DNA from: Deltaproteobacteria bacterium
GTDB taxonomy: Bacteria > Bdellovibrionota > FAC87 > UBA2466
Assembly: GCA_016196825.1 (NCBI GenBank)
Contig: JACPWY010000007.1
Location: 2,468-66,467, forward strand
DNA length: 64,000 nt
Direction of reading: 5' to 3'
Shown: positions 1-64,000 of the stretch, piece by piece
Position numbering within the stretch: position 1 is the stretch's first letter
How the letters are laid out: every line of letters begins with the position of its first letter
The notes under the pieces: generated by a model
Database searches by the model: none
What the model was told of the DNA's origin: nothing
The model's input: the letters and a program-made list of their open reading frames with translations, nothing else
Made by a program: the position numbers and the translations under genes

Positions 1-660
1 AGACCGAACAAAGATGTGTTGTTTCCGGACGAATCCTTGCGCCCCAAGTAGTTGAGGCCGGTCTGTAGGCCGCCATCCAAGAAAAGATCGTTGTAAGTGA
101 CGAGTCTCAAGTAGTGGGTCGGCAGAACGGGACCTTTGCCCTCGTCGTGCGTGTGCCCGAACGTCCAACCGTTGGTGATGCCGAGAGTGAGGTCGAGATA
201 AAATGGCGTTGGCCAGAGATAGCTGTACTCCGCGCCCGTATCATTCACCCCCTCCTCGTACAAAAATTGAGTCTGCACCTTCGGTGCCGAGGTGAAAGGC
301 CAGTCGTGGCGGTGAGTCTGATTGAGGCGCCCCACGCCGAGAAAGTATTGCCCTACCTTGAACCGTGAGCGAGGGATGAGCCTTGAGGATCCAATAGTAA
401 GCTCGTGAATTTCAAATTTGTATTCCCCGTCTTCATTGTGCGCTGCCAAGTTGAGAGCGCCGTCCCAGGTCTGGTCGATGGGAGCATACAGGACTACCTC
501 ACCTTCACGTGGGAGAAGGCGATTATCGGCCGTTCCGAGGAAATTACCGACGATATCACCAGCAACGGAGATCTGAAGACCGGTTCCGGCTGCCTCGGGC
601 CTCGCCGCCTGCGAGAAACAGACAAGCGAGAAGAGAATCAGCAGGGAGCGGTTTTTCAGC
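1..660 (-). CDS. Secreted / outer-membrane hypothetical protein, N-terminal part; the gene continues past the window start
   Basis: My own reverse translation from the ATG at 658-660 gives MLKNRSLLILFSLVCFSQAARPEA..., a cleavable signal peptide, and it reads open to position 1. It is not in the ORF table because it has no stop inside the window. The start sits 2 bp from the stop of the upstream lipoprotein gene. Confidence 0.5.
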
Positions 661-661
661 A

Positions 662-1285
662 TCAATTCTCCGAGAACTTGGCGGCGCTCGGCACCGCTTC
701 AGTGAGGCTCGCCTTGGTCAGCGAAACTCCCCAGAACGCACCAGCGCCTTGGCCGGGCGCTTCGAGTCCGGCGCCTTCTGAATTGAGAAGGGCTGTGGAA
801 TCCTCAAACGTTGTGTTCGTGCTCCAGACCAAGATGTGGGCCGGTGATTCGTCGTTGTGAACGTCAATCTGAAAGCCCAATTTGTCGGCGGCATTGAGAG
901 TCGCAAACTGCGCGGAAACATCGGTCGTTTTGTCGACCGCGAGGAGCTCGACCTTCAAGACAGCTCCGTTTCGGCTGAACTTCACCGACACGCCGCTTTG
1001 AAGTTTGTTAGTGCTATTGGCGATGAGACTCAAATCTCCTCCGTCCTGGAGAGTGAAGAATAGTCGGTAGCTATTCTTGGAGGCAGTTTCGCTCAAGGGG
1101 GTGTTAAAGACAATGCTGCCGGTGCCGGTCAGGTTGGCATCGCTTTTCGCGAGGTCACCTGGCGTCACAACGATGTATTTTTGGCCGCCGAGGGTTTCGG
1201 TCGCCGTATTTCCGGTGCGGCCGCTGCAGCCGAACAAGAGCGAAACGATAAAGAGAAGTGTGAGACGGGTTCCGATATTCATCAT
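662..1285 (-). CDS. Lipoprotein, unknown function
   Basis: MMNIGTRLTLLFIVSLLFGCSG has a lipobox (LFGC). No recognisable catalytic motif. The start was chosen at the internal Met preceding the signal peptide; the ORF extends to 1321. Confidence 0.5.
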   Translation of the reverse strand: MMNIGTRLTLLFIVSLLFGCSGRTGNTATETLGGQKYIVVTPGDLAKSDANLTGTGSIVFNTPLSETASKNSYRLFFTLQDGGDLSLIANSTNKLQSGVSVKFSRNGAVLKVELLAVDKTTDVSAQFATLNAADKLGFQIDVHNDESPAHILVWSTNTTFEDSTALLNSEGAGLEAPGQGAGAFWGVSLTKASLTEAVPSAAKFSEN

Positions 1286-1437
1286 AGTATTTTCCTTTTT
1301 GAGAGGCCGCGAACTTAGCACAAAAGTGCGAGCCTGAGAGCGAAAAAAAGACTCTTTGCGTCATCATGCGCGACGCCCGTCTTATGGATGGTTTTCAGCC
1401 CTAAGGGCTCAAGATCACTTGGGTATCCTTAGAGCTC

Positions 1438-1743
1438 TTAGTGCAGAGGAGCGGAACCGGTGTAGATCTGGTGCTTCGGGCGGCCGGCGAGGATCTGCTC
1501 CTTGCCCCAGTTGGTGACCTTGGCGAAGGACTCGGAACGGATGAAGGCGTCAAAGGCGGCCTTGTCATTCCATTCGGAGACGATCAAATAGGAGGTGGGC
1601 GCGGCCACATCCTTATAGAGATGGGAATCTGTGTGGCCGGGGGCGTCTTTGAGAGCCGCGATGACCTGCGCGAAGGCTCTTTCGAAGACCTCTTCCTTAC
1701 CGGCGAGGACGTTATAATTCATTCCAACTGTAACCATAAACAT
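1438..1743 (-). CDS. Antibiotic-biosynthesis-monooxygenase (ABM) family protein
   Basis: 101 aa. The ferredoxin-like ABM pattern is present: ...VLAGKEEVFERAFAQV...YLIVSEWNDKAAFDAFIRSESF.... Confidence 0.7.
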   Translation of the reverse strand: MFMVTVGMNYNVLAGKEEVFERAFAQVIAALKDAPGHTDSHLYKDVAAPTSYLIVSEWNDKAAFDAFIRSESFAKVTNWGKEQILAGRPKHQIYTGSAPLH

Positions 1744-1773
1744 CGTTGTACGACAGGACGGGGGTGGGGGGAA

Positions 1774-2559
1774 CTATTTTTTTTTGGCGGGATTCAGGAT
1801 CGGTGGGCCCTTGGGGGTGGGGGCACGCAAAGTCTCGGCGAGTACCTCTCTTAAGAATGAGGTCGTCTCATCGCTGCCGGGGCTGAAGAGAGCGAGCTCA
1901 ATCGCCCCTTTGATATCGGCGCTCTCGGGGTTGAACGGCGTGGCCAGCAGCGTATTCAACTCAACGCGCACGCGGCGCTTGCTGAAGCGCAGGCGCCGAT
2001 CAGAGAAGGACACGGCTAGGCCCTCGGGTTTGCCTTTGGGGTCCACGCGGCCCACCCCGGAACTGGCGAAAAAGGTGGATTTCAGCGCCTCTTCATCGGC
2101 GGTGTTGGAGGGCGTTTGGGGCGAACGGAATTGAACATAGAGCGCGTTGCGGGAACTTTGGTTGTCCTTAGTGGGAACGCGCAGCTGCGACTGGTTGCCT
2201 GAGACATCGGCGACGAGGAGGAACGAGCCAAATTGAGAGAGTTTGTCGCCGGGGTTGGCGTTGCCCAAGATTATCTGCAAGACCTGCTGGCCTTTGAATT
2301 GGTTTTGGTACGGGGCTGGGAGCAGCGTTGAATCGACCTCGAAGCCAATGGCGTATAGGCCCGTCGTTGCGCCAAAGCTCAGCTTTTCGGTGGTGGTTCC
2401 TCGTCGAAAACTGAGTTCGCCCAGGGAGGCGTTCTGCTTGAGGTTGAAGAGTTCGGTGAAGGCGGTGGAGTTGCTAGGGGGCGTAGCCCCGGTTGCCAAC
2501 GAAATGGCGAGCGACACGATAATGAAGGGTATTGGTGAAATGTGGTCTAGGGCTCGCAT
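1774..2559 (-). CDS. Secreted hypothetical protein
   Basis: There is a hydrophobic N-terminal signal peptide (MRALDHISPIPFIIVSLAISLATGA). No known motif. The start was trimmed so it does not overlap the ferredoxin gene. Confidence 0.45.
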   Translation of the reverse strand: MRALDHISPIPFIIVSLAISLATGATPPSNSTAFTELFNLKQNASLGELSFRRGTTTEKLSFGATTGLYAIGFEVDSTLLPAPYQNQFKGQQVLQIILGNANPGDKLSQFGSFLLVADVSGNQSQLRVPTKDNQSSRNALYVQFRSPQTPSNTADEEALKSTFFASSGVGRVDPKGKPEGLAVSFSDRRLRFSKRRVRVELNTLLATPFNPESADIKGAIELALFSPGSDETTSFLREVLAETLRAPTPKGPPILNPAKKK

Positions 2560-2561
2560 GA

Positions 2562-2864
2562 TCATTGGCCGGTGAGCGATTTCCAAACTTTGTCGAAGTC
2601 GTCCGCCTCCACCTCAGAATAGATTTCCGGGGCGGCTTCTCCGTCCCGGTAAAGCGCCACGACACAACCGACGTCATTGCAAAATCCGAGGCAGCCGGTG
2701 CGGGTGATCCAAAACTGAGAGCGAATCCCCTCCTGGATAAGCTTGTCTTTCGTTTTGGCGAAAAACTCGTGTCCGCCAACCTTTTTGCAGCAGGATTTTC
2801 CTTCGGGGCGCTCATTGGTGCAGACGTAAAGATGAGCCTCGGGGCGATCCGTGATCGGCTTCAT
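2562..2864 (-). CDS. Thioredoxin-like [2Fe-2S] ferredoxin
   Basis: The cysteine spacing is C-x10-C ... C-x3-C (VCTNERPEGKSCC ... GCLGFCNDVGC), as in NuoE/Fdx4-type ferredoxins. The stop overlaps the start of the neighbouring gene. Confidence 0.6.
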   Translation of the reverse strand: MKPITDRPEAHLYVCTNERPEGKSCCKKVGGHEFFAKTKDKLIQEGIRSQFWITRTGCLGFCNDVGCVVALYRDGEAAPEIYSEVEADDFDKVWKSLTGQ

Positions 2865-5800
2865 ACGCGTTCGACCTTTCCCTTCTGAAAGAGGAAATCA
2901 AGATAAAGGTTGGTGAGCTTTTCCTGGACCGTGTTCTGACGGAGCCGATCGTTTAGGTTCTGGAAATCGACGTGGTCGAGCGGCTGGTCCTGGTTGTAGC
3001 AGGAGAAGATGATCGTCTCTTCACCGGTCTTGGGATCAATGTGTTTTTGCAAGCACTGGGCACAGACCTCCTTCATCATGCATTGCATGGGGGAGTTGAT
3101 TGAACCGATCGCGACGTGGTCGAGCCGGAAATAGGGTTTGAGCACCTCGTGCCGCGCCTTTTGCACCGCCGCCATCATGCGGTCTGAGCCGATGGCGAGA
3201 ATGTGGGTGACCTCATTGAGGGAAAAGGGCGGGCTCTTCTGGAGCTTGCCCTGGCCATACTGTTCCATGGCCTGGACGATGTTGCCGATGAATCCGATGT
3301 CGTTGGGGCGGCGTGGGCTGATGGGGTCCCCCTTGTCGACGCTCCAGATCACCTGATCGGTGTGGGCCTCGATCTCGTTTTGCTTGAAGAGATCGTCCTT
3401 TCTCTTATAGCCGGCGAAATAGACAACTCGATTGTTCTTCTCCTTGAGGGCCTTTGCGATTGAGAGAAGAACGGCGTTGCCGAGGCCGCCGCCGGCCAGA
3501 AGGACCAATTCGTTTTGGGGGATATCGGACGGTGTGCCCGTGGGGCCCATGACGACGACTGGGTCGCCGGGCTTCAGCGTCGCGCAGAGGCGCGAGCTTG
3601 CTCCCATCTCTAGGACGATGACGCTTAGGAGATCGTTGGCTTTGTCCACCCAAGCGCCGGTGAGAGCCATGCCCTCCGTCATGAGCTTGGAGTTGCCGAT
3701 GCCGTGAGATTCGCTCTCGAAGTTTTGAAAACGATAAAACTGACCGGGCTGGAATTTTCGGGCAGCGTAACGTGCCTTCACCACGACCTCGACAATAGTG
3801 GGCGTGAGGCGAATCACCTTGACCACCTTCGGGACCAGAGTCTGGCCGAGGAAGTTGGCTAGGTTGATGAACTTCTCTGAGGGAGAGGCTTCCTTTTCAG
3901 CGTGGGCGATGTCGGATGTGAAAAGTTTGAAGACGTGGCGCGCGCCGTGTTTGGCGGAGGCCATCGCCTTTACCACATTGCCGGCATAGTTCGGGTGGTT
4001 GTCGCCATAGAACGAGACATATTTGCCCTGGTGAGTGTGTGAGAGGAAAAAGGCTTCGCGATCATCTCGGGCGGCGAGGGCGAGCTTCCGAGTGCCATCA
4101 GAGGCGATTTCGATCTTGAACTTTTTGAAGAACGTCTTTTTCTCGTCGAGCTCAAACGAACCCGGGTGTTCCTTTTCATAGATGGTGTTGGGCGAGGTGC
4201 CGGCCGCCACACAGAGTGTGCGGGCATTAAGCAGGAGCTTCTCGCCATTTCCGCGTTGGAATGTGACCTGGGCGAGAGCGCCGTACTTATCCGCGTGGGC
4301 CTCCACTGGGTTGCAGTTTTCGATAAATTGGATTCCTTCCTCGAGTGCCTTAGCCACCTCTTCGTGGTTGAGGCGGTAGGCCGGGGAGTCGATCATTCTC
4401 TTGCGGTAGACAAGCGAAACGCCGCCCCACTCGCGGCACAGCTTGATAAAGTTAGGCGAGCGGCCCTCTTTCTCGGCGAGTCGTCGCTCGTCCCGAATGC
4501 GCCGGCCGTGCTCAAGAAAGAGGTTGAGGTTCTCCTTCTCCTCGACATCGCAGAGGCGTGCGGCGAGGCCTTCACCGTATTCCTTAGTGAGGGTCTCAAA
4601 GCGCTCGAGAATCTTTTCGACCTGGACCGGGTAATAGGCCAAGAGCTCAGTCGCGGTGTCTATTGCTGTGAGTCCGCCGCCAATGACCACCGCCGGAAGG
4701 TGGACCTGAAGATTGGTAAGCGAATTGCGCTTGAATGCGCCGGTCAACTGGAGGCCCATGAGAAAATCGCTCGCCTTGCGGATGCCCCGCATGAGGTTGT
4801 TCTTAATGGAAACGATATTGGGCTTGCCGGCGCCTGTTGCAATGGCGATGTGATCAAATCCTAGCTCCCACGCGTCAGCCAGTTCTAGCGTGCCACCGAA
4901 TCGTACGCCGCCGAAGAACCGCAGGTGTTTTCGCCGGAGAAGCGAAAGGTAGATCACTGAGAGAAAATTCTTGTCCCAGCGGACGGTGATGCCGTACTCG
5001 GACACGCCGCCAAAGCCGGTGAGAATGCGTTCGTCGAGCTCCTTCTTGAGCTCGTTGAAATGTTGAATGGGCTTTGGGTATTCGCGATCAATGCCGGTCA
5101 GGGTCGAGTCTACGGGCTCGAGCTTGAGGCCATCGATCCCAACGACGCCAAAGCCTTCGTTGGCGAGGTAGTGGCTCAGCGTGTAGCCTGCGGGGCCGAG
5201 TCCGACGACGAGGACATTCTTGCCATTAAATGGGAGCGCATACGGCCGTTCGCGGTTGAGCGGATTAAAGCGCGTGAGCAACGAGTAGATCTCAAAGCCA
5301 TAGGGCATCGAGAGGACATCGGTTAGGACTGCAGTTTCATTTTGCGGGATATTGACCGGTTCCTGCTTCTGGAAGATGCAGCCCTTCATGCAATCATTGC
5401 AGATGCGATGGCCGGTGCCCGGGCACATCGGATTGTCGAGCATGATCATGGCGAGCGAGCCGATCACATCGCCTTGACGACGGAGTAGGTGCATCTCGGA
5501 AATTCTTTCATCGAGCGGGCAACCCTCGAGAGCAATGCCGAGAGGATTTTTCTTATAGCCACCGGCCTTTTCGACGAAGCCGGTGGAGCAGGAATCCTTC
5601 TGGCGCGGGTGACAGATGATGCAATAGTCGATCTCTCTGAGCACCTGCTTCGAATTCATGCGGTTGTCGGTGAGCTTGAATCCGTCGCGGCATCGCAGGG
5701 CGTGGTCGGGACCAATCATCTTTTCCGGAATCCTGGGATCGGGCTTCACCACTTCTACGAGGTTTTCGTACTCGATTTTGGCGGCGCGAACGAAGGAGGC

Positions 5801-6460
5801 CCAATTCTTCAGGGAGGCGCGGCGCTCGGGGTCGACCCAGAGCTGGACACACCAGTCTTCAAAAGACTGGAGAGAATTCTTGGCCTTCTCAGTGGGAGAG
5901 GATCCGGCGAGGTGAAGACACAGACTCTGGAGCCTTTGGTTTTCGAGTGTGTCGAGAGGTTTTTGGGCCTTGAGCTTGGTCTCACAATCCAGAATGAAGA
6001 GAACGGTCTGGGCGACGGTGAGCTCTTCATCGGATGGGTGCGGGGTTGAATCGTTCGAGAGGATCTTGCGGACCGTTTTATCGAGCTCCTTGAATTGCTG
6101 AGGCGAGATCGGTTGCTCCTCTAGACGCTTGAAGACGCGGATATTCAGGAAGTCTTTCTTGAAGCGGAAGACGGGGGCGAGGTCGAGGGTGGCCTTTTTG
6201 AGCTTGGCCTCATGGGTGGAGACATTGAACAGTCGCCCGATGAAATCGCCGAGAACCTTGGCGGTCTCGACGAGGACTTCGGACTCTTCGGGGCGAGCGA
6301 CCTTGCCAACGGTGTTGTCGTACTTGGCTCTGAGGCCGGCATTTTGGTCCCCGGCAAACTTCCAGAACTCGGTGTGAAGACCCTTGAGCTTTGAGGGCTC
6401 ATAGAGATCGGAAAACTTGAATTGGCCTATGCCGAGTGGGAAGTCCCTCACGTTGCTCAT
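2861..6460 (-). CDS. Multidomain flavo-iron-sulfur oxidoreductase: unknown about 300-aa N-domain, a GltD/NfnB-like FAD/NAD(P)H module with Cys-rich FeS region, and a PyrK/NfnA-like FAD plus [2Fe-2S] module
   Basis: Supporting motifs:
- Cys clusters CIICHPRQKDSC and CPGTGHRICNDCMKGC.
- Dinucleotide fold VLVVGLGPAGYTLSHYLANEGFGVVGID.
- GGVSEYGI and VVIGGGLTAIDTATE, as in the glutamate-synthase small chain.
- A C-terminal ferredoxin-reductase fold with CMMKEVCAQC...SCYNQD, the PyrK-type 2Fe-2S site. Confidence 0.65.
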   Translation of the reverse strand: MSNVRDFPLGIGQFKFSDLYEPSKLKGLHTEFWKFAGDQNAGLRAKYDNTVGKVARPEESEVLVETAKVLGDFIGRLFNVSTHEAKLKKATLDLAPVFRFKKDFLNIRVFKRLEEQPISPQQFKELDKTVRKILSNDSTPHPSDEELTVAQTVLFILDCETKLKAQKPLDTLENQRLQSLCLHLAGSSPTEKAKNSLQSFEDWCVQLWVDPERRASLKNWASFVRAAKIEYENLVEVVKPDPRIPEKMIGPDHALRCRDGFKLTDNRMNSKQVLREIDYCIICHPRQKDSCSTGFVEKAGGYKKNPLGIALEGCPLDERISEMHLLRRQGDVIGSLAMIMLDNPMCPGTGHRICNDCMKGCIFQKQEPVNIPQNETAVLTDVLSMPYGFEIYSLLTRFNPLNRERPYALPFNGKNVLVVGLGPAGYTLSHYLANEGFGVVGIDGLKLEPVDSTLTGIDREYPKPIQHFNELKKELDERILTGFGGVSEYGITVRWDKNFLSVIYLSLLRRKHLRFFGGVRFGGTLELADAWELGFDHIAIATGAGKPNIVSIKNNLMRGIRKASDFLMGLQLTGAFKRNSLTNLQVHLPAVVIGGGLTAIDTATELLAYYPVQVEKILERFETLTKEYGEGLAARLCDVEEKENLNLFLEHGRRIRDERRLAEKEGRSPNFIKLCREWGGVSLVYRKRMIDSPAYRLNHEEVAKALEEGIQFIENCNPVEAHADKYGALAQVTFQRGNGEKLLLNARTLCVAAGTSPNTIYEKEHPGSFELDEKKTFFKKFKIEIASDGTRKLALAARDDREAFFLSHTHQGKYVSFYGDNHPNYAGNVVKAMASAKHGARHVFKLFTSDIAHAEKEASPSEKFINLANFLGQTLVPKVVKVIRLTPTIVEVVVKARYAARKFQPGQFYRFQNFESESHGIGNSKLMTEGMALTGAWVDKANDLLSVIVLEMGASSRLCATLKPGDPVVVMGPTGTPSDIPQNELVLLAGGGLGNAVLLSIAKALKEKNNRVVYFAGYKRKDDLFKQNEIEAHTDQVIWSVDKGDPISPRRPNDIGFIGNIVQAMEQYGQGKLQKSPPFSLNEVTHILAIGSDRMMAAVQKARHEVLKPYFRLDHVAIGSINSPMQCMMKEVCAQCLQKHIDPKTGEETIIFSCYNQDQPLDHVDFQNLNDRLRQNTVQEKLTNLYLDFLFQKGKVERV

Positions 6461-6497
6461 ACAATTCTTGTTTTAATAACGGTAAGTTGTCTCAAAC

Positions 6498-6791
6498 TCA
6501 ACTTTTCCGGTTCATTTTCGAGCCAAACTTTTTCAATTGGTGCGAGGCTTTTTCCAGAGACTGAGAAAGTTTGTCCGCCCCCTTCGCGGCCATTTTCGCG
6601 GCCTGGGCCGCTGTCTCGACTCCTTTGGAGGTCACTTCCAGGCCCGAGGTCAGCGTGTCCTTGTTGAGCACTCGGTTGGCCAACTTGGACGACTGGCTGA
6701 TCACCTCTTTGGATACCTTCATTGATGTGCTCACGGCGGACCGGACATCCGAGACCGCTTTCAGAAGTTTATCGAGCTTTTTCTCAGACAT
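6498..6791 (-). CDS. Small Lys/Ser-rich coiled-coil protein (phasin-like), unknown function
   Basis: 97 aa, low complexity, predicted helical. It lies 3 bp downstream of the YD-repeat gene on the same strand. Confidence 0.4.
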   Translation of the reverse strand: MSEKKLDKLLKAVSDVRSAVSTSMKVSKEVISQSSKLANRVLNKDTLTSGLEVTSKGVETAAQAAKMAAKGADKLSQSLEKASHQLKKFGSKMNRKS

Positions 6792-6794
6792 GAA

Positions 6795-8519
6795 TCACCC
6801 CATGGGCAACGGTACGCCCGCTGGTCGAATGATATTGAGTAGATTTTGAAACCCAGACATGACGGCGCGAATAATCTCTTGTGGCGTTTTCTGCGCGGAG
6901 GCATGGCCCGCGATCTTCGGCAGGAGAGTTTGCGTGGAGACGATACGTCCCGTGGGATCGTAGGCGATGCGAATCGTTCCGACCCCTTTTTCATCGATAA
7001 GAATCGGCTTCCCCTGGTTTCCATAGCGAAAGCTCAGGCGTGAGCCATTGGGCGAGGTCATTTCCGTGATGCGGCCAAAGCGGTCATAGTTGAGGGCGAC
7101 CGATTCGTTTTTTGAATTCGAGGCCTGGATTACATTGCCGCGCTTATCGTACCGGAAGGTGGAGATGATGCCATTTTGACTGAGGCGGGTGATCTTGTTG
7201 AAGCGCGGATCGTATTCGAATTTGAGGCTTTCGGAGGGGCTTGTTTTCTCCATAAGCATTCCGTTCGGAAAGTACTTGTAATCGGTGGTTACGCCGCCGG
7301 CGACGATCTGAAGGGGTTTGCCGCCGCTCAGGCCGTAGATGGTGACGGTGCTCTTGCCATTCTTCTTGGTTTCTAGGCGATAGAGATAGCGGGTGCCACT
7401 GGGCTCGGTGCGGATGGTGTAGTCGTCGATCTGCTCGTCGGTTTTTCCGTCAGCGAATTGGGTCACGTACTTAGTCCAGAAATGGTCACGAGGATCGGTC
7501 GCGCTCCGACCGTAACTATACTGGGTTTCCGCTCCGTCCTTTTCGCGGCTGAATGTGATGAGACCGTTCTCATCATATTTCATTTCGCGGGTGACCTTCT
7601 TTGCGTCGGTGGATTCGGTGAGGTAGTCGATTCCGGTGATGAGGTGAGGGTGCCGAGGGCTTTCGTATCGATAGGAAAAGGCTTGGTTCGTGGAATCGGT
7701 GACCTTGGTGAGATTTCCTTGCTGGTCGTACGTATAGGCCGTTCGGAGATTCCGATTGTCGACGGCCTCGATGATACGGTTCTTCCGCCAAGTGAAGCGG
7801 ATCGATACGCTCCTGTCCTCGCTCTGGAGCTGAACTATTTGGCTCTTCTCCTGAGTAGAATAGGTGAACAGCAACGTGAAGCCGTTCTTATCGGTCTGGC
7901 GGGCGATCCGACCGTTTTTGTCGTAGGCCTGGGAGAGCCCGTCGTATTTGCGGATCCAATAGTTATTTCTGTATTCCATGGTTTGCAGGCCGAATTCCGA
8001 CGAGATCAGGACCTCACCGCGGGGAAGCGGGCTTGTGATGTGAAACTGAGCGGCTGCGTCGGCACGGTATTTTGGCTCATTCGCGAGGCGAACCTCCATC
8101 GAGGGTGGAAGCGAAAGCTTGTTCACCTCGGCGTCGGACAGTTTTCGGCCGAGGCGGTCTTGGAAAAAGGCGCGCTTGAGATCGTGCATGAACCGCGCTT
8201 TGACCGCGGGACTCTCTTTCGCGCTGGCGAAGGTCAGTGTGTTTCCGGAGAATCCGTCGCGCAGAAGAATCTTACGATCGCCGGTGAGCGTGATGACCGA
8301 TTCCATAAGGCTCGTCCAGCCCCAGCCGAAGGCGCCGTTCCACCCATTGGTTTCAAAGACAGCGGTGATGGAATTGTAGGAGCGGGCGAGCTCGACCGGC
8401 AGCACGGGACCGGGAATGCTGAAATCCACATAGAGTAAATTCATGCTGCCGTTGAGTCGGTTGACGTTAAGCGCCAGCAGACTTGTCGACGCAATGAATA
8501 AGATGAGCGCGGTTTTCAT
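6795..8519 (-). CDS. Secreted YD-repeat (RHS-repeat) protein without recognisable C-terminal toxin
   Basis: Signal peptide MKTALILFIASTSLLA. Repeated YD motifs include YDKNGRIARQTDKNGFTLLFTY, YTYDQQGNLTKV, FRYDKRGNVIQ, YDRFGRITEM and YDPTGRIVST. Confidence 0.75.
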   Translation of the reverse strand: MKTALILFIASTSLLALNVNRLNGSMNLLYVDFSIPGPVLPVELARSYNSITAVFETNGWNGAFGWGWTSLMESVITLTGDRKILLRDGFSGNTLTFASAKESPAVKARFMHDLKRAFFQDRLGRKLSDAEVNKLSLPPSMEVRLANEPKYRADAAAQFHITSPLPRGEVLISSEFGLQTMEYRNNYWIRKYDGLSQAYDKNGRIARQTDKNGFTLLFTYSTQEKSQIVQLQSEDRSVSIRFTWRKNRIIEAVDNRNLRTAYTYDQQGNLTKVTDSTNQAFSYRYESPRHPHLITGIDYLTESTDAKKVTREMKYDENGLITFSREKDGAETQYSYGRSATDPRDHFWTKYVTQFADGKTDEQIDDYTIRTEPSGTRYLYRLETKKNGKSTVTIYGLSGGKPLQIVAGGVTTDYKYFPNGMLMEKTSPSESLKFEYDPRFNKITRLSQNGIISTFRYDKRGNVIQASNSKNESVALNYDRFGRITEMTSPNGSRLSFRYGNQGKPILIDEKGVGTIRIAYDPTGRIVSTQTLLPKIAGHASAQKTPQEIIRAVMSGFQNLLNIIRPAGVPLPMG

Positions 8520-8555
8520 GAACTCTTATTATACTAATGATGGAAATCGGAAGAA

Positions 8556-9653
8556 ATGAAAGGAACGCTGATGAAGCGACTTGTCACGATCCTCTCTCTT
8601 GCCATTATGGCTGGTTTTTTCACTGAGTTAGCCGCGAGAATCGGGGTGACGATTTCACTGGGTTGGAGCGCTGTGTCAACGAAGTTGATGCGCCACCCCG
8701 AGGAACTTTGGTTTTCCTATTATCCGGAATTGCGTCGCATCTTGGCGGCTCCTGGAGAGGCCGCGCCGCGGGTGCTCTTGGTTGGGGCGTCTGTGATCGC
8801 GGGTGGCCGGGGCTATGGCTCAGTGGTTGATCGCCTTCGGGAGGAGGGACGGCGAGCGGGAGTGGAGATTTCCATCGCGAATGCTGGGGTCCCAGCTCAC
8901 ACATCGGTGGATGCGCTGTTCAAATATCGACTGTTGGGGGAGCGGCGTTTTGATCTCGTCATCTGGTCGGAAGGGTTCAATGAAGTGCGGGCGAATAATT
9001 GCCCCGATGGGGATTTTCGGAGCGATTATTCCCACTACAGTTGGTATCGACGATTGCGGGTCCTTGAGCGGCACCCGGAGTTGAAGTTTATAGCCCTGCC
9101 ATATGTGGTGGACAGCCTTGTGGAGGAGGCGCGTCACCTTCTGAGCGGGCACCGGGATCTGCCTCGGCATGCGCCGGTTGCGGAGTATCATCGATATGGG
9201 GAGAAGGTGAAGACGACTCTTTCGCTCGAGAAAAACCTGGAGGCGTTCTTGGGGGTTGCCCGACAGCGCGGGGAGGCGGTCGTGGTGGTGACCCAGCCGT
9301 TTTTTATTCCGCCGGACTATTCGCTGGAGAGGTTTCAAGGGCGGGCACTCGATTACAACAGCCATGTCTTGCCGGTGGAGCTCTGGGGTTCGGTCGAAGG
9401 GGTGCGAGCAGGGGCCGAGGCGCACAACGAAGCGATCCGGCGGGTGGCCGCCCGGGCGCGGGAGCGGGGCCAGGACGTGAAACTGATCGACTTGGCCACT
9501 CTTCTCACGGGGGGCCGAAAGTATTTCAATGATGTCTGCCACCTCACCGACGAGGGATCGCGTGTTTTTGCTCGGCAGATTCTCAATGCATGGGAGCGAG
9601 CGCGCCTTGCACGCGAAAGATCATCTCCCGTTCAAAAAGCCCCTCATTCCTGA
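8556..9653 (+). CDS. SGNH/GDSL-family hydrolase (esterase/acylhydrolase)
   Basis: N-terminal signal/TM segment. A block-I-like LLVGASVI, and a C-terminal DVCHLTDEG that matches the SGNH catalytic DxxH block. The 3' end overlaps the convergent gene by about 70 bp. Confidence 0.6.
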   Translation: MKGTLMKRLVTILSLAIMAGFFTELAARIGVTISLGWSAVSTKLMRHPEELWFSYYPELRRILAAPGEAAPRVLLVGASVIAGGRGYGSVVDRLREEGRRAGVEISIANAGVPAHTSVDALFKYRLLGERRFDLVIWSEGFNEVRANNCPDGDFRSDYSHYSWYRRLRVLERHPELKFIALPYVVDSLVEEARHLLSGHRDLPRHAPVAEYHRYGEKVKTTLSLEKNLEAFLGVARQRGEAVVVVTQPFFIPPDYSLERFQGRALDYNSHVLPVELWGSVEGVRAGAEAHNEAIRRVAARARERGQDVKLIDLATLLTGGRKYFNDVCHLTDEGSRVFARQILNAWERARLARERSSPVQKAPHS

Positions 9654-11058
9654 GAAAGCCCTTTTCTAACAACTTCGGAAAACCGCCCTCCAGGGTTCTG
9701 GGTATGGGAACAATTACGAACTCTATCTTTTGTTCCTGGAGGTAACGAACAAGGTCTGTGGCGCCCACACACGGAAGATATTTCCACCGCCCTCGGGCCT
9801 GGACTGCGCTGACGAAGTTTTCAGTCGTGGCGACGCGGTGGTTGGGGCCGTGGCGACGGTAGAGCTCTTCTCCGGCTGACGTGAGCGGGCGCGGACTTTT
9901 GAGGTGGCCCATTGCAAGTGTGGTCGCAAGAATGGCGATGTTGCCGAGCGCGCAGAGCGCGACGACTCCTTTTCTGAAAGAAGCGGTGGGCGAGTCGAGG
10001 GCGCGGCCGAGGCAAACGTAATAGAAGGGAAGGGCCGGGAGATAGTAGCGGGGGACATAGGTTGAGAGAACCATTCCCATCGTGGTGATAACCGCCCAGG
10101 AAAAGAGGGTGGAGATCCCCTTTTCTCGTCGACAGCGCAAGAGTCCGATGCCGGCCACCGCCAGAACGGGTGGCGAGACCGCCTTGAGCCAGCCGAAGAG
10201 ATAACGGCCTAGCGTGAGCCACCGGAATTTGAAGACGAGCGCCTGCGGGAGCGCGGGATCGGGCGGGAGCGGCCCTTCGAGTTGGTTGAGATCACCGAGG
10301 ACCGTGTGGTGGCCGTCGTAGAGATGGCACCAGCGATCGGGTGCCTGGTGGAGCCATTCGAGGCCGAGGTAGAAATGGTTGAGCGCGAAGGACGGCGAGG
10401 GGGCGAGAACGCCGATGCGCGAGCGAAAGTAGAGGCTGAGAATGAGGATGGTGAGAAGGGTGGGAAAGGTGGTGGCGATGCGGGTTTTCGGCCTGGCGGC
10501 AATCCACGGAAGCCAGCGGGAGAGAATGTAGAGTGCAGCGATGAGCCCTGGGAGTCGGCACAGGATGAGGAGCGGGAGCAGAAAGGCGTCAAGGAGGGAA
10601 GGAGATCCCTTTTCGAGATTGCGCATGACGACGAGGGTAGCGATGAATAGATAGAGTGTGTCGGCCCCGAGGGTGGTGGCCTGCTGAACGACGAGAGGGT
10701 CGACGGCCAAAAGGAGTGCGACGGCGGTGGCGGTCGTGACGGACGAGGTTCGTTTTATGTGATGGAAGAGGAGCGCGATCGTGCCGAGGGCGCTCATCAT
10801 GTTGACGAGGAGAATGGCTTGAGTGGGGCTGAATCCGAGAACGGTCGGAAGGGCTGCGAACCAGCTGATAAGCGGCATCCAGAGCGACCCGATAGCAGCG
10901 GCTATCTCACCGGTTGCGACGCGCTGGGTGGCCTGTGCATAGAAGACGCTGTCGAAGGTGAGACTCCATAGGTGACTCCCTCCGAATAGGCGCAGTGCGC
11001 AGGCAAATGTGAAGACGCCGAGCGGTAGAAGCAGGACGGGGATTCTCGATGACGGCAT
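9583..11058 (-). CDS. Polytopic membrane protein, probable GT-C-fold glycosyltransferase (ArnT/PMT-like)
   Basis: At least 10 predicted TM helices. The first loop carries ...LWSLTFDSVFYAQAT..., which resembles the D-x-x-(F/Y)-A loop of ArnT/PMT. The call is weak. Confidence 0.45.
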   Translation of the reverse strand: MPSSRIPVLLLPLGVFTFACALRLFGGSHLWSLTFDSVFYAQATQRVATGEIAAAIGSLWMPLISWFAALPTVLGFSPTQAILLVNMMSALGTIALLFHHIKRTSSVTTATAVALLLAVDPLVVQQATTLGADTLYLFIATLVVMRNLEKGSPSLLDAFLLPLLILCRLPGLIAALYILSRWLPWIAARPKTRIATTFPTLLTILILSLYFRSRIGVLAPSPSFALNHFYLGLEWLHQAPDRWCHLYDGHHTVLGDLNQLEGPLPPDPALPQALVFKFRWLTLGRYLFGWLKAVSPPVLAVAGIGLLRCRREKGISTLFSWAVITTMGMVLSTYVPRYYLPALPFYYVCLGRALDSPTASFRKGVVALCALGNIAILATTLAMGHLKSPRPLTSAGEELYRRHGPNHRVATTENFVSAVQARGRWKYLPCVGATDLVRYLQEQKIEFVIVPIPRTLEGGFPKLLEKGFLRNEGLFEREMIFRVQGALAPMH

Positions 11059-11076
11059 TCGAGTCGGATCTTACCA

Positions 11077-13200
11077 TTGATGATCATGGAATCGTTGGGC
11101 CGGATCGGATGGGGGTTGGCGGCCACCGCGCTTGTTATTTGCGCAGTAGTGCCGTTTGTTTCCCAGAGTTCGGATATGGTGGGCTATCCGCTTTGGGCTA
11201 GCTTCAACATTAATCGACTGTTCTTCACCGCGTATGCGGCAATGCTTCTGCCGCCGATTTTCTTCGTATGTTTCGGGGGAAGGTGCGAGGGGGCGGGCCG
11301 ACTCTTTCAGGGGAGTGGCGGCGGACGGTTGTCCCTGGGTTGGATCTGGGTGGGGGGAGTGATCACTGCAGTGGTGCACGCATCGCTGCCGCTCGATCCA
11401 CTCTCGATCCATCGCGACTTTCACCATCCGGGTGAGATGCTGGTGCCAGCGTTGACATTGTGGCAGGGGGGCGTTCCCTGGCGCGATGTGATGCTCCACC
11501 AGGGGCTGCTAGCGGGCCCGCTGCGGGCTATTGTAGGCTGGTTTTTCGTCGAAAAATCCTACTGGGGGGCGGTCGCGGGCGAAAGGTTGTTTCTGATTCC
11601 GCTCGCGATGGTGTTGGCCTATGCCTGGCGGGTGAGGCTCTTTCGGGGGAGTCCGGGATTCGTGGTCTTTGCGACCTTCATTCTGCCGATTCTTTGGCCG
11701 CAGCTGTTCGGGCGGCGAGTGGCCTATTTTGAAAGAATGATCCTCTATCCGCTCTATCTGTTGGTGGTGATGGAGGCATTCGTGAAGGGGCGATGGGTTT
11801 GGATGGGTACGGCGGGTGTCTTGATGGCATCGATGGTGTTTCTCACACCGGAGATGGCCATTCTGGCGTTGGCTTCGCTCGTGATTCTCTCCGCGCGGTG
11901 GTTTTTCGGAAAACGCGGCGAGGTATTGCCGTGGATCTGTGGATTCCTACTGCTGGTGATGGGAGTGATGGGGTGGCTCGCGAGGCATGGGGCTATGGCC
12001 GCTTTTGGGGACTATTGGCACTACTTTCTATCCGGTTATCGGTTCATCTACGGAATGCCGCTGCACCCAAAAGGGATTCCCCTCTTTTGGTTTCTGGTTG
12101 TCGTGCCGGGCGCGATCTTTTTCTTATCGTTGGTGCATCTGATTCACTGCTGGCGAAAAAGGGTTGAGCCGACGCCCGTTGCCTGGGGGCTGGCCTTGGT
12201 GGCGGTTTTCTCGGTGCTCTATTTTCAGAAGTTTTTGTGTGAGGCCGACGACCACATCTATGCGGTAGTCTTTGTGACACTGCCGTATCTGGAGTGGTTA
12301 ATTTTTGAAGTGGTCAGGCGATTGCCGGTGAGAGTTTCAGTTCGGTCGCTGAGGTTGGGAATGGTTGGGTTGGCGGCTGCCTTTCTTGTCTGGGCCCATC
12401 CGGAACGAATCGATCGGTTTGGGAAGAGGTTTCAAAATCACGGAGGGCGGGAGCTTGTCGCGTCGCGAGAGGAGCAGGCTGTTATCGACGATTTTCGGCG
12501 CCTCTTTGGGCGTGTTTTGGCGCCCGATGAGCCCGTGCTGGATCTCACCAATTCGAGCCTGCTTTTTCACTCCATTTTGGGTCGTCCGTTTGTGGGGAGG
12601 TTTTTTCAGACAATTACACTGGCTTCGCCAGCGGGGCAGCGAGATCTGATCTCCGCCGTGGAACGGGTGAAGCCCAAGATCGTGATTTTTGACCGCGCCT
12701 TTGGATTTGATGTTTCACACCCGGTGCCGATTCCTGTGAGGTTTCACCATGTGTCGAGCTGGCTTCTGAGGAATGGTTACTTGCCGTGGGTGAATCTGGA
12801 TGGGTACGCGCTTTTGCGACGGGCAGACTGGATGCCTCGAGGGATTTCAACGAAAGATTTCGTGGGGCTCACCGAGTCCGCGCCACCTCGGGAATGTGAT
12901 TGGGGGGCGGTGCCGAGTGCCTGGCTTGGGCGGGCGGCGCCAGAGGGTGATTATCTGGAGATAGATTTGGAGGGGGCGGTGTCCGATCACTGGATCGTGC
13001 GGGCGACAGGGGAGAAAAATCCTGTCCGAGGGATCCATTTCCGCACGTTGGATGGCCCAGGGGGTGTGTACCGAGTGCCTTTGTCGAACTGTCTTCAGTG
13101 GGCGCTATTGCGGGGGCAGCCTGTGGAGGTGAAGCACGACCGACCGCAGAACTTAAGATCGCTCAAGTTTGTATCTCAAATCCCACGCGAACTGTCTTAA
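11077..13200 (+). CDS. Large integral membrane protein with about 300-aa C-terminal soluble domain, unknown function (possibly GT-C-like)
   Basis: 707 aa. About 12 hydrophobic helices followed by a soluble C-domain. No known catalytic motif recognised. Confidence 0.45.
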   Translation: MMIMESLGRIGWGLAATALVICAVVPFVSQSSDMVGYPLWASFNINRLFFTAYAAMLLPPIFFVCFGGRCEGAGRLFQGSGGGRLSLGWIWVGGVITAVVHASLPLDPLSIHRDFHHPGEMLVPALTLWQGGVPWRDVMLHQGLLAGPLRAIVGWFFVEKSYWGAVAGERLFLIPLAMVLAYAWRVRLFRGSPGFVVFATFILPILWPQLFGRRVAYFERMILYPLYLLVVMEAFVKGRWVWMGTAGVLMASMVFLTPEMAILALASLVILSARWFFGKRGEVLPWICGFLLLVMGVMGWLARHGAMAAFGDYWHYFLSGYRFIYGMPLHPKGIPLFWFLVVVPGAIFFLSLVHLIHCWRKRVEPTPVAWGLALVAVFSVLYFQKFLCEADDHIYAVVFVTLPYLEWLIFEVVRRLPVRVSVRSLRLGMVGLAAAFLVWAHPERIDRFGKRFQNHGGRELVASREEQAVIDDFRRLFGRVLAPDEPVLDLTNSSLLFHSILGRPFVGRFFQTITLASPAGQRDLISAVERVKPKIVIFDRAFGFDVSHPVPIPVRFHHVSSWLLRNGYLPWVNLDGYALLRRADWMPRGISTKDFVGLTESAPPRECDWGAVPSAWLGRAAPEGDYLEIDLEGAVSDHWIVRATGEKNPVRGIHFRTLDGPGGVYRVPLSNCLQWALLRGQPVEVKHDRPQNLRSLKFVSQIPRELS

Positions 13201-13246
13201 TTGGCGGGCTCGCCTAGGGAAAGAGGCCCGGGTATAGTCAGCGCCG

Positions 13247-14605
13247 ATGGCGACGAGGATTCAGACATCGCAGGTTGTGGTTTGGATCCTTTTGCTCGCC
13301 GTGGTGGCTGTGGGCTTAAGGAACTTTGAGCGGGGGATGAGCAGCGATGCCCCCCTGTATGCGAGCATCGCGCGTAATATTGTCCAGAGTCACAACTGGT
13401 TGGATCTTGAAAGTGGGATCGGTGATTTCCATCCTTACGTTGAGCACCCGCATCTGGGGTATTGGGTGTTGGCGGCGGTATTCAGTGTGCTGCCGGCTGA
13501 GGATTGGTCGGCGCGGATTCCGGGTTGCTTGTTTTACGTTTTGACGCAGGGGCTCCTCTTCTTTTTCATCCGCAAACGGTTTTCGGAAAAGGCAGCTGTG
13601 TGGACGGTGCTTCTTCTCTGGAGCTGGTCGCGGTACAGCAATTTTTTCTCCAACGTCTATCTGGATCCGGGCTGTGTCTTTTTTGGTTTGTTGGCTGTGG
13701 TGATGATGAATTTTCGGAGACCGGCTCTGTCGGGGCTGGCGCTAGCGTTTTCGATTCTTTACAAAGGCTTGGCCGGAATGGGGTTTGTGCCTGTTTTGGT
13801 GTGGGTGTGTGCGACGCGAGTGAAGGAGAAGAGGGTCAGGGCGGCGGCTAAATTTCTTTTGGCGTTCGCGGCGCCGCATTTTGTTTACTGGCTGGTGTTG
13901 CAACGGAGCCACACGCCGAACTTTTTGGAGCTCTACTGGGAGCGCCAAATGACTCACCGGTTTCTGGAACTCGTGGTCATCACAAAGCTCATCTCTTGGC
14001 GAGGGTGGGGTGAGCTGATGCAGGACACCTACTACTTGCTCCTGCTAGTTCCCTTGGCCTTTTTTCTCTCGAAGAATCGTCGGGGTCTCATCGTGCCGGG
14101 GATTCTTTTGGTTGTTTACTGTCTGCTCTTTGCCAAGAGTAACTTGTCGGGTGAACAGTATTGGTTGGCAGTGATGCCATGGGTGGCGTGGATATTGGCG
14201 GACGGACTCTTCGCGCGGATTCCGTGGGAGCCCGAGCGTGTGCGAAAGGTGACCGGTGCTTTCGCCGTGATCGCGATTTTCTGGGTGCAATACATTCCCT
14301 TCAACATGCACCGCCTTCCGGTGCCGGAGGAGGTGAAGGAAATTCAACGCCGAAGCGGCGGGCCGCTCGTGCTGATGGTGCCTCGCGGAGACATCGAGTT
14401 TCTCCACGCCTCTCGATTGGCCTGGTACGCCAACGTTAAGGTGCTTTACCACCGTGATAAGGAAAAGCCACTGGTCGTCGTCCCAAGCGGCGGTTTGACA
14501 CTGCACGCGACGGAATTTGGGCCAGCGGAGCTCAAGGCCAATGGCCTTTGCCGAGGCCCTCTCTTCAAATACTCCGAGCTCTGGGTTTCTTGCCAGGCCG
14601 GATAA
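13247..14605 (+). CDS. Glycosyltransferase family 39/83-like (ArnT/PMT-type, polyprenyl-phosphate-sugar dependent)
   Basis: ...SSDAPLYASIARNIVQSHNWLDLESGIGDFHPYVEHPHLGYWVLAAVF... parallels E. coli ArnT ...[42 protein letters not shown].... Multi-TM. Confidence 0.65.
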   Translation: MATRIQTSQVVVWILLLAVVAVGLRNFERGMSSDAPLYASIARNIVQSHNWLDLESGIGDFHPYVEHPHLGYWVLAAVFSVLPAEDWSARIPGCLFYVLTQGLLFFFIRKRFSEKAAVWTVLLLWSWSRYSNFFSNVYLDPGCVFFGLLAVVMMNFRRPALSGLALAFSILYKGLAGMGFVPVLVWVCATRVKEKRVRAAAKFLLAFAAPHFVYWLVLQRSHTPNFLELYWERQMTHRFLELVVITKLISWRGWGELMQDTYYLLLLVPLAFFLSKNRRGLIVPGILLVVYCLLFAKSNLSGEQYWLAVMPWVAWILADGLFARIPWEPERVRKVTGAFAVIAIFWVQYIPFNMHRLPVPEEVKEIQRRSGGPLVLMVPRGDIEFLHASRLAWYANVKVLYHRDKEKPLVVVPSGGLTLHATEFGPAELKANGLCRGPLFKYSELWVSCQAG

Positions 14606-14811
14606 GGCATCCCGGCGCGGGCGCCGGGAACCATTTCGAGGCCGACAGCTTTGCGTATCAACGATGTCATTGGCTTCATCGACGCCGACGCGTAGCTTCT
14701 TGACCGGACAGTTAAGGCGCTTTTTTTCTATTTATCGATGAGATATCAGCACATTTCACGTTGACATAGAGTCGCTACTTGCTAAATCTATCGACGATAG
14801 AGAGGTGGTTA

Positions 14812-15756
14812 ATGATTATTTCTCCTGTGATTCTCTCCCTGCATGAGAAGACCCTCGGTGTAGCCAAAGCCTTCAAACGGTCTGAAAGACAGCTCATCGA
14901 TTTGTTAAGTGAGATGGACAGAACTCGGGGATTTGTCGCTATGGGTTATTCCTCGATGAGATCCTATTGTGTGGGCCCCCTGCGCCTCAGCGACTTTCAG
15001 GCCTATTCACTCGTGGGCATTGCGCGAAAAAGCAGAGAATGTCCTAAGATGCTTGAGCTCATTGATCAGGGCTCATTGTCGGTATCTCATGCCACTTTGC
15101 TACTCAAGGCGATTAGTAAGAGTAACCAAGAAGAACTCCTGGGCGTGGCTACTCAGCTCACTAAACGCGGCCTGGAGTTTGAACTCAAGAAGCGTTTTCC
15201 CAGCAAAGGGCGCGAGATCACACGCCCCATCTGTAGCAGCCATTCAGAAGTCACACTTTCTGTGCCAAATGAACTCCTCGCCGCTCTAAAAAATTTGCAA
15301 AATATTTACTCTTCCAAGAGGAAGCGCTGTCTAACGCTGGCCGAAACGCTTCAGATCATGACCGAGGAGTGTACGACTAAACATGATCCCATTTCCCGGG
15401 CAATGAGAAGTGCCGCCAGAAAGAAAAAGACCCAGATATCGTCGCCCGAGAGGCCAGTCGCCACCATCGTGCCACCGATTCATAGGGTGGCGCAGTACAA
15501 GCGCAACCCTATCCACTGGCGACTTCGCTATGAAGTCGTTCTCAGAGACAAGCACCAGTGCACGCACCTTCAACCGGATGACACTCGATGCGAAGAGCGG
15601 CGCTTCCTCCACATTCACCACATCATACCAGTGCACCTGGGTGGGCAGAATGTCCTAGAGAATCTCACCACGCTTTGTTCCAATCATCATAGTTACCTCC
15701 ACTGGGAGGATCGGTGGCGGGTGAAGAGCAGAACTGGGTCGGTGGTTACTTTTTAG
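14812..15756 (+). CDS. HNH endonuclease with N-terminal DUF222-like domain (13E12-repeat-type)
   Basis: C-terminal HNH motif ...HIHHIIPVHLGGQNVLENLTTLCSNHHSYLH. The N-terminal part (GYSSMRSYCVGPLRLSDFQAYSLVGIARKSRECPKMLELIDQGSLSVSHATLLLKAI) matches DUF222 architecture. The ORF is open from 14779. Confidence 0.7.
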   Translation: MIISPVILSLHEKTLGVAKAFKRSERQLIDLLSEMDRTRGFVAMGYSSMRSYCVGPLRLSDFQAYSLVGIARKSRECPKMLELIDQGSLSVSHATLLLKAISKSNQEELLGVATQLTKRGLEFELKKRFPSKGREITRPICSSHSEVTLSVPNELLAALKNLQNIYSSKRKRCLTLAETLQIMTEECTTKHDPISRAMRSAARKKKTQISSPERPVATIVPPIHRVAQYKRNPIHWRLRYEVVLRDKHQCTHLQPDDTRCEERRFLHIHHIIPVHLGGQNVLENLTTLCSNHHSYLHWEDRWRVKSRTGSVVTF

Positions 15757-16149
15757 CTCGTCGCCTAAAGAGTTTCATTCAGCGATGACTTGCTGGGAGC
15801 GATGTCTCTCGGCGAAAGGATGTATAGAATTCATTCATCGTAAGGGTGCAGTTTTTCCTCCTTCCTTTTCTTTGGGTTAGGTGTTGATTCGGCAAGTTAG
15901 CGGTTAGTGATCGCCGGTGAATGAATTCCCAATGGACTAAATCCTGAGCGGTAGGGTTGTATGGGATTTGATTGCAAGGCGTCGTGTGAGTTTCCGTCGA
16001 AGACTCTGGGCGTTGTTGGATGGTTTTTGACGTCGAGACTTTGTTTATGAGGCTCTGACTCAAGCCGTTGTTTCATGTTTTTGGGTGTCCGAGCATTTTT
16101 GGGCGTAGGTGTCCGTTGGTGTGGAGATATTTTTGTTTTTCCGAGGTTG

Positions 16150-17304
16150 CTACGGTGGGGCGATCCCACCAGTGAAGAGTGTTCCGATTTTGCACTGAGG
16201 GCACAGGTCTGGATCGAGCCCTGTGAATTGTCGAAGTAGCGCCTTCCAATCGAGCGGGAGTGTCGTTTGGAGGACTTCTATGATCCCCTGAATCGCCTTT
16301 ACGATTCTGATGTTCTCCTTTTTGAGACGACTTCCGAGTAATCCGAAGTGTCGGATTCGGACATAGCCTTTGGGAAGGATATGGAGCAGGAATCGTCGTA
16401 AAAACACCCGGACATCGAGCACTAGGATCTTCTTCTCTTTCGGATTTTCTCGGTCTCTCACCTTGAAATGGATCTGATTCCCTTCCAGTTTGACGAGCCG
16501 GTAGTTTGAGATGGCTATTCGGTGGGTATATTGCCCCAAATAGTTGATGACCTGCTTGGGACCGTTGAAGGGCTCTTTCGCGTACACCACCCAATCCTTC
16601 GATGCGGCAGTGACGAGGATCTCCTTGAAACTGGGAAAGTGTTTGAGGTGTTCTATCTTCCCCATGAATTTAAGTTTACCGTCGTCAAATGCTCGCTCTA
16701 GGGCCTCGAGCATCTTCCCCCTAAAGACCGTTGAGAGCACTCTGACCGACAAAAAGAAGTCCTTCTTGCAGTGCACCCACGCTGTCTTCTTCTTATTGAG
16801 TCCGCCGGCTGGTACTATGAAATGGATATGGGGGTGATCGACAAGGTTCTGAGCCCAGGTATGGAGCACCCCGATAAATCCTATTTCAGCTCCCAGTTGT
16901 TTCGGGTTTTGGGCGACGTCTTTTAGACTCTCCGACGCAGCCCGAAAAAGAATGTCGTACCCGACATCCTTATTCCGAAGTATGAGCGGATTTAGCTCCG
17001 AGGGAATCGTAAAGACGACGTGGAAATATTGGCAGGGCAGTAGATCTTTTGTCCGCTTATCTATCCACCGAAGCTGGCTCAAGAATTGGCACTTTGGGCA
17101 GTGTCTGTTTCGGCATGAGTTGTAGGAGTTCTTCTGGTACTCGCACTCATCGCACCGGACGCTGTGGCCGCCAAGCTGACTCGTCCGACAAGTTGTGATG
17201 TCACGAATCACCTTCTGATGAGAGTAAGGAAGTTCTCCCAGCTCGTGTCCGAAACGGTGAAAAAGATCCGCGATTTCGATTTCCGGTTTGTAGAAGGTCT
17301 TCAT
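16150..17304 (-). CDS. tnpA: IS91-family (Y2, HUH) transposase
   Basis: N-terminal Zn-binding region CDECEYQKNSYNSCRNRHCPKCQ. An HUH motif HPHIHFIVP. C-terminal Tyr motifs YLGQYTHRIAISNYRL. 384 aa. Confidence 0.85.
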   Translation of the reverse strand: MKTFYKPEIEIADLFHRFGHELGELPYSHQKVIRDITTCRTSQLGGHSVRCDECEYQKNSYNSCRNRHCPKCQFLSQLRWIDKRTKDLLPCQYFHVVFTIPSELNPLILRNKDVGYDILFRAASESLKDVAQNPKQLGAEIGFIGVLHTWAQNLVDHPHIHFIVPAGGLNKKKTAWVHCKKDFFLSVRVLSTVFRGKMLEALERAFDDGKLKFMGKIEHLKHFPSFKEILVTAASKDWVVYAKEPFNGPKQVINYLGQYTHRIAISNYRLVKLEGNQIHFKVRDRENPKEKKILVLDVRVFLRRFLLHILPKGYVRIRHFGLLGSRLKKENIRIVKAIQGIIEVLQTTLPLDWKALLRQFTGLDPDLCPQCKIGTLFTGGIAPP

Positions 17305-18199
17305 TTCGCCACCCCCTGCAGCTCGACTCCCTTGAAATACTCATCAAGAGGGCTTTTGACCGGGATGGTTTTGATGTTTGAGATCTGGAGGTAGCGAATC
17401 GTCGAGCGGATATCCGAATGTCCAAGAAGGAATTGGACGTGGAAGAGGTGTGTCTTTCGCTCGATTAAATGGACGGCAAACGAGTGACGGAGTAGGTGCG
17501 GATAGATTTTTTTTTAATACCCGCAAGTTGCCCGGCTTTCCGCAAAATATATCCAATCGCCGTGTGGGAGAATTTTTTCTTGAGTTCCCCACTATGGCTA
17601 TTTTTCGTCGGCATGAAGAGCCAATCTGATTTAACGGGGTTGTGCACCCGGCACAGCCGCCAATAGGTCCTAAGACACTTTAAAGTGATCGGCGACAAGA
17701 GGGCCTGGCGGTCCTTCCCGCCTTTTCCATCTCGGATATGGATGCACATCCTTTTGCTGTCGATATCCTGGATCTTTAAATTTCTAAGCTCCCTGTGTCT
17801 GATCCCCGATGAGTAGAGCGTCATGATGACAGCCTTCCACATAACCTTGTGGACAGAATCGATCATCGACGCCACTTCTTCCTCACTAAGAACGGCCGGC
17901 ATTTTTCTTGAAGTTTTGACTCGAGGAAGAGCATCCGTGTACCAGTGCCGGCCCAAGACGTACCGGTAAAAGAATCGAATCCCCGATAACTCCTTATTGA
18001 TCGAATTGGGGGCCAGCTCCTTCTCCTTTAACAGATGGAGCTGGTACGCCTTGATATCTTCCACGGCGAGTTTCACCGGAGGTCTTTTGTGAAACTCGAC
18101 GAATTTCTCCATCGAGTCCAGGTATTGAGACTTCGTTCCTTCTTTCAACCCACGCACTTCCATTTCGGCGATCATCCGATCGCGCAGACGCGTAGCCAT
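17302..18199 (-). pseudogene. Tyrosine recombinase/integrase associated with IS91-family elements, interrupted by a frameshift at a T9 homopolymer (about 17505-17513)
   Basis: The annotated ORF 17465-18199 ends ...KKKSIRTYSVTRLPSI*. Moving the frame by deleting two bases of the nine-base run (a single extra base restores it equally) gives ...HLLRHSFAVHLIERKTHLFHVQFLLGHSDIRSTIRYLQISN..., the canonical integrase C-terminus (R, HxxR, Y). That frame ends at a TGA overlapping the transposase ATG (ATGA at 17301-17304). Confidence 0.7.
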
Positions 18200-18549
18200 G
18201 ATGCTTTCTCCTTGTTTTTGATTTTGGGATTATTGGTGAACTACTGAAGGACTACAGACTTCAGGATAAATGGAGTTTAGAGCTTCATGAACGCAATTTT
18301 AATTCTGACGTCGATAAGGCATGGGCAATCGCGTTAAGTTCCATGCCGCCAGGCATTTAGTCCATTGGCCAACATTGCCAAAGGCTACCCCCTCACTTTC
18401 ACGGGTTTTTATTCCGAAAACTCCCTATGCGGCGTTTTCTATTCGTTCCGAAAGGCCTGGCCTCAGCGCTCGCACTATTTCTTCTGCTATATCAAGTGTT
18501 TGCCTAGCCTCCCACCTTTGGTCGCGAATTCAATTTCGGCAGCGCGGCT

Positions 18550-19770
18550 ATGGCTAATGCCGCACGGGCGAGACCCGACAAACCGGGCGAGGCCGAAAGT
18601 GAGGCCGCAAGGGCTTTTTTTGAGGAGGTGAAAAAACGCTGTGGAAACGGGTGTCAATATAAGATCCGTCGGGGCAAGCATGGGGCACGCCAGTATGCGG
18701 TACGATTCCACGACGGTCAGGAGTTTATGATCAACGTCGACCCCGGCGTTGTTGAAGTCATTACGCGCCCCGAAACTCTGTCCGAGATCCAAAGCGAGAA
18801 GAACCTGTCCCGTGTCCAAAAATTCATTTTCGATGTCGCCAAAGATCTCGATCTCAGGACCCGAGGAGAGTTCGCCCACTTCAACTTCGGAATCATGTCG
18901 GCATTCAAAGATGATCCTCGTGGTTTTTTGAAGTTCTTTATCAACTACCACAACTTCGCCGAAATCTCGTCGGGGGCGCTGGGTTCCGATCATCGCAATG
19001 CTCCACTGATCTCCCATCTAGAGCCTGAACAGAGACTCGCGCTCTCCAAGATAGTGGATGACGTCAACGCTGGAATGCTAAAGACCCCTCAGGAGGTCGC
19101 TTCACGAATTCAAATGGAGGTATACACCGCCACCCCTATAGTCAAAAATGGTCCCGAGCACTACCAGGGAATCGGCCTCAAGTACATCGTCGCGGCAGAA
19201 TGGCCAGGCCCCGATCAGCCCGCCGAATTACGGGGAATCGTTCAACCCAAGAATGCTCGAGAGGCCGCGCTCCAGGCGGAGCTGTTCCAACTCCGTATCG
19301 AGTGCGACAAGACGGACCCAGACCCCATTGCATTTATCGACATCCCCAGGCAACCGATGACGTTTCGCAGGCTGGCTAGGGTATTTCGACTTTACCTGGC
19401 GGAAATGGGGGCCGATTGGAATCACTTTAAAGAGCTGCTACCGGCGCACTTGCAAAACCCACGCCACTCATCTATCGATGCGTTCATGGCAGGAAACGTT
19501 CATTGGTCGGTTCCGGGGGACGTGGAAGATGTCCTCTTTTACGCCCCCTACGTCGCCAACTCTTCCTGGGTTAGAAAACGAATGCGCACCTTGCTCAGTT
19601 TCCCCAAAGCACTTTCCTCTGGCGCAACGCCGAGGATTCTCCAGGCAATCAGCCTTGGTCTTGGTTCCAACCCAAATCAGGAGTCAAAGCGAAGGGTGGA
19701 CTCCTTCATTGACTCGATTAACGGAACTGGATGCAGCGGGGTCTTCAACGAATTCGGCACTGGAATTTAA
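18550..19770 (+). CDS. Hypothetical protein, 406 aa, no recognisable domain
   Basis: Long ORF with good coding periodicity and host-like GC. No signal peptide and no motif I can place. Confidence 0.5.
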   Translation: MANAARARPDKPGEAESEAARAFFEEVKKRCGNGCQYKIRRGKHGARQYAVRFHDGQEFMINVDPGVVEVITRPETLSEIQSEKNLSRVQKFIFDVAKDLDLRTRGEFAHFNFGIMSAFKDDPRGFLKFFINYHNFAEISSGALGSDHRNAPLISHLEPEQRLALSKIVDDVNAGMLKTPQEVASRIQMEVYTATPIVKNGPEHYQGIGLKYIVAAEWPGPDQPAELRGIVQPKNAREAALQAELFQLRIECDKTDPDPIAFIDIPRQPMTFRRLARVFRLYLAEMGADWNHFKELLPAHLQNPRHSSIDAFMAGNVHWSVPGDVEDVLFYAPYVANSSWVRKRMRTLLSFPKALSSGATPRILQAISLGLGSNPNQESKRRVDSFIDSINGTGCSGVFNEFGTGI

Positions 19771-19841
19771 CCGCTCGGCGAACTCGCAGTTGTAAAAACA
19801 ATCTCGTCAGCGACCAGAAAAGCGGCGGCATATTCATCGCC

Positions 19842-21371
19842 TTATGGGTCCACTATCACTTTGCTGACCCGCATTGTAGTGACTGAAAACGGAATGAGTT
19901 CGCGAGCGCTCATCTTATAGTGCATGGGCACATCGGTTAAAGAATCGCGTAGGAGAAAATAGTCCTCCTCCTCGAGATTGAGCGGATTCACTTCTCGCCC
20001 GTACCCGACAACATTAACAAGATGGGCAAACGTCCCTGAGTATTCCGGTCTGACCCACCCCTCCTGCTCGCTTCGCCCATCCCGCGCTAACCCCACCATT
20101 AACGGCTGACCTGACGCCAAGATTTCTCGGTACGCGCTCGCCGGAAGCACCTCATCAAAGCGCTCCACCTTACCGACCCGATACTTTCGGTTCGCTATGG
20201 CCCTTAGATCCCTCGGAATGAAATCATCGAAGCCTTGCCTAAAATCATTGTGGGGTGGAATTGGATTTTGACTGAGCGTTTGAAGTGCGAAGTTGAGCGC
20301 ATCGGTCTCGCCCCGTCCGGATAGGCCCTTATCCATCTTCGCCGCCAGCTTTTTCGGATCCGAAACCCCGTTGAACTTCATTAGCTGAGCAGAAAGATTG
20401 TTTTCAAAAGGCACCTCTCCCAGCTCCTCCGCCGCTCTTACGATCGCATAGAGGTAGGGGGCCGAGAGCTTCGGGATTTTTTCCCGGCCTTCCATGTCCG
20501 AGGTGATGGCAAATGAGGCGCAAGCTTTAGTGTCGCCCTGAAGCTGAGGGATCGAGAACATTGAGCTGAGATCCCTTTCTTTGGGTACCTGTCCGTTGGC
20601 TTTAATCCCCAAACTCGAAATAAAATCGCGAAAGCCGCGAGGAGACTCTCGTCTAAAGGCCTCCATCTCTTTGAGAATAGGATCGCGCGTTCGAGAATCA
20701 TGCCAGACCGCCAAGAGCCCGCGTTTGATCAGTTTGTACGCCGCCCTCTCCCGCGGCGTCAGTGCATCGTAGTCAATATCATCTTCGATCCTATCGAGCA
20801 TCCCAATCGAATCCTCAAAGCTCACCACCCTGCCCCTATCAAAATCGGAGATCATCTTTTGGGCGTCCTTGATAACCGAGGAATCCAAGGCACCACCCTT
20901 GGCGCGCGCTTTTTCGTCACCGTGAGAGGCCTTTGAATCGGCTTCGCTCTCACTCGCTCCGACCTCCAGTGGTCCTTCTTTCAGAAAGAGCCGAATGTCT
21001 TTAAAATCACGAAAGCGTGGCGCCCTAACTGGCGGCTTCGCCTCAAGCATCGCCTTCACTGCAATTGCCTGCTTAAGAGCCTCGGTCTTGAGCGCGAGAA
21101 GTTGCTTCGGCTGGTCGTTCCACCATCCATCCCCTTTTGGCGCTTTCACCTGCTCGCGCAAAGCCGTTGTCTCCTCGGCAAGGCGAGCCTCGTGGACCTT
21201 CACCAAGAGAAGGTTATGCTGGTCAATGTAACTCTGCCTCCCTTTTTCACGTTCACTCGCCTTCTCAAGCGTGCGGAGTTGCTTGAGACTTTCTTGAAAC
21301 GTAAATGGGATCTCCCCGGCGTAAGCGAAACACACGAGAAAAAGCACAAAGAAGAGTTGCCCCACAATCAC
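19842..21371 (-). CDS. Secreted papain-like (C1 family) cysteine peptidase with long N-terminal coiled-coil/charged extension
   Basis: Signal peptide MIVGQLFFVLFLVCFAYAGE. Putative catalytic Cys in ...GDTKACASFAITS... (papain-type QGxCGSCWAF block). Putative catalytic His in ...FAHLVNVVGYG... (the papain H-A-V-x-x-VGYG block). Confidence 0.55.
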   Translation of the reverse strand: MIVGQLFFVLFLVCFAYAGEIPFTFQESLKQLRTLEKASEREKGRQSYIDQHNLLLVKVHEARLAEETTALREQVKAPKGDGWWNDQPKQLLALKTEALKQAIAVKAMLEAKPPVRAPRFRDFKDIRLFLKEGPLEVGASESEADSKASHGDEKARAKGGALDSSVIKDAQKMISDFDRGRVVSFEDSIGMLDRIEDDIDYDALTPRERAAYKLIKRGLLAVWHDSRTRDPILKEMEAFRRESPRGFRDFISSLGIKANGQVPKERDLSSMFSIPQLQGDTKACASFAITSDMEGREKIPKLSAPYLYAIVRAAEELGEVPFENNLSAQLMKFNGVSDPKKLAAKMDKGLSGRGETDALNFALQTLSQNPIPPHNDFRQGFDDFIPRDLRAIANRKYRVGKVERFDEVLPASAYREILASGQPLMVGLARDGRSEQEGWVRPEYSGTFAHLVNVVGYGREVNPLNLEEEDYFLLRDSLTDVPMHYKMSARELIPFSVTTMRVSKVIVDP

Positions 21372-21465
21372 CTCTAAGAGCGTAAATTCTACCCTGGCAG
21401 GGGCGCCATTTCACCTACGGCGCCAGAGATAGTAATGGGGTATCCTATTGTATATAGGGGACAGC

Positions 21466-21744
21466 ATGAAAACAGCCATTCTGTGTCTGGGGATTTTGGT
21501 AGCTTCATCGGCGATGGCCGGTGAAGGAAAGGGTGATGGACAGAACCATCCGTGCAAGAAGATTCGGGCAGCCTGTGAGGCGGCCGGTTTCACGAAGGGT
21601 GGTCACAAGAGTAGCAGCAAAGGGCTTTGGGCAGACTGTATAAAACCGACCATGGACAATCGCACTCCGGCTGGTGTCACGGTCGCTGCCGTTGATGTTG
21701 TTGCCTGCAAGGCCAAGAAGGCTGCTCACAAAGAAGACAAATAG
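21466..21744 (+). CDS. Small secreted Cys-containing protein, PsiF-like repeat
   Basis: Signal peptide MKTAILCLGILVASSAMA. CKKIRAACEAAGFTKGGHKSSSKGLWADCIK resembles the PsiF motif. Confidence 0.4.
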   Translation: MKTAILCLGILVASSAMAGEGKGDGQNHPCKKIRAACEAAGFTKGGHKSSSKGLWADCIKPTMDNRTPAGVTVAAVDVVACKAKKAAHKEDK

Positions 21745-21953
21745 TTCTGGAAAAAGGGCCTGGCTAGAATCTTAGTCACTGCCGCTCCTTTCGATGGGAG
21801 TGTCTTGATCCATGGCTGAAATAATGTTCAGTGAGTCGTCAGATAATAAAGCGCAAGAAATTCTTTCCCCGAGCGAGTGGCTCTGGCCGAACATCTCTTA
21901 CAGTCGGTAGTCGCTGACGCGTAGGTGCAGCATATTCCCCGGGCGCCCGGGCG

Positions 21954-22080
21954 ATGCGAAGTGCCACTAAGAAAAACACCCAACCATCGTCACCTGAGCG
22001 GCCTGTGGCCACTGCTGTGCAACCCGCTCAGCCGATGACTCAGTACAAGCGTAACCGTCTTGGCTGGAAACCACGCTCAT
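21954..22080 (+). pseudogene. Decayed fragment of a second DUF222-HNH endonuclease gene
   Basis: The translation MRSATKKNTQPSSPERPVATAVQPAQPMTQYKRNRLGWKP parallels residues ...AMRSAARKKKTQISSPERPVATIVPPIHRVAQYKRNPIHWRL of the gene at 14812-15756. Nucleotide similarity is obvious but diverged, and there is no HNH motif downstream. Confidence 0.5.
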
Positions 22081-23611
22081 ACCCGCTACCTTTTCGGCCG
22101 AAAAGTAGATTGGTACCTCCCATCGGCGCCGCGTTCCCCCATTCACACAATGTGACCCGGGGATCGAGTCGGTAGCCGTTCGGGGTCATGACGACCCAAT
22201 CCTCTGAACCGAGAAGCTGGCGGGTGCGAGTGACGAGTCGATAGACCAAAGAGTCGTGGCGGATGGGGTGGTAGTCATAGCCCCAGAGCTCGCGGACCAG
22301 GGTTTCTTTGGTGGTCTCTTTTTTCAGAGTTCGCAGAAGTGAAAGGATTGCATCGGTGACACCGGTCGAGAGGACGACGGTGTTGCCGTGTGAGCGGGCG
22401 ATGAGACTCTTTTCCCGCAGGAAGAGGGCGCGTGGCGTGAGAGTGGCCGGCAACAATTTGAGGTACAGGCCCGGGTACTCTTCGACCGCCTCAGGGTTGT
22501 CTATCTCATCGCCGAGTGGATCGAGTCCTTTCGGCGCTAAGCGACTCAGCATTCGCTTGGAGAGCCATGAGCCGTGCCGTCGGGTTTGGGCCGCCAACTC
22601 CTCGCCAGAAAAGGGAAGGCCGAGGGCCGCGCAGAGCTTCTTCTCCATTCCCAGTAATGAGATCATGAGTTGGTGATCGATCTTGGGGTCGAGATCCGAA
22701 CGGCTAGCGCGAATGAGATTGAGAGCATCGAAATATTCGCCACGGTGGAAACGATTTTCGGCATAACGGAGATTGAGAAGCACTCCGTGCCGCTTGTGAC
22801 GTAGGCCGTAGATGATGCGGCAAGCTTCGCTGAGAACCGTCTCCGACTCGGCAATTCGCCCACGCAGAGTGAGCTGCCGGGCGAGCTCGAGAAGAACCGC
22901 GGAACGGCTGAAAGAATTCTGCTCCGTCATCTTATGGGAAAGATGTTTGAGATCGTTCAATATCGTTTTGGGTTTGAACCCGAACTGCGCCTCGTAGCAG
23001 ACGAGAGACACTCTCATGGCCTGCTCCCAACTGCCGTGGCCCAGCTGAGTCGCGATCGCAAGCGCTCGTTCGAGCTGCTTGAGACCATGGCGAATCTGCC
23101 CATTCTGAATCTCGGCATAGCCGAGAAGCTCCAGCGCCAGGCATTGACCATAGGGAAATCGCGCCTGTGTGGCGTCCATGAGTGCTCGATTGGCCTGGCG
23201 TTGGGCGAGGGCGAAACGAGACTGAAAATACCGCCAAAAGGCGAGCCCCTGGTGGGCGAAGAAGAGCTGTTCGGGCGCGTTGGTGGCCCGGGCGATGCGA
23301 GCGTTTTCGAAGAAATACCCTTTCCCTTGGTCGTATTGAGAATGACGACAGAAGCCGACACCGAGGAAAAAAAGCGAGGCACTCTTTTGGGGGGCTGAGA
23401 GATGGTCGCGTTCGGTTTGGTAGAGGGCGGCCGCCTCCTCGATGCGCCCGACGAAGCTCAATGAGCCGATGATCCAGGGGAGATCCGCGGTGGGGGGGCG
23501 TTTTCCCGCGTCATAGACAACCGCCAGGATGCCCTGGTGGTCACCTGAGAAGAATCGATTTTTCAGAACAGCCAACGATAACCCCCGCCCAACAACCCCG
23601 CTGTGAATCAC
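22040..23611 (-). CDS. Transcriptional regulator: helical/TPR-like N-region with C-terminal OmpR/PhoB-type winged-helix DNA-binding domain
   Basis: The C-terminus ...ETLVRELWGYDYHPIRHDSLVYRLVTRTRQLLGSEDWVVMTPNGYRLD matches the trans_reg_C pattern. The 3' end runs antisense through the HNH fragment. Confidence 0.55.
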   Translation of the reverse strand: MIHSGVVGRGLSLAVLKNRFFSGDHQGILAVVYDAGKRPPTADLPWIIGSLSFVGRIEEAAALYQTERDHLSAPQKSASLFFLGVGFCRHSQYDQGKGYFFENARIARATNAPEQLFFAHQGLAFWRYFQSRFALAQRQANRALMDATQARFPYGQCLALELLGYAEIQNGQIRHGLKQLERALAIATQLGHGSWEQAMRVSLVCYEAQFGFKPKTILNDLKHLSHKMTEQNSFSRSAVLLELARQLTLRGRIAESETVLSEACRIIYGLRHKRHGVLLNLRYAENRFHRGEYFDALNLIRASRSDLDPKIDHQLMISLLGMEKKLCAALGLPFSGEELAAQTRRHGSWLSKRMLSRLAPKGLDPLGDEIDNPEAVEEYPGLYLKLLPATLTPRALFLREKSLIARSHGNTVVLSTGVTDAILSLLRTLKKETTKETLVRELWGYDYHPIRHDSLVYRLVTRTRQLLGSEDWVVMTPNGYRLDPRVTLCEWGNAAPMGGTNLLFGRKGSGYERGFQPRRLRLY

Positions 23612-23690
23612 AACAATTCACAACAGTTTTTGTTTAGCGGAGTTTGTCGCGCTTTGGCAAGGACTAGCCGATTCTTGAGTACAGGAGGAC

Positions 23691-24083
23691 ATGATGAAAA
23701 ACGAAATGAAGAAACTAGGATTGGAAATCACGATGATTGTGGGGCTTTTGGGTGGCGTCGCCCAGGCAGCCACGGTGACGGTGATGGTCTCTGATGGTGG
23801 CTTTCGTCCCAATCGGATCACCATCCAGCAGGGTGACACGGTCAACTTTCTGAGCGATGCCCGCTTCACCCATACGGTGACGGCGAATCCGGCGCTCGCG
23901 AAGGATCCCGCGAATGTCGTGCTACCCATGGGAGCGCCTACTTTTAACTCAGGCGATCTCACGAAGGGGCAAAGCTTCACTCAGACTTTCGATGTGGCTG
24001 GCAATTACCAGTATGTTTGCCTCCAGCACGAGAAATTCGGGATGATCGGTCAGATCGTCGTGGAAGGCGCGGACGAAGAGTGA
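23691..24083 (+). CDS. Cupredoxin (plastocyanin/pseudoazurin-like type-1 copper protein)
   Basis: Signal peptide. Cu ligands H (FTHTV) ... C-x2-H-x4-M (YVCLQHEKFGM). Confidence 0.75.
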   Translation: MMKNEMKKLGLEITMIVGLLGGVAQAATVTVMVSDGGFRPNRITIQQGDTVNFLSDARFTHTVTANPALAKDPANVVLPMGAPTFNSGDLTKGQSFTQTFDVAGNYQYVCLQHEKFGMIGQIVVEGADEE

Positions 24084-24149
24084 GCATTTACTTATGACCG
24101 CATTAGTAATTCGGTCGGCCCTGCGGGGCCGGCCGGGTTCCTTGCGGCA

Positions 24150-25760
24150 TCAAAGGTTTTGCGCAAGCTGTGTATCTTCTTCCGGCAGTCGGCCGACGGA
24201 AATTCTGTGCGATTCTGTCTGAACCACCGTATCAAGGTCCCGAGTGATCATTTCATCAAAGGGATCCGGAGCGGCGGTGGTGAACCCTTCCGAACCGTCG
24301 AAGGAGGAATCGATCCGGACGGCGATATCGTGCGGGCTTTTGGAGGCCGAGTATTCCCTGGTGAAGAGTGATCGGGTGCCGGGGTTGCGGAGCATCCAGA
24401 CCGAATGCGTGGCCGGTTTCATCTTGGTCATGAGATAGCCGCCGGGAAAACAGTCGTAAAAAATGATGCGCCCTTGATCGTTCTCAAGGGAGCGGATCTC
24501 GTCGAGGAGACCGTCGTAATGGGCCTTGCGTTTGGCCGTTGTCCAAATTCCCTTGTAGGGTCCTCGGTCAAGACGAGCTGTGAGGAGCGGCAAGGGTCGA
24601 TCGCGATAGGAACTCTGGTAAAGCGCAACGACAAGCGCGAAGATGGCGGCGGCTGCTGGCAACCAGGAGAGACGGCAAGTTGAGCGAGTCAAATATGCGA
24701 CGGTGAGAACCGCGAGCGGAAGGAGCCCCAGTGGGGCGCTGTAGAGTGTCTGAGAACTCGTCCAAGCGGTCGTGAGTCCGGCGACTAGGGATGCCACGGC
24801 AATTGCCATCCACCAGCGATTTTTCCAGGGGAGAAAAAGAGGCGCCAAGATAGCGAACCAGAAGATCTCCTGGCCTGACCGCATGAAGGAGTGGCTTGGA
24901 GTTTTAAAGATGAGAAGAATCGGAATGAGGGCCCACACCGTGGGTGACCAACGCAGGCCAGCCCAGAAGATCGAAAGAATGGCGGTGGTGTACGAGGGCG
25001 CCCACCACTCTCCGGTGATCTGCCGGGCGATCACGACCCACTTGTGCCACCCGCCTAACTTATCTTGGTCGCTTGAAGTGTATTGAATAATTTCGATGAG
25101 GCGTTGGGTACTGGTTCCGATTAGGGAGGGCAGCATTGCGAAAACAATGAGAGAAGCCCCGAAAAGCGCCTGCTTCGTGCGAACTGTCGGGTTCAAAAAA
25201 ACATATACAGCAATCGCGATCGGAAGAGTGGGGTAGGCGATCGCGGCTGTTGCGAGAAAGCTGCCCGCCGCGAACTGGGGCCATCGTCTTTCATCAGTTC
25301 CGAGGAAAAGGCCGGCTGCCAAGCAATGCATGCTGATGCTGTTGTAGAAAAAGTTGGGGATATTGTAGTGAACGTAGGCCAGCGAGACTAATGAAGCCAT
25401 GAGGGCTAGGGAATCCTCGACCCGCCTTCTCAACGAGATATAAATAGCGAGAGTGGTGCTGAGCGAAAAAAGAAAAAAACAAAGTCGCGAGAAAAGAACA
25501 ATTCCTTCGGTGCCGGAATTGAAATGCACGAAGCCCCGCACGATCGGAAGCGTAAGAAGGGCCGCCGATTGGATCGACATGTATTCATCCTTGAATGGCG
25601 TGTCTCCGAGTGCAAAACGATAGGACATGGCGAGATGCAGGGCCTCATCAGTGAAATCGCACGAGAAGAATTGGCGGATAAGGACCAAGCCTATGAAGAC
25701 GAGCGCGACGATGACGACCACCCTGGGCCGTTTCAACGAGGGGACAACGCTGAGTTCCAT
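24150..25760 (-). CDS. Polytopic membrane protein, GT-C-fold glycosyltransferase-like (ArnT/PMT-type motif)
   Basis: The first loop ...FSCDFTDEALHLAMSYRFALGD... parallels ArnT ...QPDETRYAEISREMLASGD.... Multi-TM plus a C-terminal soluble domain. Confidence 0.5.
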   Translation of the reverse strand: MELSVVPSLKRPRVVVIVALVFIGLVLIRQFFSCDFTDEALHLAMSYRFALGDTPFKDEYMSIQSAALLTLPIVRGFVHFNSGTEGIVLFSRLCFFLFSLSTTLAIYISLRRRVEDSLALMASLVSLAYVHYNIPNFFYNSISMHCLAAGLFLGTDERRWPQFAAGSFLATAAIAYPTLPIAIAVYVFLNPTVRTKQALFGASLIVFAMLPSLIGTSTQRLIEIIQYTSSDQDKLGGWHKWVVIARQITGEWWAPSYTTAILSIFWAGLRWSPTVWALIPILLIFKTPSHSFMRSGQEIFWFAILAPLFLPWKNRWWMAIAVASLVAGLTTAWTSSQTLYSAPLGLLPLAVLTVAYLTRSTCRLSWLPAAAAIFALVVALYQSSYRDRPLPLLTARLDRGPYKGIWTTAKRKAHYDGLLDEIRSLENDQGRIIFYDCFPGGYLMTKMKPATHSVWMLRNPGTRSLFTREYSASKSPHDIAVRIDSSFDGSEGFTTAAPDPFDEMITRDLDTVVQTESHRISVGRLPEEDTQLAQNL

Positions 25761-25777
25761 AGGAGGAACAATATACT

Positions 25778-26878
25778 CTACCCAATTGTCGACGAAAACC
25801 GCGCTAGGCCTTCAGGAAACTGGGCGCGGCCGAACCCGATCCGAAAATGGGGGCCGGGGTAGAAGAACTGAGAGCCGGGGAGAAGAAAGACACCGGTCTC
25901 TTCAACAAGCGACCGGAGGCGGAGGTCGCATTCTTTCGGATCTTTGAATCGAGGAAACGCAATACAGCCGGCCTTGGGTCTCACCCACTGCAATCGGTCG
26001 GAAAACCGATCAAAAAAGCGATCGAGCTCTCCGAGGTTTTTCTCAATGATGGCGCGATTTCTCTCAAGAAGTGTCTCCTTCTTTTTGAGCGCCTGGATCG
26101 CCAGAAATTCGCTGGGAGCACTGTTGCAGATCGTAGTGTAGTCCTTGAAAGACGCGAGTTTCTGGAGGAGTGATTGGTTTTTTGTGGCGAGCCAACCGAT
26201 TCGCAGGCCCGCGAGACCAAACGCCTTGGACATGACCCCGAGTGAGAGCGCGGAGGGGGAAAGATCACAGGCGGCTGGCAAGCGATCGCTGGGAGCGTAT
26301 TCGAGCCCTCGGTAAACCTCGTCAACGAGGAGCGCGATCCCTCGCTGATCGAGAAAGGAAACGATTTCTTCGAAAAGTGGCCGCTCCATCAGATAGCCAG
26401 TGGGGTTGTGGGGGGTATTGAGAACGACGAGCCTGGTATTGGGCTGGACCGCCGATTTGAGATCCTCAAGGCTCGGCGCCCACGATTTTTCAGGCCGACT
26501 CTCCCAGCGTGCGATGGAGACCCCGATCGACTCGGCCACCTGAAAGAGGGATTGGTAGCAGGGCCAGTGGATGATGGCATGATCGCCTGAGGACAGGAGG
26601 ACATTCATCAAATTGAAAATGGCCTCCTCGGCTCCGCTATGGACAAGGATATCGGCCGGGTTGACGCCGGCGTAAAGTTTTGCGATTTCGGCTCTCAGTT
26701 CCGGATGACCGGTGGCCTCCGTGTAGCCGAGCCAGACTTTTTCGAATTGCTCTCGTGACTCTGGAGAAAGGAGGGAGCCTAAAGGGACCGACTCACAGTC
26801 GGAGCTGCAGAGCGGGTAGCGGGCTGTAAACTCATATTGGGCCATGTACCGCTCGAGCCGAAAATCGGGGAGCTTCAT
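25778..26878 (-). CDS. PLP-dependent aminotransferase, class I/II
   Basis: The N-terminus MKLPDFRLERYMAQYEFTARY... is typical. The PLP-lysine block is LGVMSKAFGLAGLRIGW. The start was chosen at the ATGA overlap with the upstream stop; the ORF is open to 26941. Confidence 0.75.
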   Translation of the reverse strand: MKLPDFRLERYMAQYEFTARYPLCSSDCESVPLGSLLSPESREQFEKVWLGYTEATGHPELRAEIAKLYAGVNPADILVHSGAEEAIFNLMNVLLSSGDHAIIHWPCYQSLFQVAESIGVSIARWESRPEKSWAPSLEDLKSAVQPNTRLVVLNTPHNPTGYLMERPLFEEIVSFLDQRGIALLVDEVYRGLEYAPSDRLPAACDLSPSALSLGVMSKAFGLAGLRIGWLATKNQSLLQKLASFKDYTTICNSAPSEFLAIQALKKKETLLERNRAIIEKNLGELDRFFDRFSDRLQWVRPKAGCIAFPRFKDPKECDLRLRSLVEETGVFLLPGSQFFYPGPHFRIGFGRAQFPEGLARFSSTIG

Positions 26879-27360
26879 GATGGACGGGCGAGAGCTTCGA
26901 GAAGACTTGTCGTGGAATGACCTTCGACGAGTGGCAGGCACCTCACTTTGCCGCCGAATTTCTCGACGACCGCGCGCTCTGGGAGCTGCGCGGGATCGTA
27001 GTCGCCTCCTTTGACATGGAGAAAGGGGCGGAGCTTTTCGAGAAGAGATTCGGGGGTCGTTTCCGGAAACACGACCACATAATCGACGGCCTCAAGGGCC
27101 GCAATTTGCAGGGTCCTGGTGCGTTCATCGTGAATCGGGCGTTTGGGCCCTTTGAGCGTCTTTACGCTCGAGTCCGAGTTGAGTCCCACCACAAGGACGT
27201 CGCCCAGCCGTCGGGCTTCGTTGAGATATTGGATATGGCCGAGATGCAGGATATCGAAACAGCCGTTAGTGGAGACAATTCGCTTGCCGCCCGAGCGGAG
27301 GCGAACACTCAAGTCCCACACCTTGTCGAGGGGAACGATCTTATCTTCGAGCCGGCGCAC
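26875..27360 (-). CDS. D-glycero-beta-D-manno-heptose-1-phosphate adenylyltransferase-like cytidylyltransferase-fold protein (RfaE domain II / HldE C-terminal type)
   Basis: KRIVSTNGCFDILHLGHIQYLNEARRLGDVLVVGLNSDSSVKTLKGPKRP...VKGGDY is near-colinear with HldE domain II (GCFDILHAGH...VNSDAS...KGGDY). Confidence 0.8.
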   Translation of the reverse strand: MRRLEDKIVPLDKVWDLSVRLRSGGKRIVSTNGCFDILHLGHIQYLNEARRLGDVLVVGLNSDSSVKTLKGPKRPIHDERTRTLQIAALEAVDYVVVFPETTPESLLEKLRPFLHVKGGDYDPAQLPERAVVEKFGGKVRCLPLVEGHSTTSLLEALARPS

Positions 27361-27367
27361 GAGAGGC

Positions 27368-28252
27368 TTATACCATATCTCGGCAAAGGCCGGTGCCGGA
27401 AATCAGGTCGAGGAGGTTCCGTCCCTTTCGCCGGAAAATCAACAGGAGGCTGGGAAAGATTGGTGCGAAGAAGAGGAAGCTCATGACGACCCGAAGTGCC
27501 TTTTTTGCGAAGCGCACCTCGTCGTCTCCGAAGTAGCGGAGCCTCAGGCCCCAGACCCACATTCCAAAGGTCATGTCGACCACGCCGACTCCGATGGCGA
27601 GGTAGGCGAGCCAGATCGTCGCAAATTCCATAAGGGCGAAGCGCAAGAAGATCGGGTCTTGGAAGCTTCCGGTGGAGGGGACCGTGAGTGGACTCTGACC
27701 GACCTGTCCCATGAGGGCCTTGAGAGTGACGATGACGGCAAAGAGCCAGACGGTCCAAACGAAAACTTGATCAATTACGAAGGCGAGGAAACGGCGAGCG
27801 AATCCCGGAGGGGCCGGCTCCCGGCGCGCGACCTTTTGGGGAGGAGCCTCCGAGGGAAGCGGGAGCGTGAGTTTGCGCGGCTCCGGTTGTGGTGCAGACT
27901 CGGGTTCGATTTTCGGAGTGGGCGCAGGTGCGATCGGTTGGGGTGGTGGCTTCACCTCCATGCGGGGCAGTGGCACCGTGAACATTTTTTCGATGGGGCG
28001 CGAGGGAATCGGCGCTCGTGGAGTCGGCGGTGGTGGCGGTGTGAGCTCGGCCGGATCATCAAAGAGTGGCGCTCGCATGTCTTGAGTGATCGGTGGGAGG
28101 GGCGTCGAAACATCTGCTTTGCGAGGACTCGTGAGGCCCAAACCATCCGTGAGTGGTTCGAACGTGTGCTGACTCGGCGATTGTCCGAGCTCCTCAGCAA
28201 TTAGGTTTTGAAGCTCACGCAAAAGATCGGCTGACTGTTTTTTCTCTTGCAT
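27368..28252 (-). CDS. RDD-family membrane protein with long Pro-rich N-terminal linker
   Basis: About 150 aa of Pro-rich region, then RRFLAFVIDQVF...TM...TM, the RDD domain layout. Confidence 0.6.
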   Translation of the reverse strand: MQEKKQSADLLRELQNLIAEELGQSPSQHTFEPLTDGLGLTSPRKADVSTPLPPITQDMRAPLFDDPAELTPPPPPTPRAPIPSRPIEKMFTVPLPRMEVKPPPQPIAPAPTPKIEPESAPQPEPRKLTLPLPSEAPPQKVARREPAPPGFARRFLAFVIDQVFVWTVWLFAVIVTLKALMGQVGQSPLTVPSTGSFQDPIFLRFALMEFATIWLAYLAIGVGVVDMTFGMWVWGLRLRYFGDDEVRFAKKALRVVMSFLFFAPIFPSLLLIFRRKGRNLLDLISGTGLCRDMV

Positions 28253-28344
28253 CGTGCATTCATTAAAACATCATGCGTCGTAAAAGTAATCATTCGTTGC
28301 GGCAAATGCCGAAGGTTCGATACAATGAATGATGCGGAGGCCCA

Positions 28345-29358
28345 GTGGCGACGAATAATTGTCACGCATTCGACCTTCTCTCCAATCAGATTTCACGACA
28401 AAAGAAGTATGCCTGGGATCTCGAACGCGACCTTCCTTGGGAGCTGGGCGTCGATCCCGATAAATTTCTTCTTCCGCTGGATGAGAACGCCATCGTCTTT
28501 CCGGGGCTTGACGACGAGCTGCGGCTAGCGCTGTCGCAGTTTGCGGGGCTCTTTGTGAACACCGCGATCTCCGAGATGGAGGGCGTCATCGACAAGTTGC
28601 GTGATTGCGCGTGGCGGGAATGTCTGCGACGCAACCCGGTGAACCCAGAGCTCGAGACCTTGGGAGAGCTCTTTTTCGATGAAGAGCTTAAGCACTCGCG
28701 CCTCTTCAAGCGGTTCAATCTCGCGTTTTGCGATCGGTTGGGAATCGATCCAAAGTATCTCCAGCAGATCCTGCCGCAGACCTTTGGCTCGCGGTTTCTC
28801 GACACGATCATCGACAATGCGAAGGATGGCGGCCACGCCTTTTGGTGGGTGGTGGCCAGCGTGGAAGAGGTTTCGATTGGCGTGTTTCGGCAGATGGCGA
28901 GCGAGAAGGCCGGAATCGATCCTCTCTTTTTCGAAGTCCACCGGCGACATATGGAAGAGGAAATGCGCCACTGCAACTATGCCTTCTTAATCTTGGACCT
29001 GATCCACAAGCGGTCCAAGAATTTGCGGCAGCACTATCACGCGCGCACCGATCTGATTCTGGCTCAGACGAGCTCAAGCACCTGGCTCCTGGGCGAGTTA
29101 CAGAAGATGTGGCGAGTGCAAAAGATGGGGTCGCTGCACCCATTCTTTACGCGCTTGGTGCGGGTGGTTCCGCATTTTAAGCGAATCAGCCCATTGAAAC
29201 TTCCCCACATTTTATATGCGAGCTCCCCGTACCTCAGTCTCTTCCTCAATCTCCGTCGACACCCGCTCACGTTAGCGAAGGCGATCCAGACCGGTACGCC
29301 GCACCTCCCCATGCCGCGCCCCCACGATCTCCCCGTTTTGGCTAAGAGCCTATCCTAA
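28345..29358 (+). CDS. Ferritin-like diiron-carboxylate oxygenase (AurF/desaturase-like)
   Basis: Two E...ExxH pairs: ISEMEGV / DEELKHSRLF and VEEVSIGVF / EEEMRHCNYA. Confidence 0.55.
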   Translation: MATNNCHAFDLLSNQISRQKKYAWDLERDLPWELGVDPDKFLLPLDENAIVFPGLDDELRLALSQFAGLFVNTAISEMEGVIDKLRDCAWRECLRRNPVNPELETLGELFFDEELKHSRLFKRFNLAFCDRLGIDPKYLQQILPQTFGSRFLDTIIDNAKDGGHAFWWVVASVEEVSIGVFRQMASEKAGIDPLFFEVHRRHMEEEMRHCNYAFLILDLIHKRSKNLRQHYHARTDLILAQTSSSTWLLGELQKMWRVQKMGSLHPFFTRLVRVVPHFKRISPLKLPHILYASSPYLSLFLNLRRHPLTLAKAIQTGTPHLPMPRPHDLPVLAKSLS

Positions 29359-29543
29359 AACCCTTTCGTCGGGAGGAGCGAGGCAAAATGTCCTGGACCG
29401 AGGACGCACAAGGGAGGTCCCGCAGGCGTGCCCTCTGGGCACGTCGAGGACACCGACCGCGGAGGACGAAGAGCCAGGGCATTTTGACCGTTCCGAGTAG
29501 AAAGGGTTTTAGGATGGGCTCTGAATAGTGATAGTTTGCCCCC

Positions 29544-30410
29544 GTGGATGGGGTGCAAACACGCGAGTTGAGAGGGCTCGAATCGGGGTGGATTGAGCTC
29601 GGGGAGGAGCACCATCCTATTCTCCTGATGATTCATGGTTATCCGGACACGCCGCTGGTCTGGGAATATCAAACACGCCATTTTGCAAAATCGTTTCAGG
29701 TGATCTGCCCCTTTGTTCGGGGGGAAGGGCCGTCGAAGGGGAGTCGCGATCTGCGCCGCTTTGGTGTGCGCTCTCAATCGCTCGATTTTCTGCAGATGTT
29801 GAAAGAGATTGATCCGTCGGGGGAGAGGCCCGTCTACCTTGTGGGCCACGATCTGGGCGCTGTTCACGCCTGGAATCTGGCGCCGCTGATAGGCCCCCGC
29901 CTCAAGGGTCTCGTAATCTTCAACGGCCTGAGCCTTCTCCAGATGTTGCAAAAACTGAAGAGCCCGCGCCAGCATCTGCGCTCCTGGTACATCTATGGCA
30001 TGCAACTTCCTTGGCTGCCGGGGTTTATCACCCGTCGCTTTCCAGAGCGGCTGGCCCGATTTGCCTATGATCTGGGGCAGCTGCCCAACGAGAAGCGCCC
30101 GGAGGTGGCGGCTGACTCGCTCAGTGTCCCCTTGAAACAGTATCGAGCCTTCTTGCGGGACATGCTTCGGCAAGCTCGTCAGCCTCAGCGTCCTCTGTCG
30201 GCGCCAGTCCTTGTTGTGTGGGGAGAGCGCGATCCATTTTTTAACAATCTGTCGGTGAAGGACTTCGAGGGGTTTGCGGATAACGTCACCGTTCGTTGCC
30301 TGCCGAAGGGGCACTGGGTATTCAGAGAGGAACCCGAGCAGGTGAATCGGCTACTCGAGAATTTTTTTTGGCAGGACCCTACTGGAGGTCATGATGCTCC
30401 CCACAGTTGA
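29544..30410 (+). CDS. Alpha/beta-fold hydrolase (epoxide-hydrolase/haloalkane-dehalogenase-like, Asp nucleophile)
   Basis: HGYPD oxyanion region. Nucleophile elbow VGHDLGA. A C-terminal His in PKGHWV. Confidence 0.7.
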   Translation: MDGVQTRELRGLESGWIELGEEHHPILLMIHGYPDTPLVWEYQTRHFAKSFQVICPFVRGEGPSKGSRDLRRFGVRSQSLDFLQMLKEIDPSGERPVYLVGHDLGAVHAWNLAPLIGPRLKGLVIFNGLSLLQMLQKLKSPRQHLRSWYIYGMQLPWLPGFITRRFPERLARFAYDLGQLPNEKRPEVAADSLSVPLKQYRAFLRDMLRQARQPQRPLSAPVLVVWGERDPFFNNLSVKDFEGFADNVTVRCLPKGHWVFREEPEQVNRLLENFFWQDPTGGHDAPHS

Positions 30411-31242
30411 ACGACTCTATCGTACGGCGACGAAGGTCCAGGCGATTCCCGGCCTTCATTATCTCGTTCCGCCGCCCAATGTGGTGGCCTCCGATGACAC
30501 CAAGGCTGGGTTTCTGGAGTGCCAGCGTCTCGCGCAGGAGGCGGTGAAGGAGGTGGCTTCCTGCATTCGCCCCGGTTGGACCGAGCTCCAGACCGCCGAC
30601 CTCATCGAGACCTATCTGCGCGATCAGGGTGTGCCCCAGTTTTTTCACAAGCCCTACGTGTGGTTTGGTGATCGCAGTCGCTTTGATGGGATCGGTGGGT
30701 ATGCGGCGTTCATGCCGACGGCGAGAGTGCTTCGCGAGGCCGAGCCTTTTATCCTCGACGTGGCCCCGATTCTAAAAGGGTTTATCTCGGACATCGGGTA
30801 CTCCGATTGTCTCGGTGAGAACAAGGAATTTGAAAAAGCGGTCGGGTTTCTCAAGGAGCTCCGGCAGGAAATTCCCACGCTCTTTGTGTCGGGGCGAACG
30901 GGCGGCGAGATCTGTCGCGAAATTGAGAGTCGAATCGAGGGGGCCGGTTATGAGAATCGCCATCGTTGTTATCCATTTGGGGTGATTGGCCACCGAGTCC
31001 ACCGGGTCACGCCGACGAGTGTGACGGCCCACTTTCTGAATTTTGGATGGCAGTCGTTCTGGTCTCTTCTCTCGCGCGGACTTTTGGGACAGCTTTTCAA
31101 TGGAATGACCGAGGGCGATCTCACGGGCCTCTGGGCTATCGAGCCCCATATTGGTGCGAAGGGTTTTGGGGCGAAGTTCGAGGAGATCCTCGTCGTGGAA
31201 AATGGAATGGCGAGTTGGCTGGAGGGTGAGGGATGCTACTAA
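30391..31242 (+). CDS. M24-family (pita-bread fold) metallopeptidase-like protein
   Basis: The C-terminal ...IEPHIGAKGFGAKFEEILVVE... matches the conserved M24 metal-binding block. It overlaps its neighbours by 20 and 10 bp, which suggests co-translation. Confidence 0.5.
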   Translation: MMLPTVERLYRTATKVQAIPGLHYLVPPPNVVASDDTKAGFLECQRLAQEAVKEVASCIRPGWTELQTADLIETYLRDQGVPQFFHKPYVWFGDRSRFDGIGGYAAFMPTARVLREAEPFILDVAPILKGFISDIGYSDCLGENKEFEKAVGFLKELRQEIPTLFVSGRTGGEICREIESRIEGAGYENRHRCYPFGVIGHRVHRVTPTSVTAHFLNFGWQSFWSLLSRGLLGQLFNGMTEGDLTGLWAIEPHIGAKGFGAKFEEILVVENGMASWLEGEGCY

Positions 31243-32048
31243 TCAAAACGGTCGTAATCACCGGCGCCGCGAGCGGCATCGGCCGGGCTTTGTGTGAAGA
31301 GTTTGCGCGTGGGCACCACAGGATTCTCGCGATCGATTGCGACCCCGCTGGGCTAGACGCTTTAAAGGTGAGTTTGGAGGGGAATGGGGCGAGAGTTTCG
31401 ACCGCGGTAGCCGATGTGAGCCAGAAAGCGGAGCTCGAGCGGGCGGTCGACGGACAGCGGGTGGATATCTGGGTCAACAACGCCGGCATTCACGGCAATG
31501 GCGATTTTGAGATCTGTGAAGAGGCTTTCTATCGACAAGTCGTTGGGGTGAATCTTTTCGGGGTCATGCACGGGACACGCATTGCTTTAGATCAGATGGA
31601 AAAGCGAGGGGCCGGAACCATCGTGAACATGGCCTCGGTGGCGGGGCATGTGCCGAGCCCCTTTATGTCGATCTATGGAGCAACCAAGCACGGGGTTGTG
31701 GGGTTCACACGCTCGCTCCAGGCGGAGCTCAAGGTGAAGCGATCGAACACGCGCCTGATTCTGGTCTCGCCCGGTTTTGTGAAGACGCCGCTTTTGGGAA
31801 AGGACGAGCGTTTTCAGTTTCCCAGATACCTGGAGTGGGCGATCTCCACGCCCCAGCAGGTGAGTCGGTCGGTGGTGAGTGCCGTGCGTTCGGGCCGCGC
31901 CGAGGTATTTCCCACGCTCAACGGCAAGGTCATGCGTCGCCTTTTCCAGATGATGCCCGGGGCTGCGGTGCCGATGGGGCGGATGATGTTGTCGGAGAGT
32001 GTCACCGACTACTGGATGAGGCGTCTCAAGAATCCGACGGGCGCGTGA
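31233..32048 (+). CDS. Short-chain dehydrogenase/reductase (SDR)
   Basis: TGAASGIGRA cofactor motif. Catalytic YGATKHGVVGF (YxxxK). Confidence 0.85.
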   Translation: MLLIKTVVITGAASGIGRALCEEFARGHHRILAIDCDPAGLDALKVSLEGNGARVSTAVADVSQKAELERAVDGQRVDIWVNNAGIHGNGDFEICEEAFYRQVVGVNLFGVMHGTRIALDQMEKRGAGTIVNMASVAGHVPSPFMSIYGATKHGVVGFTRSLQAELKVKRSNTRLILVSPGFVKTPLLGKDERFQFPRYLEWAISTPQQVSRSVVSAVRSGRAEVFPTLNGKVMRRLFQMMPGAAVPMGRMMLSESVTDYWMRRLKNPTGA

Positions 32049-32115
32049 TTAGGGTAGGGATGTTGGGACAAGTTGGTCACTTGCGTTCTCCGGGGTGGGG
32101 GTCTAACCTCGCGGC

Positions 32116-32964
32116 ATGAGACGAAAACTCCATTATGAGAACATTTTCTGGATCGGTCTGATCCACATTTTGGCGCTCGCCGCGATTCCGTTTTTCACCT
32201 GGAGTGCGCTCGCCGTTTGTCTGATCATGCTGTTCACGATCTCTCCGATTGGCGTCAACATGACCTATCACCGGCTTCTCACGCATCGGGGATTCAAGGT
32301 GCCGACGTGGCTTGAGTACATTTTTTCCACCATTGCCGCGATGTCGTCGCAGGGGCCAATGATGTTATGGGTGGCCGAGCATCGTTTGCACCACCGCTTC
32401 TCCGACAAGCCGGGAGATCCGCACAGCCCGCGCGAGGGTTTTTGGCACGCGCACATGACCCATCTTTTCTTTCACAAGGATTTTGAAGATGAGAAGAGTC
32501 AGTGGTTGAAATATGTGCCGGATCTGACCTGCCACCCGTACTACCATTTTCTGAATAAGTACTATGTGCTCTTCATCGCTCTGCCGGCTCCTTTCCTGTA
32601 TTTGGCCGGCGGAATGCCCTGGCTCATGTGGGGCATGTTCGTTCGCATTGTGCTCATGTGGCACGTGACCTGGTCGGTGAATTCGATGTGCCATCGATTT
32701 GGCTACTCGAATTACGACACGAAAGATCTGTCCACGAATTTCTGGCTCACCGGCCTGGTGGGTGCGGGTGAAGGGTGGCACAACAACCACCACGCTCAAC
32801 CAGCCTGTGCCTCCCATGGCCATTATTGGTACGAGTTGGATTTTACCTATGGACTCATCCGGGGTCTTGAGCTTCTGGGCCTTGCGACCGAGGTGAGGCG
32901 TCCGGTTCGGGATCGGAAAGTCATCACCGCGGAGAACTACCAGATGGCTCCCGAGCCAGCGTAG
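32116..32964 (+). CDS. Acyl-CoA (delta-9-type) fatty acid desaturase
   Basis: Three His boxes, HRLLTH, HRLHHRFSD and HNNHHA, with four TM helices. Confidence 0.85.
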   Translation: MRRKLHYENIFWIGLIHILALAAIPFFTWSALAVCLIMLFTISPIGVNMTYHRLLTHRGFKVPTWLEYIFSTIAAMSSQGPMMLWVAEHRLHHRFSDKPGDPHSPREGFWHAHMTHLFFHKDFEDEKSQWLKYVPDLTCHPYYHFLNKYYVLFIALPAPFLYLAGGMPWLMWGMFVRIVLMWHVTWSVNSMCHRFGYSNYDTKDLSTNFWLTGLVGAGEGWHNNHHAQPACASHGHYWYELDFTYGLIRGLELLGLATEVRRPVRDRKVITAENYQMAPEPA

Positions 32965-32973
32965 GACTGACCT

Positions 32974-35166
32974 GTGCAGCAGCCGCCCTCGGAAAATCTT
33001 CAGGGCGCCGTTGAACGCGTTACCTTTCACAGTGAAGAGAGTGGCTATTGCGTTGTGAAGATCCGGGCCAAGGGGCACCGGGAACTCATCACGCTCCTGG
33101 GCCATTTGCCGTCGATTTCGGCGGGGGAGCACATCGAAGCCACCGGCGAGTGGGTGCAACACCCCGAGTATGGATCGCAGTTTCGGGCAGCCACGCTTCG
33201 ATCCATTCCGCCCACCACTCTCGAAGGGATCGAGCGCTATTTGGGATCGGGGCTCATCAAAGGGATTGGGCCTCAGTTTGCCAAGCGGCTCGTCGAGACC
33301 TTTGGCGACGATGTGCTCGATGTGATCGAAAACGATCCGAGGCGATTGAGGAAGGTGCCGGGAATCGGGCCGACGCGAATTGGAAAAATATCTCAGGCGT
33401 GGCGCGAGCAGAAAGTTGTGCGTGACATCATGGTCTTTCTCCAATCGCATGGGGTCTCGACCCTTAAAGCGGCTCGGATCTATAAAACCTATGGCCAAAA
33501 TGCGATCGAGCGGGTGAAGCAGAATCCTTACCACCTGGCTCGGGATGTGAGCGGAATTGGATTTAAGAGCGCCGATCAGATCGCGCGCGATCTCGGTGTG
33601 CCGGACAACTCGATCGTGCGCGCGCGAGCGGGTTTGCAGCACGTTCTTTCCGAACAGATTTCGCACGGTCACTGCGCCTTCCCTGTCGATGAATTAATCC
33701 CTAAGGCGGGGGAGCTACTTCAGATCGACACCGCCACGCTGACTGAGGCGCTTCGTTTAGAGATTGGTGAGGGGGACCTGATCGAAGAACGAATCGATGA
33801 GCGAGTGTGTGTCTTTAATAAAAGACTCCTCTTCCACGAGAAGGGAGTGGCTTTGGAGTTCATGCGAATCGCAGAGGGGGTCTTGCCCTGGGCGGGGCTC
33901 GACACCAAAAAGGCCATTGTGTGGGTGGAGGAGAGCCTTAGGATTTCGCTCGCTGACCTTCAGAGGGAGGCGATCGAAAAGGCACTCAGTTCGAAAGTCT
34001 TGGTGATCACCGGCGGGCCGGGAACGGGTAAAACCACGCTCACCCGGTCGCTTGTGACGATTCTCGCTTCGAAGCGAGTGAGGCTGGCGCTGTGCTCGCC
34101 GACGGGGCGGGCGGCGAAGCGCTTGAGCGAGTGTACGGGGCTCCAGGCGAAGACGATCCATCGGCTCCTCGAGGTGGATGGGGCCAACGGTGGATTCTTG
34201 CGCGATCGGGGAAACTCGCTTGAGGCCGATCTCATTATCGTGGATGAGGCCTCGATGGTGGATGTGACGCTGATGCACTGTCTGCTCCAGGCGATTCCTT
34301 CACAGGCGGCGCTGCTCATCGTGGGGGATGCCGATCAGTTGCCCTCGGTCGGTCCGGGCCGTGTGCTCGGTTCGCTCATCAAGTCGGGCGCTGTGCCGGT
34401 TGTTCGTCTGACGCAGGTGTTTCGTCAGGCTGCCGTGAGCCGTATCATCACCAATGCTCATCGGGTGAATGAAGGAAAGATGCCCGAAGTAACCAATTCG
34501 GATCCCCAGTCCGATTTTTTCTTTCTCGAATCCGAGAACCCCGCCGATATCCTTCGGCTAGTCGTGGATCTGGTGAAGCGCCGATTGCCGCAAAAGTATG
34601 GCTGCGATCCCAAGCGCGATATTCAGGTGCTTTGTCCAATGAATCGCGGGGGGCTCGGGACGCGATCACTGAACACCGAACTTCAGAAGGCGCTCAATCC
34701 CGATCCGAGCGCGAAGGTCGAAAAGTTTGGAATCACATTCGGGGTCGGTGACAAGGTCATGGTGATCCAGAACGACTACGATAAAGATGTTTTCAACGGC
34801 GACATCGGATGGATCACCAAGCTCGACACCGAAGAGCAGATCGCGACGGTTGAGCTCGATGATCGAGCGGTGGAGTTCGCCTTCTCGGAGCTCGATATCC
34901 TGGCGCTCGCCTATTCTATTTCGATCCACAAATCGCAGGGGTCGGAGTATCCGATTGTGGTGATCCCGCTGGCCACCCAGCACGCCGTGATGCTCAAGCG
35001 CAACCTGATCTACACCGGAATGACACGCGGCAAGAAACTCGTCGTCATGGTGGGGCAGCGGAAGGCGTTGGCGATGGCGGTTGATTCGCGGGATCAGGGG
35101 CGCCGTTGGGACAATCTAGCAGCGCGTCTCGTCGCCTCTCCCAGGCCGGTTTCCGATTTCCAATAA
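32974..35166 (+). CDS. recD2: RecD2-type SF1B DNA helicase
   Basis: Walker A GGPGTGKTT. DEAS box IVDEASMVD. GDADQLPSVGPG. C-terminal TIHKSQGSEYP and YTGMTRGKK. Confidence 0.85.
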   Translation: MQQPPSENLQGAVERVTFHSEESGYCVVKIRAKGHRELITLLGHLPSISAGEHIEATGEWVQHPEYGSQFRAATLRSIPPTTLEGIERYLGSGLIKGIGPQFAKRLVETFGDDVLDVIENDPRRLRKVPGIGPTRIGKISQAWREQKVVRDIMVFLQSHGVSTLKAARIYKTYGQNAIERVKQNPYHLARDVSGIGFKSADQIARDLGVPDNSIVRARAGLQHVLSEQISHGHCAFPVDELIPKAGELLQIDTATLTEALRLEIGEGDLIEERIDERVCVFNKRLLFHEKGVALEFMRIAEGVLPWAGLDTKKAIVWVEESLRISLADLQREAIEKALSSKVLVITGGPGTGKTTLTRSLVTILASKRVRLALCSPTGRAAKRLSECTGLQAKTIHRLLEVDGANGGFLRDRGNSLEADLIIVDEASMVDVTLMHCLLQAIPSQAALLIVGDADQLPSVGPGRVLGSLIKSGAVPVVRLTQVFRQAAVSRIITNAHRVNEGKMPEVTNSDPQSDFFFLESENPADILRLVVDLVKRRLPQKYGCDPKRDIQVLCPMNRGGLGTRSLNTELQKALNPDPSAKVEKFGITFGVGDKVMVIQNDYDKDVFNGDIGWITKLDTEEQIATVELDDRAVEFAFSELDILALAYSISIHKSQGSEYPIVVIPLATQHAVMLKRNLIYTGMTRGKKLVVMVGQRKALAMAVDSRDQGRRWDNLAARLVASPRPVSDFQ

Positions 35167-35192
35167 GAGACGCTTCCACTAAAATTGGAACT

Positions 35193-37880
35193 ATGCAAAA
35201 AATCTTGGGGTGGACGTTCGTTTTGGCAAGCAGGTGTCTGTGGGCCGACGCGATGCTACCCGGCGTTGAGTCGTCGGAGATCGGTAGCCTAGTCGCCGGT
35301 TACATTGGCCAGCTCACTCTCCCGGGTAAGGTGGAGCATCACAAGAAAATTGCGGCGCTGGTCGCCAAAAACTCGAAGTATCAAAGAGCCTTGCTTGCGA
35401 CACTCGTGAAGCAGAGCCAGGTGCAGGGCCTGGAGCCACTCAAGAAGTTGTTGCCCGCTCCGCTCGCCGCGCTTGAGAAGGCGTTACCAGCGGCCCCGAA
35501 TGCGAGCCTCTTCGGAGGCGGATTGATCGCGCCCCCCACGGGAACCTGGCTCATGCCAATCCCATTTCTTGAAGACTCTCCGCTTGAGGCGAGTGTCGCG
35601 ACCGGTGTGAAGAGCCATATCCTCTCGCCTGACGAGGTGCTTGAGCTTCAACGCAATCCCGGTTGGCTCTGTCTCCCCGACGGCCAGGCGGTGCGTACGG
35701 ATGCTGTTGTCCGCATGGTCTATCCGCGCAAAAGAGCCGAGCGGGAACGGCTTGAAAAGGGGGATGCCGAGAGCGCGATCAACGATTGGCGCGATCTGCT
35801 CAAATCCGCCGATGCCGGCAGCAATTCCGATGAGCAGCTTAAGATCGGTCTCGACAATTTTTGCCTAAAGCATCCGCTGAGCCCCCAGTGTGACCTGGCG
35901 GAAAAGGCGATTACGCCTCCCGTCGCCAAAGGAAAGGCGCCGATTGAAACGGGCCTCCTCGCCATGGCCGGGTCCGAGAACTCTGAGCAGAGGGACCTCT
36001 ACCAGCGCACGCTTCTCAAGATGGCGAGGCCCGATCTGGACGCCTTTCGAAAAAGGGTTCTTCTCGATCCGTCCGGTGAACACGCCTGCACCGTCATGCA
36101 CCTCTCCGATCCCCACCGGCTTTCGAAAGGTCTGAAGGCAGTCAGTCCGTCGCACGCGATGACGCCGGTTTTGATGAGACTTTTGCCTGAGCTTGCGGCC
36201 AATGGCGACCAGGGGGGCCTCGCGCGTGTGGCTCCGTGGATCAATGATTCGGCGATTCCATCGCTGGTGAAGAGGCTTTCGAGCGCATCGGAGGAGTCAC
36301 GCACCTTTTCCGCCGATATTTTGGGAAACTTCGGTGTGCGTGTCGTGGCGGCCTTGATTGCGGCACTCAATGACTTGGATCCCAATGTGCGACTGGGGGC
36401 CGCCCATGCCCTGGGGAAGATTGGCGAGAAGGCCGAGCCTTCCGTGTTCACACTGACCCGTTTGATCAAGGATCCTGAGAGCAAGATGCGGCAGAATGTG
36501 GCAGAGGCTCTGGGAAAAATCGGAAAGAAGGCGGCCAAGGCAATCCCCGCTCTCACCGAAGCGCTCGCGGATGCCGATGCTGGCGTAAAGGCCAATGCGG
36601 CAGAGGCGATCGGAGCCATCGGAGGAAACGCCCAAGAGCTCGTGCTGCCGCTCACAAAACTTTTAGCCGATTCCACTCCTCTCGTGCGCGCGAGTGCGGC
36701 GGCGGCGCTTGGAAAATTTGGCAACGCGGCCACCTCAGCCGTTCCAGCTTTGGTTCTTTTATTGAAAGATTCCGAAAAATTCGTGAAGCTCAATGCTTCG
36801 GAGGCACTGGGACTGATCGGAGCCGAATCGTCTGTGGCTCTCTTTGATGGGTTAGCGAGTGAAGATGAGACGATGCGTGAGATATTGACGGCCGGTATCG
36901 TGAAGCTAGGCCGAAAGGCGGTGCCGTTACTTATCAAGGAGGTTTCCAATGCGAGTGCGGCCGTCCGTGCCTCGGCGATCGGAGCGTTGGGAAAAATTGG
37001 CGACCAGGCTGCGGCCGAGTCCACGTCAATTGTGGCGGAGGCCATGACAGACGATAGCGGTTTGGTGCGGGCCACGGCGGCCGACACTTTGGGGGCCTTT
37101 GGCCCGAAGGCGTCTATCGCGATTCTGGCCCTGATCAAAGGTCTCGAAGACACCGATGAGAATGTGGCGACGAGCGCCTCGATGGCACTCTCTCAGATGG
37201 GGCCCGAGGCCTATGGCCCCGTGATTGGAGTTTTTTCGCATCCGAAAAAGGAGGTGCGCAAACTTGCTGCGGAATCGTTGGGCACGATGAAGGAGACCGT
37301 GATCCCTGTTTTGGTGGCTGCATTGAACGATCGCAATGAGACTGTGCGAGAATACTCGGCCATGACGCTCGGACTGATGGGTGAGCGTGCGGGTTCTGCC
37401 GTGCCTGCTCTTATGAAGTGTGCGGAAAATGAGGCCAGTTCGGTTCGCCGTTCTTCGGCTGAAGCGCTTGGGAAAATGGGAGGGCGGGCCATTGCGAGCA
37501 TTCCGTCGCTCACGCATCTTCTTCGGGATAAAGCCAAAGAGGTGCGCGAGAGTGCGGCCGCGGGGCTCCACAAGATGGGGCGCTTAGCGACGGGAGCGAT
37601 TCCTGCTTTGACCGAGGCGTTGAGCGATGACAACGATGTGGTCCGGTATTGGGCTTCAAAGGCTCTCCAAAATTTTGGCCCTAAGGCGGCGGACGCCGTG
37701 CCCGCGCTCACCTTGGCGCTCGCCGATGAGACCGAAACGGTCCGTGCCAATGCGGCCAAGGCTCTGGGAACCATAGGGCTCAGGGCCAAAACGGCGATGC
37801 CCCAGCTCGGGAAGGCGCTCGACGACACCGACAAACACGTGCGATCGAACGCTCAGTGGGCGCTGGAGCAGCTGCGCTAG
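35193..37880 (+). CDS. Secreted HEAT/PBS-lyase-repeat protein (over 25 tandem repeats)
   Basis: A signal-peptide-like start MQKILGWTFVLASRCLWA. The C-terminal 550 aa is built of about 31-aa units (...VRxxAAxALGKIGxxAxxAIPALxxxLxD...). The ORF is open from 35106. Confidence 0.7.
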   Translation: MQKILGWTFVLASRCLWADAMLPGVESSEIGSLVAGYIGQLTLPGKVEHHKKIAALVAKNSKYQRALLATLVKQSQVQGLEPLKKLLPAPLAALEKALPAAPNASLFGGGLIAPPTGTWLMPIPFLEDSPLEASVATGVKSHILSPDEVLELQRNPGWLCLPDGQAVRTDAVVRMVYPRKRAERERLEKGDAESAINDWRDLLKSADAGSNSDEQLKIGLDNFCLKHPLSPQCDLAEKAITPPVAKGKAPIETGLLAMAGSENSEQRDLYQRTLLKMARPDLDAFRKRVLLDPSGEHACTVMHLSDPHRLSKGLKAVSPSHAMTPVLMRLLPELAANGDQGGLARVAPWINDSAIPSLVKRLSSASEESRTFSADILGNFGVRVVAALIAALNDLDPNVRLGAAHALGKIGEKAEPSVFTLTRLIKDPESKMRQNVAEALGKIGKKAAKAIPALTEALADADAGVKANAAEAIGAIGGNAQELVLPLTKLLADSTPLVRASAAAALGKFGNAATSAVPALVLLLKDSEKFVKLNASEALGLIGAESSVALFDGLASEDETMREILTAGIVKLGRKAVPLLIKEVSNASAAVRASAIGALGKIGDQAAAESTSIVAEAMTDDSGLVRATAADTLGAFGPKASIAILALIKGLEDTDENVATSASMALSQMGPEAYGPVIGVFSHPKKEVRKLAAESLGTMKETVIPVLVAALNDRNETVREYSAMTLGLMGERAGSAVPALMKCAENEASSVRRSSAEALGKMGGRAIASIPSLTHLLRDKAKEVRESAAAGLHKMGRLATGAIPALTEALSDDNDVVRYWASKALQNFGPKAADAVPALTLALADETETVRANAAKALGTIGLRAKTAMPQLGKALDDTDKHVRSNAQWALEQLR

Positions 37881-38042
37881 TGTCCTGAGTCGTATATTTC
37901 GTTACATATTCGCGAGGGGATTCGCCCGGCATGCGAGGAAGAAAGGCGCCGACGTACTGCCTGTACGTCAAGCCTTTCTGACGAAGCAGGCCGGGATGAA
38001 GCACCCGCGATTTGTAACGAAATATACGACTCAGGACACTAG
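37877..38042. repeat. Perfect 30-bp inverted repeat arms with about 106-bp spacer forming a large potential stem-loop between convergent genes; likely bidirectional terminator or miniature palindromic element
   Basis: The left arm ctagtgtcctgagtcgtatatttcgttaca (37877-37906) is the exact reverse complement of the right arm (38013-38042). The arms include the TAG stops of both flanking genes. The spacer contains an inner imperfect palindrome (gaaaggcgccgacgtac / gtacgtcaagcctttc). Confidence 0.8.
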
Positions 38043-40147
38043 CCCGAGAATTTTCTAAGACGAAGAGAATTGGCGACGACGGAAATTGAGCTCAGGGCCA
38101 TCGCTCCTGCGGCGACCATGGGGTTGAGAAGCCCGAGCGCTGCGACCGGAATCGCCACGACATTGTAGAGGAAAGCCCAGAAGAGGTTCTGCCTAATAAT
38201 CCCCACCGTCCGATCCGAAAGCTCGATGGCTAGCCCGACTCGGGCAATGTCGCCCTTCAGCAGCGCAATCGACGCCGTTTCGAGGGCCACATCGGTGCCC
38301 GACCCCAAGGCAAAGCTGACATCGGCTTGAGCGAGCGCCGGGGCGTCGTTGATCCCATCACCCACCATTCCGATGATCTTGCCGGAGACTTGGAGCTTCT
38401 TGATGAGATCCGCTTTTTCAGAGGGAAGGCAAGGGGCTATCACCTCGTCGATTCCCAGCTCCTGAGCGACGTCGATGGCGGTGATTCGATGGTCGCCGCT
38501 GGCCATCACGGTGTGGATACCCAGGCGGCGGATGTGGTTAAGGGCGACCCAGGCCTTAGGTCGAATGGTGTCGGCGATTCCAAAGAGAGCGGTCAAGCGT
38601 CCGCTGACTGCCAAAAAGACCACCGTCTTTCCCTGGGCGCGATAGCGGTTGACCCGATCCTTGAGCTCGGGTTCGAGATTCGAGACTTCAGTGAAGCTTT
38701 CGTTCCCCATTCTCACCATCTGACCGGAAATCGTCCCCTGCACGCCGAGTCCCGGTGTTACTTGAAAATCGCTGAGGATCATTTCATGAGCGTCGTGGGC
38801 GCGGCAGTATTGCTTGATGGCCCGAGCGAGCGGATGCTCCGAGGCCGATTCCAACGTGAGCGCGAAGGAGAGTGACTCCTCCGCTCCTTCTTTCACCCAG
38901 GCGTCAGTGATTTCAGCCGTGCCTTGCGTGAGGGTGCCCGTCTTGTCGAATACGAGAACATCGATCTTCTGGGCGAGCTCAAGGCTTTCAGCATTGCGGA
39001 TCACTATCCCCAGTTCGGCGGCACGCCCGGTGCCAACTAGGATCGCTGTGGGGGTGGCCAGTCCAAGGGCGCAAGGGCAGGCAATCACTAGAACCGCCAC
39101 GGCTGAGAGGATCGCCTTCTCCCAGCCCTGTCCCCCTGACACCCAAAGCGCGAGTGTGGCAAAGGAAACAACGAGAACGGCCGGAACAAAGCGCCGGCTC
39201 ACCGAATCGGCGAGCCGCTGAATAGGCGCTTTCGAGGACTGGGCCGACTCGACGAGACGGATAATCTTCTGGAGGACCGTGTCCGCGCCAACCTTTTCCG
39301 CCCGCATTGCGAGGCGACCGTCGACATTGAGTGTGGCTGCCCATACGCTGTCGCCGGGTACCTTCGTCACGGGGAGACTCTCCCCGGTCAGCATCGATTC
39401 ATTGACTGAACTGCGGCCCGAGGTGATCACGCCATCGACAGGGATCGCCTCGCCGGGCCGGATCACGACGGTGTCGCCCGAGCTGATCGCGGAGGCAGCA
39501 ATCTCGATCTCTTGCCCGTCTTTTAAGATCGTGCTGCGAGCGGGAGCCAGAGAGAGAAGGCTCTTGATGGCAGCGGCGGCACGCCCCTTGGCTCGGTCCT
39601 CGAGGCAGCGCCCCAGAAGAATGAGCGTAATGATGACGGCCGCTCCCTCGAAATAGAGTTGGTGCAGCCCAGTGATGAGAGAGTAAACGCTGAAAGCGAA
39701 AGCGGCCGACGTGCCAAGCGCCACCAGAGTGTCCATGTTGGCGGAGAGGTGGCGCGCGAGTCGATGGGCGGTGGCGTAGAAATCGCGGCCGGCCCAGAGG
39801 ACTGGCAACGTGAGAAAGAGTTGGAGCCATTCGATCCACCAGGAATTATTCATCGACATGGATAGGATGAAAACGGGGGTGGTGAAACCTAGAGCGACCC
39901 AGAATCTTCGCCAGAGGGTTTTCGATTCGATGTCTGAACGGTCGGTGAAAGAGGGGTGGTATCCGAGTTCTTCGACGGCGCGGAAAACCTGGTGAGTCGA
40001 GACACTCCCGAGGACGGCCGCTCGACGCGTCGCGAGGTTCACGGTGGCGCTCTGGACACCGGGGATCGTCTTCAGGCGATTCTCAATTTTCTGAGCGCAG
40101 GAGGCGCAGTGCATGCCCTCCACATTGAATGAGAGTTCCGTCGACAC
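38039..40147 (-). CDS. copA: Copper-translocating P1B-type ATPase
   Basis: HMA domain [41 protein letters not shown]. Confidence 0.9.
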
Positions 40148-40237
40148 AGCTCGCTAGTCTACAGCAACTCCCGCCTTTAGGCTTGCCGTCCCATGGCACC
40201 TTCGTTACGATTTTTTCGGAAATCGAACAGGGAGAAT

Positions 40238-40876
40238 ATGATGAGCAACAAAGTGTTAGGGCTTTTGCTTTTGGGTTTATCGCGCGCTGCAATGGCCGCT
40301 ACGGTCATCCCCGCTACAGACATCCCCGGTGGGATGACTCGATCCGCTGAGCGATTCGCGGTGGGTTCCTATCAATTGGTTGTGAGTCCGGCGATGACCA
40401 TATCACCCGGCGGTGCCTACCTCACTTCGGAGCTCCGACACCAGACCAACGAAGAGATGGGGGTGGGTTTTGGATTTGGCGCCGGAGAGATCGGATTCAA
40501 TTTTGGATTTAATGGCGTCTGGCACCTAATGCCCGATTCGGGCAATCAGCCAGCGGTGGCGGTTCTCGGTGGGCTCTACCTCAACCGCATCGATAAACAG
40601 AATTGGTTCGCTCTGAGACTGGCGCCGATGATCAGTAAGGCCTACACGATGGATTGGGGGCGGTTGACTCCGTACGCCGCGCTGACGCTGACCCCTTCGT
40701 TCCGGCTCGGAGAGGCGCAAAATGGCTTTTCGACCAAGGCCTCGATGGGCACGGAGTTCAATTTCGCCGAGATGAAGGGCGTGAGATTCTGGACTGAAAT
40801 CGGAGTGGGCCTCGTCAACAGCGAGCACGAAGCCGTTCTCGGCATCGCCTACCCCTTCGATGAACTCGCCGGCTAG
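40238..40876 (+). CDS. Small outer-membrane beta-barrel-like protein, unknown function
   Basis: Signal peptide MMSNKVLGLLLLGLSRAAMA. Alternating Gly/aromatic-rich strands, with an aromatic-rich C-terminus. Confidence 0.45.
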   Translation: MMSNKVLGLLLLGLSRAAMAATVIPATDIPGGMTRSAERFAVGSYQLVVSPAMTISPGGAYLTSELRHQTNEEMGVGFGFGAGEIGFNFGFNGVWHLMPDSGNQPAVAVLGGLYLNRIDKQNWFALRLAPMISKAYTMDWGRLTPYAALTLTPSFRLGEAQNGFSTKASMGTEFNFAEMKGVRFWTEIGVGLVNSEHEAVLGIAYPFDELAG

Positions 40877-40882
40877 TCTTCG

Positions 40883-40926
40883 AAAGGTACGGACTACCTT
40901 TGGGGAAAGGTAGGTTGGGTGTTTTT
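40883..40926 (+). terminator. Weak rho-independent terminator candidate after the OMP gene
   Basis: Stem aaaggta / taccttt with a 5-nt loop directly after the stop. The T-run (ttttt at 40922-40926) is about 20 nt away, so the call is weak. Confidence 0.25.
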
Positions 40927-41079
40927 GAGAGTTGCTTTTGTCCTCCTTTTCGCCGCGGCTGGCGCCAGTGGCGCGTACCATTCCTTCTCGTTTGACTCGC
41001 GCTATCTTTCTGGTGGCAACTCGAACGATGCCGCGGGAAACTTTGGGCCCGAGTCACTTGGGCCTATTGAAAATTTGTG

Positions 41080-41439
41080 TTAGGGCCAAACCCACTGACC
41101 CAGTCGCATGCCGGCGAAGGCCAGGAGCACGCCGAAAATGGGTGCGAGGACGACATACGCTGCGGCGGCCGTGAATTGGCGATTCTCCCACAACAGCACG
41201 CTCTCAAGGGAAAAGGCCGAGAAGGTTGTGAAGCCACCCAAAAAACCCACGCAAAGAATCGAGACCCATTCTCTAGGAATCCGGCGGGAGAGAGCTAAGG
41301 CCCAGACAATACCAATCGCCAATGAACCGAGAAGATTGATGAGTAACGTGGCGTAAGGGAAACCGTCCGGCCAGCTGATGAACTTGGCCAACGCCCAGCG
41401 GGAGAGGACACCGAAAACGCCGGCCACTGCGAGTAACAT
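41080..41439 (-). CDS. crcB: Fluoride ion channel CrcB/FluC
   Basis: 119 aa, four TM helices, signature GFLGGFTTFSAFSLE. Confidence 0.85.
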   Translation of the reverse strand: MLLAVAGVFGVLSRWALAKFISWPDGFPYATLLINLLGSLAIGIVWALALSRRIPREWVSILCVGFLGGFTTFSAFSLESVLLWENRQFTAAAAYVVLAPIFGVLLAFAGMRLGQWVWP

Positions 41440-41567
41440 GTGTCTATCTTAGCAAAAAAAAGGGGGCGAATCGAAATCCAAAGTCTTGGGGGCGAGGCTC
41501 AGGCCAGATTCCGAGCCGCCGTGAGGAGTCAACTTTTGATCGATAGTGGAAGTAAGGCTTTTTGTTA

Positions 41568-42260
41568 TCATTCCGCGCCAGGTATTGTTCGCGTATAGAC
41601 GCAGTAATTGAGTGTTTCTCCACGGGGAATAATGCGACCGAAGAGTCCGCAGCCGTTGTCTTGGGTGCAGAGTCTTTCCACAGCAAAGCCGGCTCCTGAG
41701 AATGAGTCGTGATCTCTTAGCTGGAAGGCATCGACACTATTGGATTCAACCCAACTGTCATGGAAGCTTTTGAACTGCGAGAGTTTGCTCGAGTTGCTCA
41801 CCCGCTTCATGATGACATTGTAATCGGAGGCGAGACCGCGCAACAGCTCATGATGGCGCGCCCGCATGTGGGCCGTTCCAATTTCCAGATCATTCACATC
41901 CCAAACGGGCACGACCCTGAGTTTCTTATCCACTACATAGGTGTTGAGAGATGAGCGTTCCGGTGACTCGAGCTCGACCGAGTTCCAGCACCAACCAGTG
42001 TAGACGGTCTCTCTCGCGTGGCTCCTCAACTGCGGCCTGGCGGCCTGGTCGAAGGTCTCCTTGACCAACGCGAAGCTGCTCACGTTGTTGTTCTCCATCG
42101 CCTTGATGATCTGAGCGCCCGCATCGTCCTCAGCTTTACGAGCGCTCCACAGCCTCATGAGTACGCTGTCAGCGGGGCCGTTCTCACCGCCCACACCACG
42201 GCCAACGAGCGCCGCGAGCAGCAAGACAACGCAGCATGTTATTCCGCGAGTAAACATCAC
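41568..42260 (-). CDS. Secreted hypothetical protein
   Basis: Signal peptide MMFTRGITCCVVLLLAALVG. No known motif. Confidence 0.45.
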   Translation of the reverse strand: MMFTRGITCCVVLLLAALVGRGVGGENGPADSVLMRLWSARKAEDDAGAQIIKAMENNNVSSFALVKETFDQAARPQLRSHARETVYTGWCWNSVELESPERSSLNTYVVDKKLRVVPVWDVNDLEIGTAHMRARHHELLRGLASDYNVIMKRVSNSSKLSQFKSFHDSWVESNSVDAFQLRDHDSFSGAGFAVERLCTQDNGCGLFGRIIPRGETLNYCVYTRTIPGAE

Positions 42261-42450
42261 ATTCTCTGCTTCTGCTTTCGGTGGAAATGCGAACTATTTA
42301 GGCCTTCTTGTCGTCGGTGCGAATTCTGAGGCTAGTCGTAACATGTAGTCGCATTGGGTTAACTGAACGCGTTATCATTTTTTGACAGGGTTGATGAGGT
42401 GTGTCATCGGGTTCGCTCCTGCTGAGCGCGAGAACGTCCGAAAGAGGATC

Positions 42451-42633
42451 ATGATTCTCGTGTTAGCTTTGGCGGCGATTTTGGGGTGGGCGAACCCTTC
42501 TCCGACCCCAACTCCGACCGAAGATTTCGAGGAATACAAGGCCTACTGGAAGAGTTTCAAGGTACACATCGAAGCTCCGGTCGACGAAAAACCCTTTGAG
42601 GAATTTAAGCAGTCTTTTCTCAGGGGCATTTAA
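42451..42633 (+). CDS. Possible small secreted protein (about 60 aa)
   Basis: MILVLALAAILGWANPSPTPTPTE... is signal-like. It is short and overlaps the GH1 stop by 4 bp. Low confidence. Confidence 0.25.
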   Translation: MILVLALAAILGWANPSPTPTPTEDFEEYKAYWKSFKVHIEAPVDEKPFEEFKQSFLRGI

Positions 42634-44000
42634 AGAGATTCTTGGTTACAGAGTGTTTCTAGGGTTGAAACAGAAGGAGCGCTGTATCCATGCGCCGCAA
42701 TGATTTCGCGGTAGAGCTGGCCCGATCGGCGGATGGAACGTTTTTGTGTTTTGTAGTCGACGGCGCAAAGGCCGAAGCGGGGGCCGAAGCCCTTGACCCA
42801 CTCGAAGTTGTCGAGCAGTGACCAATGAAAATATCCGCGGAGGTCGATGCCTTCCGTGATCGCCTGGGCCACCTGAGTGAGGTGGGAGAAGAGATAGTCG
42901 GGTCGGAGATCATCATCATGATCGGCGATTCCGTTTTCGGTGATGTAAAGCGGCACACCATAACCTTTGAGGAAGTGGCACATGTCACCGAGGCCAGTAG
43001 GATGAATGGCCCAACCGAGATCGGATAGACGGTCGCCCTTTTTGGAAAAGACAATTCCCACCGGGGAGCTTGAGGCCGTGGGGAAAAGGTCGGGGCTGTC
43101 GCCGTGGTTGAATGGGCGACAGGCCACAAAGACGCGTGTGTAGTAGTTGACGCCGAGAAAATCGACCGTTTTACGGCCGCGGGCCTGCGGGACCTGAGCG
43201 GCCATGGGGATGATGCCGAGCACGCCGAAGTGCTGTTCGTTGCCTGTGACGGCGTCGGGCCAGCTGCGGTTGTAGAAGCGGCGAAAAAGACTGGTAACCA
43301 TGCGGTCAATGGGATGAAGCGTTCGGAGCGGGTGGAAATCGATCATGTTGTGCGCGATTCCGACCGCGATAGGGTGATCGCGGAAGGGGCCTTCGCGTTT
43401 TTGGATCTTGGAATGGATGATGTCGTAGGCCTGCACGTGCGCGCGCAACAGATTGCGTGAGGCTTTCGAGACCGAGCGAGGAGAGTAGGTTGCCGGCGGC
43501 ATGTAGCTCGCGATGTATTGCCCGACCACAAGCGTATTAGGTTCGTTGAGGGTGCACCAAAGCGGCACTCGTTTGCCGACGCGCTCAACCACGCGCTTCA
43601 CATAACCAGCAAACCAATTGGCGCTCTTTTCCGTTGTGAATCCACCCTCTCGGGCAAACCACAGAGGGGTTGTGAAATGGTGGAGCGTGAGCATCGGGAT
43701 CAGGTTTCGTTTTTCGCACTCCCCGATCAGATTCTCATACCAATCGAGGGCCTCTTTGTTCCAACGACCACACTCGGGCTCTATGCGAGACCACTCCACA
43801 CTGAACCGATAGCTGTTGAGCCCCAAATCTCGGGCGAGATCGAGGTCTTCGGCGAAGCGATTCCAGTGATCGCAGGTCAGGCCCGAGCCCTCGCCCCCCT
43901 CGATATTTCCCTGGGATTCCCAATCCCACCAATCATTGTGGATGTTGTTGCCTTCGATCTGGTGGCTACTCGTGGCCGCTCCCCAAAGAAAAGCTGTCAT
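42630..44000 (-). CDS. Glycoside hydrolase family 1 beta-glucosidase
   Basis: The N-terminus FLWGAATSSHQIEGN is the GH1 signature. Acid/base TLNEP and nucleophile ITENG are both present. Confidence 0.9.
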   Translation of the reverse strand: MTAFLWGAATSSHQIEGNNIHNDWWDWESQGNIEGGEGSGLTCDHWNRFAEDLDLARDLGLNSYRFSVEWSRIEPECGRWNKEALDWYENLIGECEKRNLIPMLTLHHFTTPLWFAREGGFTTEKSANWFAGYVKRVVERVGKRVPLWCTLNEPNTLVVGQYIASYMPPATYSPRSVSKASRNLLRAHVQAYDIIHSKIQKREGPFRDHPIAVGIAHNMIDFHPLRTLHPIDRMVTSLFRRFYNRSWPDAVTGNEQHFGVLGIIPMAAQVPQARGRKTVDFLGVNYYTRVFVACRPFNHGDSPDLFPTASSSPVGIVFSKKGDRLSDLGWAIHPTGLGDMCHFLKGYGVPLYITENGIADHDDDLRPDYLFSHLTQVAQAITEGIDLRGYFHWSLLDNFEWVKGFGPRFGLCAVDYKTQKRSIRRSGQLYREIIAAHGYSAPSVSTLETLCNQESL

Positions 44001-45127
44001 CGCGGAGTGACCAACCCGCCCGGGAGAATCTTGAGATCATTGCCGCGCCAATTGATGCGCGAGCCAAGGAGAGACTGCATCCAGATGCCGAGGGAGACTG
44101 GTTCGCGGATAAGCCAATCGAAAAAAAAGGTCCAACCCATCTTGTGTTCCATCCTTATATAGACGGCCATGTCACAGAGTAACCAGATGACCAGATGCGC
44201 AGAGAAAAAAATGGCTGGCGAAACTGAAAAGAGAGTGGCGATCGCAACGAGTCCTGAGCCGAGGCCGAAAAATGGACTGAGAAGCGGTTCGATGAGAAAC
44301 GTGAGCGGAGACTGAGCCTTTCGGATGCGCCCCCAGCGAATGTGGCGCGACCAGAATTTTTGCAGAGTGAGCGGTCCGATGTACTGCTCGATCGGCTCAT
44401 TCATGACGGCGATCTTCATGCCGAGCCGGCGAATCGCAACGCCCGCCATATAATCCTCGGCGATGTAGCGCGAGAGGGTAGAGAGGCCGCCAATGCGCGC
44501 CATCGTGGATCGGCGAAAAACCATGAGCTTTCCAACGACAAAGGGCCAGCCGATGATGGCGGCGAAATACATCCAGCGCGCGTAGAAGCCATTCAAAAAA
44601 AGACATTCGAGTCGGCCGCCGATGAGTCGCCCTTCGCGCCCAGACACAACGGACGTCACGACGCCGACATTAGGTTTGAGATACGTGACGATTCTGTGAA
44701 GCATGTCCCGGGAGGTGCGGGTGTTGCTGTCGCTCACCCAGATGGTGTCGTGCGAGGCGTTCTCGTACGCCTCGAGCATATTGTTCACCTTCGGGTTCGG
44801 GCCGATATGAGCGGAGCTGATGATGATGTTGGCGTCCACGAAGGGGTATTTTCGACAGAGATTCTCAATCACCGCCTGGGCGCGATCACCCGGCTGGAGG
44901 CAGAAGAGGATTTCGAAGAGTGGGTAGTCGAGCTGGAAATAGGTCTCAACACCCTCCTCAAAGCCGGGGTCGATTCCTTTGATGGGCTTGATGATGGAGA
45001 CGCCGACGATCTCCGTGTCATCGATCAAGTCGGAACGCCGATAACAGACAAGCGTGATGAGAGTGGACAGGAACTGGGTGCCGATGCCGAAGGCCCAGAG
45101 GAAAAAAGCTGACCACGCCAGAATCAT
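43997..45127 (-). CDS. GT21-family glycosyltransferase, homolog of eukaryotic ceramide glucosyltransferase (UGCG)
   Basis: Blocks colinear with human UGCG:
- VGVSIIKPIKGIDP (UGCG PGVSLLKPLKGVDP).
- ETYFQLDYP (ETFFELDYP).
- NPKVNNM (NPKINNL).
- IWVSDSN (IWICDSG).
- YIAEDYMAG (YIAEDYFMA).
- Q..RHIRW (QSRMIRW).
Its stop/start overlap both neighbours by 4 bp. Confidence 0.8.
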   Translation of the reverse strand: MILAWSAFFLWAFGIGTQFLSTLITLVCYRRSDLIDDTEIVGVSIIKPIKGIDPGFEEGVETYFQLDYPLFEILFCLQPGDRAQAVIENLCRKYPFVDANIIISSAHIGPNPKVNNMLEAYENASHDTIWVSDSNTRTSRDMLHRIVTYLKPNVGVVTSVVSGREGRLIGGRLECLFLNGFYARWMYFAAIIGWPFVVGKLMVFRRSTMARIGGLSTLSRYIAEDYMAGVAIRRLGMKIAVMNEPIEQYIGPLTLQKFWSRHIRWGRIRKAQSPLTFLIEPLLSPFFGLGSGLVAIATLFSVSPAIFFSAHLVIWLLCDMAVYIRMEHKMGWTFFFDWLIREPVSLGIWMQSLLGSRINWRGNDLKILPGGLVTPR

Positions 45128-45885
45128 GCCGCTGTCCGATCGTAGAAGACGACCTCCAGCTGCTGACTCTTGATGCTTTGGAGGATGGCCTCTCGAGTTT
45201 TTTCACAATGAAGCTTTGTCTTGTAAGACCGTATCTGGCGGCGGTCGTGGAGATCGCTTGAGGCGATCTTGGGGAGGCTCTCGTTCTTCACGGCCTCGAA
45301 GAGGATGGAGCCGCTCGCCACTTCCCAGGCGTCAAACAATGTCTTGAGCTCCTCTTTGCGATCCCAGAGGTGAAAGGTCTGCTTTTCAAACTTTCCCGAG
45401 AGCACGGGGTGGGCAGCGATGCTGAGCCCGCCTTGGGCTCGAATTCTTTTGCACAGGTCGGCGACATCCCCGTCGGCCGAGATATAGTCATCTACCCCGA
45501 GGCCCAAGAGATGCGCGGACCGGTGGTTAGAAAGAGAATTCTTGCTGAGCTCAAAGCCGGGGATGACGATCATCTGGTACTGCTCCCAGGCCCGGATCGT
45601 CTCCGATTGCAGAATGGCCCTATAGAGGGGGAAGGTGGCCGGCGTGAGGACCTGGTTGAGCCACTGCGAAGCCTTACCGATAATCGAGCCCTCTTCGGCG
45701 ATGTGATCCGTGATAGCGATGGCGCCAAATCCATGGGACCCGTAAAGGTCGATCACTTCGGGAATGGAATGGCGACCATCGCTAAAGTTTGAGTGGACAT
45801 GAAAATCGGCTAAGAACGACGCCTTCATGCATGAACAGTATCGGCAACGAATGTCAGGGCCGTGTTGGGGCCTGGTTAGGTTCAA
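45124..45885 (-). CDS. PHP-domain metal-dependent phosphoesterase
   Basis: FLADFHVHSNFSDGRHS...ITDH is the PHP His-cluster. Confidence 0.75.
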   Translation of the reverse strand: MNLTRPQHGPDIRCRYCSCMKASFLADFHVHSNFSDGRHSIPEVIDLYGSHGFGAIAITDHIAEEGSIIGKASQWLNQVLTPATFPLYRAILQSETIRAWEQYQMIVIPGFELSKNSLSNHRSAHLLGLGVDDYISADGDVADLCKRIRAQGGLSIAAHPVLSGKFEKQTFHLWDRKEELKTLFDAWEVASGSILFEAVKNESLPKIASSDLHDRRQIRSYKTKLHCEKTREAILQSIKSQQLEVVFYDRTAA

Positions 45886-45895
45886 ATTAAGCAGC

Positions 45896-48800
45896 CTAAT
45901 CGACCACGGCTTTGGGGGTTGGGCTGAGTTTCCGACGGAGCCAGTCCACCGCTAAGAATGCAACCGGGACCACGACCAGGCTCAAAAAAGTCGAGCTGAC
46001 GAGGCCGCCGATGATGGTGATGCCCATGCTGACTCGTTGTTTAGACGCCTCGTTGAGGCCAATGGCGACTGGAAGCATGCCTGCGATGAGGGCGATGCTG
46101 GTCATGAGGATGGGGCGCAGGCGGACCTTCCCCGCCTCCACAATGGCGTCTTTTCTTTCCCAGCCCTCGCGGATGAGTTGGCTGGTGTAATCAACGAGTA
46201 AGATAGAGTTCTTGGTCGCAATTCCCAAGAGCATCACGCCGCCGATCATCGAATAAATGTCGAGCGATTGATGGGTCAGCTTGAGCGCGAAGAAGGCGCC
46301 ACACACGGCGAGAGGGAGCACCACCATAATCGACAAAGGTGTCGCGAAGGATTCATAAAGACTCGCCAGCACGAGGTAGATGAATAGGATCGCGAGTCCG
46401 ATCGCGAGCAGCATGTTTTCGATGAGCTCTTTGAAGCTCTCGGCCTGTCCGACGTATTGGTACTTGATGCCTGGCGGGAGTTTGTTTTCGCCGCTTGAGA
46501 CGAGCGTATCGATCTCTTTCATCACAGCGTTCATCCCCTCGCCACCGGGGGTCATATCGGCGCCGATCTGAACCGCCCGGCCGCGCTCTTGGCGCGAAAT
46601 CGTCGAGGGGCCGGTCGTTGAGACGGGGTGGGCCACGTTCGCCAGGCGAATGAGGCTCATGTTGACGTTGGGAACATAGATATTGGCAAAATCTTTACGG
46701 ATGTTCCGTTGGTCGGCCTGGAGGCGGACCCGGATATTGTATTCGCGGCCATTCTCACGATACACCGCCGGAGTCATCCCCTCGACCTGGGTTCTCAACT
46801 CCATTCCAATCGCGGCGCTCGAAACGCCGAGGCCCTGGCCCCGGGCATTGTCCCAGACTACTTGGAACTCAGGCTTTCCCGATTTGAAACTGAGCTCGAC
46901 GTCCTTGAGACCAGGGTTCTTTTTCAATTTCTCAAAAATTCCGGTCGTGTAGTCCTGGAGCTGTTTCAGATCATCGCCGACGAAGAGAACGTTGAAGGGG
47001 CGCTGTCCTCCGCCCATGCCGTCGTAGTCTTTCACGATCGGGTTGGCCGAATTGAAGGGCTTCACCTGCTCACGCAGATGATCTTTCACCATGGAGGTGG
47101 TGATGCCCTTGCGTTGTTTGGAGGGAACCAGCGTGACAAAGAAGGTGGCGACATTCGTCTCGCCCTCTGCGTTTCCGAGGATGAGTGTGGAGGCGGCCAC
47201 CTCTTTGTTGTCCCGGATCAGCTCGTCGATTTTGCTGGCGATGGCTTCGGTCGCATCCAAATTGGAACCCGGCTGGAGCTCTAGGGTGACGGAAAATTCG
47301 CCGTTGTCCTGCGGGGGCAGAAAAGTCTTGGGAACATACTTGGCAGTGATGATACTCAAGACAAAGATCCCGAACGCTCCACCTCCTACGACGAATGGGT
47401 GCCGCAGCGTAAACCTGAGCGCCACCTCATAGACCGACACGAGCCAATTTTGGAACCTTTCGAAAGCCGTGAGAAGAGGCCCCAAGGTGACCCGCCAGAC
47501 AGCGCCACCGTCCTTGTGCATTCCACCGCCGAAGTAGGCCGAAAGCATCGGGGCCATCGTGAGAGCGTCGAAGAGGCTAATAGCCATGATGAAGCAAACC
47601 GAAAGGCCGAACTGTTTGAAGAACTGTCCGACGATGCCTTTCAAAAAGCCAATCGGGCCAAACACGGCGATGACGGTCAACGTGGTGGCGATGACGGCGA
47701 GCTGAACCTCCTTCGCCCCTAGAGAAGCTGCCTCCATTGGTTTCTTACCGAGCTCCATGTGGCGAAAAATATTTTCGCGGACCACGATCGCGTCGTCGAT
47801 GAGAAGCCCCACGGCGAGGCTCAGGGCTAAGAGAGTCATCATGTTGATGGTGAAGCCGGCAAGGCTCATCAGAAAGAAAGCGCCGATGAGAGAGTTGGGA
47901 ATTGCGATGCCGGTGATGAGAGTCGATCGGACGTTTCCCAGAAAGAACAGCACGACGATCAGGGTGAGAACGATGCCTATGTAAATCGCGTCGGTCACGT
48001 CTTCGACGTTATCGCGGATGACCTTGGCACCGTCGCGAACGATCGAGACTTGGGGTGTGCCGGTCACGGTCTTCAGTTGAGCATTGATCGTCTTGATGCG
48101 TGAAGTGACAGCATCGGCCACTGCGATCGTGTTGGCGCCAGACTGTCGGAAGATGCTCAGAAAGACACCCTTCTTGCCGTTATTAAAGGTGCGGCTCGCC
48201 TCATCCTCAAGAGAGTCCACCACCCGGCCCAGTTCCTTCACGCGAACCGGGACTTCGTTGCCAGCGAAGCTTACGATGGTATTGCCGATCTCCTCCACCG
48301 ACTTAAACTCCGCAATGCTGCGGACTACAGTGTCGTTGCCGCCTTCGGCCACCTTCCCCGCAGGAATATTTTGCCCGGCTGCCCCCAGCCGACCAGAAAC
48401 CATGGACGCCGCCATCTCGTATTGTTTGAGCTTATTGCGATCCAGGAGCACTTGGATTTCTCTCTTACGACCACCCATCACGGCGACGAGACCGACGCTT
48501 GGGATCTGTTCGAGTTTGGGCCGGATCAGCTGATCGGCCACATCGTAGAGTTTGCCCTCATCGAGGTCAGCCGAGATCGAGAGAATCAAGATGGGCTGAT
48601 CGGCTGGGTCGAGGCGGCGGATCACGGGCTCCTTCACGTCCGCCGGAAGCTTGCGGCGCAATGAGGAAACGCGCTCGCGCACCTGCTGTTCAGCGTACTT
48701 CACATCGGTCTCGAGATAGAATTCAGCGATCGTGATGCCGAGGCTTTCTTTGTTGATCGAGCGCAGGGTCTTGATGCCGGCGAGTGTGCTCAGTTCATCC

Positions 48801-49003
48801 TCGATAGGCTTGGCGATGAGCGTTTCCACTTCAGACGGGCCGGCTCCGGGGTACGGAATCGAAACCACGATGACCGGGAAGGTCACGTCGGGGAAGAGGT
48901 CCACTGGCATTCGTTTGAGCCCCAGGAAACCCACGGCGAGCATGAGGATCACAAGGCATGTCATGAAGATGGGACGCTTAATGGAGAGGTCGATGATATT
49001 CAT
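45896..49003 (-). CDS. RND-family efflux transporter permease (AcrB/HAE1-like)
   Basis: 1035 aa with 12 TM helices. Typical N-terminus MNIIDLSIKRPIFMTCLVILMLAVGFLG and two large periplasmic loops. Confidence 0.9.
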   Translation of the reverse strand: MNIIDLSIKRPIFMTCLVILMLAVGFLGLKRMPVDLFPDVTFPVIVVSIPYPGAGPSEVETLIAKPIEDELSTLAGIKTLRSINKESLGITIAEFYLETDVKYAEQQVRERVSSLRRKLPADVKEPVIRRLDPADQPILILSISADLDEGKLYDVADQLIRPKLEQIPSVGLVAVMGGRKREIQVLLDRNKLKQYEMAASMVSGRLGAAGQNIPAGKVAEGGNDTVVRSIAEFKSVEEIGNTIVSFAGNEVPVRVKELGRVVDSLEDEASRTFNNGKKGVFLSIFRQSGANTIAVADAVTSRIKTINAQLKTVTGTPQVSIVRDGAKVIRDNVEDVTDAIYIGIVLTLIVVLFFLGNVRSTLITGIAIPNSLIGAFFLMSLAGFTINMMTLLALSLAVGLLIDDAIVVRENIFRHMELGKKPMEAASLGAKEVQLAVIATTLTVIAVFGPIGFLKGIVGQFFKQFGLSVCFIMAISLFDALTMAPMLSAYFGGGMHKDGGAVWRVTLGPLLTAFERFQNWLVSVYEVALRFTLRHPFVVGGGAFGIFVLSIITAKYVPKTFLPPQDNGEFSVTLELQPGSNLDATEAIASKIDELIRDNKEVAASTLILGNAEGETNVATFFVTLVPSKQRKGITTSMVKDHLREQVKPFNSANPIVKDYDGMGGGQRPFNVLFVGDDLKQLQDYTTGIFEKLKKNPGLKDVELSFKSGKPEFQVVWDNARGQGLGVSSAAIGMELRTQVEGMTPAVYRENGREYNIRVRLQADQRNIRKDFANIYVPNVNMSLIRLANVAHPVSTTGPSTISRQERGRAVQIGADMTPGGEGMNAVMKEIDTLVSSGENKLPPGIKYQYVGQAESFKELIENMLLAIGLAILFIYLVLASLYESFATPLSIMVVLPLAVCGAFFALKLTHQSLDIYSMIGGVMLLGIATKNSILLVDYTSQLIREGWERKDAIVEAGKVRLRPILMTSIALIAGMLPVAIGLNEASKQRVSMGITIIGGLVSSTFLSLVVVPVAFLAVDWLRRKLSPTPKAVVD

Positions 49004-50427
49004 TGGGGGCTCCCGAAAGTTTTCATCTGCGCCACGAGCGTGAGAATCTCAGCTTGGGTTTGGATGCGCCCGAATTCGGATTGGGAATAGTCCTGCTCGA
49101 AAGCGAGGATCTGATAGGTGGTGCTGCGTCCCTTTTTGTGGCGCTCCCGTTCGTGGTCGAGTTTATTTTTTTGAATCCGCTCGATGTTAGTCACCAGTTC
49201 AAGGCGTTTCTTCGCCTGTGACAATCTGTTGTTGAGGTCGGTCCACTCGACCTCGACCTCAAACGTTTTTCGTCGGGCATTGAGCTCCGCGGCCTGTCTC
49301 TCTTTGAAGGCCCCTTCGCGGGTGGAATTGATCAGACCAAATTCCAGAGGGGCGATGAGCTTGAGCCCAATGGAGTAGGTCGGAGCGCTCGTTTGGAAGG
49401 AATTGCCCGTGGCTGTGCCGAAGGCGGCATCCCGACCGTTGAGTGCGACGCTGCCGGTGACATCGAATGTCGGCTTATTCTTGTGAAGATAGAGCTCGTA
49501 GGCCGCCTCGGCCGCGCGCAGCCCCTCACGCGCCGCCATCACATCTTCGCGGTCTTTGTTACGGGGAGGAGCATCCATTGCCACGAACTTTTCGGGTGAA
49601 AAATCGACGAGCTCATCGGTGATGGCGTCACCATCGGTTCCCAGGAGCGAAAGAAACGCGCGAATGGCAGAGTGTTCTTCGTCGAGCGCCGCCTGCAGCT
49701 CCATCGTTCTTAACTGCAGTGCCGCGTCGGCTTGGAAGACATCCGCTTTGTCAGCGAGCTCGAGTCTTGCTCGGTTGTCGGAGTAGGCCTTAAGCCTTTG
49801 AGCCCGTTCCAGGCCGCTTCGTTTGACCCGGACCGTTTCTCGTGCGAGCGCGAGCCGCCAGTAGTATTGCTCGGCCTGCATGAGGAGCATTTTGCTCTTG
49901 TAGCGTTCCCCATAGCTTGTTGCGAGCGCCTGCGCCTCCTGGGCCTGGGTTCCGGCAGTGATCTCCGCGCCAAAACCGTTTTTCCAAAGGGATTGCGAAA
50001 TCTCCAGAACGGGCCGAGCTTCGTAAAAGGTGGGGACAGCGAGGAGCGTGGGGCTCACCCCGGCAATCGTTGTGTAGGAAACGAGATAATAGAGCTTCGA
50101 CAGGAGTCCAAAGTTGGTCATCTTGGAGACGCCCAGGGTATAGGTGCTGTTCGTGGTCTCGGTGCCCATGAAGGCTGGCACCGCTGTTGGCTTTGCGTCA
50201 TCGAGGAAGTTCGCGGCGAAGAAGAGATTGGGGGCGAAGATGAGAGAAGAATCCTTTGAGCGAGCTTCGCTTCCTTCGGCGCTATTCTTAGATGCGATGT
50301 ACCCTTCGTGCTTTGTTTTCACATTCTCGAGGTATTGGTGAAGAGTAAGCGGTGCAGCAAAGGAGGCGGTTATCGTTGAGATGAGTGCCAGGACTAGTAT
50401 TCCTAGGTGAGTGTGTCGAGGTGTCAT
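49000..50427 (-). CDS. TolC-like outer membrane efflux protein
   Basis: Signal peptide. Two repeated coiled-coil/beta-barrel halves of the OEP type. Its stop overlaps the RND gene start (4 bp). Confidence 0.7.
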   Translation of the reverse strand: MTPRHTHLGILVLALISTITASFAAPLTLHQYLENVKTKHEGYIASKNSAEGSEARSKDSSLIFAPNLFFAANFLDDAKPTAVPAFMGTETTNSTYTLGVSKMTNFGLLSKLYYLVSYTTIAGVSPTLLAVPTFYEARPVLEISQSLWKNGFGAEITAGTQAQEAQALATSYGERYKSKMLLMQAEQYYWRLALARETVRVKRSGLERAQRLKAYSDNRARLELADKADVFQADAALQLRTMELQAALDEEHSAIRAFLSLLGTDGDAITDELVDFSPEKFVAMDAPPRNKDREDVMAAREGLRAAEAAYELYLHKNKPTFDVTGSVALNGRDAAFGTATGNSFQTSAPTYSIGLKLIAPLEFGLINSTREGAFKERQAAELNARRKTFEVEVEWTDLNNRLSQAKKRLELVTNIERIQKNKLDHERERHKKGRSTTYQILAFEQDYSQSEFGRIQTQAEILTLVAQMKTFGSPQ

Positions 50428-50546
50428 TCTTTCTCCTGAGAATATCGTTATCCTACACCCTACTAATCAGGTCATTAATATACGGCTACTGAGCGACGCT
50501 CAGCGATAGAGTTTTGTGAAGATTGTGTCGATAAGTGTCCTGAACC

Positions 50547-51737
50547 GTGCGCTCACCCAACCCCAGACTCCGAAATATCCGGGAACGCCTCGCTCGCCAG
50601 ACGGAGAGCGATTTCGGCATTGGTGTGGTCAGCCGAAACAGCGTGGATGCGGCGATCGAGGCGGCCTACGCCGCCAATCGCCCGGTGATGCTGATTGCGA
50701 CTCGGCGGCAGGTGGAATCGGCCGAATTGGGCGGTGGGTATGTGAATGGGTGGACGACGCGAACCTTTGCACAGTATGTGCGGGCTCGCGATCCGAATGG
50801 CCTCATTCTTCTCGGCCGAGACCACGGTGGCCCCTGGCAGCACCCGCTTGAACTTGATCGCAACTATGATGAGGCCCGGGCGTTGCGCTCGGCGATCGAC
50901 TCATACCGAGAGGATATCGACAACGGCTTTGATCTTCTCCACATCGACACCGGCAGCTCCCTGCATGGAGAGCCATCGGTCGAGAAGGCCGTGGAGCGGA
51001 TGGTTATTCTTTATGACTGGTGCATTCGTTACGCTGCTCTCCACGAAAAGGAGATTGGAATTGAGGTCGGAGCCGAGGACCAGCGCAATGAGGCCGCCGA
51101 CCCGAAATCGTTCGCCGTCACGCATGACAAGATAGTGCAGAGCCTTCGGGCCAAGGGTTTGCCGCTGCCGCTTTTCGAGGTGGCGCAAACCGGAACGAAA
51201 GTCGTCGAGGATCGCAATACGGGGGTCTTCACCCAGGTCTCAAGGCAGTCTCAAACCGCTCGAAATGTTCGCGGCATGGTCGAGATCGCCGGCCGGGATG
51301 GTGTCTACATCAAGGCGCACAATTGCGATTATCTCAATGACCAAGAGCTTAAGGCTTTTGCTGGGTTGGGTGTCGGCGGGATCAATGTGGCGCCGGAACT
51401 CGGGGTCTTTGAGACCCGATCCCTATTGAGGTTATTGGAGGCGCGCGGCCTCACCGAAGAGAAGGCGGCCTTTGTTGTGCTCGCCCAACGTTCGGGGAAG
51501 TGGAAGAAATGGTTGAGTGATGGGCGTCGGGCGACTTCTGTGGAATGCGCCGTCTTGGGTGGCCATTACGTTTTTGCGACCGAAGAATGTGTTCGCATCA
51601 AGGAGACCCTGGCCCACCGAATGGGGCGGACCGTTGCTGAGCTCGACCAATTGCTCATCGGAGATCTTGTTGGCTGCATCCAACGCTACTGGGCGAAAAC
51701 AAAACAACCATGGCAGACCTTGAACGGCGCGGCCTAG
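50547..51737 (+). CDS. GatZ/KbaZ-family protein (class II tagatose-bisphosphate aldolase accessory/non-catalytic subunit-like)
   Basis: GGYVNGWTTRTFAQYVRARDPNGLILLGRDHGGPWQH parallels GatZ GGYTGMTPADF...RIILGGDHLGPNCWQ. Confidence 0.5.
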   Translation: MRSPNPRLRNIRERLARQTESDFGIGVVSRNSVDAAIEAAYAANRPVMLIATRRQVESAELGGGYVNGWTTRTFAQYVRARDPNGLILLGRDHGGPWQHPLELDRNYDEARALRSAIDSYREDIDNGFDLLHIDTGSSLHGEPSVEKAVERMVILYDWCIRYAALHEKEIGIEVGAEDQRNEAADPKSFAVTHDKIVQSLRAKGLPLPLFEVAQTGTKVVEDRNTGVFTQVSRQSQTARNVRGMVEIAGRDGVYIKAHNCDYLNDQELKAFAGLGVGGINVAPELGVFETRSLLRLLEARGLTEEKAAFVVLAQRSGKWKKWLSDGRRATSVECAVLGGHYVFATEECVRIKETLAHRMGRTVAELDQLLIGDLVGCIQRYWAKTKQPWQTLNGAA

Positions 51738-52219
51738 CGGTTGCGCTCACGGAGATGTCTCTCTCCGAACAATTGGATAACGCGCCAAAGCCAGCTGATC
51801 CCGGCCAGGCGTCGCTCATTCTTGGCTCGACCAAAACTTGCAAATTGGTGACTAAGCATTGGGGCTATGAAAAATGGATCGTGCACGCCGGGGCGCCCTT
51901 TGCCTTTAAGCTCCTGTTTCTCAAAGCCGGCTTTCGTACGAGTCTCCAGTACCACGAAAAAAAGGAGGAGTGCATGCTCCTTCTCTCGGGTTGGGTCCGC
52001 CTTCATTACCAGGATGAGGCCGGCTTACCGAAAACAATGGATCTCAACGCCGGACACACGATCCACGTCAAACCCAATACGGTTCACCGCGTGGAAGCGA
52101 TCAACGACTCCTTTTACGCCGAGGTCTCAACGGCTGAGCTGGATGACGTGATCCGGATTCAGGATGATAATGGCCGACCCGATGGTCACATCGCCCGTGA
52201 GCACAAGGGGAAGGCGTGA
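51710..52219 (+). CDS. Cupin-domain protein, mannose-6-phosphate-isomerase type II-like
   Basis: KHWGYEKW...FKLLFLKAGFRTSLQYHEKKEE...GHTIHVKPNTVHRV matches the MPI-II cupin motif. It overlaps the upstream gene by 28 bp and the downstream one by 4 bp. Confidence 0.6.
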   Translation: MADLERRGLAVALTEMSLSEQLDNAPKPADPGQASLILGSTKTCKLVTKHWGYEKWIVHAGAPFAFKLLFLKAGFRTSLQYHEKKEECMLLLSGWVRLHYQDEAGLPKTMDLNAGHTIHVKPNTVHRVEAINDSFYAEVSTAELDDVIRIQDDNGRPDGHIAREHKGKA

Positions 52220-52950
52220 TCGGACTCTTCATTCTCTGCTACAGAGTGGGTCGGCGCATTCAAGATGTTGTGATGACACTCCCCGAATCTGTCATCAATT
52301 CTGTCGATGAGATCATCGTCATCGACAACGGCAGCGATGACGACACGGCCGTCTGGGCGGAAAGAGCCATTCAGAAACGCTGTGACCCGAAGTTTGCCCT
52401 CCTCAGAAACCCGAGAAATTACGGCTATGGAGGCTCTCACAAGGTGGCCTTCGACTATTTTCTCTCACGCAGAATGGACTACGCCATTCTCTACCACGGT
52501 GATGGCCAGGGCGACTCAGAGGCCTTGAAGGAGCTCATCCGAATGGCGCAGGAGAATCGCTGGGATTTTGTGATTGGCAGTCGTTTCAAAGACATTGCCC
52601 GTCTCAGCGGGAGGTATTCGTTGGGGCGCCGTTGGGGAAATCTGTTCTTTGTGTGGTTGCAGAAGATTGTGTCAGGACTCAACATCACCGACCCCGGGAG
52701 CGGAGAGGTGGCTTACTCTCTCAATTTCATTAAGAGGCACATCCCATACCGGCAATTGACCGATTCCTTTCACTTCACGCCACAACTGCTCCTCCATGCG
52801 AGCCGTCGGAAGGTCTCGATCACGGAGATCCCCATCAGCTGGGGCGAGGTCGAGACGAGTTCCGCAAACATCTACCGCCACGCCTGGAACATGCTGAAGA
52901 TGCTTGTCCGATTTCGGCTCTCAGGGCGCCTCGACGCTTTTCGCAGCTGA
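52216..52950 (+). CDS. GT2-family glycosyltransferase (polyprenyl-phosphate sugar synthase / DPM1-like)
   Basis: IVIDNGSDDDT, NPRNYGYGGSHKVAF and YHGDGQ. Confidence 0.75.
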   Translation: MIGLFILCYRVGRRIQDVVMTLPESVINSVDEIIVIDNGSDDDTAVWAERAIQKRCDPKFALLRNPRNYGYGGSHKVAFDYFLSRRMDYAILYHGDGQGDSEALKELIRMAQENRWDFVIGSRFKDIARLSGRYSLGRRWGNLFFVWLQKIVSGLNITDPGSGEVAYSLNFIKRHIPYRQLTDSFHFTPQLLLHASRRKVSITEIPISWGEVETSSANIYRHAWNMLKMLVRFRLSGRLDAFRS

Positions 52951-54696
52951 TTCGCACCAAAGTTTGAAATCAAAGATCTCCTTTGTGGGAGGAACGGTGA
53001 CGGGACCGCCCGTGACGAGTCCCCAGGTCTGGTATCGCGTGCGGTCAATGTAGCTCGGAACGTGGTCGCGGAGGATCTTTTCCGGAATCACCTGGGAGGG
53101 AGCGGCTCCGGCCGCGATGAGGGCTCTCAAATTCGCATCCATCTTCTCAAGGTAGATCTTGTTCCAGGAGTGGGGACAACTTCTGACGTAGAAATCGCGA
53201 AGGGATCGACCCCAGTCGAGTGGCGTGTAGCCGTCGGAGTCGGCGATCTTCAGATCAGCACCGCTGGCAACGAGAGTTTTCACGAAGTCTGGGTTCAAAT
53301 TCAGTGTCGCTCGGACAGCCAAGATCAGCGGAGTGGTCTTGTTCTTTTTCCATCCGCTCAGTTCATTCACATCGGCCTTGGCATCGAGCAGCAGTTGGGC
53401 CAGTCGGTAGTCCGGTGTCTTTCCCGAGGGGAGCGAAGAGGTTTGTTCATTCTGGCTCATGACGGGATTGTTCGACATGCCTCCCATATGGCCGTGGTAT
53501 CGGACTGCCTCCCTCCAATGGGTGATTAGAGATTCTCCGAGTGGCCCAAACCCGGTTTCAAAATGGAAATCGACCGAGGCACCATACTCCTGAGTGAGTG
53601 ACTTGATGAAATCAAAGTAAGCCTCCGACCAACTATCTCCCTCTAAAATGGCTCGAATAGATTTTTTGAGAGCTTGAGTCAGGACTGCCTCGCTGAGCTT
53701 GGCGTCGGCCAGAAGAAGGAATGAAACCAGATTGCCTTCTCTGAACGCTGTCTCTGCCGCCAGATCCAGGCCGGACTGAGTGGGCCCGAGGGCCAGCATG
53801 ATTTTGAGAAACGCCTGGTTCCCGTGGACGGCCGCCCAGCCAAGTCCCAGGTTCACGACAGAGTCGTGCTCGTGGCTCACCTTGGTCATCTCAACGAGCG
53901 AGTCCAGTTGAGGTTGGGAGAGTTTGTATCTATAGAGAGTCTGGAAGAGGGTCATGCCATCGTGAGCGTGAGTATCGACACGAGCCCCATTGCGAATCAG
54001 AATCTTCACAACCTCGAATCGCTCATCATACGCGGCCAAATAGATCGGCGTTCGCCCAGCGCCGTCGCGACAGTTCGGGTTCACGAGATTGGGTTTCGCC
54101 AGAAGCTCCTCAACCTCATGAATATTTCCGAGTTTTGCTTCTTGAAGGAGTTTGAGCTCAAGAATGCGTTGCGATTGTTTCACTTCACCGGAAGGCTTGT
54201 AATAGGCGGCCCACACGGCGTTAGCCACCGAGGCCGCGAAAAGATCATCCTTGCCGAAGTGGTGCACGGCTTCGCCAATGAAGTGGCGAGTGGCATCGGC
54301 CTCGGTGTGCGCCTTGCAGTTGTCCTTGAAAAGGTAAAACGGAGTCCCCTTTGTTTCGGACGTATATCCGCAGAGAGTTGGGACCAACTTAAATTCTTCG
54401 AACTTCTTGTACTGGTCCCAAAGTTGTGGGCAGTTTTCGATCTCGGAAAGGAGTTCGCCGCGGTTATCGTCAAAAAATTTGAGAACGAGGGCATCATACC
54501 CGGTTTCCGCTGGGAAGGCCGCAACCTTGGCATCGCTCACCATCTTCATCGACTGACGCCAACCCTGCTCGAAAGTTCTAATAACTTTGTCGCCTCCCCG
54601 ACCGGGATCATTGCCGGGAATCGGTCCGCTTTCGCCGAATAGGATCGACCCGGCTATGAATGCGAATAGGCTTGCGGCTAGAGTCGTGGTTTTCAT
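52921..54696 (-). CDS. Secreted ankyrin-repeat protein
   Basis: Signal peptide MKTTTLAASLFAFIAGS. Ankyrin units include GRTPIYLAAYDERFEVVKILIRNGARVD and TTPLILAVRA...VKTLVASGADLKIADSDGYTPLDWG. Confidence 0.7.
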   Translation of the reverse strand: MKTTTLAASLFAFIAGSILFGESGPIPGNDPGRGGDKVIRTFEQGWRQSMKMVSDAKVAAFPAETGYDALVLKFFDDNRGELLSEIENCPQLWDQYKKFEEFKLVPTLCGYTSETKGTPFYLFKDNCKAHTEADATRHFIGEAVHHFGKDDLFAASVANAVWAAYYKPSGEVKQSQRILELKLLQEAKLGNIHEVEELLAKPNLVNPNCRDGAGRTPIYLAAYDERFEVVKILIRNGARVDTHAHDGMTLFQTLYRYKLSQPQLDSLVEMTKVSHEHDSVVNLGLGWAAVHGNQAFLKIMLALGPTQSGLDLAAETAFREGNLVSFLLLADAKLSEAVLTQALKKSIRAILEGDSWSEAYFDFIKSLTQEYGASVDFHFETGFGPLGESLITHWREAVRYHGHMGGMSNNPVMSQNEQTSSLPSGKTPDYRLAQLLLDAKADVNELSGWKKNKTTPLILAVRATLNLNPDFVKTLVASGADLKIADSDGYTPLDWGRSLRDFYVRSCPHSWNKIYLEKMDANLRALIAAGAAPSQVIPEKILRDHVPSYIDRTRYQTWGLVTGGPVTVPPTKEIFDFKLWCESAAKSVEAP

Positions 54697-55481
54697 GTGC
54701 GCTCCTTAGGTAAAGTGAGAGGAAAAAGTTGGACGGCTAGGTGGTAGACGGCGGTGGCCGTCCCCATCTTTTCGAGCTCTTCTCCAAGGTCTCGCCGAAA
54801 TTGCCGAATGCGCTCCACGGCGTAGGGAATCGCCTCGGGGTTCATCGCGAAGACGAATCCGGAGACATCTCGGACCTCTAGGGAATCCGTTTCGAGTGAG
54901 GTGATGGCCTTTTCCAAAATCTGACGGTGGTATCGTCGGGTGGCAAGGGTCGATATCTTGTTGTCGAGTTTGAGCGGTGGTGTGCATTGACGCCATTGAC
55001 CGTTGACCTTTGCCACGAAACCCATTCGGGTGAGGCGGCGCATGGCCGTGCGCGCCTGATCGGGCGTGATCTTCAGCTGGCGCGCGATCCAAAGGGGGTT
55101 GAAGCGCGCCCCGGGCAATTCCAAGAGACTCAAGATGGCGAAATGGTACCACTCGGAAACGACGCTGAATTGATCGAGGCTCAGGTCGCGATAGACGGAA
55201 GGGGTGTGCTGACCCCGAGCCGATCCGTTGTGCAAGTCTTCTAGGATTGTTCGGTTTTCCTCTGGGCTCAAGGTCATCTCAGAGACGAGCCTCCGGGCCA
55301 ACTTTCGAGAGACGGGTCTTTTTCCGGCCAGGACTAGTGAAAGGAGCGAGTGGCTCACGCCGAGGGAACGGGCGAGTGAGCGGAGGGAGTAGCCCGGATT
55401 CTTACGCACCCGACGGCGCAAAACACCGTCGAGAATCTCCCGAGCCCCCTGGGGGCCTTTGAGTGGCAGCACCGTCGTCAT
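54693..55481 (-). CDS. TIGR02147-family HTH protein (Fibrobacter/Bdellovibrio paralogous family, DUF4423-like)
   Basis: The N-terminus ...REILDGVLRRRVRKNPGYSLRSLARSLGVSHSLLSLVLAGKRPVS matches the family pattern (...yreyL..., SyRsfa...G..S...L...GkR.ls). Confidence 0.55.
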   Translation of the reverse strand: MTTVLPLKGPQGAREILDGVLRRRVRKNPGYSLRSLARSLGVSHSLLSLVLAGKRPVSRKLARRLVSEMTLSPEENRTILEDLHNGSARGQHTPSVYRDLSLDQFSVVSEWYHFAILSLLELPGARFNPLWIARQLKITPDQARTAMRRLTRMGFVAKVNGQWRQCTPPLKLDNKISTLATRRYHRQILEKAITSLETDSLEVRDVSGFVFAMNPEAIPYAVERIRQFRRDLGEELEKMGTATAVYHLAVQLFPLTLPKERT

Positions 55482-55557
55482 GGAGCGCACTATAATGACG
55501 CTCAGCATTGCTGCGCAATATCTCTAGGAAACTATTGGTGAAAAATTTGTCACCAGG

Positions 55558-57165
55558 TTACAAAGTCACGGTTTTATTCGAGAATTCGGCCGGTTCCAGG
55601 AGAGCCATTCGCCACGTGGCGAGCTTCTCAAGGCCCACGGCGAGGAAATAGGCGTCGAGGGGTGGGACGTGGAGGGGCGCCATGTTGAAGAAGGTCGAGG
55701 CGGCCACGAGTTTGACGTGGTCCAGATCCCAATTCCGTTTGAGGCAATGGCTTTCAAACTTTTGCCGACAGGCCACGAGAAAGTCCGAGTCGTGGGTTTC
55801 CGCCGAAGGAACCCCATCTCGATCGATCGAAAGCCGGGGGCAGCCGCGGTTTCGAATGAGCTCGAAATTCACGCAGAGGCCGGCGTAAAGCTTTCCGAGA
55901 TCGTAGTACAGGTCTCCGTATGCCAGGCCGGCGAACTCCTCACGCCAGTCGATCAAGGAAAAGCCATCGTGGGTGCGGATCATATTTCCAAAATTCAGGT
56001 CTCCATGAAAGACACATGGAATCGCTTTATCGACAAATTGGGTCCAGGGAAACCCTTGCCATTCGATCTGCGCGCGTTTGATCGCTTTTGCCCAACGGTC
56101 GCCCGCTATCCCGCCGAGCTTTCGGGTCCCGAGGCATTTGAGGCGATCCGAGGTTTTTTGGCGATAGAACTCATCGCAACTTTTCCGGAACTGAGTTTCG
56201 TTGAACGATTTGGGGAGCGGAGTGGTCCAAAGCTGATCGGTCAGCCAGTTCATCAGAGCATCAAACGAGAAATGGTTTTCAGCTTGGTAGAGGGTCTTCC
56301 CACGAGAATAATCGTACGCGAAGAAATGGCGACCCAATTTCAGAACCTTGGGTACGCGGCCCTGGAGCAGGTGGGCCCGGGCCACCTTCTGCTTCACACT
56401 CTTTTCACTTGCGGACCATTTGATGACCGTGGGTGGAACGACGTAGGTCTGCTCGCTGGTCTTGGACCAGTCTGCGCCTGTTTCTCCGAGTTGGCGACGG
56501 GCTGCGGCGAGTGCCTCTGGGGTACCTGTGTCGAGCCAGTGAAAGCGTTTTCCGACGAGGCCGGGGATGAGAGCGGTGAGTCCGTTGGAGACCTGGCGTT
56601 CGTTTTGGATGAGGGTCGTGCGGCGCTCGAGAGCTTCCCAGAATTTTTCGGCGCTTCGAATGCCGGCGAGTCCGATGTAGGCGAGGTGGTTCTTGGTTGT
56701 GGCCGATTTGTCGGAGAGATCGAGGACATTTCCCCTTGGGTCGAGGGCGGCGGTGCAGAAGCGGGCCGGATTGTCGACGGGGGCAACGCCAATCCAGTTG
56801 GTGTCGATGGAAGGAATGGGATCGGTAACGAGGGTGTCGCAAGAGATGGTGTAGAAGGGGCCGGTGACGGCTTCTCGGCAGGCCAGGAGAGAGGTGCCAG
56901 GGCCTGAACCCGGGCCAGAGTAGTTATCGACTGTGATGAATTCGCATGATTGTTCGGGCCCTAAGATCTCAAGGTATTCCTTCAGTTGATCTTTGAGGTG
57001 GCCTATTGCGAAGATGCACCGATGGCCCGCGAATTTTTCCAGAATGTGATTGAGCACCGGCCGCCCGTGGATGGGCAGAAGGCCCTTGTGAAGAGTGTCG
57101 GCCTGGGCCCCAAATCGCGAACCACGGCCGGCGGCGAGGATGATGACGGGTGCTTTGTGGTTCAT
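55558..57165 (-). CDS. Bifunctional sugar-phosphate nucleotidyltransferase (N) / APH-ChoK-fold kinase (C)
   Basis: N-terminal VIILAAGRGSRFG (the NTP-transferase G-x-G-x-R loop). C-terminal kinase catalytic loop FHGDLNFGNMI and DWREE. Confidence 0.65.
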   Translation of the reverse strand: MNHKAPVIILAAGRGSRFGAQADTLHKGLLPIHGRPVLNHILEKFAGHRCIFAIGHLKDQLKEYLEILGPEQSCEFITVDNYSGPGSGPGTSLLACREAVTGPFYTISCDTLVTDPIPSIDTNWIGVAPVDNPARFCTAALDPRGNVLDLSDKSATTKNHLAYIGLAGIRSAEKFWEALERRTTLIQNERQVSNGLTALIPGLVGKRFHWLDTGTPEALAAARRQLGETGADWSKTSEQTYVVPPTVIKWSASEKSVKQKVARAHLLQGRVPKVLKLGRHFFAYDYSRGKTLYQAENHFSFDALMNWLTDQLWTTPLPKSFNETQFRKSCDEFYRQKTSDRLKCLGTRKLGGIAGDRWAKAIKRAQIEWQGFPWTQFVDKAIPCVFHGDLNFGNMIRTHDGFSLIDWREEFAGLAYGDLYYDLGKLYAGLCVNFELIRNRGCPRLSIDRDGVPSAETHDSDFLVACRQKFESHCLKRNWDLDHVKLVAASTFFNMAPLHVPPLDAYFLAVGLEKLATWRMALLEPAEFSNKTVTL

Positions 57166-57205
57166 GGGTGATGGATCCGTCAGCTCCGTTGCCCGATCAG
57201 AAGGA

Positions 57206-57742
57206 TTACAGTGTCCACTCGCCCGATCCGCTCAGGGATTTCGGGAGATGGTGTGGATCATAGGGCTCATAAAACTTTTCTAAAATGTGGAGCACCGCCT
57301 CGGAGACGGCGCGGCGGCCACCAGGGTTTTGAGTGGTGTAGTGCGCGGCCTGTTTGGCGATCACGCAGCCATCGGCGACGCAGATTCCGTAGCCGACGCT
57401 ATTGAAGACCCAGTTGTCGAAGATCCCATCGCCCATGTAGATAACTTTTTCGAGCGGCCACCGCGTCGCCATCCATTCGGAACGCCGCAGGGTGCTCACA
57501 AGCTCCAGCGGAAATTTCATGTCTTCAGCGACCCGACGCTGGGTAATGGGGAAACCCTTGCGATCACCCGTGACAAAGTGAATGGACACATGCGGGCGCA
57601 GAAGACAGAGTGCGTCGTTGTCATCGGCGCCAAATTCCTTCATCACCTTGCCTTCTGCCGAATAGAAAAAATTGCCCGGCGTCAAAACGCCATCGACATC
57701 AAACACCACCACAGCGGGTTGAAACGGAGCCTGCGAGTTCAT
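57206..57742 (-). CDS. HAD-IIIA phosphatase, KdsC (YrbI)-like
   Basis: VVFDVDGVLT (motif I) and MGDGIFD (motif IV); 178 aa. Confidence 0.7.
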   Translation of the reverse strand: MNSQAPFQPAVVVFDVDGVLTPGNFFYSAEGKVMKEFGADDNDALCLLRPHVSIHFVTGDRKGFPITQRRVAEDMKFPLELVSTLRRSEWMATRWPLEKVIYMGDGIFDNWVFNSVGYGICVADGCVIAKQAAHYTTQNPGGRRAVSEAVLHILEKFYEPYDPHHLPKSLSGSGEWTL

Positions 57743-57825
57743 GGGGGATACTTCATTGTAGCAAGAAACCTCCCCGATTTTTGACGGGCCGCGGGGATCC
57801 TGATACCTGATGAGGACTCAAAGGA

Positions 57826-57899
57826 GGGCGGTTAGCTCAGCTGGATAGAGCACGTGGCTTCGAACCACGGGGCCAGGGGTTCGAATCCCTTACCGCCCA
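57826..57899 (+). tRNA. tRNA-Arg (anticodon TCG)
   Basis: Manual cloverleaf:
- Acceptor GGGCGGT/ACCGCCC.
- U8.
- D-arm GCTC-AGCTGGATA-GAGC.
- Anticodon stem CGTGG/CCACG with loop CTTCGAA.
- 5-nt variable loop.
- T-arm AGGGG-TTCGAAT-CCCTT.
- Discriminator A, no encoded CCA. Confidence 0.85.
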
Positions 57900-57912
57900 C
57901 ACCCAAATTTAT

Positions 57913-57959
57913 GTATACATCAACACCATTTTTACGGTAAAATTGGTGTTGATGTATAC
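57913..57959. repeat. Perfect 16-bp inverted repeat (hairpin) immediately 3' of the tRNA
   Basis: gtatacatcaacacca ...15 nt palindromic spacer... tggtgttgatgtatac. Possible tRNA terminator or att-like site. Confidence 0.7.
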
Positions 57960-57963
57960 ACGT

Positions 57964-59109
57964 ATGCTCAGGCCGGCGAGTAAGGCCTTCTTTCTTTTTG
58001 GCCCGCGAGGAACAGGCAAAAGTACCTGGTCAAAACAGGCCTTTCCTGGGGCTTCGCGCTTCGATCTTTTGCGCGCCTCGGAGTCTTTGCGATTTCAGAA
58101 GGCACCGTCCGAGTTTTCTGCGGAGGTCAGGGCCTTTCCCAAGGATCGTTGGGTCATTGTGGATGAGATCCAAAAAGTGCCGGCTCTCCTGGATGAAATC
58201 CATTCCCTCATGGAAAACGATGGCTACAACCACTTTGTTCTTACTGGTTCATCGGCCCGCAAACTGAGGCGGGGCGCCGCCAACCTGTTGGCCGGGCGCG
58301 CGACGCAAAAGTCACTTTTTCCGCTCAACAGTTTTGAAACGAATTTTTCATTGCCTCCGGAGCAGGTCCTAAACTTTGGACTTCTGCCGGAAAGTGTCAA
58401 CGCTCAGTCGGATGAGGCTCGGGAGGATTACTTGAATGCCTACGTTGAGACCTATCTTCAGGAGGAGATCAAGGCCGAGGCGTTGGTGAAGGATGTTGGG
58501 TCATTTGCCCGTTTCGTCCAGGTTGGGGCCTTGGTAGCCGCCCAGACCACCAATGTGTCGGGAGTAGCGCGCGATGCAGGAGTGGGTCGTGAGACCGTGA
58601 GAGGTTACTTTGAGGTCTTGGAGGACACTCTCCTCGGAAGTTGGTTACCGGCCTATCGGCCCAGGGCTAAAATTAAGGAAATCGGTCTGCCCAAGTTTTA
58701 TTGGTTTGACGCCGGAGTCCTGCGGGCGGCGTTCGACGGATTTCGCCAGCCTCTGCCATCCGATTATCGAGGTGTCCTACTCGAGCATTGGATAAATCAC
58801 GAGATGCTGAGCTATATGCACTACGGTAGAGTCAAGGGGTCACTTGGCTATTGGTCGACTCCCTCGGAAAGTAAAATCGATTTCTTGTGGTGGTACGGGG
58901 AAGCATTCGTTGCGATCGAAGTTAAGGCCGGCAAGGAATTTCGTTCGGAGTTCCTTAAGGGAATTACATCGTTTTCTCAAGGCAAAAAACTGAAGCGTTC
59001 CTTTGTTGTTTACTTGGGAAGCAAAGAGATGAAGGTCGGGCAAACTTGGATCTTTCCTGTGCAAAAGTTTCTCAAGGAGCTCTATGCGGGTGGGGTGTTT
59101 GGAGGCTGA
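57964..59109 (+). CDS. AAA+ ATPase with C-terminal DUF4143-type domain
   Basis: Walker A FGPRGTGKST. Walker B VIVDEIQ. The ORF is open from 57943, but that start lies inside the hairpin. Confidence 0.7.
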   Translation: MLRPASKAFFLFGPRGTGKSTWSKQAFPGASRFDLLRASESLRFQKAPSEFSAEVRAFPKDRWVIVDEIQKVPALLDEIHSLMENDGYNHFVLTGSSARKLRRGAANLLAGRATQKSLFPLNSFETNFSLPPEQVLNFGLLPESVNAQSDEAREDYLNAYVETYLQEEIKAEALVKDVGSFARFVQVGALVAAQTTNVSGVARDAGVGRETVRGYFEVLEDTLLGSWLPAYRPRAKIKEIGLPKFYWFDAGVLRAAFDGFRQPLPSDYRGVLLEHWINHEMLSYMHYGRVKGSLGYWSTPSESKIDFLWWYGEAFVAIEVKAGKEFRSEFLKGITSFSQGKKLKRSFVVYLGSKEMKVGQTWIFPVQKFLKELYAGGVFGG

Positions 59110-59241
59110 GTGGCCTTCGGCCCATTCGATTTTTGAAGAAGTCCTCATGGAGCGGGGTAGGGCCAGCCGAGGGAGCGAGAGTTTATCGAGCCATTCGTTT
59201 GTCAGCGACGGAAAGAGGGCTCGGCGGTGGCGCCAGAAACT

Positions 59242-59556
59242 TTACCGCGCTTCATCCACGTAAAAATAGGCTTCAGGGTACTTCGCGCACAAATTCACAA
59301 GCTGTGGTTGATCGTATTGAACCGTGCAAAGCTGTTTGCCTTCTGTCGATTGCACGTGGCGGTACTCGTTAGCGTAATGCTGGCAGTACGGTTCCACGTA
59401 CTCGCGCACGCAAAGGGTTTTTCCCTCTTGGCTCTTCACGTAGGAATAGAGCTGCGGAAAGAGTTTGCAGACTGAGTTTTTGCTGTCGTAGTTGCGGACA
59501 CAGACCGAGGCTTGAGCCATTGAGGTCAAAGTGATCAGAGCCAATAGAAATTTCAT
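59242..59556 (-). CDS. Small secreted protein with three internal Cys-Tyr-rich repeats
   Basis: Signal peptide MKFLLALITLTSMAQA. Repeats CKLFPQLYSYVKSQEGKTLC / CQHYANEYRHVQSTEGKQLC / CAKYPEAYFYVDEAR. Confidence 0.5.
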   Translation of the reverse strand: MKFLLALITLTSMAQASVCVRNYDSKNSVCKLFPQLYSYVKSQEGKTLCVREYVEPYCQHYANEYRHVQSTEGKQLCTVQYDQPQLVNLCAKYPEAYFYVDEAR

Positions 59557-59581
59557 GTTTCCTCCCCATGTTGGGAGAATC

Positions 59582-61282
59582 TTACCCCGAAATCACGGGA
59601 TCGTATATTTTCGAAGAAATGATTCCGGCCCCAGTGAGCGCCACGAGGACAAACGGAAGACTCAAAGGGCTCCAGAGAGAGGGCCAGATGAGGACCGCCG
59701 CGAGGAACCAAAGTAGTCGGTGGCCGAGGGCAAGTGTGGTGGCGAGTCGGCCGAAGGTCCGAGCGAATGCTGCTGAGAAAATGAGCGTTGCGAGGAGCGG
59801 GAGGAGGTAGGAGCCCTGGTGGAGGGAGGACCAGTTGGCGTTGAAGATGCTGAGGGTCCAGAAAAAGTAGGAGAGGGTGAGAAAGGCGAGCCAGCGGATG
59901 CCGTCGGCGACGCCAGTGGAGCGTTTGTGGATCGCCTGAACCCCGATCGCGAGAGCGCCGAGCCAAAGGATTCCGATCATGGGTCCGAAGTAGAAAAAAC
60001 TGTCGACTCGGTCGCCGCGAATGAGCGAAGGGAATGAGAATTCGAGTCGGGGGATTTCGGACTGGAAGGGAAATGAGACGGCGTTGGCCCAGCGGGTGTG
60101 AAGAATCTGGGACCAGGTTTGGGTGGCGTAGGCGTTGCGGAGCGCCTGCCAGACGGTGCGGGAATCGACGGCCTCAACGCCCGCGAAATGCATCTTGAGA
60201 AGGCGATTGCCGGGAGGGTCGTAGAAACGTTGGTACAGAGTCCAGGGGAGATAGAGCAGAAAGGCTGCCCCAAAAAATTGCGGCACGAGTCTGCGGTGAT
60301 GGGCGCGCACTACCCGGACGATCCAGGCCGGCACTAAGAGCGCCAAAGAGAAAAGCACGCCACCGTGGGCGAGGGCGCCGAGTGTGGTGAACGCGGCGCC
60401 CACGATTGTATTGAGGCGCGTGGGCTCGCGATAAAAGAGAAACACAACCCCAAAGAGTGCGAGCGAGGCCGAAAGAAACTTTGGCCACACAAACAGCGTG
60501 TTTACAAAAAAGAAGAAAGAGAAGAGGCAGAAAAGAAAGCTCAGCCGTCGGGCGGGGCCGGCCACGCCGACTGCATCAAGAAAAAAGAGCGCCGCGACCG
60601 CCCAGAGTGATTGGAACAGCACCGCCATGAGATGGTAGGTTTCGAAACGCTCGGCACCGAGAACGCTTCCAAGGGGGCGCAGAAGCAATGATAGCCCCGC
60701 CTGCAGCGGCGGCCGATCGCTGCTACGCCAGGTGCTGCCGGCGTCACGCGGGTCCTCGCCGTGCAGGAGATGGTGCGCCAGATCATCGGGAAGGTGCGGG
60801 TCGCCGGGCAGCGCCCAGCCGGGGAGTTGAAAGGAGAGAGTGAATGAGCCCTCTAAGGGCTCGCGAAGATTCTGCAGTCCTAGAGAGAGGAGAGCTACCC
60901 CGACCGCGAGTGCCAGCGGAGCGTAGACTCGGCGGGCGCGAAAAAGTGCGGGGCTTCCCGAGAGTGCTGCCACGGCCCATAGACCGGACGCTCCCATGCC
61001 GAGCCATCGGTTGAGAAAGAAGAGCCAAAAGACCGCGTAGCCTCCGAGAGCCACACCGAGCGTGACGAGTGCGGGGCGGTCCTTGTGCGGAGCGCCTCCG
61101 AACAATCGCTCAACGAGAAACGCAGGGGGTGCCAAGAGGAGCCACCCGCTCCCGCCCACCACAAGAACCATGCGGAACGCGCGCCCAAGGACGCTGAAAA
61201 AAAGATGGGCGCTGCTGCTGAGCTCAATCGTCGGCAAAGGGCTCCTTGAGGAATTTCCGCAGGCTACTCTCTCTGATCTCAT
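59582..61282 (-). CDS. Polytopic integral membrane protein, unknown function
   Basis: 566 aa with at least 12 hydrophobic helices. No catalytic motif recognised. Confidence 0.5.
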   Translation of the reverse strand: MRSERVACGNSSRSPLPTIELSSSAHLFFSVLGRAFRMVLVVGGSGWLLLAPPAFLVERLFGGAPHKDRPALVTLGVALGGYAVFWLFFLNRWLGMGASGLWAVAALSGSPALFRARRVYAPLALAVGVALLSLGLQNLREPLEGSFTLSFQLPGWALPGDPHLPDDLAHHLLHGEDPRDAGSTWRSSDRPPLQAGLSLLLRPLGSVLGAERFETYHLMAVLFQSLWAVAALFFLDAVGVAGPARRLSFLFCLFSFFFFVNTLFVWPKFLSASLALFGVVFLFYREPTRLNTIVGAAFTTLGALAHGGVLFSLALLVPAWIVRVVRAHHRRLVPQFFGAAFLLYLPWTLYQRFYDPPGNRLLKMHFAGVEAVDSRTVWQALRNAYATQTWSQILHTRWANAVSFPFQSEIPRLEFSFPSLIRGDRVDSFFYFGPMIGILWLGALAIGVQAIHKRSTGVADGIRWLAFLTLSYFFWTLSIFNANWSSLHQGSYLLPLLATLIFSAAFARTFGRLATTLALGHRLLWFLAAVLIWPSLWSPLSLPFVLVALTGAGIISSKIYDPVISG

Positions 61283-61370
61283 TTGTTAATGCTTGGGCAC
61301 ACCCTGGCCCCCAATTCCTTGCTGCGTGACTGCGGGCCTGACACGGTGAGGCCGCAACTCGAAAGGAGAT

Positions 61371-62393
61371 TTGATGGTACTCATAGCGGCCTTGATGGCA
61401 GCCCTCAGCTGGGGAGCTGACCTGAAGATCGATCTGGTGTCTGAACTGCACGTGCTCGAGGCGAGCACAGAGCAGGTCTTTGTGGATGGAAAGCTTTTCA
61501 GCGTGAACTCGGCGGCTGGTGCCGTCCAAATTTACGGAGAGCAGGCGAAGTATCTTGGGGCTGTGAAAATCGCGCACTCCATGGCACGGATCGCGCCGAT
61601 GGGTGATCACCAATTTGTGGTGTATGGAAAGCTCCAGGAGCCCTGGCGTTTTTACTACACCGTGGTCGATGCTCGTACCCTTCAGGCGACAGGTCATGAA
61701 ATTCGGGCCGACTATGATCTCTTCCCCGATCGGTTTGTCGCTCTCGCCAATGGTGAGATCTTTGCGTCGGATATTCCTGAGCGCGGGATCATGCACTATC
61801 GGCTGGGGGGCCGGGCCCAGAAGCTGAAGTTGGACATTGGGGTGCCTACCTTTCTCGCAGTGATTGGAAAGTCGCTCTTTGCGGTGGAGGATGGTCTGCT
61901 CTCCTCCAGCCATTCGAATCTGGTTCAGGTGGACCTTCAGTCGGGGGCTGTGAAGCGCTTTTTTGATAAGAGCGCCCTCCCTTCGCGCTTTTCGGGATTG
62001 AAATTGCTTTCCGATGGAAAGACTTTGGCGGCGAGCCAGATCTGGAGCGATCAGGTCGTTCTCATCGATACGCAGGCTGGCCAGGTGGCCAAGACACTCC
62101 CTGTCTCTGGAGGCCCCCGCGGAGTGGGGGAGGTTGGGCATTGTCTGGTTGTGGCGAGCGAGGAGAGTCGGCGCATCTCTTTCTGGGATAAGAACACCGG
62201 GGCCCAGGTGAATGAGTGGTCACTCTCGGGGGCGGATGATCGGCTCAAGAAACCGGGGACGATCTCGATCGATCCCGCAGGTCGCATCTTTGTGCGTTCA
62301 GCCTACCCATGTTTCGGGTGTCAGACGACCCAGAGCAGCCTTTGGGTCGTTGAAGAGGTGGGTGGAAAGACCTTCAGCGATTGTAAGCTCTAA
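61371..62393 (+). CDS. Secreted beta-propeller-like hypothetical protein
   Basis: Signal peptide MMVLIAALMAALSWGA. Repetitive beta-strand-rich sequence with several Gly/Asp turns. Confidence 0.45.
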   Translation: MMVLIAALMAALSWGADLKIDLVSELHVLEASTEQVFVDGKLFSVNSAAGAVQIYGEQAKYLGAVKIAHSMARIAPMGDHQFVVYGKLQEPWRFYYTVVDARTLQATGHEIRADYDLFPDRFVALANGEIFASDIPERGIMHYRLGGRAQKLKLDIGVPTFLAVIGKSLFAVEDGLLSSSHSNLVQVDLQSGAVKRFFDKSALPSRFSGLKLLSDGKTLAASQIWSDQVVLIDTQAGQVAKTLPVSGGPRGVGEVGHCLVVASEESRRISFWDKNTGAQVNEWSLSGADDRLKKPGTISIDPAGRIFVRSAYPCFGCQTTQSSLWVVEEVGGKTFSDCKL

Positions 62394-62474
62394 GAAGTGA
62401 AAGCCGCTGGCCCCGCCCCTGAGGGGGCGGGGCCAGACTTCCCATCAAAATAATTCCTGTCTATAGTCCCACGC

Positions 62475-62939
62475 ATGGAAAAAAAAGGATTGCAGGAGAC
62501 CTACGCGCCTCACAGCGAATGCTTCGGGTGTGGCCCCTCTAACTCGAAGGGGCTGAGAATTCGCAGTGTCCCCCAGGGTGATGAGGTGGTGGCTGAGTGG
62601 CGGGCGGAAAAATTTCATGAGGCCTTTCCGGGTGTCTTAAATGGCGGAATCATCGGAAGTCTTCTCGATTGCCATTCCAATTGGACAGCCGCTTATTTGA
62701 TCATGAAGTCGAATCAAGAGCAGACTCCACCGTGCACGGTGACCGCCGAATACCATGTGAAGCTCACGCGCCCCACGCCCACTGACGGGGTGATTTCGCT
62801 CAAGGCGCGGGCCAAAGAGGTGAAGGGCGATCGCGCGACGATCGAGGCAGAGTTGATAGCGGGCGGCAAGGTGTGTGCGACGTGTGTGGGGACCTTTGTG
62901 GCGGTTAAGCCGGGCCACCCGGCCTACCATCGTTGGTAA
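62475..62939 (+). CDS. PaaI/4HBT-family hotdog-fold thioesterase
   Basis: A zinc-ribbon-like N-terminus (CFGCGPSN), then GVLNGGIIGSLLDCHSNW, the hotdog catalytic region. Confidence 0.75.
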   Translation: MEKKGLQETYAPHSECFGCGPSNSKGLRIRSVPQGDEVVAEWRAEKFHEAFPGVLNGGIIGSLLDCHSNWTAAYLIMKSNQEQTPPCTVTAEYHVKLTRPTPTDGVISLKARAKEVKGDRATIEAELIAGGKVCATCVGTFVAVKPGHPAYHRW

Positions 62940-62940
62940 T

Positions 62941-63795
62941 ATGCTTTTGTTGGGTGCCCATATATCCATTGCTGGTGGCGTCGATAAGGCCATCGAGCGA
63001 GGTGAGAAGCTGGGGTGCGATGCCATTCAGATCTTCACGCAGTCGAGCCGCACCTGGAAATGTTTTCCGATTGCGGTACAGACCCAGGCAGCGTTTCGGA
63101 CGGCTTTGAAAACGGCCAAACGGGTGAAGCGGGTGGTGGCCCACAATTCGTACCTCCTCAATCTCAGCACGACCGACAGCGTGCACAGGAAACAATCGGT
63201 GCGTTTCTTCATCGACATCATGAACCAGTGCGAGTCGCTGGGGATTGAATCATTGATCACCCATCCAGGGAGCCACAAAGGTGAGGGGTTGGCAGCGGGG
63301 ATTCGGGCGACGGTGCAGAGTCTGAATGAAGTGATGAAGGCCTGTGCTGGATTTGAGACCCGGATATTGATGGAAAACACGGCTGGCCAGGGCGATTGCA
63401 TTGGCCACCGATTCGAGGAGTTGCGATCGATCGTTTCCGCGACAAGTGATCCCGATCGGATCGGGTTTTGTTTTGACACGCAACACGCCTTTGCCGCCGG
63501 GTATGATCTCCGAACTCAGGCCGACTATGAGGCGACATTCGACCAATTCGAGCGCTTACTGGGTATAAAGAAAATTGGGGCCTTTCATCTCAACGACGCG
63601 GTCAAGGAATTTGGCAGTCGAGTGGATCGCCATGCGAACATCGGCGAAGGTTTTCTGGGAAAAGAGCCATTTCAATTTCTGCTCAATGACAAGCGATTTC
63701 GAGGTGTGCCGATGTGCCTCGAAACCGATCCAGGCGAAGATGATCGCAAACATAAGAAGGATCTGAAGACACTTCGTTCGCTCGTTTCGCGTTGA
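62941..63795 (+). CDS. nfo: Endonuclease IV (AP endonuclease, Nfo)
   Basis: MLLLGAHISIAGG at the N-terminus. The metal-binding blocks HxSYLxN, HPGSH, E..AGQG, D.QH and HLNDA are all present. The ORF is open from 62875. Confidence 0.85.
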   Translation: MLLLGAHISIAGGVDKAIERGEKLGCDAIQIFTQSSRTWKCFPIAVQTQAAFRTALKTAKRVKRVVAHNSYLLNLSTTDSVHRKQSVRFFIDIMNQCESLGIESLITHPGSHKGEGLAAGIRATVQSLNEVMKACAGFETRILMENTAGQGDCIGHRFEELRSIVSATSDPDRIGFCFDTQHAFAAGYDLRTQADYEATFDQFERLLGIKKIGAFHLNDAVKEFGSRVDRHANIGEGFLGKEPFQFLLNDKRFRGVPMCLETDPGEDDRKHKKDLKTLRSLVSR

Positions 63796-64000
63796 GTCAT
63801 CAGCGTTGGCGGGGCAATTCGGGCGTCGACAGGAACGCAATCGCGCCGTGCCATGACTCTTCTCGACCGCTTCACCATTCTGGCCGCGTGTTGGGGGACA
63901 ACACACTTTCAAAAACCAGACTCTGAAACAAGGACAAAAGGGGCGGCATGAAAAACCATACCACTTCGACAAGGGTGTACTCTATCCTCATGGTTGCGTT

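Follow-up and report, generated by a model that had tools for sequence, protein, structure and literature searches.

Gene content of the locus

The window, that is, the whole 64,000-nucleotide stretch of DNA analysed here, carries three neighbouring genes for polytopic membrane proteins of 450-700 aa (hereafter referred to as A, B and C; Table 1), each of which is 100% identical to a deposited MAG protein. A Kyte-Doolittle scan identified 10, 12 and 9 hydrophobic segments in A, B and C, respectively, with soluble C-terminal tails of 107, 268 and 98 aa. The NCBI call of B is slightly shorter (704 aa, start at 11086). The description of these genes as a “tandem array” did not hold: A is divergent from B and C, with the start codons of A and B 18-27 bp apart, and no mutual similarity was detected between A, B, C and the fourth polytopic protein, D, by BLASTP (all E > 1). 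The SGNH hydrolase gene and A are convergent, and the 3' end of A is overlapped by 71 bp. A mobile-element block adjoins C.

Table 1. Positions, strands and assignments of the genes discussed in the text.
Feature	Position	Strand	Description
A (A_491)	9583-11058	minus	491 aa polytopic membrane protein, probable GT-C
B (B_707)	11077-13200	plus	707 aa, GT-C-fold membrane protein, unannotated family
C (C_452)	13247-14605	plus	452 aa, ArnT/PMT_2-type GT-C glycosyltransferase
SGNH/GDSL hydrolase, membrane-anchored	8556-9653	plus	Lipase_GDSL_2
YD/RHS-repeat protein, short, secreted, N-terminal DUF6531 domain	6795-8519	minus	RHS_repeat, DUF6531, YD_repeat_2x
D (D_536)	24150-25760	minus	polytopic; GT-C candidate by loop motif only
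GT2-family glycosyltransferase	52216-52950	plus	Glycos_transf_2 E 1.6e-13

The SGNH hydrolase and YD-repeat protein reported beside the three genes were both recovered. The former has an N-terminal hydrophobic segment and matches Lipase_GDSL_2 (36.6 bits, cutoff 32.9), with intact catalytic blocks (G-A-S79, G-F-N142 and D326-x-x-H329) that are conserved in its homologue from a Pseudobdellovibrionaceae MAG (hereafter referred to as L001). The YD protein (574 aa) matches RHS_repeat (E 1.8e-25), DUF6531 (E 1.5e-10) and YD_repeat_2x (E 6.8e-23), and is 57% identical to a syntenic 587-aa protein of L001. Its identification as a full Rhs toxin was rejected, on the basis of its length and of an RHS_core score of 61.8 against a cutoff of 2000; no domain was matched in its C-terminal part.

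Protein C and its relationship to ArnT

C matched the Pfam family PMT_2 (PF13231) with 40.8 bits (E 3.3e-10), above the gathering cutoff of 26.1 bits, and was the only one of A, B, C and D to pass it; its GenBank name is already “glycosyltransferase family 39 protein”. A profile built from 53 C homologues matched ArnT (5EZM) with an E value of 1.6e-17, covering ArnT residues 55-384, and in this alignment D34, D140, K173 and Y305 of C, all invariant in the 53 sequences, were aligned with D55, D158, K203 and Y345 of ArnT. The ArnT first-loop signature previously noted in C is present (S-D34-A-P-L-Y-A-S-I-A-R ... W ... H-L-G-Y-W73), W73 being invariant like D34, and the first-loop catalytic Asp, which the first-pass annotation had singled out for checking, is in place. 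Two cysteines of the tail (C435 and C449) were also near-invariant in the family. Sequence and conserved catalytic residues together provide firm support for the assignment of C to the ArnT/PMT_2-type GT-C enzymes.

ArnT (PmrK; 5EZM/5F15; GT83, GT-C) is the lipid A 4-amino-4-deoxy-L-arabinose transferase. C shares its catalytic positions, but falls short of it by about 100 residues and ends in a far smaller C-terminal domain, and none of the arnBCADEF-type genes lies near the locus. Against the ArnT equivalog model (NCBIfam NF009784), C scored 12 bits (E 0.059; cutoff 567 bits) and A, B and D gave no match, so none of the four is an ArnT orthologue. Of the protein O-mannosyltransferases (PMT_2/CAZy GT39), C is likewise an incomplete likeness: it scores above the PMT_2 threshold, but has neither a MIR domain nor a match to PMT (PF02366). 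PMT_2 is a broad family, covering ArnT-like and uncharacterized bacterial GT-Cs, and a match to it does not, therefore, identify the acceptor.

In Francisella, the ArnT-like GT-C FlmK uses undecaprenyl-phosphate sugars from the DPM1-like FlmF1/FlmF2 for the modification of lipid A with mannose and galactosamine, and the phosphate-free lipid A of Bdellovibrio carries the same mannose decoration (PMC2233673). As an ArnT-like GT-C, C would be comparable with FlmK in type. With this precedent, C, and perhaps A, might be an ArnT/FlmK-type lipid A/core transferase adding a neutral sugar (e.g. mannose) from an undecaprenyl-phosphate-sugar, as in Bdellovibrio, but we consider this rather unlikely. The alignment of C with ArnT across the catalytic region and the origin of its relatives (Bdellovibrionales-like MAGs) are consistent with such a role, as is the PAP2 phosphatase gene directly beside the C homologue in L008, since a sugar cap could be added only once a lipid A phosphate had been removed. 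Nevertheless, a PAP2 neighbour was found in only one of the two contexts examined, the score of C against the ArnT equivalog falls far below its cutoff, and no housekeeping LPS or lipid A genes were seen among the window ORFs scanned (part of all ORFs).

Fold and conserved residues of proteins B, A and D

B had no match in Pfam (even at E <= 1), NCBIfam or PDB sequences. Its family, comprising 369 representative relatives of which most have 900-1100 aa, is unannotated, and B is a short form of it, with three helices ahead of a conserved acidic loop versus about seven in the family. The AlphaFold (AF2) model of B was confident (pLDDT 87.4, pTM 0.89), and Foldseek ranks 1-28 in the PDB were occupied exclusively by GT-C enzymes, from at least seven families, including STT3A (E 7.8e-6), ArnT (1.4e-4), AftA, DPY19, Emb, PglB, ALG9/3 and AftB, although the TM-scores were only 0.35-0.43. 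In the model, one TM is followed by two short helices, six TM, a loop, four TM and a soluble domain, an order that fits the 7-TM GT-C core. GT-C enzymes have a domain of 7-13 TM, in which TM1 is followed by a small extracytoplasmic domain (PMC11127046). The model provides strong support for B being a GT-C at the level of predicted fold, an outcome in line with the structural check put forward in the first-pass annotation.

The best Foldseek matches of B were STT3/PglB (GT66; E 7.8e-6 to 1e-2, TM-scores 0.34-0.42), with which it shares the plan of a multi-helix core followed by a C-terminal extracytoplasmic domain. However, there is no sequence similarity between them (10-14% identity in structural alignments), and relative to STT3/PglB extra helices precede the core, two in B and about six in its long-form relatives. 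The STT3-type motif WWDYG was seen neither in the B sequence nor in the conserved columns of its family. ArnT also ranks high in the fold search with B, but neither A nor B had a direct sequence match to it.

The acidic loop of B (D114-x-F-H-x-G-E120 ... P134-W-R-D137 ... W163) follows the third helix; the “related loop” of B in the first-pass annotation is not that directly behind its first helix. The family alignment showed conservation of D114, E120, P134, W135, R136, D137, W163 and R220, together with E259, K385, D391 and H393, and, more generally, retention of acidic, aromatic and basic residues around the predicted loops. Of 52 members, 41 have Asp and three have Glu at position 114, and 45 have Glu at position 120. 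D114 and E120 lie 49 and 43 residues, respectively, before the invariant W163, and D55 of ArnT lies 50 residues before its Trp; the putative equivalence of D114 and ArnT D55 rests on this spacing and on a weak hhalign match (probability 43%, and 5% when only the core was compared). The conserved acidic loop of B is likely to contain the active site. The C-terminal domain of B (268 aa) is probably located in the periplasm and engaged in acceptor binding; the tails of both B and C carry a conserved Cys pair, which suggests that they lie outside the cytoplasm.

The short form of B raises the question of decay. About 150-190 residues (~4 helices) found in 51 of 52 aligned members are missing, and four near-invariant family positions are substituted (H142Q, D147G, R389E and D548H), as might be expected of a degenerate or non-catalytic protein that has kept the GT-C scaffold but lost its activity and would serve as no more than a partner or scaffold. 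We regard such a loss as improbable: the ORF is intact and the model confident, the residues D114, E120, P134-W-R-D137, W163, K385, D391 and H393 are kept, and at three of the four substituted positions the closest homologue, a long form, has the same residue or is likewise non-consensus. Moreover, other natural short forms occur in the family (P0020 and P0151), and B is not, therefore, obviously decayed.

For A, the evidence comes principally from profile-profile comparison. The protein scored 21.8 bits against PMT_2 (E 2.4e-4), below the 26.1 cutoff, and its homologue P0004 had no PMT_2 match. Its family is very rare, with two other known members; the motif F-D36-S-V-F-Y-A is invariant in all three. 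Comparison of the A and C families with hhalign gave a probability of 89% (E 2.1e-6, 154 columns), pairing D36, D133 and R168 of A with D34, D140 and K173 of C, and through C the protein can be aligned with the N-terminal module of ArnT. The AF2 model was poor (pLDDT 51.6, pTM 0.36); its first 14 Foldseek matches were GT-C or GT-C-like but weak, with TM-scores of 0.17-0.32, and GT-C chains ranked first with this unreliable model (STT3A, E 9.4e-4). A is, with moderate support, probably a GT-C whose N-terminal module resembles that of ArnT.

D, the fourth polytopic protein of the first-pass annotation, has nine hydrophobic segments and a 155-aa tail. No support was obtained for it from Pfam, NCBIfam, PDB or hhalign. 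After helix 1 it reads D35-F-T-D38-E39 ... G52 ... P55-F56, and this motif (D..DE...G..PF) is that of the B-family loop, the resemblance being one of motif (hhalign probability 1%); it is also found in a PMT_2-like protein (E 7e-4) adjoining a B-family gene in L004. A and/or D could conceivably be polytopic proteins of another function, resembling GT-Cs in the first loop only, given the subthreshold Pfam score and unreliable model of A and the lack of any significant match for D. This seems quite doubtful, as the hhalign comparison aligned three key positions of A, for which even a poor model retrieved GT-C folds first, and as the B family and the L004 protein have the same loop motif as D. 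The GT-C identity initially proposed for these proteins stands by sequence for C, by predicted fold for B and moderately for A, D being a candidate by motif. In the HMM searches suggested at that stage only C passed PMT_2, A fell below its cutoff, and B and D had no match.

The conserved block and its possible role

The gene order GltS-like, YD, (D-like), SGNH, A, B is found again in L001, where A and B likewise start divergently and A and the SGNH gene overlap convergently, the proteins of the block being 40-57% identical to their counterparts. D itself is weakly homologous (27-30% identity, E about 1e-10) to a 596-aa protein of L001 encoded within this syntenic block. A lineage-specific conserved block is thereby made up of A and B with the SGNH hydrolase, YD protein and D-type membrane protein. 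C lies outside the synteny, its homologues stand alone in other genomic contexts, and it would be a separate enzyme next to the block by chance. The synteny was observed in one other genome and includes an unrelated GltS-like gene, and it may, therefore, reflect shared ancestry rather than function.

A, B and C might be independent GT-C neighbours serving different pathways (e.g. C in lipid A/core and B in polysaccharide synthesis), with no common machinery. The absence of sequence similarity between them, the solitary C homologues and the mobile-element block beside C fit this interpretation. So do the quite different neighbours of B-family genes elsewhere: five other genomes had none of these block neighbours, the genes being accompanied in L003/L004 by NTP-transferase, HAD, GHMP kinase, transaldolase, methyltransferase and GT2 genes, none of which types was found at the L009-L011 loci. 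We nevertheless think it somewhat unlikely, as the A-B-SGNH-YD order and the unusual gene overlaps have been kept in L001 at these levels of identity.

The GT2 gene suggested as a source of the polyprenyl-phosphate sugar, the only candidate of this kind, is present, but its link to the locus as a donor synthase found no support. It is separated from C by 37.6 kb and sits in an unrelated-looking operon beside GatZ-like and cupin genes. At the DxD position it has an atypical sequence, H-G-D96-G-Q, where DPM1/GtrB/ArnC have D-A-D. Its scores against polyprenyl-phosphate sugar synthase models were 10-fold under the cutoffs (best NCBIfam match PpgS, 35.7 bits versus 370), and phmmer identified no PDB relative. 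No polyprenyl-phosphate sugar synthase or flippase was found in or beside the block, and no GT2 or small flippase at 2.8-27 kb of the window. In three-component periplasmic glycosylation, the GT-C is accompanied by a flippase and by a synthase of the polyprenyl-phosphate sugar (PMC11127046). By comparison with such systems (GtrA/GtrB/Gtr*, and C. youngae ORF15/ORF13 or ORF14/ORF12; GT136), the window has the GT-C component several times, but with no synthase or flippase beside it. Of the elaborate machinery originally envisaged, there remains the block of A, B, SGNH and YD genes with its D homologue, conserved in one MAG; C stands apart from it, the GT2 is unlinked and no flippase is nearby.

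On the periplasmic side of the inner membrane, a GT-C enzyme transfers the sugar of a polyprenyl-phosphate-linked donor to an acceptor in the envelope, by means of an acidic residue situated where the first long periplasmic loop begins. C is a compact enzyme of the ArnT/PMT_2 type, in which the catalytic and phosphate-binding positions of ArnT are intact, B is a member of a large unnamed family with a predicted GT-C fold, and A is probably an ArnT-like GT-C from a family with very few members. The block probably decorates one envelope glycan or glycoconjugate, to which its GT-Cs would add sugars, with the SGNH enzyme handling O-acyl groups. We consider it reasonably probable that the locus encodes three distinct GT-Cs, with the A/B/SGNH/YD/D-type block acting on a single envelope glycan and C acting separately. 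A, B and C would then be three evolutionarily distinct GT-C-fold glycosyltransferases, the certainty differing from one protein to another, rather than a duplicated array, within a putative envelope-glycosylation locus, of a fairly ordinary kind, of an uncultured Bdellovibrio-like bacterium.

Gene layout and conservation of the cluster

Three long open reading frames (ORFs), A, B and C, occupy positions 9583-14605 and encode proteins that were polytopic in a hydropathy scan, with 10, 12 and 9 hydrophobic segments and, at the C-terminus, a soluble tail of 107, 268 and 98 residues, respectively. Each is identical to a deposited MAG protein ("Deltaproteobacteria bacterium"; locus tags HYR96_01485, HYR96_01490); the NCBI start of B is at 11086, giving 704 aa. 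The SGNH hydrolase and YD-repeat protein reported as neighbours in the first-pass annotation were also found. The description of the membrane proteins as a tandem array did not hold: A is divergent from B, with 18-27 bp between the start codons, and BLASTP detected no similarity between any two of A, B, C and D (a fourth polytopic protein), ruling out an origin of A, B and C by tandem duplication. A and the SGNH gene run convergently, and their 3' ends overlap by 71 bp (9583-9653). Promoter and terminator scans returned sites no more numerous than in shuffled sequence.

Features of the GT-C cluster and of other loci considered in the window
Feature	Position	Strand	Length	Remarks
Fusion protein	2861-6460	-	1199 aa	Glutamate synthase beta subunit-like + 2-polyprenylphenol hydroxylase-like
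YD/RHS-repeat protein	6795-8519			Short, with DUF6531
SGNH/GDSL hydrolase	8556-9653			Membrane-anchored
A	9583-11058	-	491 aa	Deposited as hypothetical protein
B	11077-13200	+	707 aa	Deposited as hypothetical protein
C	13247-14605	+	452 aa	Deposited as "glycosyltransferase family 39 protein"
HNH endonuclease	14779-15756			Directly after C
IS91/Y2-type transposase	16150-17304
Tyrosine integrase	17465-18199
D	24150-25760	-		Polytopic
GT21-type glycosyltransferase, then GH1 glycosidase	42630-45127	-		GT21-type enzyme ceramide glucosyltransferase-like
GT2	52216-52950	+
NTP_transf_3 nucleotidyltransferase/APH-type kinase fusion	55558-57742	-	535 aa	Beside HAD-like hydrolase
Membrane protein	59582-61282	-	566 aa	Unannotated, polytopic

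The gene order of the cluster was matched on L001 (also labelled L005), a 19.5 kb MAG contig from an uncultured member of the Pseudobdellovibrionaceae, which carries, in succession, a GltS-like gene and counterparts of YD (57% identity), D (27-30%), SGNH (43%), A (41%) and B (40%), the last of these being a long form of 971 aa. The divergent A and B starts are also present on this contig, as is the convergent A/SGNH overlap, which spans 107 bp (L001 9861-9967). C has no counterpart on it, so the conserved unit is YD-(D)-SGNH-A-B, with C as an adjacent extra. The 1199-aa fusion, which is PRK06567-like (E 1e-180, yet below the cutoff), is syntenic with the cluster in L001, so that shared ancestry, rather than function, may account for part of the conserved gene order. 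The GC content dips to 0.50-0.52 at 14-20 kb, from 0.55-0.60 around it, and the stretch from the HNH endonuclease to the integrase (14779-18199) is probably a mobile-element insertion parting C from D.

B-family genes in five other genomes had neighbours differing from those in the window, with no SGNH or YD genes among them. The neighbours in two of these five contexts (NTP-transferase, HAD, GHMP-kinase, transaldolase, methyltransferase and GT2 genes) suggest glycan pathways. In these two contexts, from unrelated genomes (L003, 12898-16686; L004, 8627-9912), NTP-transferase and HAD-phosphatase genes lie beside the B-family genes, accompanied in L003 only by GHMP-kinase, transaldolase and methyltransferase genes; these neighbours resemble a heptose-type nucleotide-sugar pathway and give a hint of the glycans with which the family may be associated.

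Relationships of proteins C, A and D

C passed the Pfam PMT_2 threshold (40.8 bits; threshold 26.1). Single-sequence PDB searches with A, B and C gave no useful match; a profile of 53 C homologues matched 5EZM, the solved ArnT of Cupriavidus metallidurans (E 1.6e-17, ArnT residues 55-384), with the family-invariant D34, D140, K173 and Y305 aligned on ArnT D55, D158, K203 and Y345. The ArnT-type loop signature claimed for C was confirmed, with D34 and W73 both invariant. C is no orthologue of ArnT (12 bits; cutoff 567 bits) and has a much smaller C-terminal domain. Its homologues, many of which come from Bdellovibrionales-like MAGs, stand alone in varied contexts, one adjoining a PAP2 phosphatase. 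The annotation of C as a glycosyltransferase was already in place and is not new. A role for C in lipid A modification would be a reasonable alternative, rather than a finding, by analogy with Francisella FlmK/FlmF and with the mannose-capped lipid A of Bdellovibrio (PMC2233673). In the reading with the best support, C would be a separate ArnT-like enzyme, extra to the conserved block.

The A family contained only two other members among 5.8 billion clusters. Scans with the A profile returned only the already-known contig from genomes and no further member from metagenomes, and a metagenome scan with the D profile found no homologue, so the A and D alignments remained at three and two sequences, respectively. 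Against PMT_2, A scored below the threshold (21.8 bits, E 2.4e-4) and its homologue P0004 gave no match. Profile-profile comparison of the A and C families yielded a probability of 89% (E 2.1e-6, 154 columns), with D36, D133 and R168 of A aligned with D34, D140 and K173 of C. C-family sequences were kept out of the alignment used for AlphaFold2 modelling of A, because such padding would have forced the answer; the model obtained from three sequences was unreliable (pLDDT 51.6), and its top Foldseek matches were, weakly, GT-C or GT-C-like chains (GT-C being an integral-membrane glycosyltransferase fold using lipid-linked sugar donors). The A-, B- and D-family profiles had no match among PDB sequences. 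A is classed as a probable, but not proven, GT-C enzyme.

D is polytopic, with a tail of 155 residues, and carries the motif D35-F-T-D38-E39 ... G52-x-x-P55-F56 after helix 1. This motif resembles the B-family loop and that of a PMT_2-like protein of L004 (E 7e-4). No comparison of D reached significance, hhalign alignments to the A, B and C families and to the L004 protein (L004_497) included. The latter (2460-3953, +; 497 aa, nine segments) is encoded near a B-family gene; its PMT_2 match is sub-threshold, and helix 1 is followed by Y-D-E-E...G-G-V-P-Y-R-D-F. The loop motif common to B, D and this protein may be the mark of a GT-C subgroup.

The B family

B gave no sequence match in Pfam, NCBIfam or PDB, alone or as a 52-sequence profile, and Pfam scans of nine relatives identified no domain. 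An exhaustive HMMER search recovered 369 representative relatives, mostly of 900-1100 aa and none of them named; the family comprises about 370 clusters at 50% identity, with a typical length of about 1000 aa. With the family alignment as input, AlphaFold2 produced a confident model of B, with a pLDDT of 87.4 and a pTM of 0.89. In a Foldseek search of the PDB, ranks 1-28 were exclusively GT-C enzymes (STT3A/STT3, ArnT, AftA, DPY19, EmbA/B/C, PglB, ALG9, ALG3 and AftB), with a best E of 7.8e-6, yet TM-scores of just 0.35-0.43. From residue 88, the helices of B run as one transmembrane (TM) helix, two short loop helices, six TM helices, a loop, four TM helices and a soluble domain, an order fitting the GT-C core of seven TM helices plus a variable module. 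GT-C enzymes are described as having a domain of 7-13 TM helices in which a small extracytoplasmic domain follows TM1 (PMC11127046).

The conserved loop of the family reads D114-x-F-H-[ED]-G-E120 ... G131-x-x-P134-W-R-D137 ... W163. The distance from D114 to W163 is 49 residues, and that from ArnT D55 to its Trp is 50; we infer that the D114 loop is the counterpart of the ArnT D55 loop and a candidate active site. The hhalign match between B and C that supports this equivalence was weak (43% probability) and fell to 5% for the core of B alone, placing the link between them at the fold level only.

B is itself short: in all 51 other aligned members, the region between B residues 62 and 95 is longer by about 120-240 residues, or about four helices. 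B also departs from the family at four near-invariant positions (H142Q, D147G, R389E and D548H). The short N-terminus was rejected as proof of decay, since short forms sharing this three-helix N-terminus occur naturally elsewhere (P0020 and P0151). The closest homologue of B is off consensus at three of the four substituted positions, with an identical residue at 389 only. On these two observations, B is regarded as a naturally occurring short variant that is unlikely to be catalytically dead. The sole, mildly new point is that a sizeable family absent from domain databases is predicted by modelling to be GT-C, with a distinctive loop motif.

Donor supply and proposed envelope decoration

No GT2 or flippase gene was found near the A-B-C cluster. 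The GT2 put forward in the first-pass annotation as donor supplier was rejected as a demonstrated partner: it is a generic family-2 enzyme, with a weak best match to a polyprenyl-phosphate sugar synthase (35.7 vs 370 bits), G-D-G at the DxD position and no relative in the PDB (phmmer), and it lies 37.6 kb away, where it shares an operon with GatZ-like and cupin genes. No housekeeping LPS genes were present in the subset of window ORFs scanned.

The 535-aa fusion and the adjacent HAD-like hydrolase, which lie nearer the GT2 operon than the GT-C cluster, could constitute a sugar-1-phosphate activation module. The GT21-type and GH1 genes look like an unrelated glycolipid-type pair. The 566-aa protein, absent from the first-pass annotation, has at least 10 hydrophobic segments and no Pfam match at thresholds up to E 0.1; it could be another GT-C-like protein, or one resembling a polymerase or ligase.

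In the best-supported reading, A, B and C would be GT-C transferases facing the periplasm, with polyprenyl-phosphate sugars as donors, and the YD-(D)-SGNH-A-B block would act as an envelope-decorating unit specific to the lineage. We consider doubtful the fuller proposal that the B family is a new GT-C sequence family with its own active-site signature (D-x-F-H-[ED]-G-E ... G-x-x-P-W-R-D) and that, in this Bdellovibrio-like lineage, it joins A, a D-type protein and the SGNH esterase in a dedicated multi-GT-C system, the target of whose glycosylation and O-acylation or de-acylation is either the YD-repeat protein, which is secreted and co-conserved, or a surface glycan specific to the lineage. 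The locus is otherwise ordinary, GT-C gene clusters being common in bacterial envelope loci, with no sign of a new mechanism.

Envelope glycosylation, an example being that which yields neutral, mannose-capped lipid A, is considered important for the unusual outer membrane of Bdellovibrio-like predators, and C-type enzymes are reasonable candidates for chemistry of this mannose-capping type. If the assignments hold, three very divergent GT-C enzymes would be added to the catalogue, and hundreds of "hypothetical" membrane proteins of the B family would receive an annotation at the level of fold, together with an active-site motif that can be tested.

Follow-up and report, generated by a model that had tools for sequence, protein, structure and literature searches.

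Insertion sequences (IS) of the IS630/Tc1/mariner family, such as IS630 of Shigella sonnei and ISY100, insert into TA dinucleotides, which are duplicated, and show a strong preference for a TA lying within 5′-CTAG-3′ (PMC2170065, PMC6811581). The classic miniature inverted-repeat element (MITE) derived from IS630 is RUP, the repeat unit of pneumococcus. This short non-coding element has a length of 107 bp and a copy number of about 108 per genome; its terminal inverted repeats (TIRs) match IS630-Spn1, and it inserts at TA (PMC2229807). The Correia elements (NEMIS) of Neisseria are TA-flanked MITEs with TIRs of about 26 bp, and they form long hairpins that are cleaved by RNase III in mRNAs (PMC2229807, PMC10969869). 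The CTAG tetranucleotide is also the insertion site of MITEPsy1, an IS5-derived MITE with TIRs of the type GGAAGGT... and a 4-nt target duplication (PMC3189936).

The locus analysed here lies in a 64-kb stretch of DNA (the window), between the 3′ ends of two convergent genes. A preliminary description of the region reported a perfect inverted repeat and suggested that it resembles either a MITE or a structured bidirectional terminator or RNA. The evidence for the MITE comes from its termini and TA/CTAG flanks, from a further copy elsewhere and from the full-length IS630 parents. The feature is very probably one copy of a non-autonomous MITE derived from an IS of the IS630 (IS630/Tc1/mariner) family, inserted into a CTAG in which the stop codons of both genes overlapped. 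Demonstrated below are the anatomy of the sequence, the family to which the termini and the parent transposases belong, the flanks and the second copy. The features of the locus are as follows.

35106–37880, + strand: HEAT-repeat protein gene (ORF and domain match); its TAG stop, 37878–37880, consists of the duplicated TA and the first base of the element.
37877: target base C, the 5′ base of the original CTAG (from the comparison of group termini).
37878–37879: left copy of the duplicated target TA (sequence; TA duplication is a hallmark of the IS630 family, PMC2170065).
37880–38039: MITE body, GTGTCC...GGACAC, 160 bp, non-coding and self-complementary over its whole length (ORF scan and folding; boundaries exactly as in the second copy, L001).
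37880–37909, + strand: left TIR; its first 14 nt, GTGTCCTGAGTCGT, are the conserved terminus of the IS630 group (repeat finder, terminus comparison, arm/IRR alignment).
37940–37979: inner hairpin at the centre, AGAAAGGC...GACGTAC-tgcct-GTACGTC...GCCTTTCT, which forms the apex of the foldback (sequence and folding), with a weak terminator-like flag on the − strand only.
38010–38039, − strand: right TIR; the ten residues encoded in the frame of the terminal TAG resemble the C-terminal ends of transposases from the parent IS group (translation, arm/IRR alignment).
38040–38041: right copy of the duplicated target TA (sequence).
38042: target base G, the 3′ base of the original CTAG (from the flanks of group elements).
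38039–40147, − strand: copA-like heavy-metal P-type ATPase gene with an HMA domain (ORF and domain match); its TAG stop is the complement of 38039–38041.

The arms at 37877–37906 and 38013–38042 are exact reverse complements over 30 nt with a spacing of 106 nt, as had been described, and the repeat finder lengthened them to 34 nt at 97% (37876–37909 and 38010–38043). Within the window, a 26-mer of the arm is found at these two sites only, and no match arose in 100 shuffles. A hairpin of about 165 nt had been predicted, and folding of both strands bore this out: the 166-nt segment forms one near-complete hairpin on each strand with 66 of 82 possible base pairs. The fold energies of the two strands are −116.4 and −111.3 kcal/mol (z = −15.7 and −13.4), a stability that was reached by none of 200 shuffled sequences. 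The inner second palindrome noted earlier, GACGTAC-tgcct-GTACGTC, is located at 37951–37969 and is counted within the 66 pairs. The longest ORF in the 160-bp body is 18 aa, and both the small size and the lack of coding capacity are those of a MITE.

The extreme folding z-scores and the presence of a single copy in the window would also suit a structured RNA gene or protein-binding palindrome that is native to the genome, passed on vertically and similar to a transposon end only by chance, or an assembly artefact (foldback chimera). Either is extremely improbable. No Rfam 15 family matched the element at gathering score, and a gathering scan of the whole window found only tRNA-Arg; the best match of the element, to Metazoa_SRP (16.8 bits against a threshold of 70 bits), was rejected as spurious and typical for any long hairpin. 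The 16-nt terminus including TA is identical to at least 130 IS630-type ends, which cannot be chance. Against an artefact, the element is found in three independent assemblies of the organism and in one other genome. Besides the window, the same sequence occurs in GCA_016178225.1, where the element is complete, and in a Logan contig, which stops 28 nt into the arm. The break in the latter was not accepted as proof of a multi-copy status, since an inverted repeat longer than k = 31 suffices to break a de Bruijn assembly. For annotation pipelines it is of relevance that an assembly with k = 31 may break precisely at a junction of this kind when the inverted repeat measures at least 31 bp, as in this contig.

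The element shares its terminus with a group of full-length insertion sequences. TA followed by GTGTCCTGAGTCGT is common to these termini from metagenomes, one plasmid and viral contigs, and the 16-mer TAGTGTCCTGAGTCGT matched at least 120 metagenome stretches and two viral contigs. The short shared terminus, not the 22/23-mer of the arm, was needed to recover the family in metagenomes. One viral match (L007) has a gTAG flank and no recognisable transposase nearby. The set of termini comprises about 33 complete IS copies of 1,125–1,174 bp with ORFs mostly of 359–372 aa, to whose ends the terminus of the window element is identical, as expected of a MITE with TIRs matching full-length IS630 elements. 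A 1,139-bp IS on a plasmid of Alicyclobacillus dauci is annotated with an IS630-family transposase; it begins with TGTCCTGAGTCGT... and ends with ...GACTCAAGACA, each directly flanked by CTAG. Of the plasmid BLAST hits of the element, H1–H3 and H5–H8 were discarded as chance matches in the internal part, and only H4 (E = 6) is meaningful. The sampled transposases of the group match NCBIfam NF033545 ‘IS630 family transposase’ with 278 bits (cutoff 100) and also carry Pfam DDE_3 and HTH domains.

The arms of the MITE align with the IRR ends of the IS copies over about 30–40 nt, and the ten residues encoded by the arm were compared with the transposase ends ...FCQRTYDSGH and ...VCKRINDSGH, each directly followed by the stop. 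In 31 of the 33 complete copies this stop is taken from the target (TA + G). Past the first 14 nt, the best IRR matches to the arm are only about 75% identical over 32 nt, and a close parent IS was not recovered among the elements sharing the terminus. A tblastn search with the group transposases found no IS630 transposase in the window or in L001–L004. The terminus set further contains about 12 other short non-coding derivatives of 81–332 bp. These other short elements of the group (L012, L014, L030, L031, L053, L070, L075, L077, L089, L092, L113 and L117) were rejected as copies of the window element, as they share termini of 16–17 nt only and differ in the interior; judged by their sequences, they are independent MITE lineages. 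The parent subgroup is widespread among bacteria of the environment and apparently undescribed; it has given rise to several independent MITE offshoots, and its transposase obtains the stop codon from the target.

The base before the TA was not constrained by the search pattern, and it is C in 130 of 141 group termini (92%). Nearly all complete elements of the group are flanked as c-TA...TA-g, and the window element and its second copy likewise, which is the TA target-site duplication with CTAG preference of an IS630-type MITE. Flanking CTAG on both sides of both known copies is equally readable as a 4-bp duplication, that is, as the trace of a MITE of an IS5- or IS701-type family duplicating the whole CTAG, and CTAG-duplicating IS5-derived MITEs such as MITEPsy1 do exist (PMC3189936). 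This reading is nevertheless very improbable. The same terminus is found on dozens of full-length elements with IS630-family, not IS5, transposases, and the TIR of the window element is unrelated to the IS5-type GGAAGGT... (PMC3189936), so that neither the TIRs nor the parent transposase are those of an IS5/IS701-type MITE. Furthermore, a base other than C precedes the TA in 11 of the 141 termini, and L075 ends in ...CACTA followed by t, which fits a TA duplication with CTAG preference and not an obligatory 4-bp duplication.

Both TAG stops, those of the HEAT-repeat gene and of the copA-like gene, sit within the flanking CTAG. The preliminary description placed them inside the arms of the element; this holds for the repeat, but the first four bases of the arm (CTAG) lie outside the element proper and represent the target base, the duplicated TA and the element’s first base. 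The symmetry toward both genes, which had also been pointed out, is real. It does not reflect a designed terminator, and it would arise from duplication of the TA inside a palindromic CTAG target that probably already held both stops. Deletion of positions 37880–38041 in silico gave ...CTGCGCTAGCCCGAG... and left the stops of both ORFs unchanged. At this junction without the element and one TA, ...CTGCG-CTAG-CCCGAG..., the convergent HEAT-repeat and copA-like genes overlap by 4 nt. The C-terminus of the copA product, ...RLRKFSG, ends where those of its homologs do (...RLRRFR and ...RLRRFHTNL); a public assembly calls this product at 691 aa, corresponding to 38039–40114. No empty HEAT–copA junction was found among the copA homologs and the HEAT ortholog. 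The copA homologs (62–68% identity) have other neighbours in non-syntenic loci, and the HEAT ortholog led only to the source organism’s own assemblies, all of which carry the element.

We propose that an IS630-type DDE transposase, supplied in trans, binds and cleaves at the ends of the element (37880–38039). Cut-and-paste insertion into the TA of a CTAG tetranucleotide would have duplicated the TA. The target CTAG was probably the 4-nt overlap where the HEAT-repeat gene (+ strand) and the copA-like gene (− strand) both ended, which is possible because both strands of CTAG contain a TAG. Since the TA is duplicated and the first and last bases of the element are G and C, the insertion would regenerate both TAG stops and leave both proteins unchanged, and it would therefore be tolerated. 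We thus infer an insertion event at the HEAT–copA locus, mobilisation in trans and neutrality of the insertion. As a by-product, a hairpin of about 164 nt would be present in the 3′ ends of both mRNAs, and it could affect 3′-end stability or RNase III processing.

A second copy of the element was identified in a Pseudobdellovibrionaceae MAG (L001:1580–1745). This is the sole other copy with the same internal sequence in a 22-mer scan of 185,579 species-representative genomes. It is identical to the window element at 156 of 164 positions (95%), and the similarity begins and ends exactly at the CTAG flanks. The copy has the opposite orientation and is located between two divergent ORFs, one of which encodes a family-2 glycosyltransferase. 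Copies at unrelated genomic sites, as expected of a MITE, are thus present, the window and L001 being the only two sites known. According to the preliminary description, an absence of other copies, combined with simple termination in RNA-seq, would have pointed back to a strong bidirectional terminator; other copies exist, for example in L001. The exact 22/23-mer of the arm gave no matches in the JGI metagenomes, and this particular MITE lineage is therefore rare. A phage BLAST search with the element found nothing. The two MITE copies are 95% identical although the copA proteins of their hosts share only 68% identity, a hint that the element has recently spread horizontally.

Comparison of the two copies bears on the possible function of the hairpin. 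Of the eight differences, five break a pair, two keep the pair via G-T and one is unpaired, and the L001 copy folds 24 kcal/mol less stably than the window copy. Structure-conserving evolution was therefore rejected, as there is no two-sided compensatory change between the two available copies. This argues against a hairpin that is functional or has been co-opted as a bidirectional terminator, an insulator or an mRNA 3′-end stabiliser, a role that would add to the transposon origin and not replace it. We regard such a role as unlikely, even though a very stable hairpin on both strands is located exactly at both 3′ ends, the genes would have had no intergenic space before the insertion, and for other MITEs in bacterial transcripts cleavage by RNase III or altered transcript levels are described (PMC10969869). 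On the − strand, a weak terminator-like inner hairpin is followed by CGCCTTTCTT; however, the terminator scan flagged only this weak inner site in the element, and the count of sites is at chance level (4 found against 2.0 ± 1.7 expected). The short GC-rich stem-loop with an immediate U/T-tract of an intrinsic (Rho-independent) terminator is missing: the outer stem has no U-tract and is followed by CCCGAGAATTTTCT on the + strand and CGCAGCTGCTCC on the − strand. Both strands fold equally well, as expected of an inverted repeat at the DNA level, and the target preference together with a tolerated insertion fully accounts for the position. The one sister copy is placed where two genes start, not where they end. 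With no U-tract, no Rfam match and such a sister copy, the terminator or RNA part of the original suggestion is without support.

The position at a shared stop is encountered once more in the group. In L077, a different group MITE of 164 bp lies between a bPH-domain gene and a convergent metK, and both genes end on the junction TAGs. With open frames taken as a proxy for genes, in an exploratory comparison with small numbers, an open frame of 150 codons or more ends on the junction TAG at 33 of 115 termini and on the TAG of 110 of 811 other CTAG sites (odds ratio 2.6, p = 9e-5), and double-stop sites make up 5 of 28 at junctions and 13 of 446 elsewhere (odds ratio 7.2, p = 0.0025). Whichever side a gene enters from, the duplicated TA and the terminal G and C of the element restore a TAG for it. 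It is conceivable, though doubtful, that the IS630 subgroup and its MITEs use CTAG-embedded TAG stops as ‘safe landing pads’ in an evolved strategy, possibly of benefit to the host through a spacer or hairpin that separates convergent genes which used to overlap, and that the pattern is not the mere survivorship of harmless insertions. The enrichment of insertions on gene stop codons (approximately 2.6-fold) and on shared convergent stops (approximately 7-fold) would then reflect this strategy.

The mobile element itself is of an ordinary kind, and its position, though neat, can be explained. Its identification assigns a striking structure to a routine class of mobile DNA and so prevents its annotation as a terminator or an RNA gene. 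The locus would also be a clean, textbook-style case of how specificity for TA in CTAG lets a transposon split overlapping convergent genes with neither protein altered.

Bidirectional intrinsic terminators likewise place a GC-containing hairpin, symmetric on both strands, between convergent 3′ ends. In these, a stem of typically 5–15 bp precedes a U-tract on each strand. The window element, in contrast, has a stem of about 66 pairs, no adjacent U-tracts, and transposon termini with a target-site duplication. MITEPsy1 shares the insertion at CTAG with the window element and differs from it in its IS5-type TIRs, 4-nt duplication and IS5-family parent, whereas the window element has IS630-type termini and parents. 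The Correia elements have no sequence relation to it; IHF sites and promoter elements are present in them and no parent IS is identified, whereas for the window element the parent IS family is identified and the scan found no promoter-like site. As a precedent for a possible 3′-UTR effect of the window element, they serve best. Like RUP, it is a short non-coding IS630-type MITE inserted at TA, but the sequences are unrelated, and the window element is longer (160 bp), fully self-complementary and known from two copies in two organisms. From IS630 and ISY100, whose TA insertion and duplication and CTAG preference it shares, it differs in lacking a transposase gene within its 160 bp, so that it presumably must be mobilised in trans. 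Its terminus is shared with full-length elements encoding IS630-family DDE transposases. This parent subgroup, with the terminus GTGTCCTGAGTCGT, a transposase ending in ...DSGH and a target-supplied stop, stems from uncultured bacteria of soil and groundwater, and no named IS was matched to it here.

The 30-nt segment CTAGTGTCCTGAGTCGTATATTTCGTTACA at positions 37877-37906 recurs at 38013-38042 as an exact reverse complement, the two arms being separated by 106 nt, as read directly from the window. The perfect 30-bp inverted repeat of the preliminary description is therefore real, and the stop codons of both flanking genes do lie in its arms, each TAG being part of a CTAG at either end. The features of the region are as follows.

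35106-37880, + strand: ORF of a HEAT-repeat protein, 924 codons, TAG stop in the CTAG at the element end
37877 and 38042: C and G, putative original target bases, the outer bases of CTAG
37878-37879 and 38040-38041: TA copies, putative target duplication
37880-38039: element proper (GTGTCC...GGACAC), boundaries under TA duplication
38039-40147, - strand: ORF of a P-type ATPase with an HMA domain (copA-like), TAG stop in the CTAG at the element end

The repeat finder extended the arm pair to 34 nt at 97% and identified it as the longest inverted repeat within 3 kb across the whole 64-kb window. The window holds a single copy of the element; no further copy of the arms was found in it even with 3 mismatches allowed, and shuffles gave no match. 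The interior is mostly self-complementary as well, and the entire segment forms a single hairpin on either strand. Folding, proposed as a check, gave -116.4 kcal/mol (z = -15.7) for the + strand and -111.3 kcal/mol (z = -13.4) for the - strand, with none of 200 shuffles equally stable in either case. The hairpin forms 66 of 82 possible pairs.

An assembly artefact as the origin of the inverted repeat is ruled out, since two other assemblies of the same organism contain this sequence too. The first of them, L128 (GCA_016178225.1), matches the window at 100% identity across 9.3 kb, including the complete element. The second, L002 (a Logan SRR12113416 contig, assembled with k=31), ends at 8073-8100, 28 nt into the MITE arm; since an inverted repeat longer than k suffices to explain this break, it does not count as a sign of multiple copies. 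L128, an NCBI MAG contig, is without 195 bp of the HEAT-repeat gene (window 36470-36664, L128 9277/9278), and its HEAT-repeat protein has 830 aa compared with 924 aa in the window. The gap most likely reflects near-identical HEAT repeats collapsed in one assembly. The final ~84 nt of L128 do not align beyond window position 38277, pointing to a chimera at this contig end.

A 22-mer from the arm was used to scan one genome per species (185,579 species). Besides the window, a single locus was found: L001, from a Pseudobdellovibrionaceae MAG. It holds the entire element (156/164 identity) in the opposite orientation, and the similarity is bounded exactly by CTAG on both sides. The L001 element is flanked by two divergent ORFs, one encoding a family-2 glycosyltransferase, and is thus found at gene starts, not gene ends. 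The L001 host is related to the window organism yet distinct from it; its copA, carried by a different contig of that MAG, shares 68% identity with the window copA, and the GC content is 51% at L001 and 56% in the window. The element's occurrence in two different contexts at 95% identity over 164 bp, with precise common boundaries, is what characterises a transposable element, and on this sequence evidence the window element is very probably a mobile one. A JGI metagenome scan added none to these two sightings of this exact MITE lineage.

The preliminary description had also offered a structured bidirectional terminator or RNA, a reading that the data do not bear out. Neither strand shows a U-tract after the outer stem by sequence reading or terminator scan, the latter giving one weak inner site only and an overall count at chance level. 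No Rfam family matched the element, and the scan of the whole window gave tRNA-Arg only. The fold is equally good on both strands, as expected for a DNA-level inverted repeat. Among the 8 differences between the window and L001 copies, five break a pair, two keep it via G-T and one falls at an unpaired position; two-sided compensatory changes are absent, and the L001 copy folds 24 kcal/mol less stably. MITE hairpins in transcripts can be RNase III substrates or change transcript levels (PMC10969869), so that a secondary effect of the element on the 3′ ends of the HEAT and copA mRNAs is possible.

Other repeats were observed in the window. A second long hairpin at 29345-29522 (a ~180-nt segment at -103 kcal/mol) has 23-nt arms, AGAGCCTATCCTAAAACCCTTTC, with 1 mismatch and 132 nt between them; its left arm contains the TAA stop of a + strand ORF (28345-29358, 337 aa). 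It shows neither TA/CTAG flanks nor an IS630 terminus, no second copy was found in the window, and plasmids and viral contigs gave no informative match; possibly it represents a MITE from a different family. An AT-rich palindrome at 57912-57960 (24-bp arms, 1-nt loop, TGTATACATCAACACCATTTTTAC g GTAAAATTGGTGTTGATGTATACA; window GC 56%) is located 12 nt downstream of tRNA-Arg(TCG) at 57826-57900 and could be a terminator or an integration-site or operator-like feature. Inverted repeats of 28 nt at 15929-15956 and 18341-18368 (CCAATGGACTAAATCCTGAGCGGTAGGG..., 79% complementarity) lie 2,384 nt apart, an IS-like spacing.

The family of the element was indicated by a permissive plasmid BLAST, in which one weak match (E=6) covered exactly the terminal 35 nt, at an annotated IS630-family transposase on an Alicyclobacillus dauci plasmid. 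This 1,139-bp IS, with ends tCTAG|TGTCCTGAGTCGT... and ...GACTCAAGACA|CTAGt, has the same terminus and CTAG flank as the window element. The shared 16-mer TAGTGTCCTGAGTCGT matched 2 viral contigs and at least 120 metagenome stretches. Among the matches listed are ~33 complete elements, 1,125-1,174 bp long and carrying ORFs that mostly span 359-372 aa, and ~12 other short non-coding derivatives of 81-332 bp. The sampled ORFs are identified as IS630-family transposases by NCBIfam NF033545 (278 bits, cutoff 100) and by Pfam DDE_3 plus HTH domains. About 30-40 nt of the window arms can be aligned with the right inverted repeat (IRR) of these IS copies; in frame with the terminal TAG, both arms encode a peptide mirroring transposase C-termini such as ...FCQRTYDSGH* (L123, a complete copy) and ...VCKRINDSGH* (locus L006). 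The arms thus look like remnants of the 3′ end of such an IS. Among the matches listed, none exceeds about 75% TIR identity past the first 14 nt, and a close parent was not found. The other short elements have only 16-17-nt termini in common with the window element; their differing interiors imply that several MITE lineages arose independently from this subgroup. The same type of terminus, TAGTGTCCTGAGTCGTTTTTTGTAACG with a gTAG flank, was seen on an IMG/VR viral contig (L007, 1808-1823), with no recognisable partner end or transposase close by, and could represent a solo end or an element that has been truncated.

In-silico deletion of the element and one TA gives ...CTG CGC TAG CCC GAG..., in which the HEAT gene stops on TAG and, on the opposite strand, the copA-like gene (...TTC TCG GGC TAG) stops on the same CTAG. 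From this we infer that the two genes would have overlapped by 4 nt, a reconstruction deterministic from the family's mechanism, and that insertion would have taken place in the TA of the CTAG common to both convergent stops; TA duplication in the palindromic CTAG would have rebuilt both stop codons. The symmetry with respect to both genes had been described correctly; it probably reflects this duplication and not terminator design. No empty site was found, the other assemblies of the HEAT-copA junction all being of the same organism. The window copA ends in ...RLRKFSG* and its homologs end at the same point (...RLRRFR*, ...RLRRFHTNL*), which fits a gene neither truncated nor extended. The earlier suggestion of a miniature inverted-repeat element has held, given the second copy and the IS630-type termini: the element is very probably an IS630-family MITE in the TA of a CTAG common to two convergent stop codons. 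Neither the window nor the neighbouring loci examined encode an IS630 transposase.

The window has few CTAG sites (57, or 0.24 of the number expected from mononucleotide frequencies), and this tetranucleotide ends 10 of 28 long open frames that stop on TAG. Among the matches listed, an upstream open frame of 150 codons or more stops on the junction TAG at 33 of 115 occupied termini, compared with 110 of 811 other CTAG sites (odds ratio 2.6, p = 9e-5), and frames of at least 140 codons are closed on both sides in 5 of 28 elements and at 13 of 446 other CTAG sites (odds ratio 7.2, p = 0.0025); these statistics are exploratory, with open frames standing in for genes. Pfam confirms real genes at several junctions. 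The clearest recurrence is an unrelated 164-bp MITE of the group (locus L077, 2735-2898), flanked by a bPH-domain gene and, convergent with it, a full-length metK (S-adenosylmethionine synthetase), both of which stop on the junction TAGs. Further elements of the group, at L014, L117, L044 and L079, also lie exactly on stop codons. Judged from these junctions, the window arrangement has arisen repeatedly in this group, and target preference together with survival of harmless insertions is its simplest reading.

Of 33 complete copies among the matches listed, 31 (L008, L016, L079, L123 and 27 others among loci L008-L127) have a transposase ORF that itself extends to the element's final base, ending in ...N/Y-D-S-G-H. 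These 31 stops consist of the duplicated target TA and the flanking G of CTAG, so that the frame is closed by the target alone. The main interest of the element lies in its tidy mechanism, the recurrent landing on stop codons and the target-supplied transposase stop of the parent subgroup.

Nearly all group elements among the matches listed are flanked by c|TA...TA|g, and C precedes TA in 130 of 141 listed termini, at a position left free in the search pattern. ISY100 performs cut-and-paste transposition in vitro into TA with TA duplication (PMC2170065), and IS630 favours TA inside 5′-CTAG-3′ (Tenzen & Ohtsubo 1991, as cited in PMC2170065 and PMC6811581). Both the TA duplication and the preference for C before TA in this group agree with the published behaviour of the IS630 family.

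Follow-up and report, generated by a model that had tools for sequence, protein, structure and literature searches.

The question raised by this locus is why a homologue of the eukaryotic ceramide glucosyltransferase should be encoded between a phosphoesterase and a beta-glucosidase in a bacterium. The host is a predatory-type bacterium, a relative of the Bdellovibrionota. In the 64-kb stretch of DNA that was analyzed (the window), the three open reading frames were located on the minus strand between positions 42630 and 45828, and encode a PHP-family metal-dependent phosphoesterase (45124..45828, 234 aa, soluble, TM0559-like), a GT21 membrane glycosyltransferase (43997..45127, 376 aa, UGCG/Pgt-like) and a GH1 retaining beta-glucosidase (42630..44000, 456 aa, soluble, BGPh-like). 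The 4-bp overlaps that an earlier note had described on both sides of the GT21 gene were confirmed: the PHP stop and the GT21 start share the ATGA at 45124-45127 (GCG GCA TGA / ATG ATT), and the GT21 stop and the GH1 start share the ATGA at 43997-44000 (CCG CGA TGA / ATG ACA). The reading frames given in that note also stood, except for the PHP start, which had been placed 57 nt too far upstream, at a TTG at 45885. The ATG at 45828 is the most likely start and coincides with that of the public gene calls; the promoter element of the gene, described below, falls within these 57 nt. The cassette is preceded on its own strand by RND and OEP genes, with 67 nt between the RND stop and the PHP start.

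The 376-aa protein matched Pfam Glyco_transf_21 (PF13506) with 158 bits (E 1.8e-46). Its colinearity with human UGCG (GT21, EC 2.4.1.80), claimed earlier from a set of motifs, extended over the full length when the human structure (PDB 26qf) was aligned (E 6.8e-55; residues 32-372 vs 42-387), and every one of those motifs (VSIIKPIKGIDP, ETYFQLDYP, NPKVNN, IWVSDS, YIAEDY and QKFWSRHIRW) was present and aligned. As in UGCG, the chain has hydrophobic stretches near its N-terminus (9-27) and towards its C-terminus (282-324). By BLASTP, human UGCG was 33% identical to this protein over 346 residues (192 bits), compared with 30-32% (about 160 bits) for the rhizobial Pgt-type GT21 and 27% (about 107 bits) for true HpnI, the GT21 of bacteriohopanetetrol glucosamine biosynthesis. 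In a neighbor-joining tree with a single eukaryotic sequence and moderate support, 131 of 200 bootstraps joined UGCG to the Bdellovibrionota clade and 9 of 200 to the alphaproteobacterial one. The description of the enzyme as eukaryote-type therefore holds to a moderate degree. HpnI shares the Pfam family and is the best NCBIfam match, but an assignment as HpnI is very improbable: its score (219.5 bits) is below the cutoff of 310, HpnI fell outside the Bdellovibrionota-type clade, and no hpnJ or hpnK was present nearby, unlike in the true hpnI locus L083. The window protein is a GT21 member, proposed here to act as a UDP-hexose:lipid beta-hexosyltransferase with a putative UDP-hexose donor and diacylglycerol (DAG) and/or ceramide as the putative acceptor.

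The family assignments of the two flanking genes were upheld by profile searches. The 456-aa protein matched Glyco_hydro_1 with 298.5 bits and contains both catalytic glutamate motifs (TLNEP and ITENG), and its score against the canonical BGL equivalog (307.9) is below the cutoff of 478.5. It had been tied to lipid glucosides through the glucosylceramidase GBA3; GBA3 proved not to be the nearest relative, but the tie itself was supported through another enzyme, the archaeal BGPh from Pyrococcus horikoshii (PH0366, PDB 1vff). This is the best solved relative (303.7 bits; others at most 266), and the alignment takes in the entire barrel with its two catalytic motifs. Compared with BGPh, the window protein has about 33 more residues and shows insertions near positions 200-215 and 295-315. 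BGPh is membrane-associated and prefers long-alkyl glucosides, its relative BGTl hydrolyses steryl glucosides, and both kinds of substrate are hydrolysed at interfaces by the relatives of BGPh (PMC4687101). The GH1 protein may serve in the trimming, transglycosylation or turnover of a glucosyl-lipid headgroup.

The PHP protein scored 30.3 bits against Pfam PHP (cutoff 26.4). Its alignment with the PHP structure TM0559 (PDB 2anu; E 5.4e-39) covers residues 24-245 of the 253-aa ORF. The metal-ligand motifs DFHVHS, ITDH, GFE, AAHP and SDLH are conserved, and a search of the protein for a transmembrane segment or a signal peptide found neither. PHP enzymes of known function use soluble phosphoesters; no lipid-acting member of the family is known, and a literature search for one turned up none.

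That the three genes act together, so far suggested by their arrangement, is now backed by conserved adjacency in about 30 loci of several phyla, all of them from metagenome bins. GH1 adjoins GT21 in 24 of the 29 informative Bdellovibrionota-type loci and in six loci of Zixibacteria, GN15, Ignavibacteria and Thermodesulfovibrionales, which makes these two genes the most widely conserved pair of the cassette, and PHP lies upstream of GT21 in 22 of the 29 and also in L066 (Thermodesulfovibrionales). Conservation does not extend to the RND and OEP genes, an RND gene being present in only one other locus; the other upstream flanks consist of unrelated housekeeping genes, and no beta-glucoside transporter or regulator was found beside the cassette.

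Additionally, the cassette abuts pstSCAB-phoU, ppk1/ppx, phoBR-like or olsB-like genes in 13 of 31 loci, in three independent arrangements. The genes pstS-pstC-pstA-pstB-phoU follow directly 3' of the cassette on the same strand in L003 and L013, and phoU/pstB are near it in L021 and L026. A ppk1 gene with ppx or a histidine phosphatase was detected in seven loci (L005, L012, L014, L016, L023, L031 and L032), phoB/phoR-like pairs in L011 and L026 as well as in L066, outside the 31 loci, and an olsB-like gene in L004, L014, L023 and L031. Ornithine lipid, to which olsB relates, is a phosphorus-free lipid. The PstS, PstC, PstB, PhoU and Ppk1 neighbours scored above the NCBIfam trusted cutoffs, whereas PhoB, PhoR, Ppx and OlsB are best matches below cutoff. 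No pst, pho or ppk gene was found within the 64-kb window, and the Pho link of the window locus itself is provided solely by its cis element.

This element lies within the 67-nt gap upstream of PHP and consists of three direct repeats exactly 11 bp apart (45853..45881, minus strand; ACCTAAC-cagg-CCCCAAC-acgg-CCCTGAC, consensus YCCTRAC), a putative Pho-box-like activator site. The pattern CCYRAC-N5-CCYRAC-N5-CCYRAC has a single match in the window, this site, with 0.02 expected. About 18 related loci carry two or three such repeats at the equivalent position 5' of PHP, a YCCTRAC-type site is kept upstream of the cassette even in loci without PHP, and the motif, whose position weight matrix was built by eye, had 26 matches across the related loci, compared with 2.2 in shuffles. 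The same type of motif is also present upstream of pstS (L003, L013), olsB-like (L004, L031), PAP2 (L005) and ppk1 (L031) genes. The cassette has its own conserved promoter element. A -10-like hexamer, GATACT (45837..45842, minus strand), follows the last repeat at 10 nt and precedes the PHP ATG by 8 nt, a position suggesting a leaderless or near-leaderless mRNA, and GATAAT, GATACT or CATAAT occurs 6-8 nt ahead of the ATG in related loci. A consensus scan of the promoter region found no canonical -35, as would be expected of an activator-dependent promoter. With 7+4 bp repeats in tandem and 10 nt to the -10, the layout is like that of Pho boxes, and TGTCAGG, the reverse complement of the repeat, is similar to CTGTCAT, the half-site of E. 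coli. The repeat motif differs from characterised Pho boxes. A PhoB-type regulator may bind the triple repeat, and the Pho-box-like repeats, together with the Pho-regulon neighbours in relatives, indicate that the cassette is most likely regulated by phosphate starvation.

On balance, and with a confidence only somewhat above even, we favor the PHP-GT21-GH1 cassette as a self-contained Pho-regulated operon for membrane-lipid remodelling when phosphate is limiting, most likely exchanging phospholipids for sugar-lipids once phosphate runs out. At low phosphate, a response regulator of the PhoB type would bind the three repeats, which stand in for a -35, and activate the promoter whose -10 is the hexamer next to the PHP start codon. 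A single message would result, with the three genes translated in a coupled manner through the two ATGA overlaps. The substrate of the soluble PHP protein would be a phospholipid, phosphatidate or phosphosphingolipid, from which it would release phosphate and a neutral lipid anchor. In PlcP-Pgt/Agt modules this task belongs to the unrelated metallophosphoesterase PlcP, a known phospholipase; this substrate is proposed because the position of the gene is analogous to that of plcP (PMC4796936). GT21 would move glucose or galactose from a UDP-sugar onto this anchor at the cytoplasmic face, yielding a phosphorus-free beta-hexosyl lipid. For the anchor in PHP-containing cassettes, we lean slightly to DAG, with ceramide nearly as likely. 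At the membrane surface, the linked GH1 protein would act on this headgroup: it could trim or redistribute sugars from a processive GT21, or break down the glycolipid once phosphate is available again.

In function, the nearest precedent is the bacterial PlcP-Pgt/Agt remodelling module and not a eukaryote-style signalling cycle. In these operons, described in Sinorhizobium, Agrobacterium, Mesorhizobium, SAR11, roseobacters and methanotrophs, plcP lies immediately upstream of a Pgt/Agt-type lipid glycosyltransferase with a Pho box ahead (PMC4796936, PMC3972451, PMC9239053). In the Pgt type the transferase is a GT21, as in the window; Pgt of Agrobacterium and Mesorhizobium, with a predicted Pho box, produces glycolipids under phosphate deprivation and accepts DAG or ceramide (PMC3972451). 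A PlcP-like gene was found adjacent to a Pgt-type GT21 in 11 alphaproteobacterial loci, directly 5' with a 4-bp overlap in L084 and divergent or downstream in the others. By contrast, the window phosphoesterase has a PHP fold, whereas PlcP is calcineurin-like/LpxH-related and has no homologue in the Bdellovibrionota-type loci, and the window GT21 falls in a different clade, closer to UGCG. A GH1 gene was found in none of the alphaproteobacterial loci. In this reading, what is new with respect to the known modules is the use of PHP instead of PlcP and the addition of GH1.

The observations of the earlier note were confirmed and its interpretation partly supported; the cycle of synthase and hydrolase that it suggested, and the lipid concerned, ceramide or DAG, are putative. 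A genuine bacterial glucosylceramide cycle, in which a ceramide-specific UGCG orthologue and a GH1 glucocerebrosidase, as eukaryotic UGCG with GBA2/GBA3, turn over sphingolipid headgroups in a sphingolipid-making Bdellovibrionota lineage, is a less likely alternative. The greater closeness of the window GT21 to human UGCG than to Pgt-type enzymes or HpnI and the grouping of UGCG with its clade in the tree speak for it, as does the inclusion of Bdellovibrio among listed sphingolipid producers (PMC10626005). A further point for it is that in Caulobacter crescentus ceramide is glycosylated only under phosphate starvation; the responsible Sgt1/Sgt2 are reported to be ceramide-specific, are nearest to Sphingomonadaceae glycosyltransferases and have no described phosphoesterase or glycosidase partner (PMC6445935). 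In L020, L025 and L030 there is, two genes 5' of GT21, a gene carrying the N-terminal domain of the eukaryote-type sphingolipid delta-4-desaturase (Lipid_DES; 37 bits against a cutoff of 23), but this neighbour is confined to a sub-clade without PHP. Moreover, the lead of UGCG over Pgt-type enzymes in identity is narrow, the tree carries the limits given above, and Pgt, the characterised bacterial GT21, is promiscuous and prefers DAG (PMC3972451). The window contains no serine palmitoyltransferase or ceramide synthase gene, nor any other ceramide-synthesis or DAG-related gene, its sole class I/II aminotransferase being GntC/VioD-like. With the UGCG/GBA3 system the locus shares the pairing of the synthase with a GH1 that has lipid-type aglycone relatives; it differs in being a bacterial operon with a putative Pho-type promoter and a PHP phosphoesterase. 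Pho control would be consistent with such a cycle too, which is set apart from the favored remodelling mainly by lipid anchor and specificity.

Against the favored remodelling, making a synthase together with an enzyme that hydrolyses its product would seem futile, unless GH1 has another substrate or works as a transferase. Retaining GH1 enzymes are able to transglycosylate, and the plant enzyme SFR2 is a GH1 glycolipid transferase acting on galactolipids. A two-step synthetic pair, in which GH1 shifts sugars between glycolipids to form oligoglycosyl lipids, would fit the predicted co-transcription and coupling better than a futile cycle, and would suit the wide conservation of GT21-GH1. We nevertheless consider it improbable, as hydrolysis is the activity of BGPh and BGTl, the nearest relatives that have been characterised (PMC4687101). 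Both catalytic glutamates of the window protein are intact, and its sequence bears no transferase mark.

Finally, an incidental adjacency, with GH1 as a cytoplasmic cellobiose/aryl-beta-glucoside hydrolase, PHP as a soluble nucleotide/histidinol-type phosphatase and GT21 using some other, unrelated acceptor, for instance a hopanoid as HpnI does, or with all three genes as passengers of the upstream RND efflux operon, would suit the HpnI match, the closeness of RND and OEP and the soluble substrates of known PHP enzymes, but is very improbable given the sub-cutoff HpnI score, the absence of hpnJ/hpnK and of beta-glucoside transport or regulatory genes nearby, the lack of RND/OEP conservation, the cassette's own promoter element and a neighbourhood kept across phyla with its 4-bp overlaps.

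The stretch at 42630-45885 on the minus strand was read as three ORFs, encoding a PHP-domain phosphoesterase (PHP, 45124-45828), a GT21 glycosyltransferase (43997-45127) and a GH1 glycosidase (42630-44000). The three families named in the earlier note were all recovered above the Pfam thresholds: Glyco_transf_21 (PF13506) with 158.2 bits (cutoff 21.7, E 1.8e-46, profile positions 3-174 of 174), Glyco_hydro_1 (PF00232) with 298.5 bits, and PHP (PF02811) with 30.3 bits against a cutoff of 26.4. The 4-bp overlaps described on both sides of GT21 were seen in the sequence as ATGA stop/starts at the PHP/GT21 and GT21/GH1 junctions. The colinearity with human glucosylceramide synthase (UGCG) was also borne out, with PDB entry 26qf aligning at E 6.8e-55 and 33% identity over 346 residues, all six motifs in register. 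The catalytic motifs IWVSDS, YIAEDY and SRHIRW align with IWICDS, YIAEDY and SRMIRW of UGCG, and residues D133, E224, D225, R261, R264 and W265 are invariant across 36 homologues. Since the ORFs, overlaps, UGCG alignment and motifs are as noted, the observation is confirmed. Only the start of PHP had to be moved, from the TTG at 45885 to the ATG at 45828 (234 aa, in accordance with public gene calls), because the intervening 57 nt hold a promoter element. The PHP protein is closely related to TM0559 of Thermotoga, an uncharacterised PHP structure (E 5.4e-39), and keeps its metal-ligand motifs DFHVHS, ITDH, GFE, AAHP and SDLH. In a hydropathy scan, which is crude and gives no topology prediction, the PHP and GH1 proteins had no hydrophobic segment and GT21 was hydrophobic at residues 9-27 and 282-324, in agreement with an N-terminal anchor and C-terminal helices.

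GT21 has many homologues with 40-50% identity, often annotated as ceramide glucosyltransferases. One genome per species was scanned for GT21, yielding 80 loci (L-numbers below). All of the 31 nearest loci, with 35-50% identity in the best segment, belonged to Bdellovibrionota-type MAGs of Oligoflexia, Bdellovibrionia and Bacteriovoracia, and 29 of them had enough flanking sequence for neighbouring genes to be compared by tblastn and ORF clustering. GH1 adjoins GT21 in 24 of these 29 loci, directly downstream in 23 and upstream-divergent in L008, and PHP lies directly upstream of GT21 in 22. In Zixibacteria, GN15 and Ignavibacteria, GH1 also adjoins GT21, but on its upstream side, and the order in a Thermodesulfovibrionales locus is GH1-PHP-GT21. 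The suspicion that the three genes act together thus gained support from an adjacency kept both in Bdellovibrionota-type loci and in other phyla. The genes preceding the cassette in relatives are unrelated housekeeping genes (QueG, MFS, PurK, HtrA, MMPL). The three genes, and GT21 with GH1 above all, make up a portable cassette that has been conserved; this synteny is firm, and so are the family assignments. Signs of decay were found in some relatives: PHP is split into two ORFs at L011:5150-5957, by frameshift or sequencing error, and at L026:5746-5979 only a 78-aa GH1-like remnant follows GT21.

Upstream of the PHP ATG, in the window and in about 18 loci, the alignment revealed two to three direct repeats of approximately YCCTRAC with an exact 11-bp spacing. 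About 10 nt separate the last repeat from a GATAAT/GATACT hexamer, which in turn precedes the ATG by only 6-8 nt. In the window (45881-45828, minus strand) the element reads ACCTAAC-cagg-CCCCAAC-acgg-CCCTGAC-attcgttgcc-GATACT-gttcatgc-ATG and falls within the 67-nt gap after the stop codon of an RND efflux gene. The triple repeat (45853-45881) is the sole match in the window, against 0.02 expected by chance. The repeat was spotted by eye and then modelled with a weight matrix built from half-sites; over 299 kb of related loci the matrix gave 26 tandem sites, compared with 2.2 in shuffled sequence. Sites not used in building the matrix were located upstream of pstS (L003), olsB-like genes (L004, L031), a PAP2 phosphatase gene (L005, two sites) and ppk1 (L031); the same motif precedes pstS of L013, just below the matrix threshold. 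Loci without PHP keep the repeats ahead of GT21 (L006, L020, L030). A regular expression for the E. coli-type Pho box (TGTCA-N6-TGTCA) found essentially nothing upstream of the cassette, and a scan of 42200-46100 for consensus promoters and terminators gave nothing decisive, its one result being a weak hairpin that spans the RND stop codon.

In the classic Pho box, tandem 7+4 bp repeats stand in place of the -35 element, 10 bp from the -10 element. The repeats described here are likewise tandem, spaced by 11 bp and placed at the -35 position, and are common to pst genes of the same lineage. The reverse complement of the repeat, TGTCAGG, echoes the E. coli half-site CTGTCAT. We infer, with good support, that the cassette is a putative member of the Pho regulon and is served by a promoter separate from that of the RND pump; its message is probably leaderless. 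The repeats constitute a candidate Pho box for a poorly studied phylum, with which its Pho regulon could be predicted. Two tandem Pho-box-like sites were also observed at L005:12507-12600, before a PAP2 phosphatase gene (L005:12601-13005) divergent from ppk1, a hint that the putative regulon extends to another gene for lipid handling or phosphate scavenging.

The neighbours of the cassette in relatives were checked with NCBIfam for phosphate genes, the PhoB, PhoR, Ppx and OlsB matches being below its cutoffs. In L003 and L013, GH1 is followed immediately, on its own strand, by a pstS-pstC-pstA-pstB-phoU series; phoU or phoU-pstB-phoB-like genes occur near the cassette in L021 and L026. The gene ppk1, accompanied by an exopolyphosphatase-like gene and/or a histidine phosphatase, was found in seven loci (L005, L012, L014, L016, L023, L031, L032). 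A phoB/phoR-like pair (L011) or a phoB-like gene (L066, the Thermodesulfovibrionales locus, outside the set of 31) sits directly upstream of the cassette, and an olsB-like ornithine-lipid acyltransferase gene is nearby in L004, L014, L023 and L031. Since one ABC ATPase cluster (c6) mixed PstB with unrelated ABC-F proteins, PstB was counted only for L003, L013 and L026. Overall, 13 of the 31 loci had phosphate-homeostasis neighbours, recurrently on the downstream side; the arrangements are of at least three independent kinds. When the relatives' proteins were used as queries, no pst, pho, ppk, ppx or olsB homologue was detected in the 64-kb window, even at E < 10.

A major way in which bacteria cope with scarce phosphate is to replace phospholipids by glycolipids that contain no phosphorus, and most of what is known of it comes from the PlcP-Agt/Pgt system of Proteobacteria. 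The GT21 enzyme Pgt, characterised in Agrobacterium and Mesorhizobium, is processive and makes beta-glycosyl-diacylglycerol (DAG) lipids under phosphate deprivation; it can use either DAG or ceramide as acceptor, and a Pho box has been predicted for it (PMC3972451). Directly upstream of such glycosyltransferase genes, marine bacteria carry plcP, which encodes a phospholipase C (PMC4796936). Among the loci collected here, 11 of the more distant, alphaproteobacterial ones have a PlcP-like metallophosphoesterase gene adjoining GT21; in Pannonibacter it overlaps GT21 by 4 bp, exactly the position of PHP in the window. GH1 was found in none of the alphaproteobacterial loci, whereas the window cassette has it. 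Given these arrangements, the cassette looks like a PlcP-Pgt module with an unrelated phosphoesterase fold swapped in and a glycosidase added.

The cassette is most likely a Pho-regulated maker of phosphorus-free glycolipids and not a eukaryote-style signalling cycle, a model in which we place moderate confidence; what PHP and GH1 do biochemically is put forward only weakly. A lipid substrate for PHP is weakly suggested, its sole basis being the positional analogy to PlcP. A literature search for lipid-active PHP-domain phosphoesterases found none. If the model is right, the cassette carries the glycolipid swap to Bdellovibrionota, and probably also to Zixibacteria and relatives, by means of a non-homologous phosphoesterase, and a PHP-fold enzyme would for the first time have a proposed role in lipids.

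As to the acceptor lipid, the evidence is divided, and we lean slightly towards DAG for the PHP-containing cassettes, by the precedent of Pgt and the analogy to PlcP. Arguments for ceramide begin with the similarity of GT21 to UGCG. The window protein is nearer to human UGCG (33% identity, 192 bits) than to Sinorhizobium Pgt-type proteins (30-32%, about 160 bits) or to true HpnI, the GT21 of the hopanoid pathway (27%, about 107 bits), although the margin is small. In a neighbour-joining tree, distance-based and with a single eukaryotic sequence, 131 of 200 bootstraps put UGCG with the Bdellovibrionota clade and 9 put it with the alphaproteobacterial clade, itself separate in 200 of 200. With one eukaryotic sequence and a distance method, the label "eukaryote-type" may thus be regarded as fair but only moderately supported.

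Three further points speak for ceramide as the acceptor. Sphingolipids occur in Bdellovibrio (PMC10626005), and Caulobacter glycosylates ceramide specifically under phosphate starvation (PMC6445935). Additionally, a gene with the eukaryote-type sphingolipid delta-4-desaturase domain lies two genes upstream of GT21 in L020, L025 and L030. Its product, a eukaryote-type dihydroceramide desaturase homologue, is encoded at L025:2691-3716 (341 aa, FA_desaturase plus Lipid_DES, 37 bits, cutoff 23; also L020:11-484 and L030:2908-3951), and the loci that bear it belong to the Bacteriovoracaceae/Bdellovibrionales sub-clade without PHP. A bolder reading is a bacterial glucosylceramide pathway, in which the Bdellovibrionota GT21, as possibly the closest bacterial lineage to UGCG, would be a true ceramide glucosyltransferase coupled to a GH1 "glucocerebrosidase" and, in one sub-clade, by the desaturase. 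We consider this unlikely. No ceramide-synthesis genes were found in the 64-kb window, where the sole class I/II aminotransferase (25778-26941) is GntC/VioD-like and not a serine palmitoyltransferase, and the window desaturase (32116-32964) has no similarity to the DES-like gene of L025. If it exists, such a pathway either gave rise to its eukaryotic counterpart or was acquired from it, according to which way the genes moved, and within the PHP superfamily this PHP protein would be the first known to act on lipids. With a GT21 close to UGCG and, in some relatives, a DES-like neighbour, these bacteria offer a tractable place to ask about the origin of eukaryotic glycosphingolipid enzymes.

Other identities were rejected. 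GT21 is not the Pgt type of Rhizobiales, as it falls outside the alphaproteobacterial clade and Bdellovibrionota-type loci have no PlcP neighbour; the likeness is functional only. PHP is not PlcP, since it belongs to another fold family and tblastn with a PlcP-like protein gave no match in cassette loci; the two have in common their gene position and putative regulation only. Membership in the RND efflux operon is discarded because the pump is not conserved with the cassette, which has its own promoter element. An HpnI identity fails on score (TIGR03472, 219.5 bits against a cutoff of 310), neighbours and phylogeny, the radical-SAM HpnJ and HpnK being absent near the cassette and present at the true hpnI locus, L083.

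Returning to the phosphorus-free glycolipid model, the GH1 protein has both catalytic glutamates (TLNEP, acid/base; ITENG, nucleophile), aligned with those of BGPh, the Pyrococcus horikoshii GH1 (1vff), which is by a clear margin its best solved relative (304 bits). It scores 307.9 bits against the 478.5 required by the canonical BGL equivalog TIGR03356, and is placed by sequence in a divergent BGPh-like subgroup. BGPh associates with membranes and acts preferentially on glucosides with long alkyl chains; steryl glucosides are hydrolysed by relatives of BGPh (PMC4687101). The conserved coupling and these BGPh-like affinities support an action of GH1 on a glucosyl-lipid, its biochemical role remaining a weak assignment. 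With the genes co-translated, a plain futile cycle of synthase and hydrolase is unattractive. Trimming of the products of a processive transferase, transglycosylation of the kind for which SFR2 is the precedent, or rapid reversal on phosphate return would each be more plausible. The cassette would add a dedicated glycolipid glycosidase, a step for which we know of no described counterpart in bacterial lipid remodelling.

Several other features of the window were recorded. Upstream of the cassette (45896-50427, minus strand), the genes for an outer-membrane factor (OEP, 475 aa) and an AcrB-type RND pump (1035 aa) share a 4-bp overlap; a periplasmic adaptor (MFP) gene is lacking next to the pair, the gene upstream is divergent, and the pair is not kept with the cassette in relatives. 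That divergent gene opens a three-gene sugar cluster (50547-52950, plus strand; GatZ/KbaZ-like, cupin and GT2 glycosyltransferase, with overlapping ORF boundaries) having a 119-bp intergenic region in common with the OEP gene. Other lipid-type genes, for an AurF-like di-iron oxygenase, an SDR, a membrane fatty-acid desaturase and a GDSL lipase, are found at 28345-29358, 31233-32964 and 8556-9653, and none is linked to the cassette in relatives. The GntC/VioD-like PLP enzyme, of capreomycidine-synthase type (279 bits to GntC, below cutoff), is preceded by three consecutive proteins of 509-536 aa without Pfam or NCBIfam match, and 19842-26941 (minus strand) may be an uncharacterised biosynthetic cluster. 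A mobile-element patch (14779-18199), with an HNH endonuclease, an IS91-family (Y2) transposase and a tyrosine recombinase, coincides with a G+C dip to about 0.50-0.52. Finally, two large repeat proteins of eukaryote-like type are encoded at 35106-37880 (924 aa, HEAT/Armadillo) and 52921-54696 (591 aa, ankyrin).
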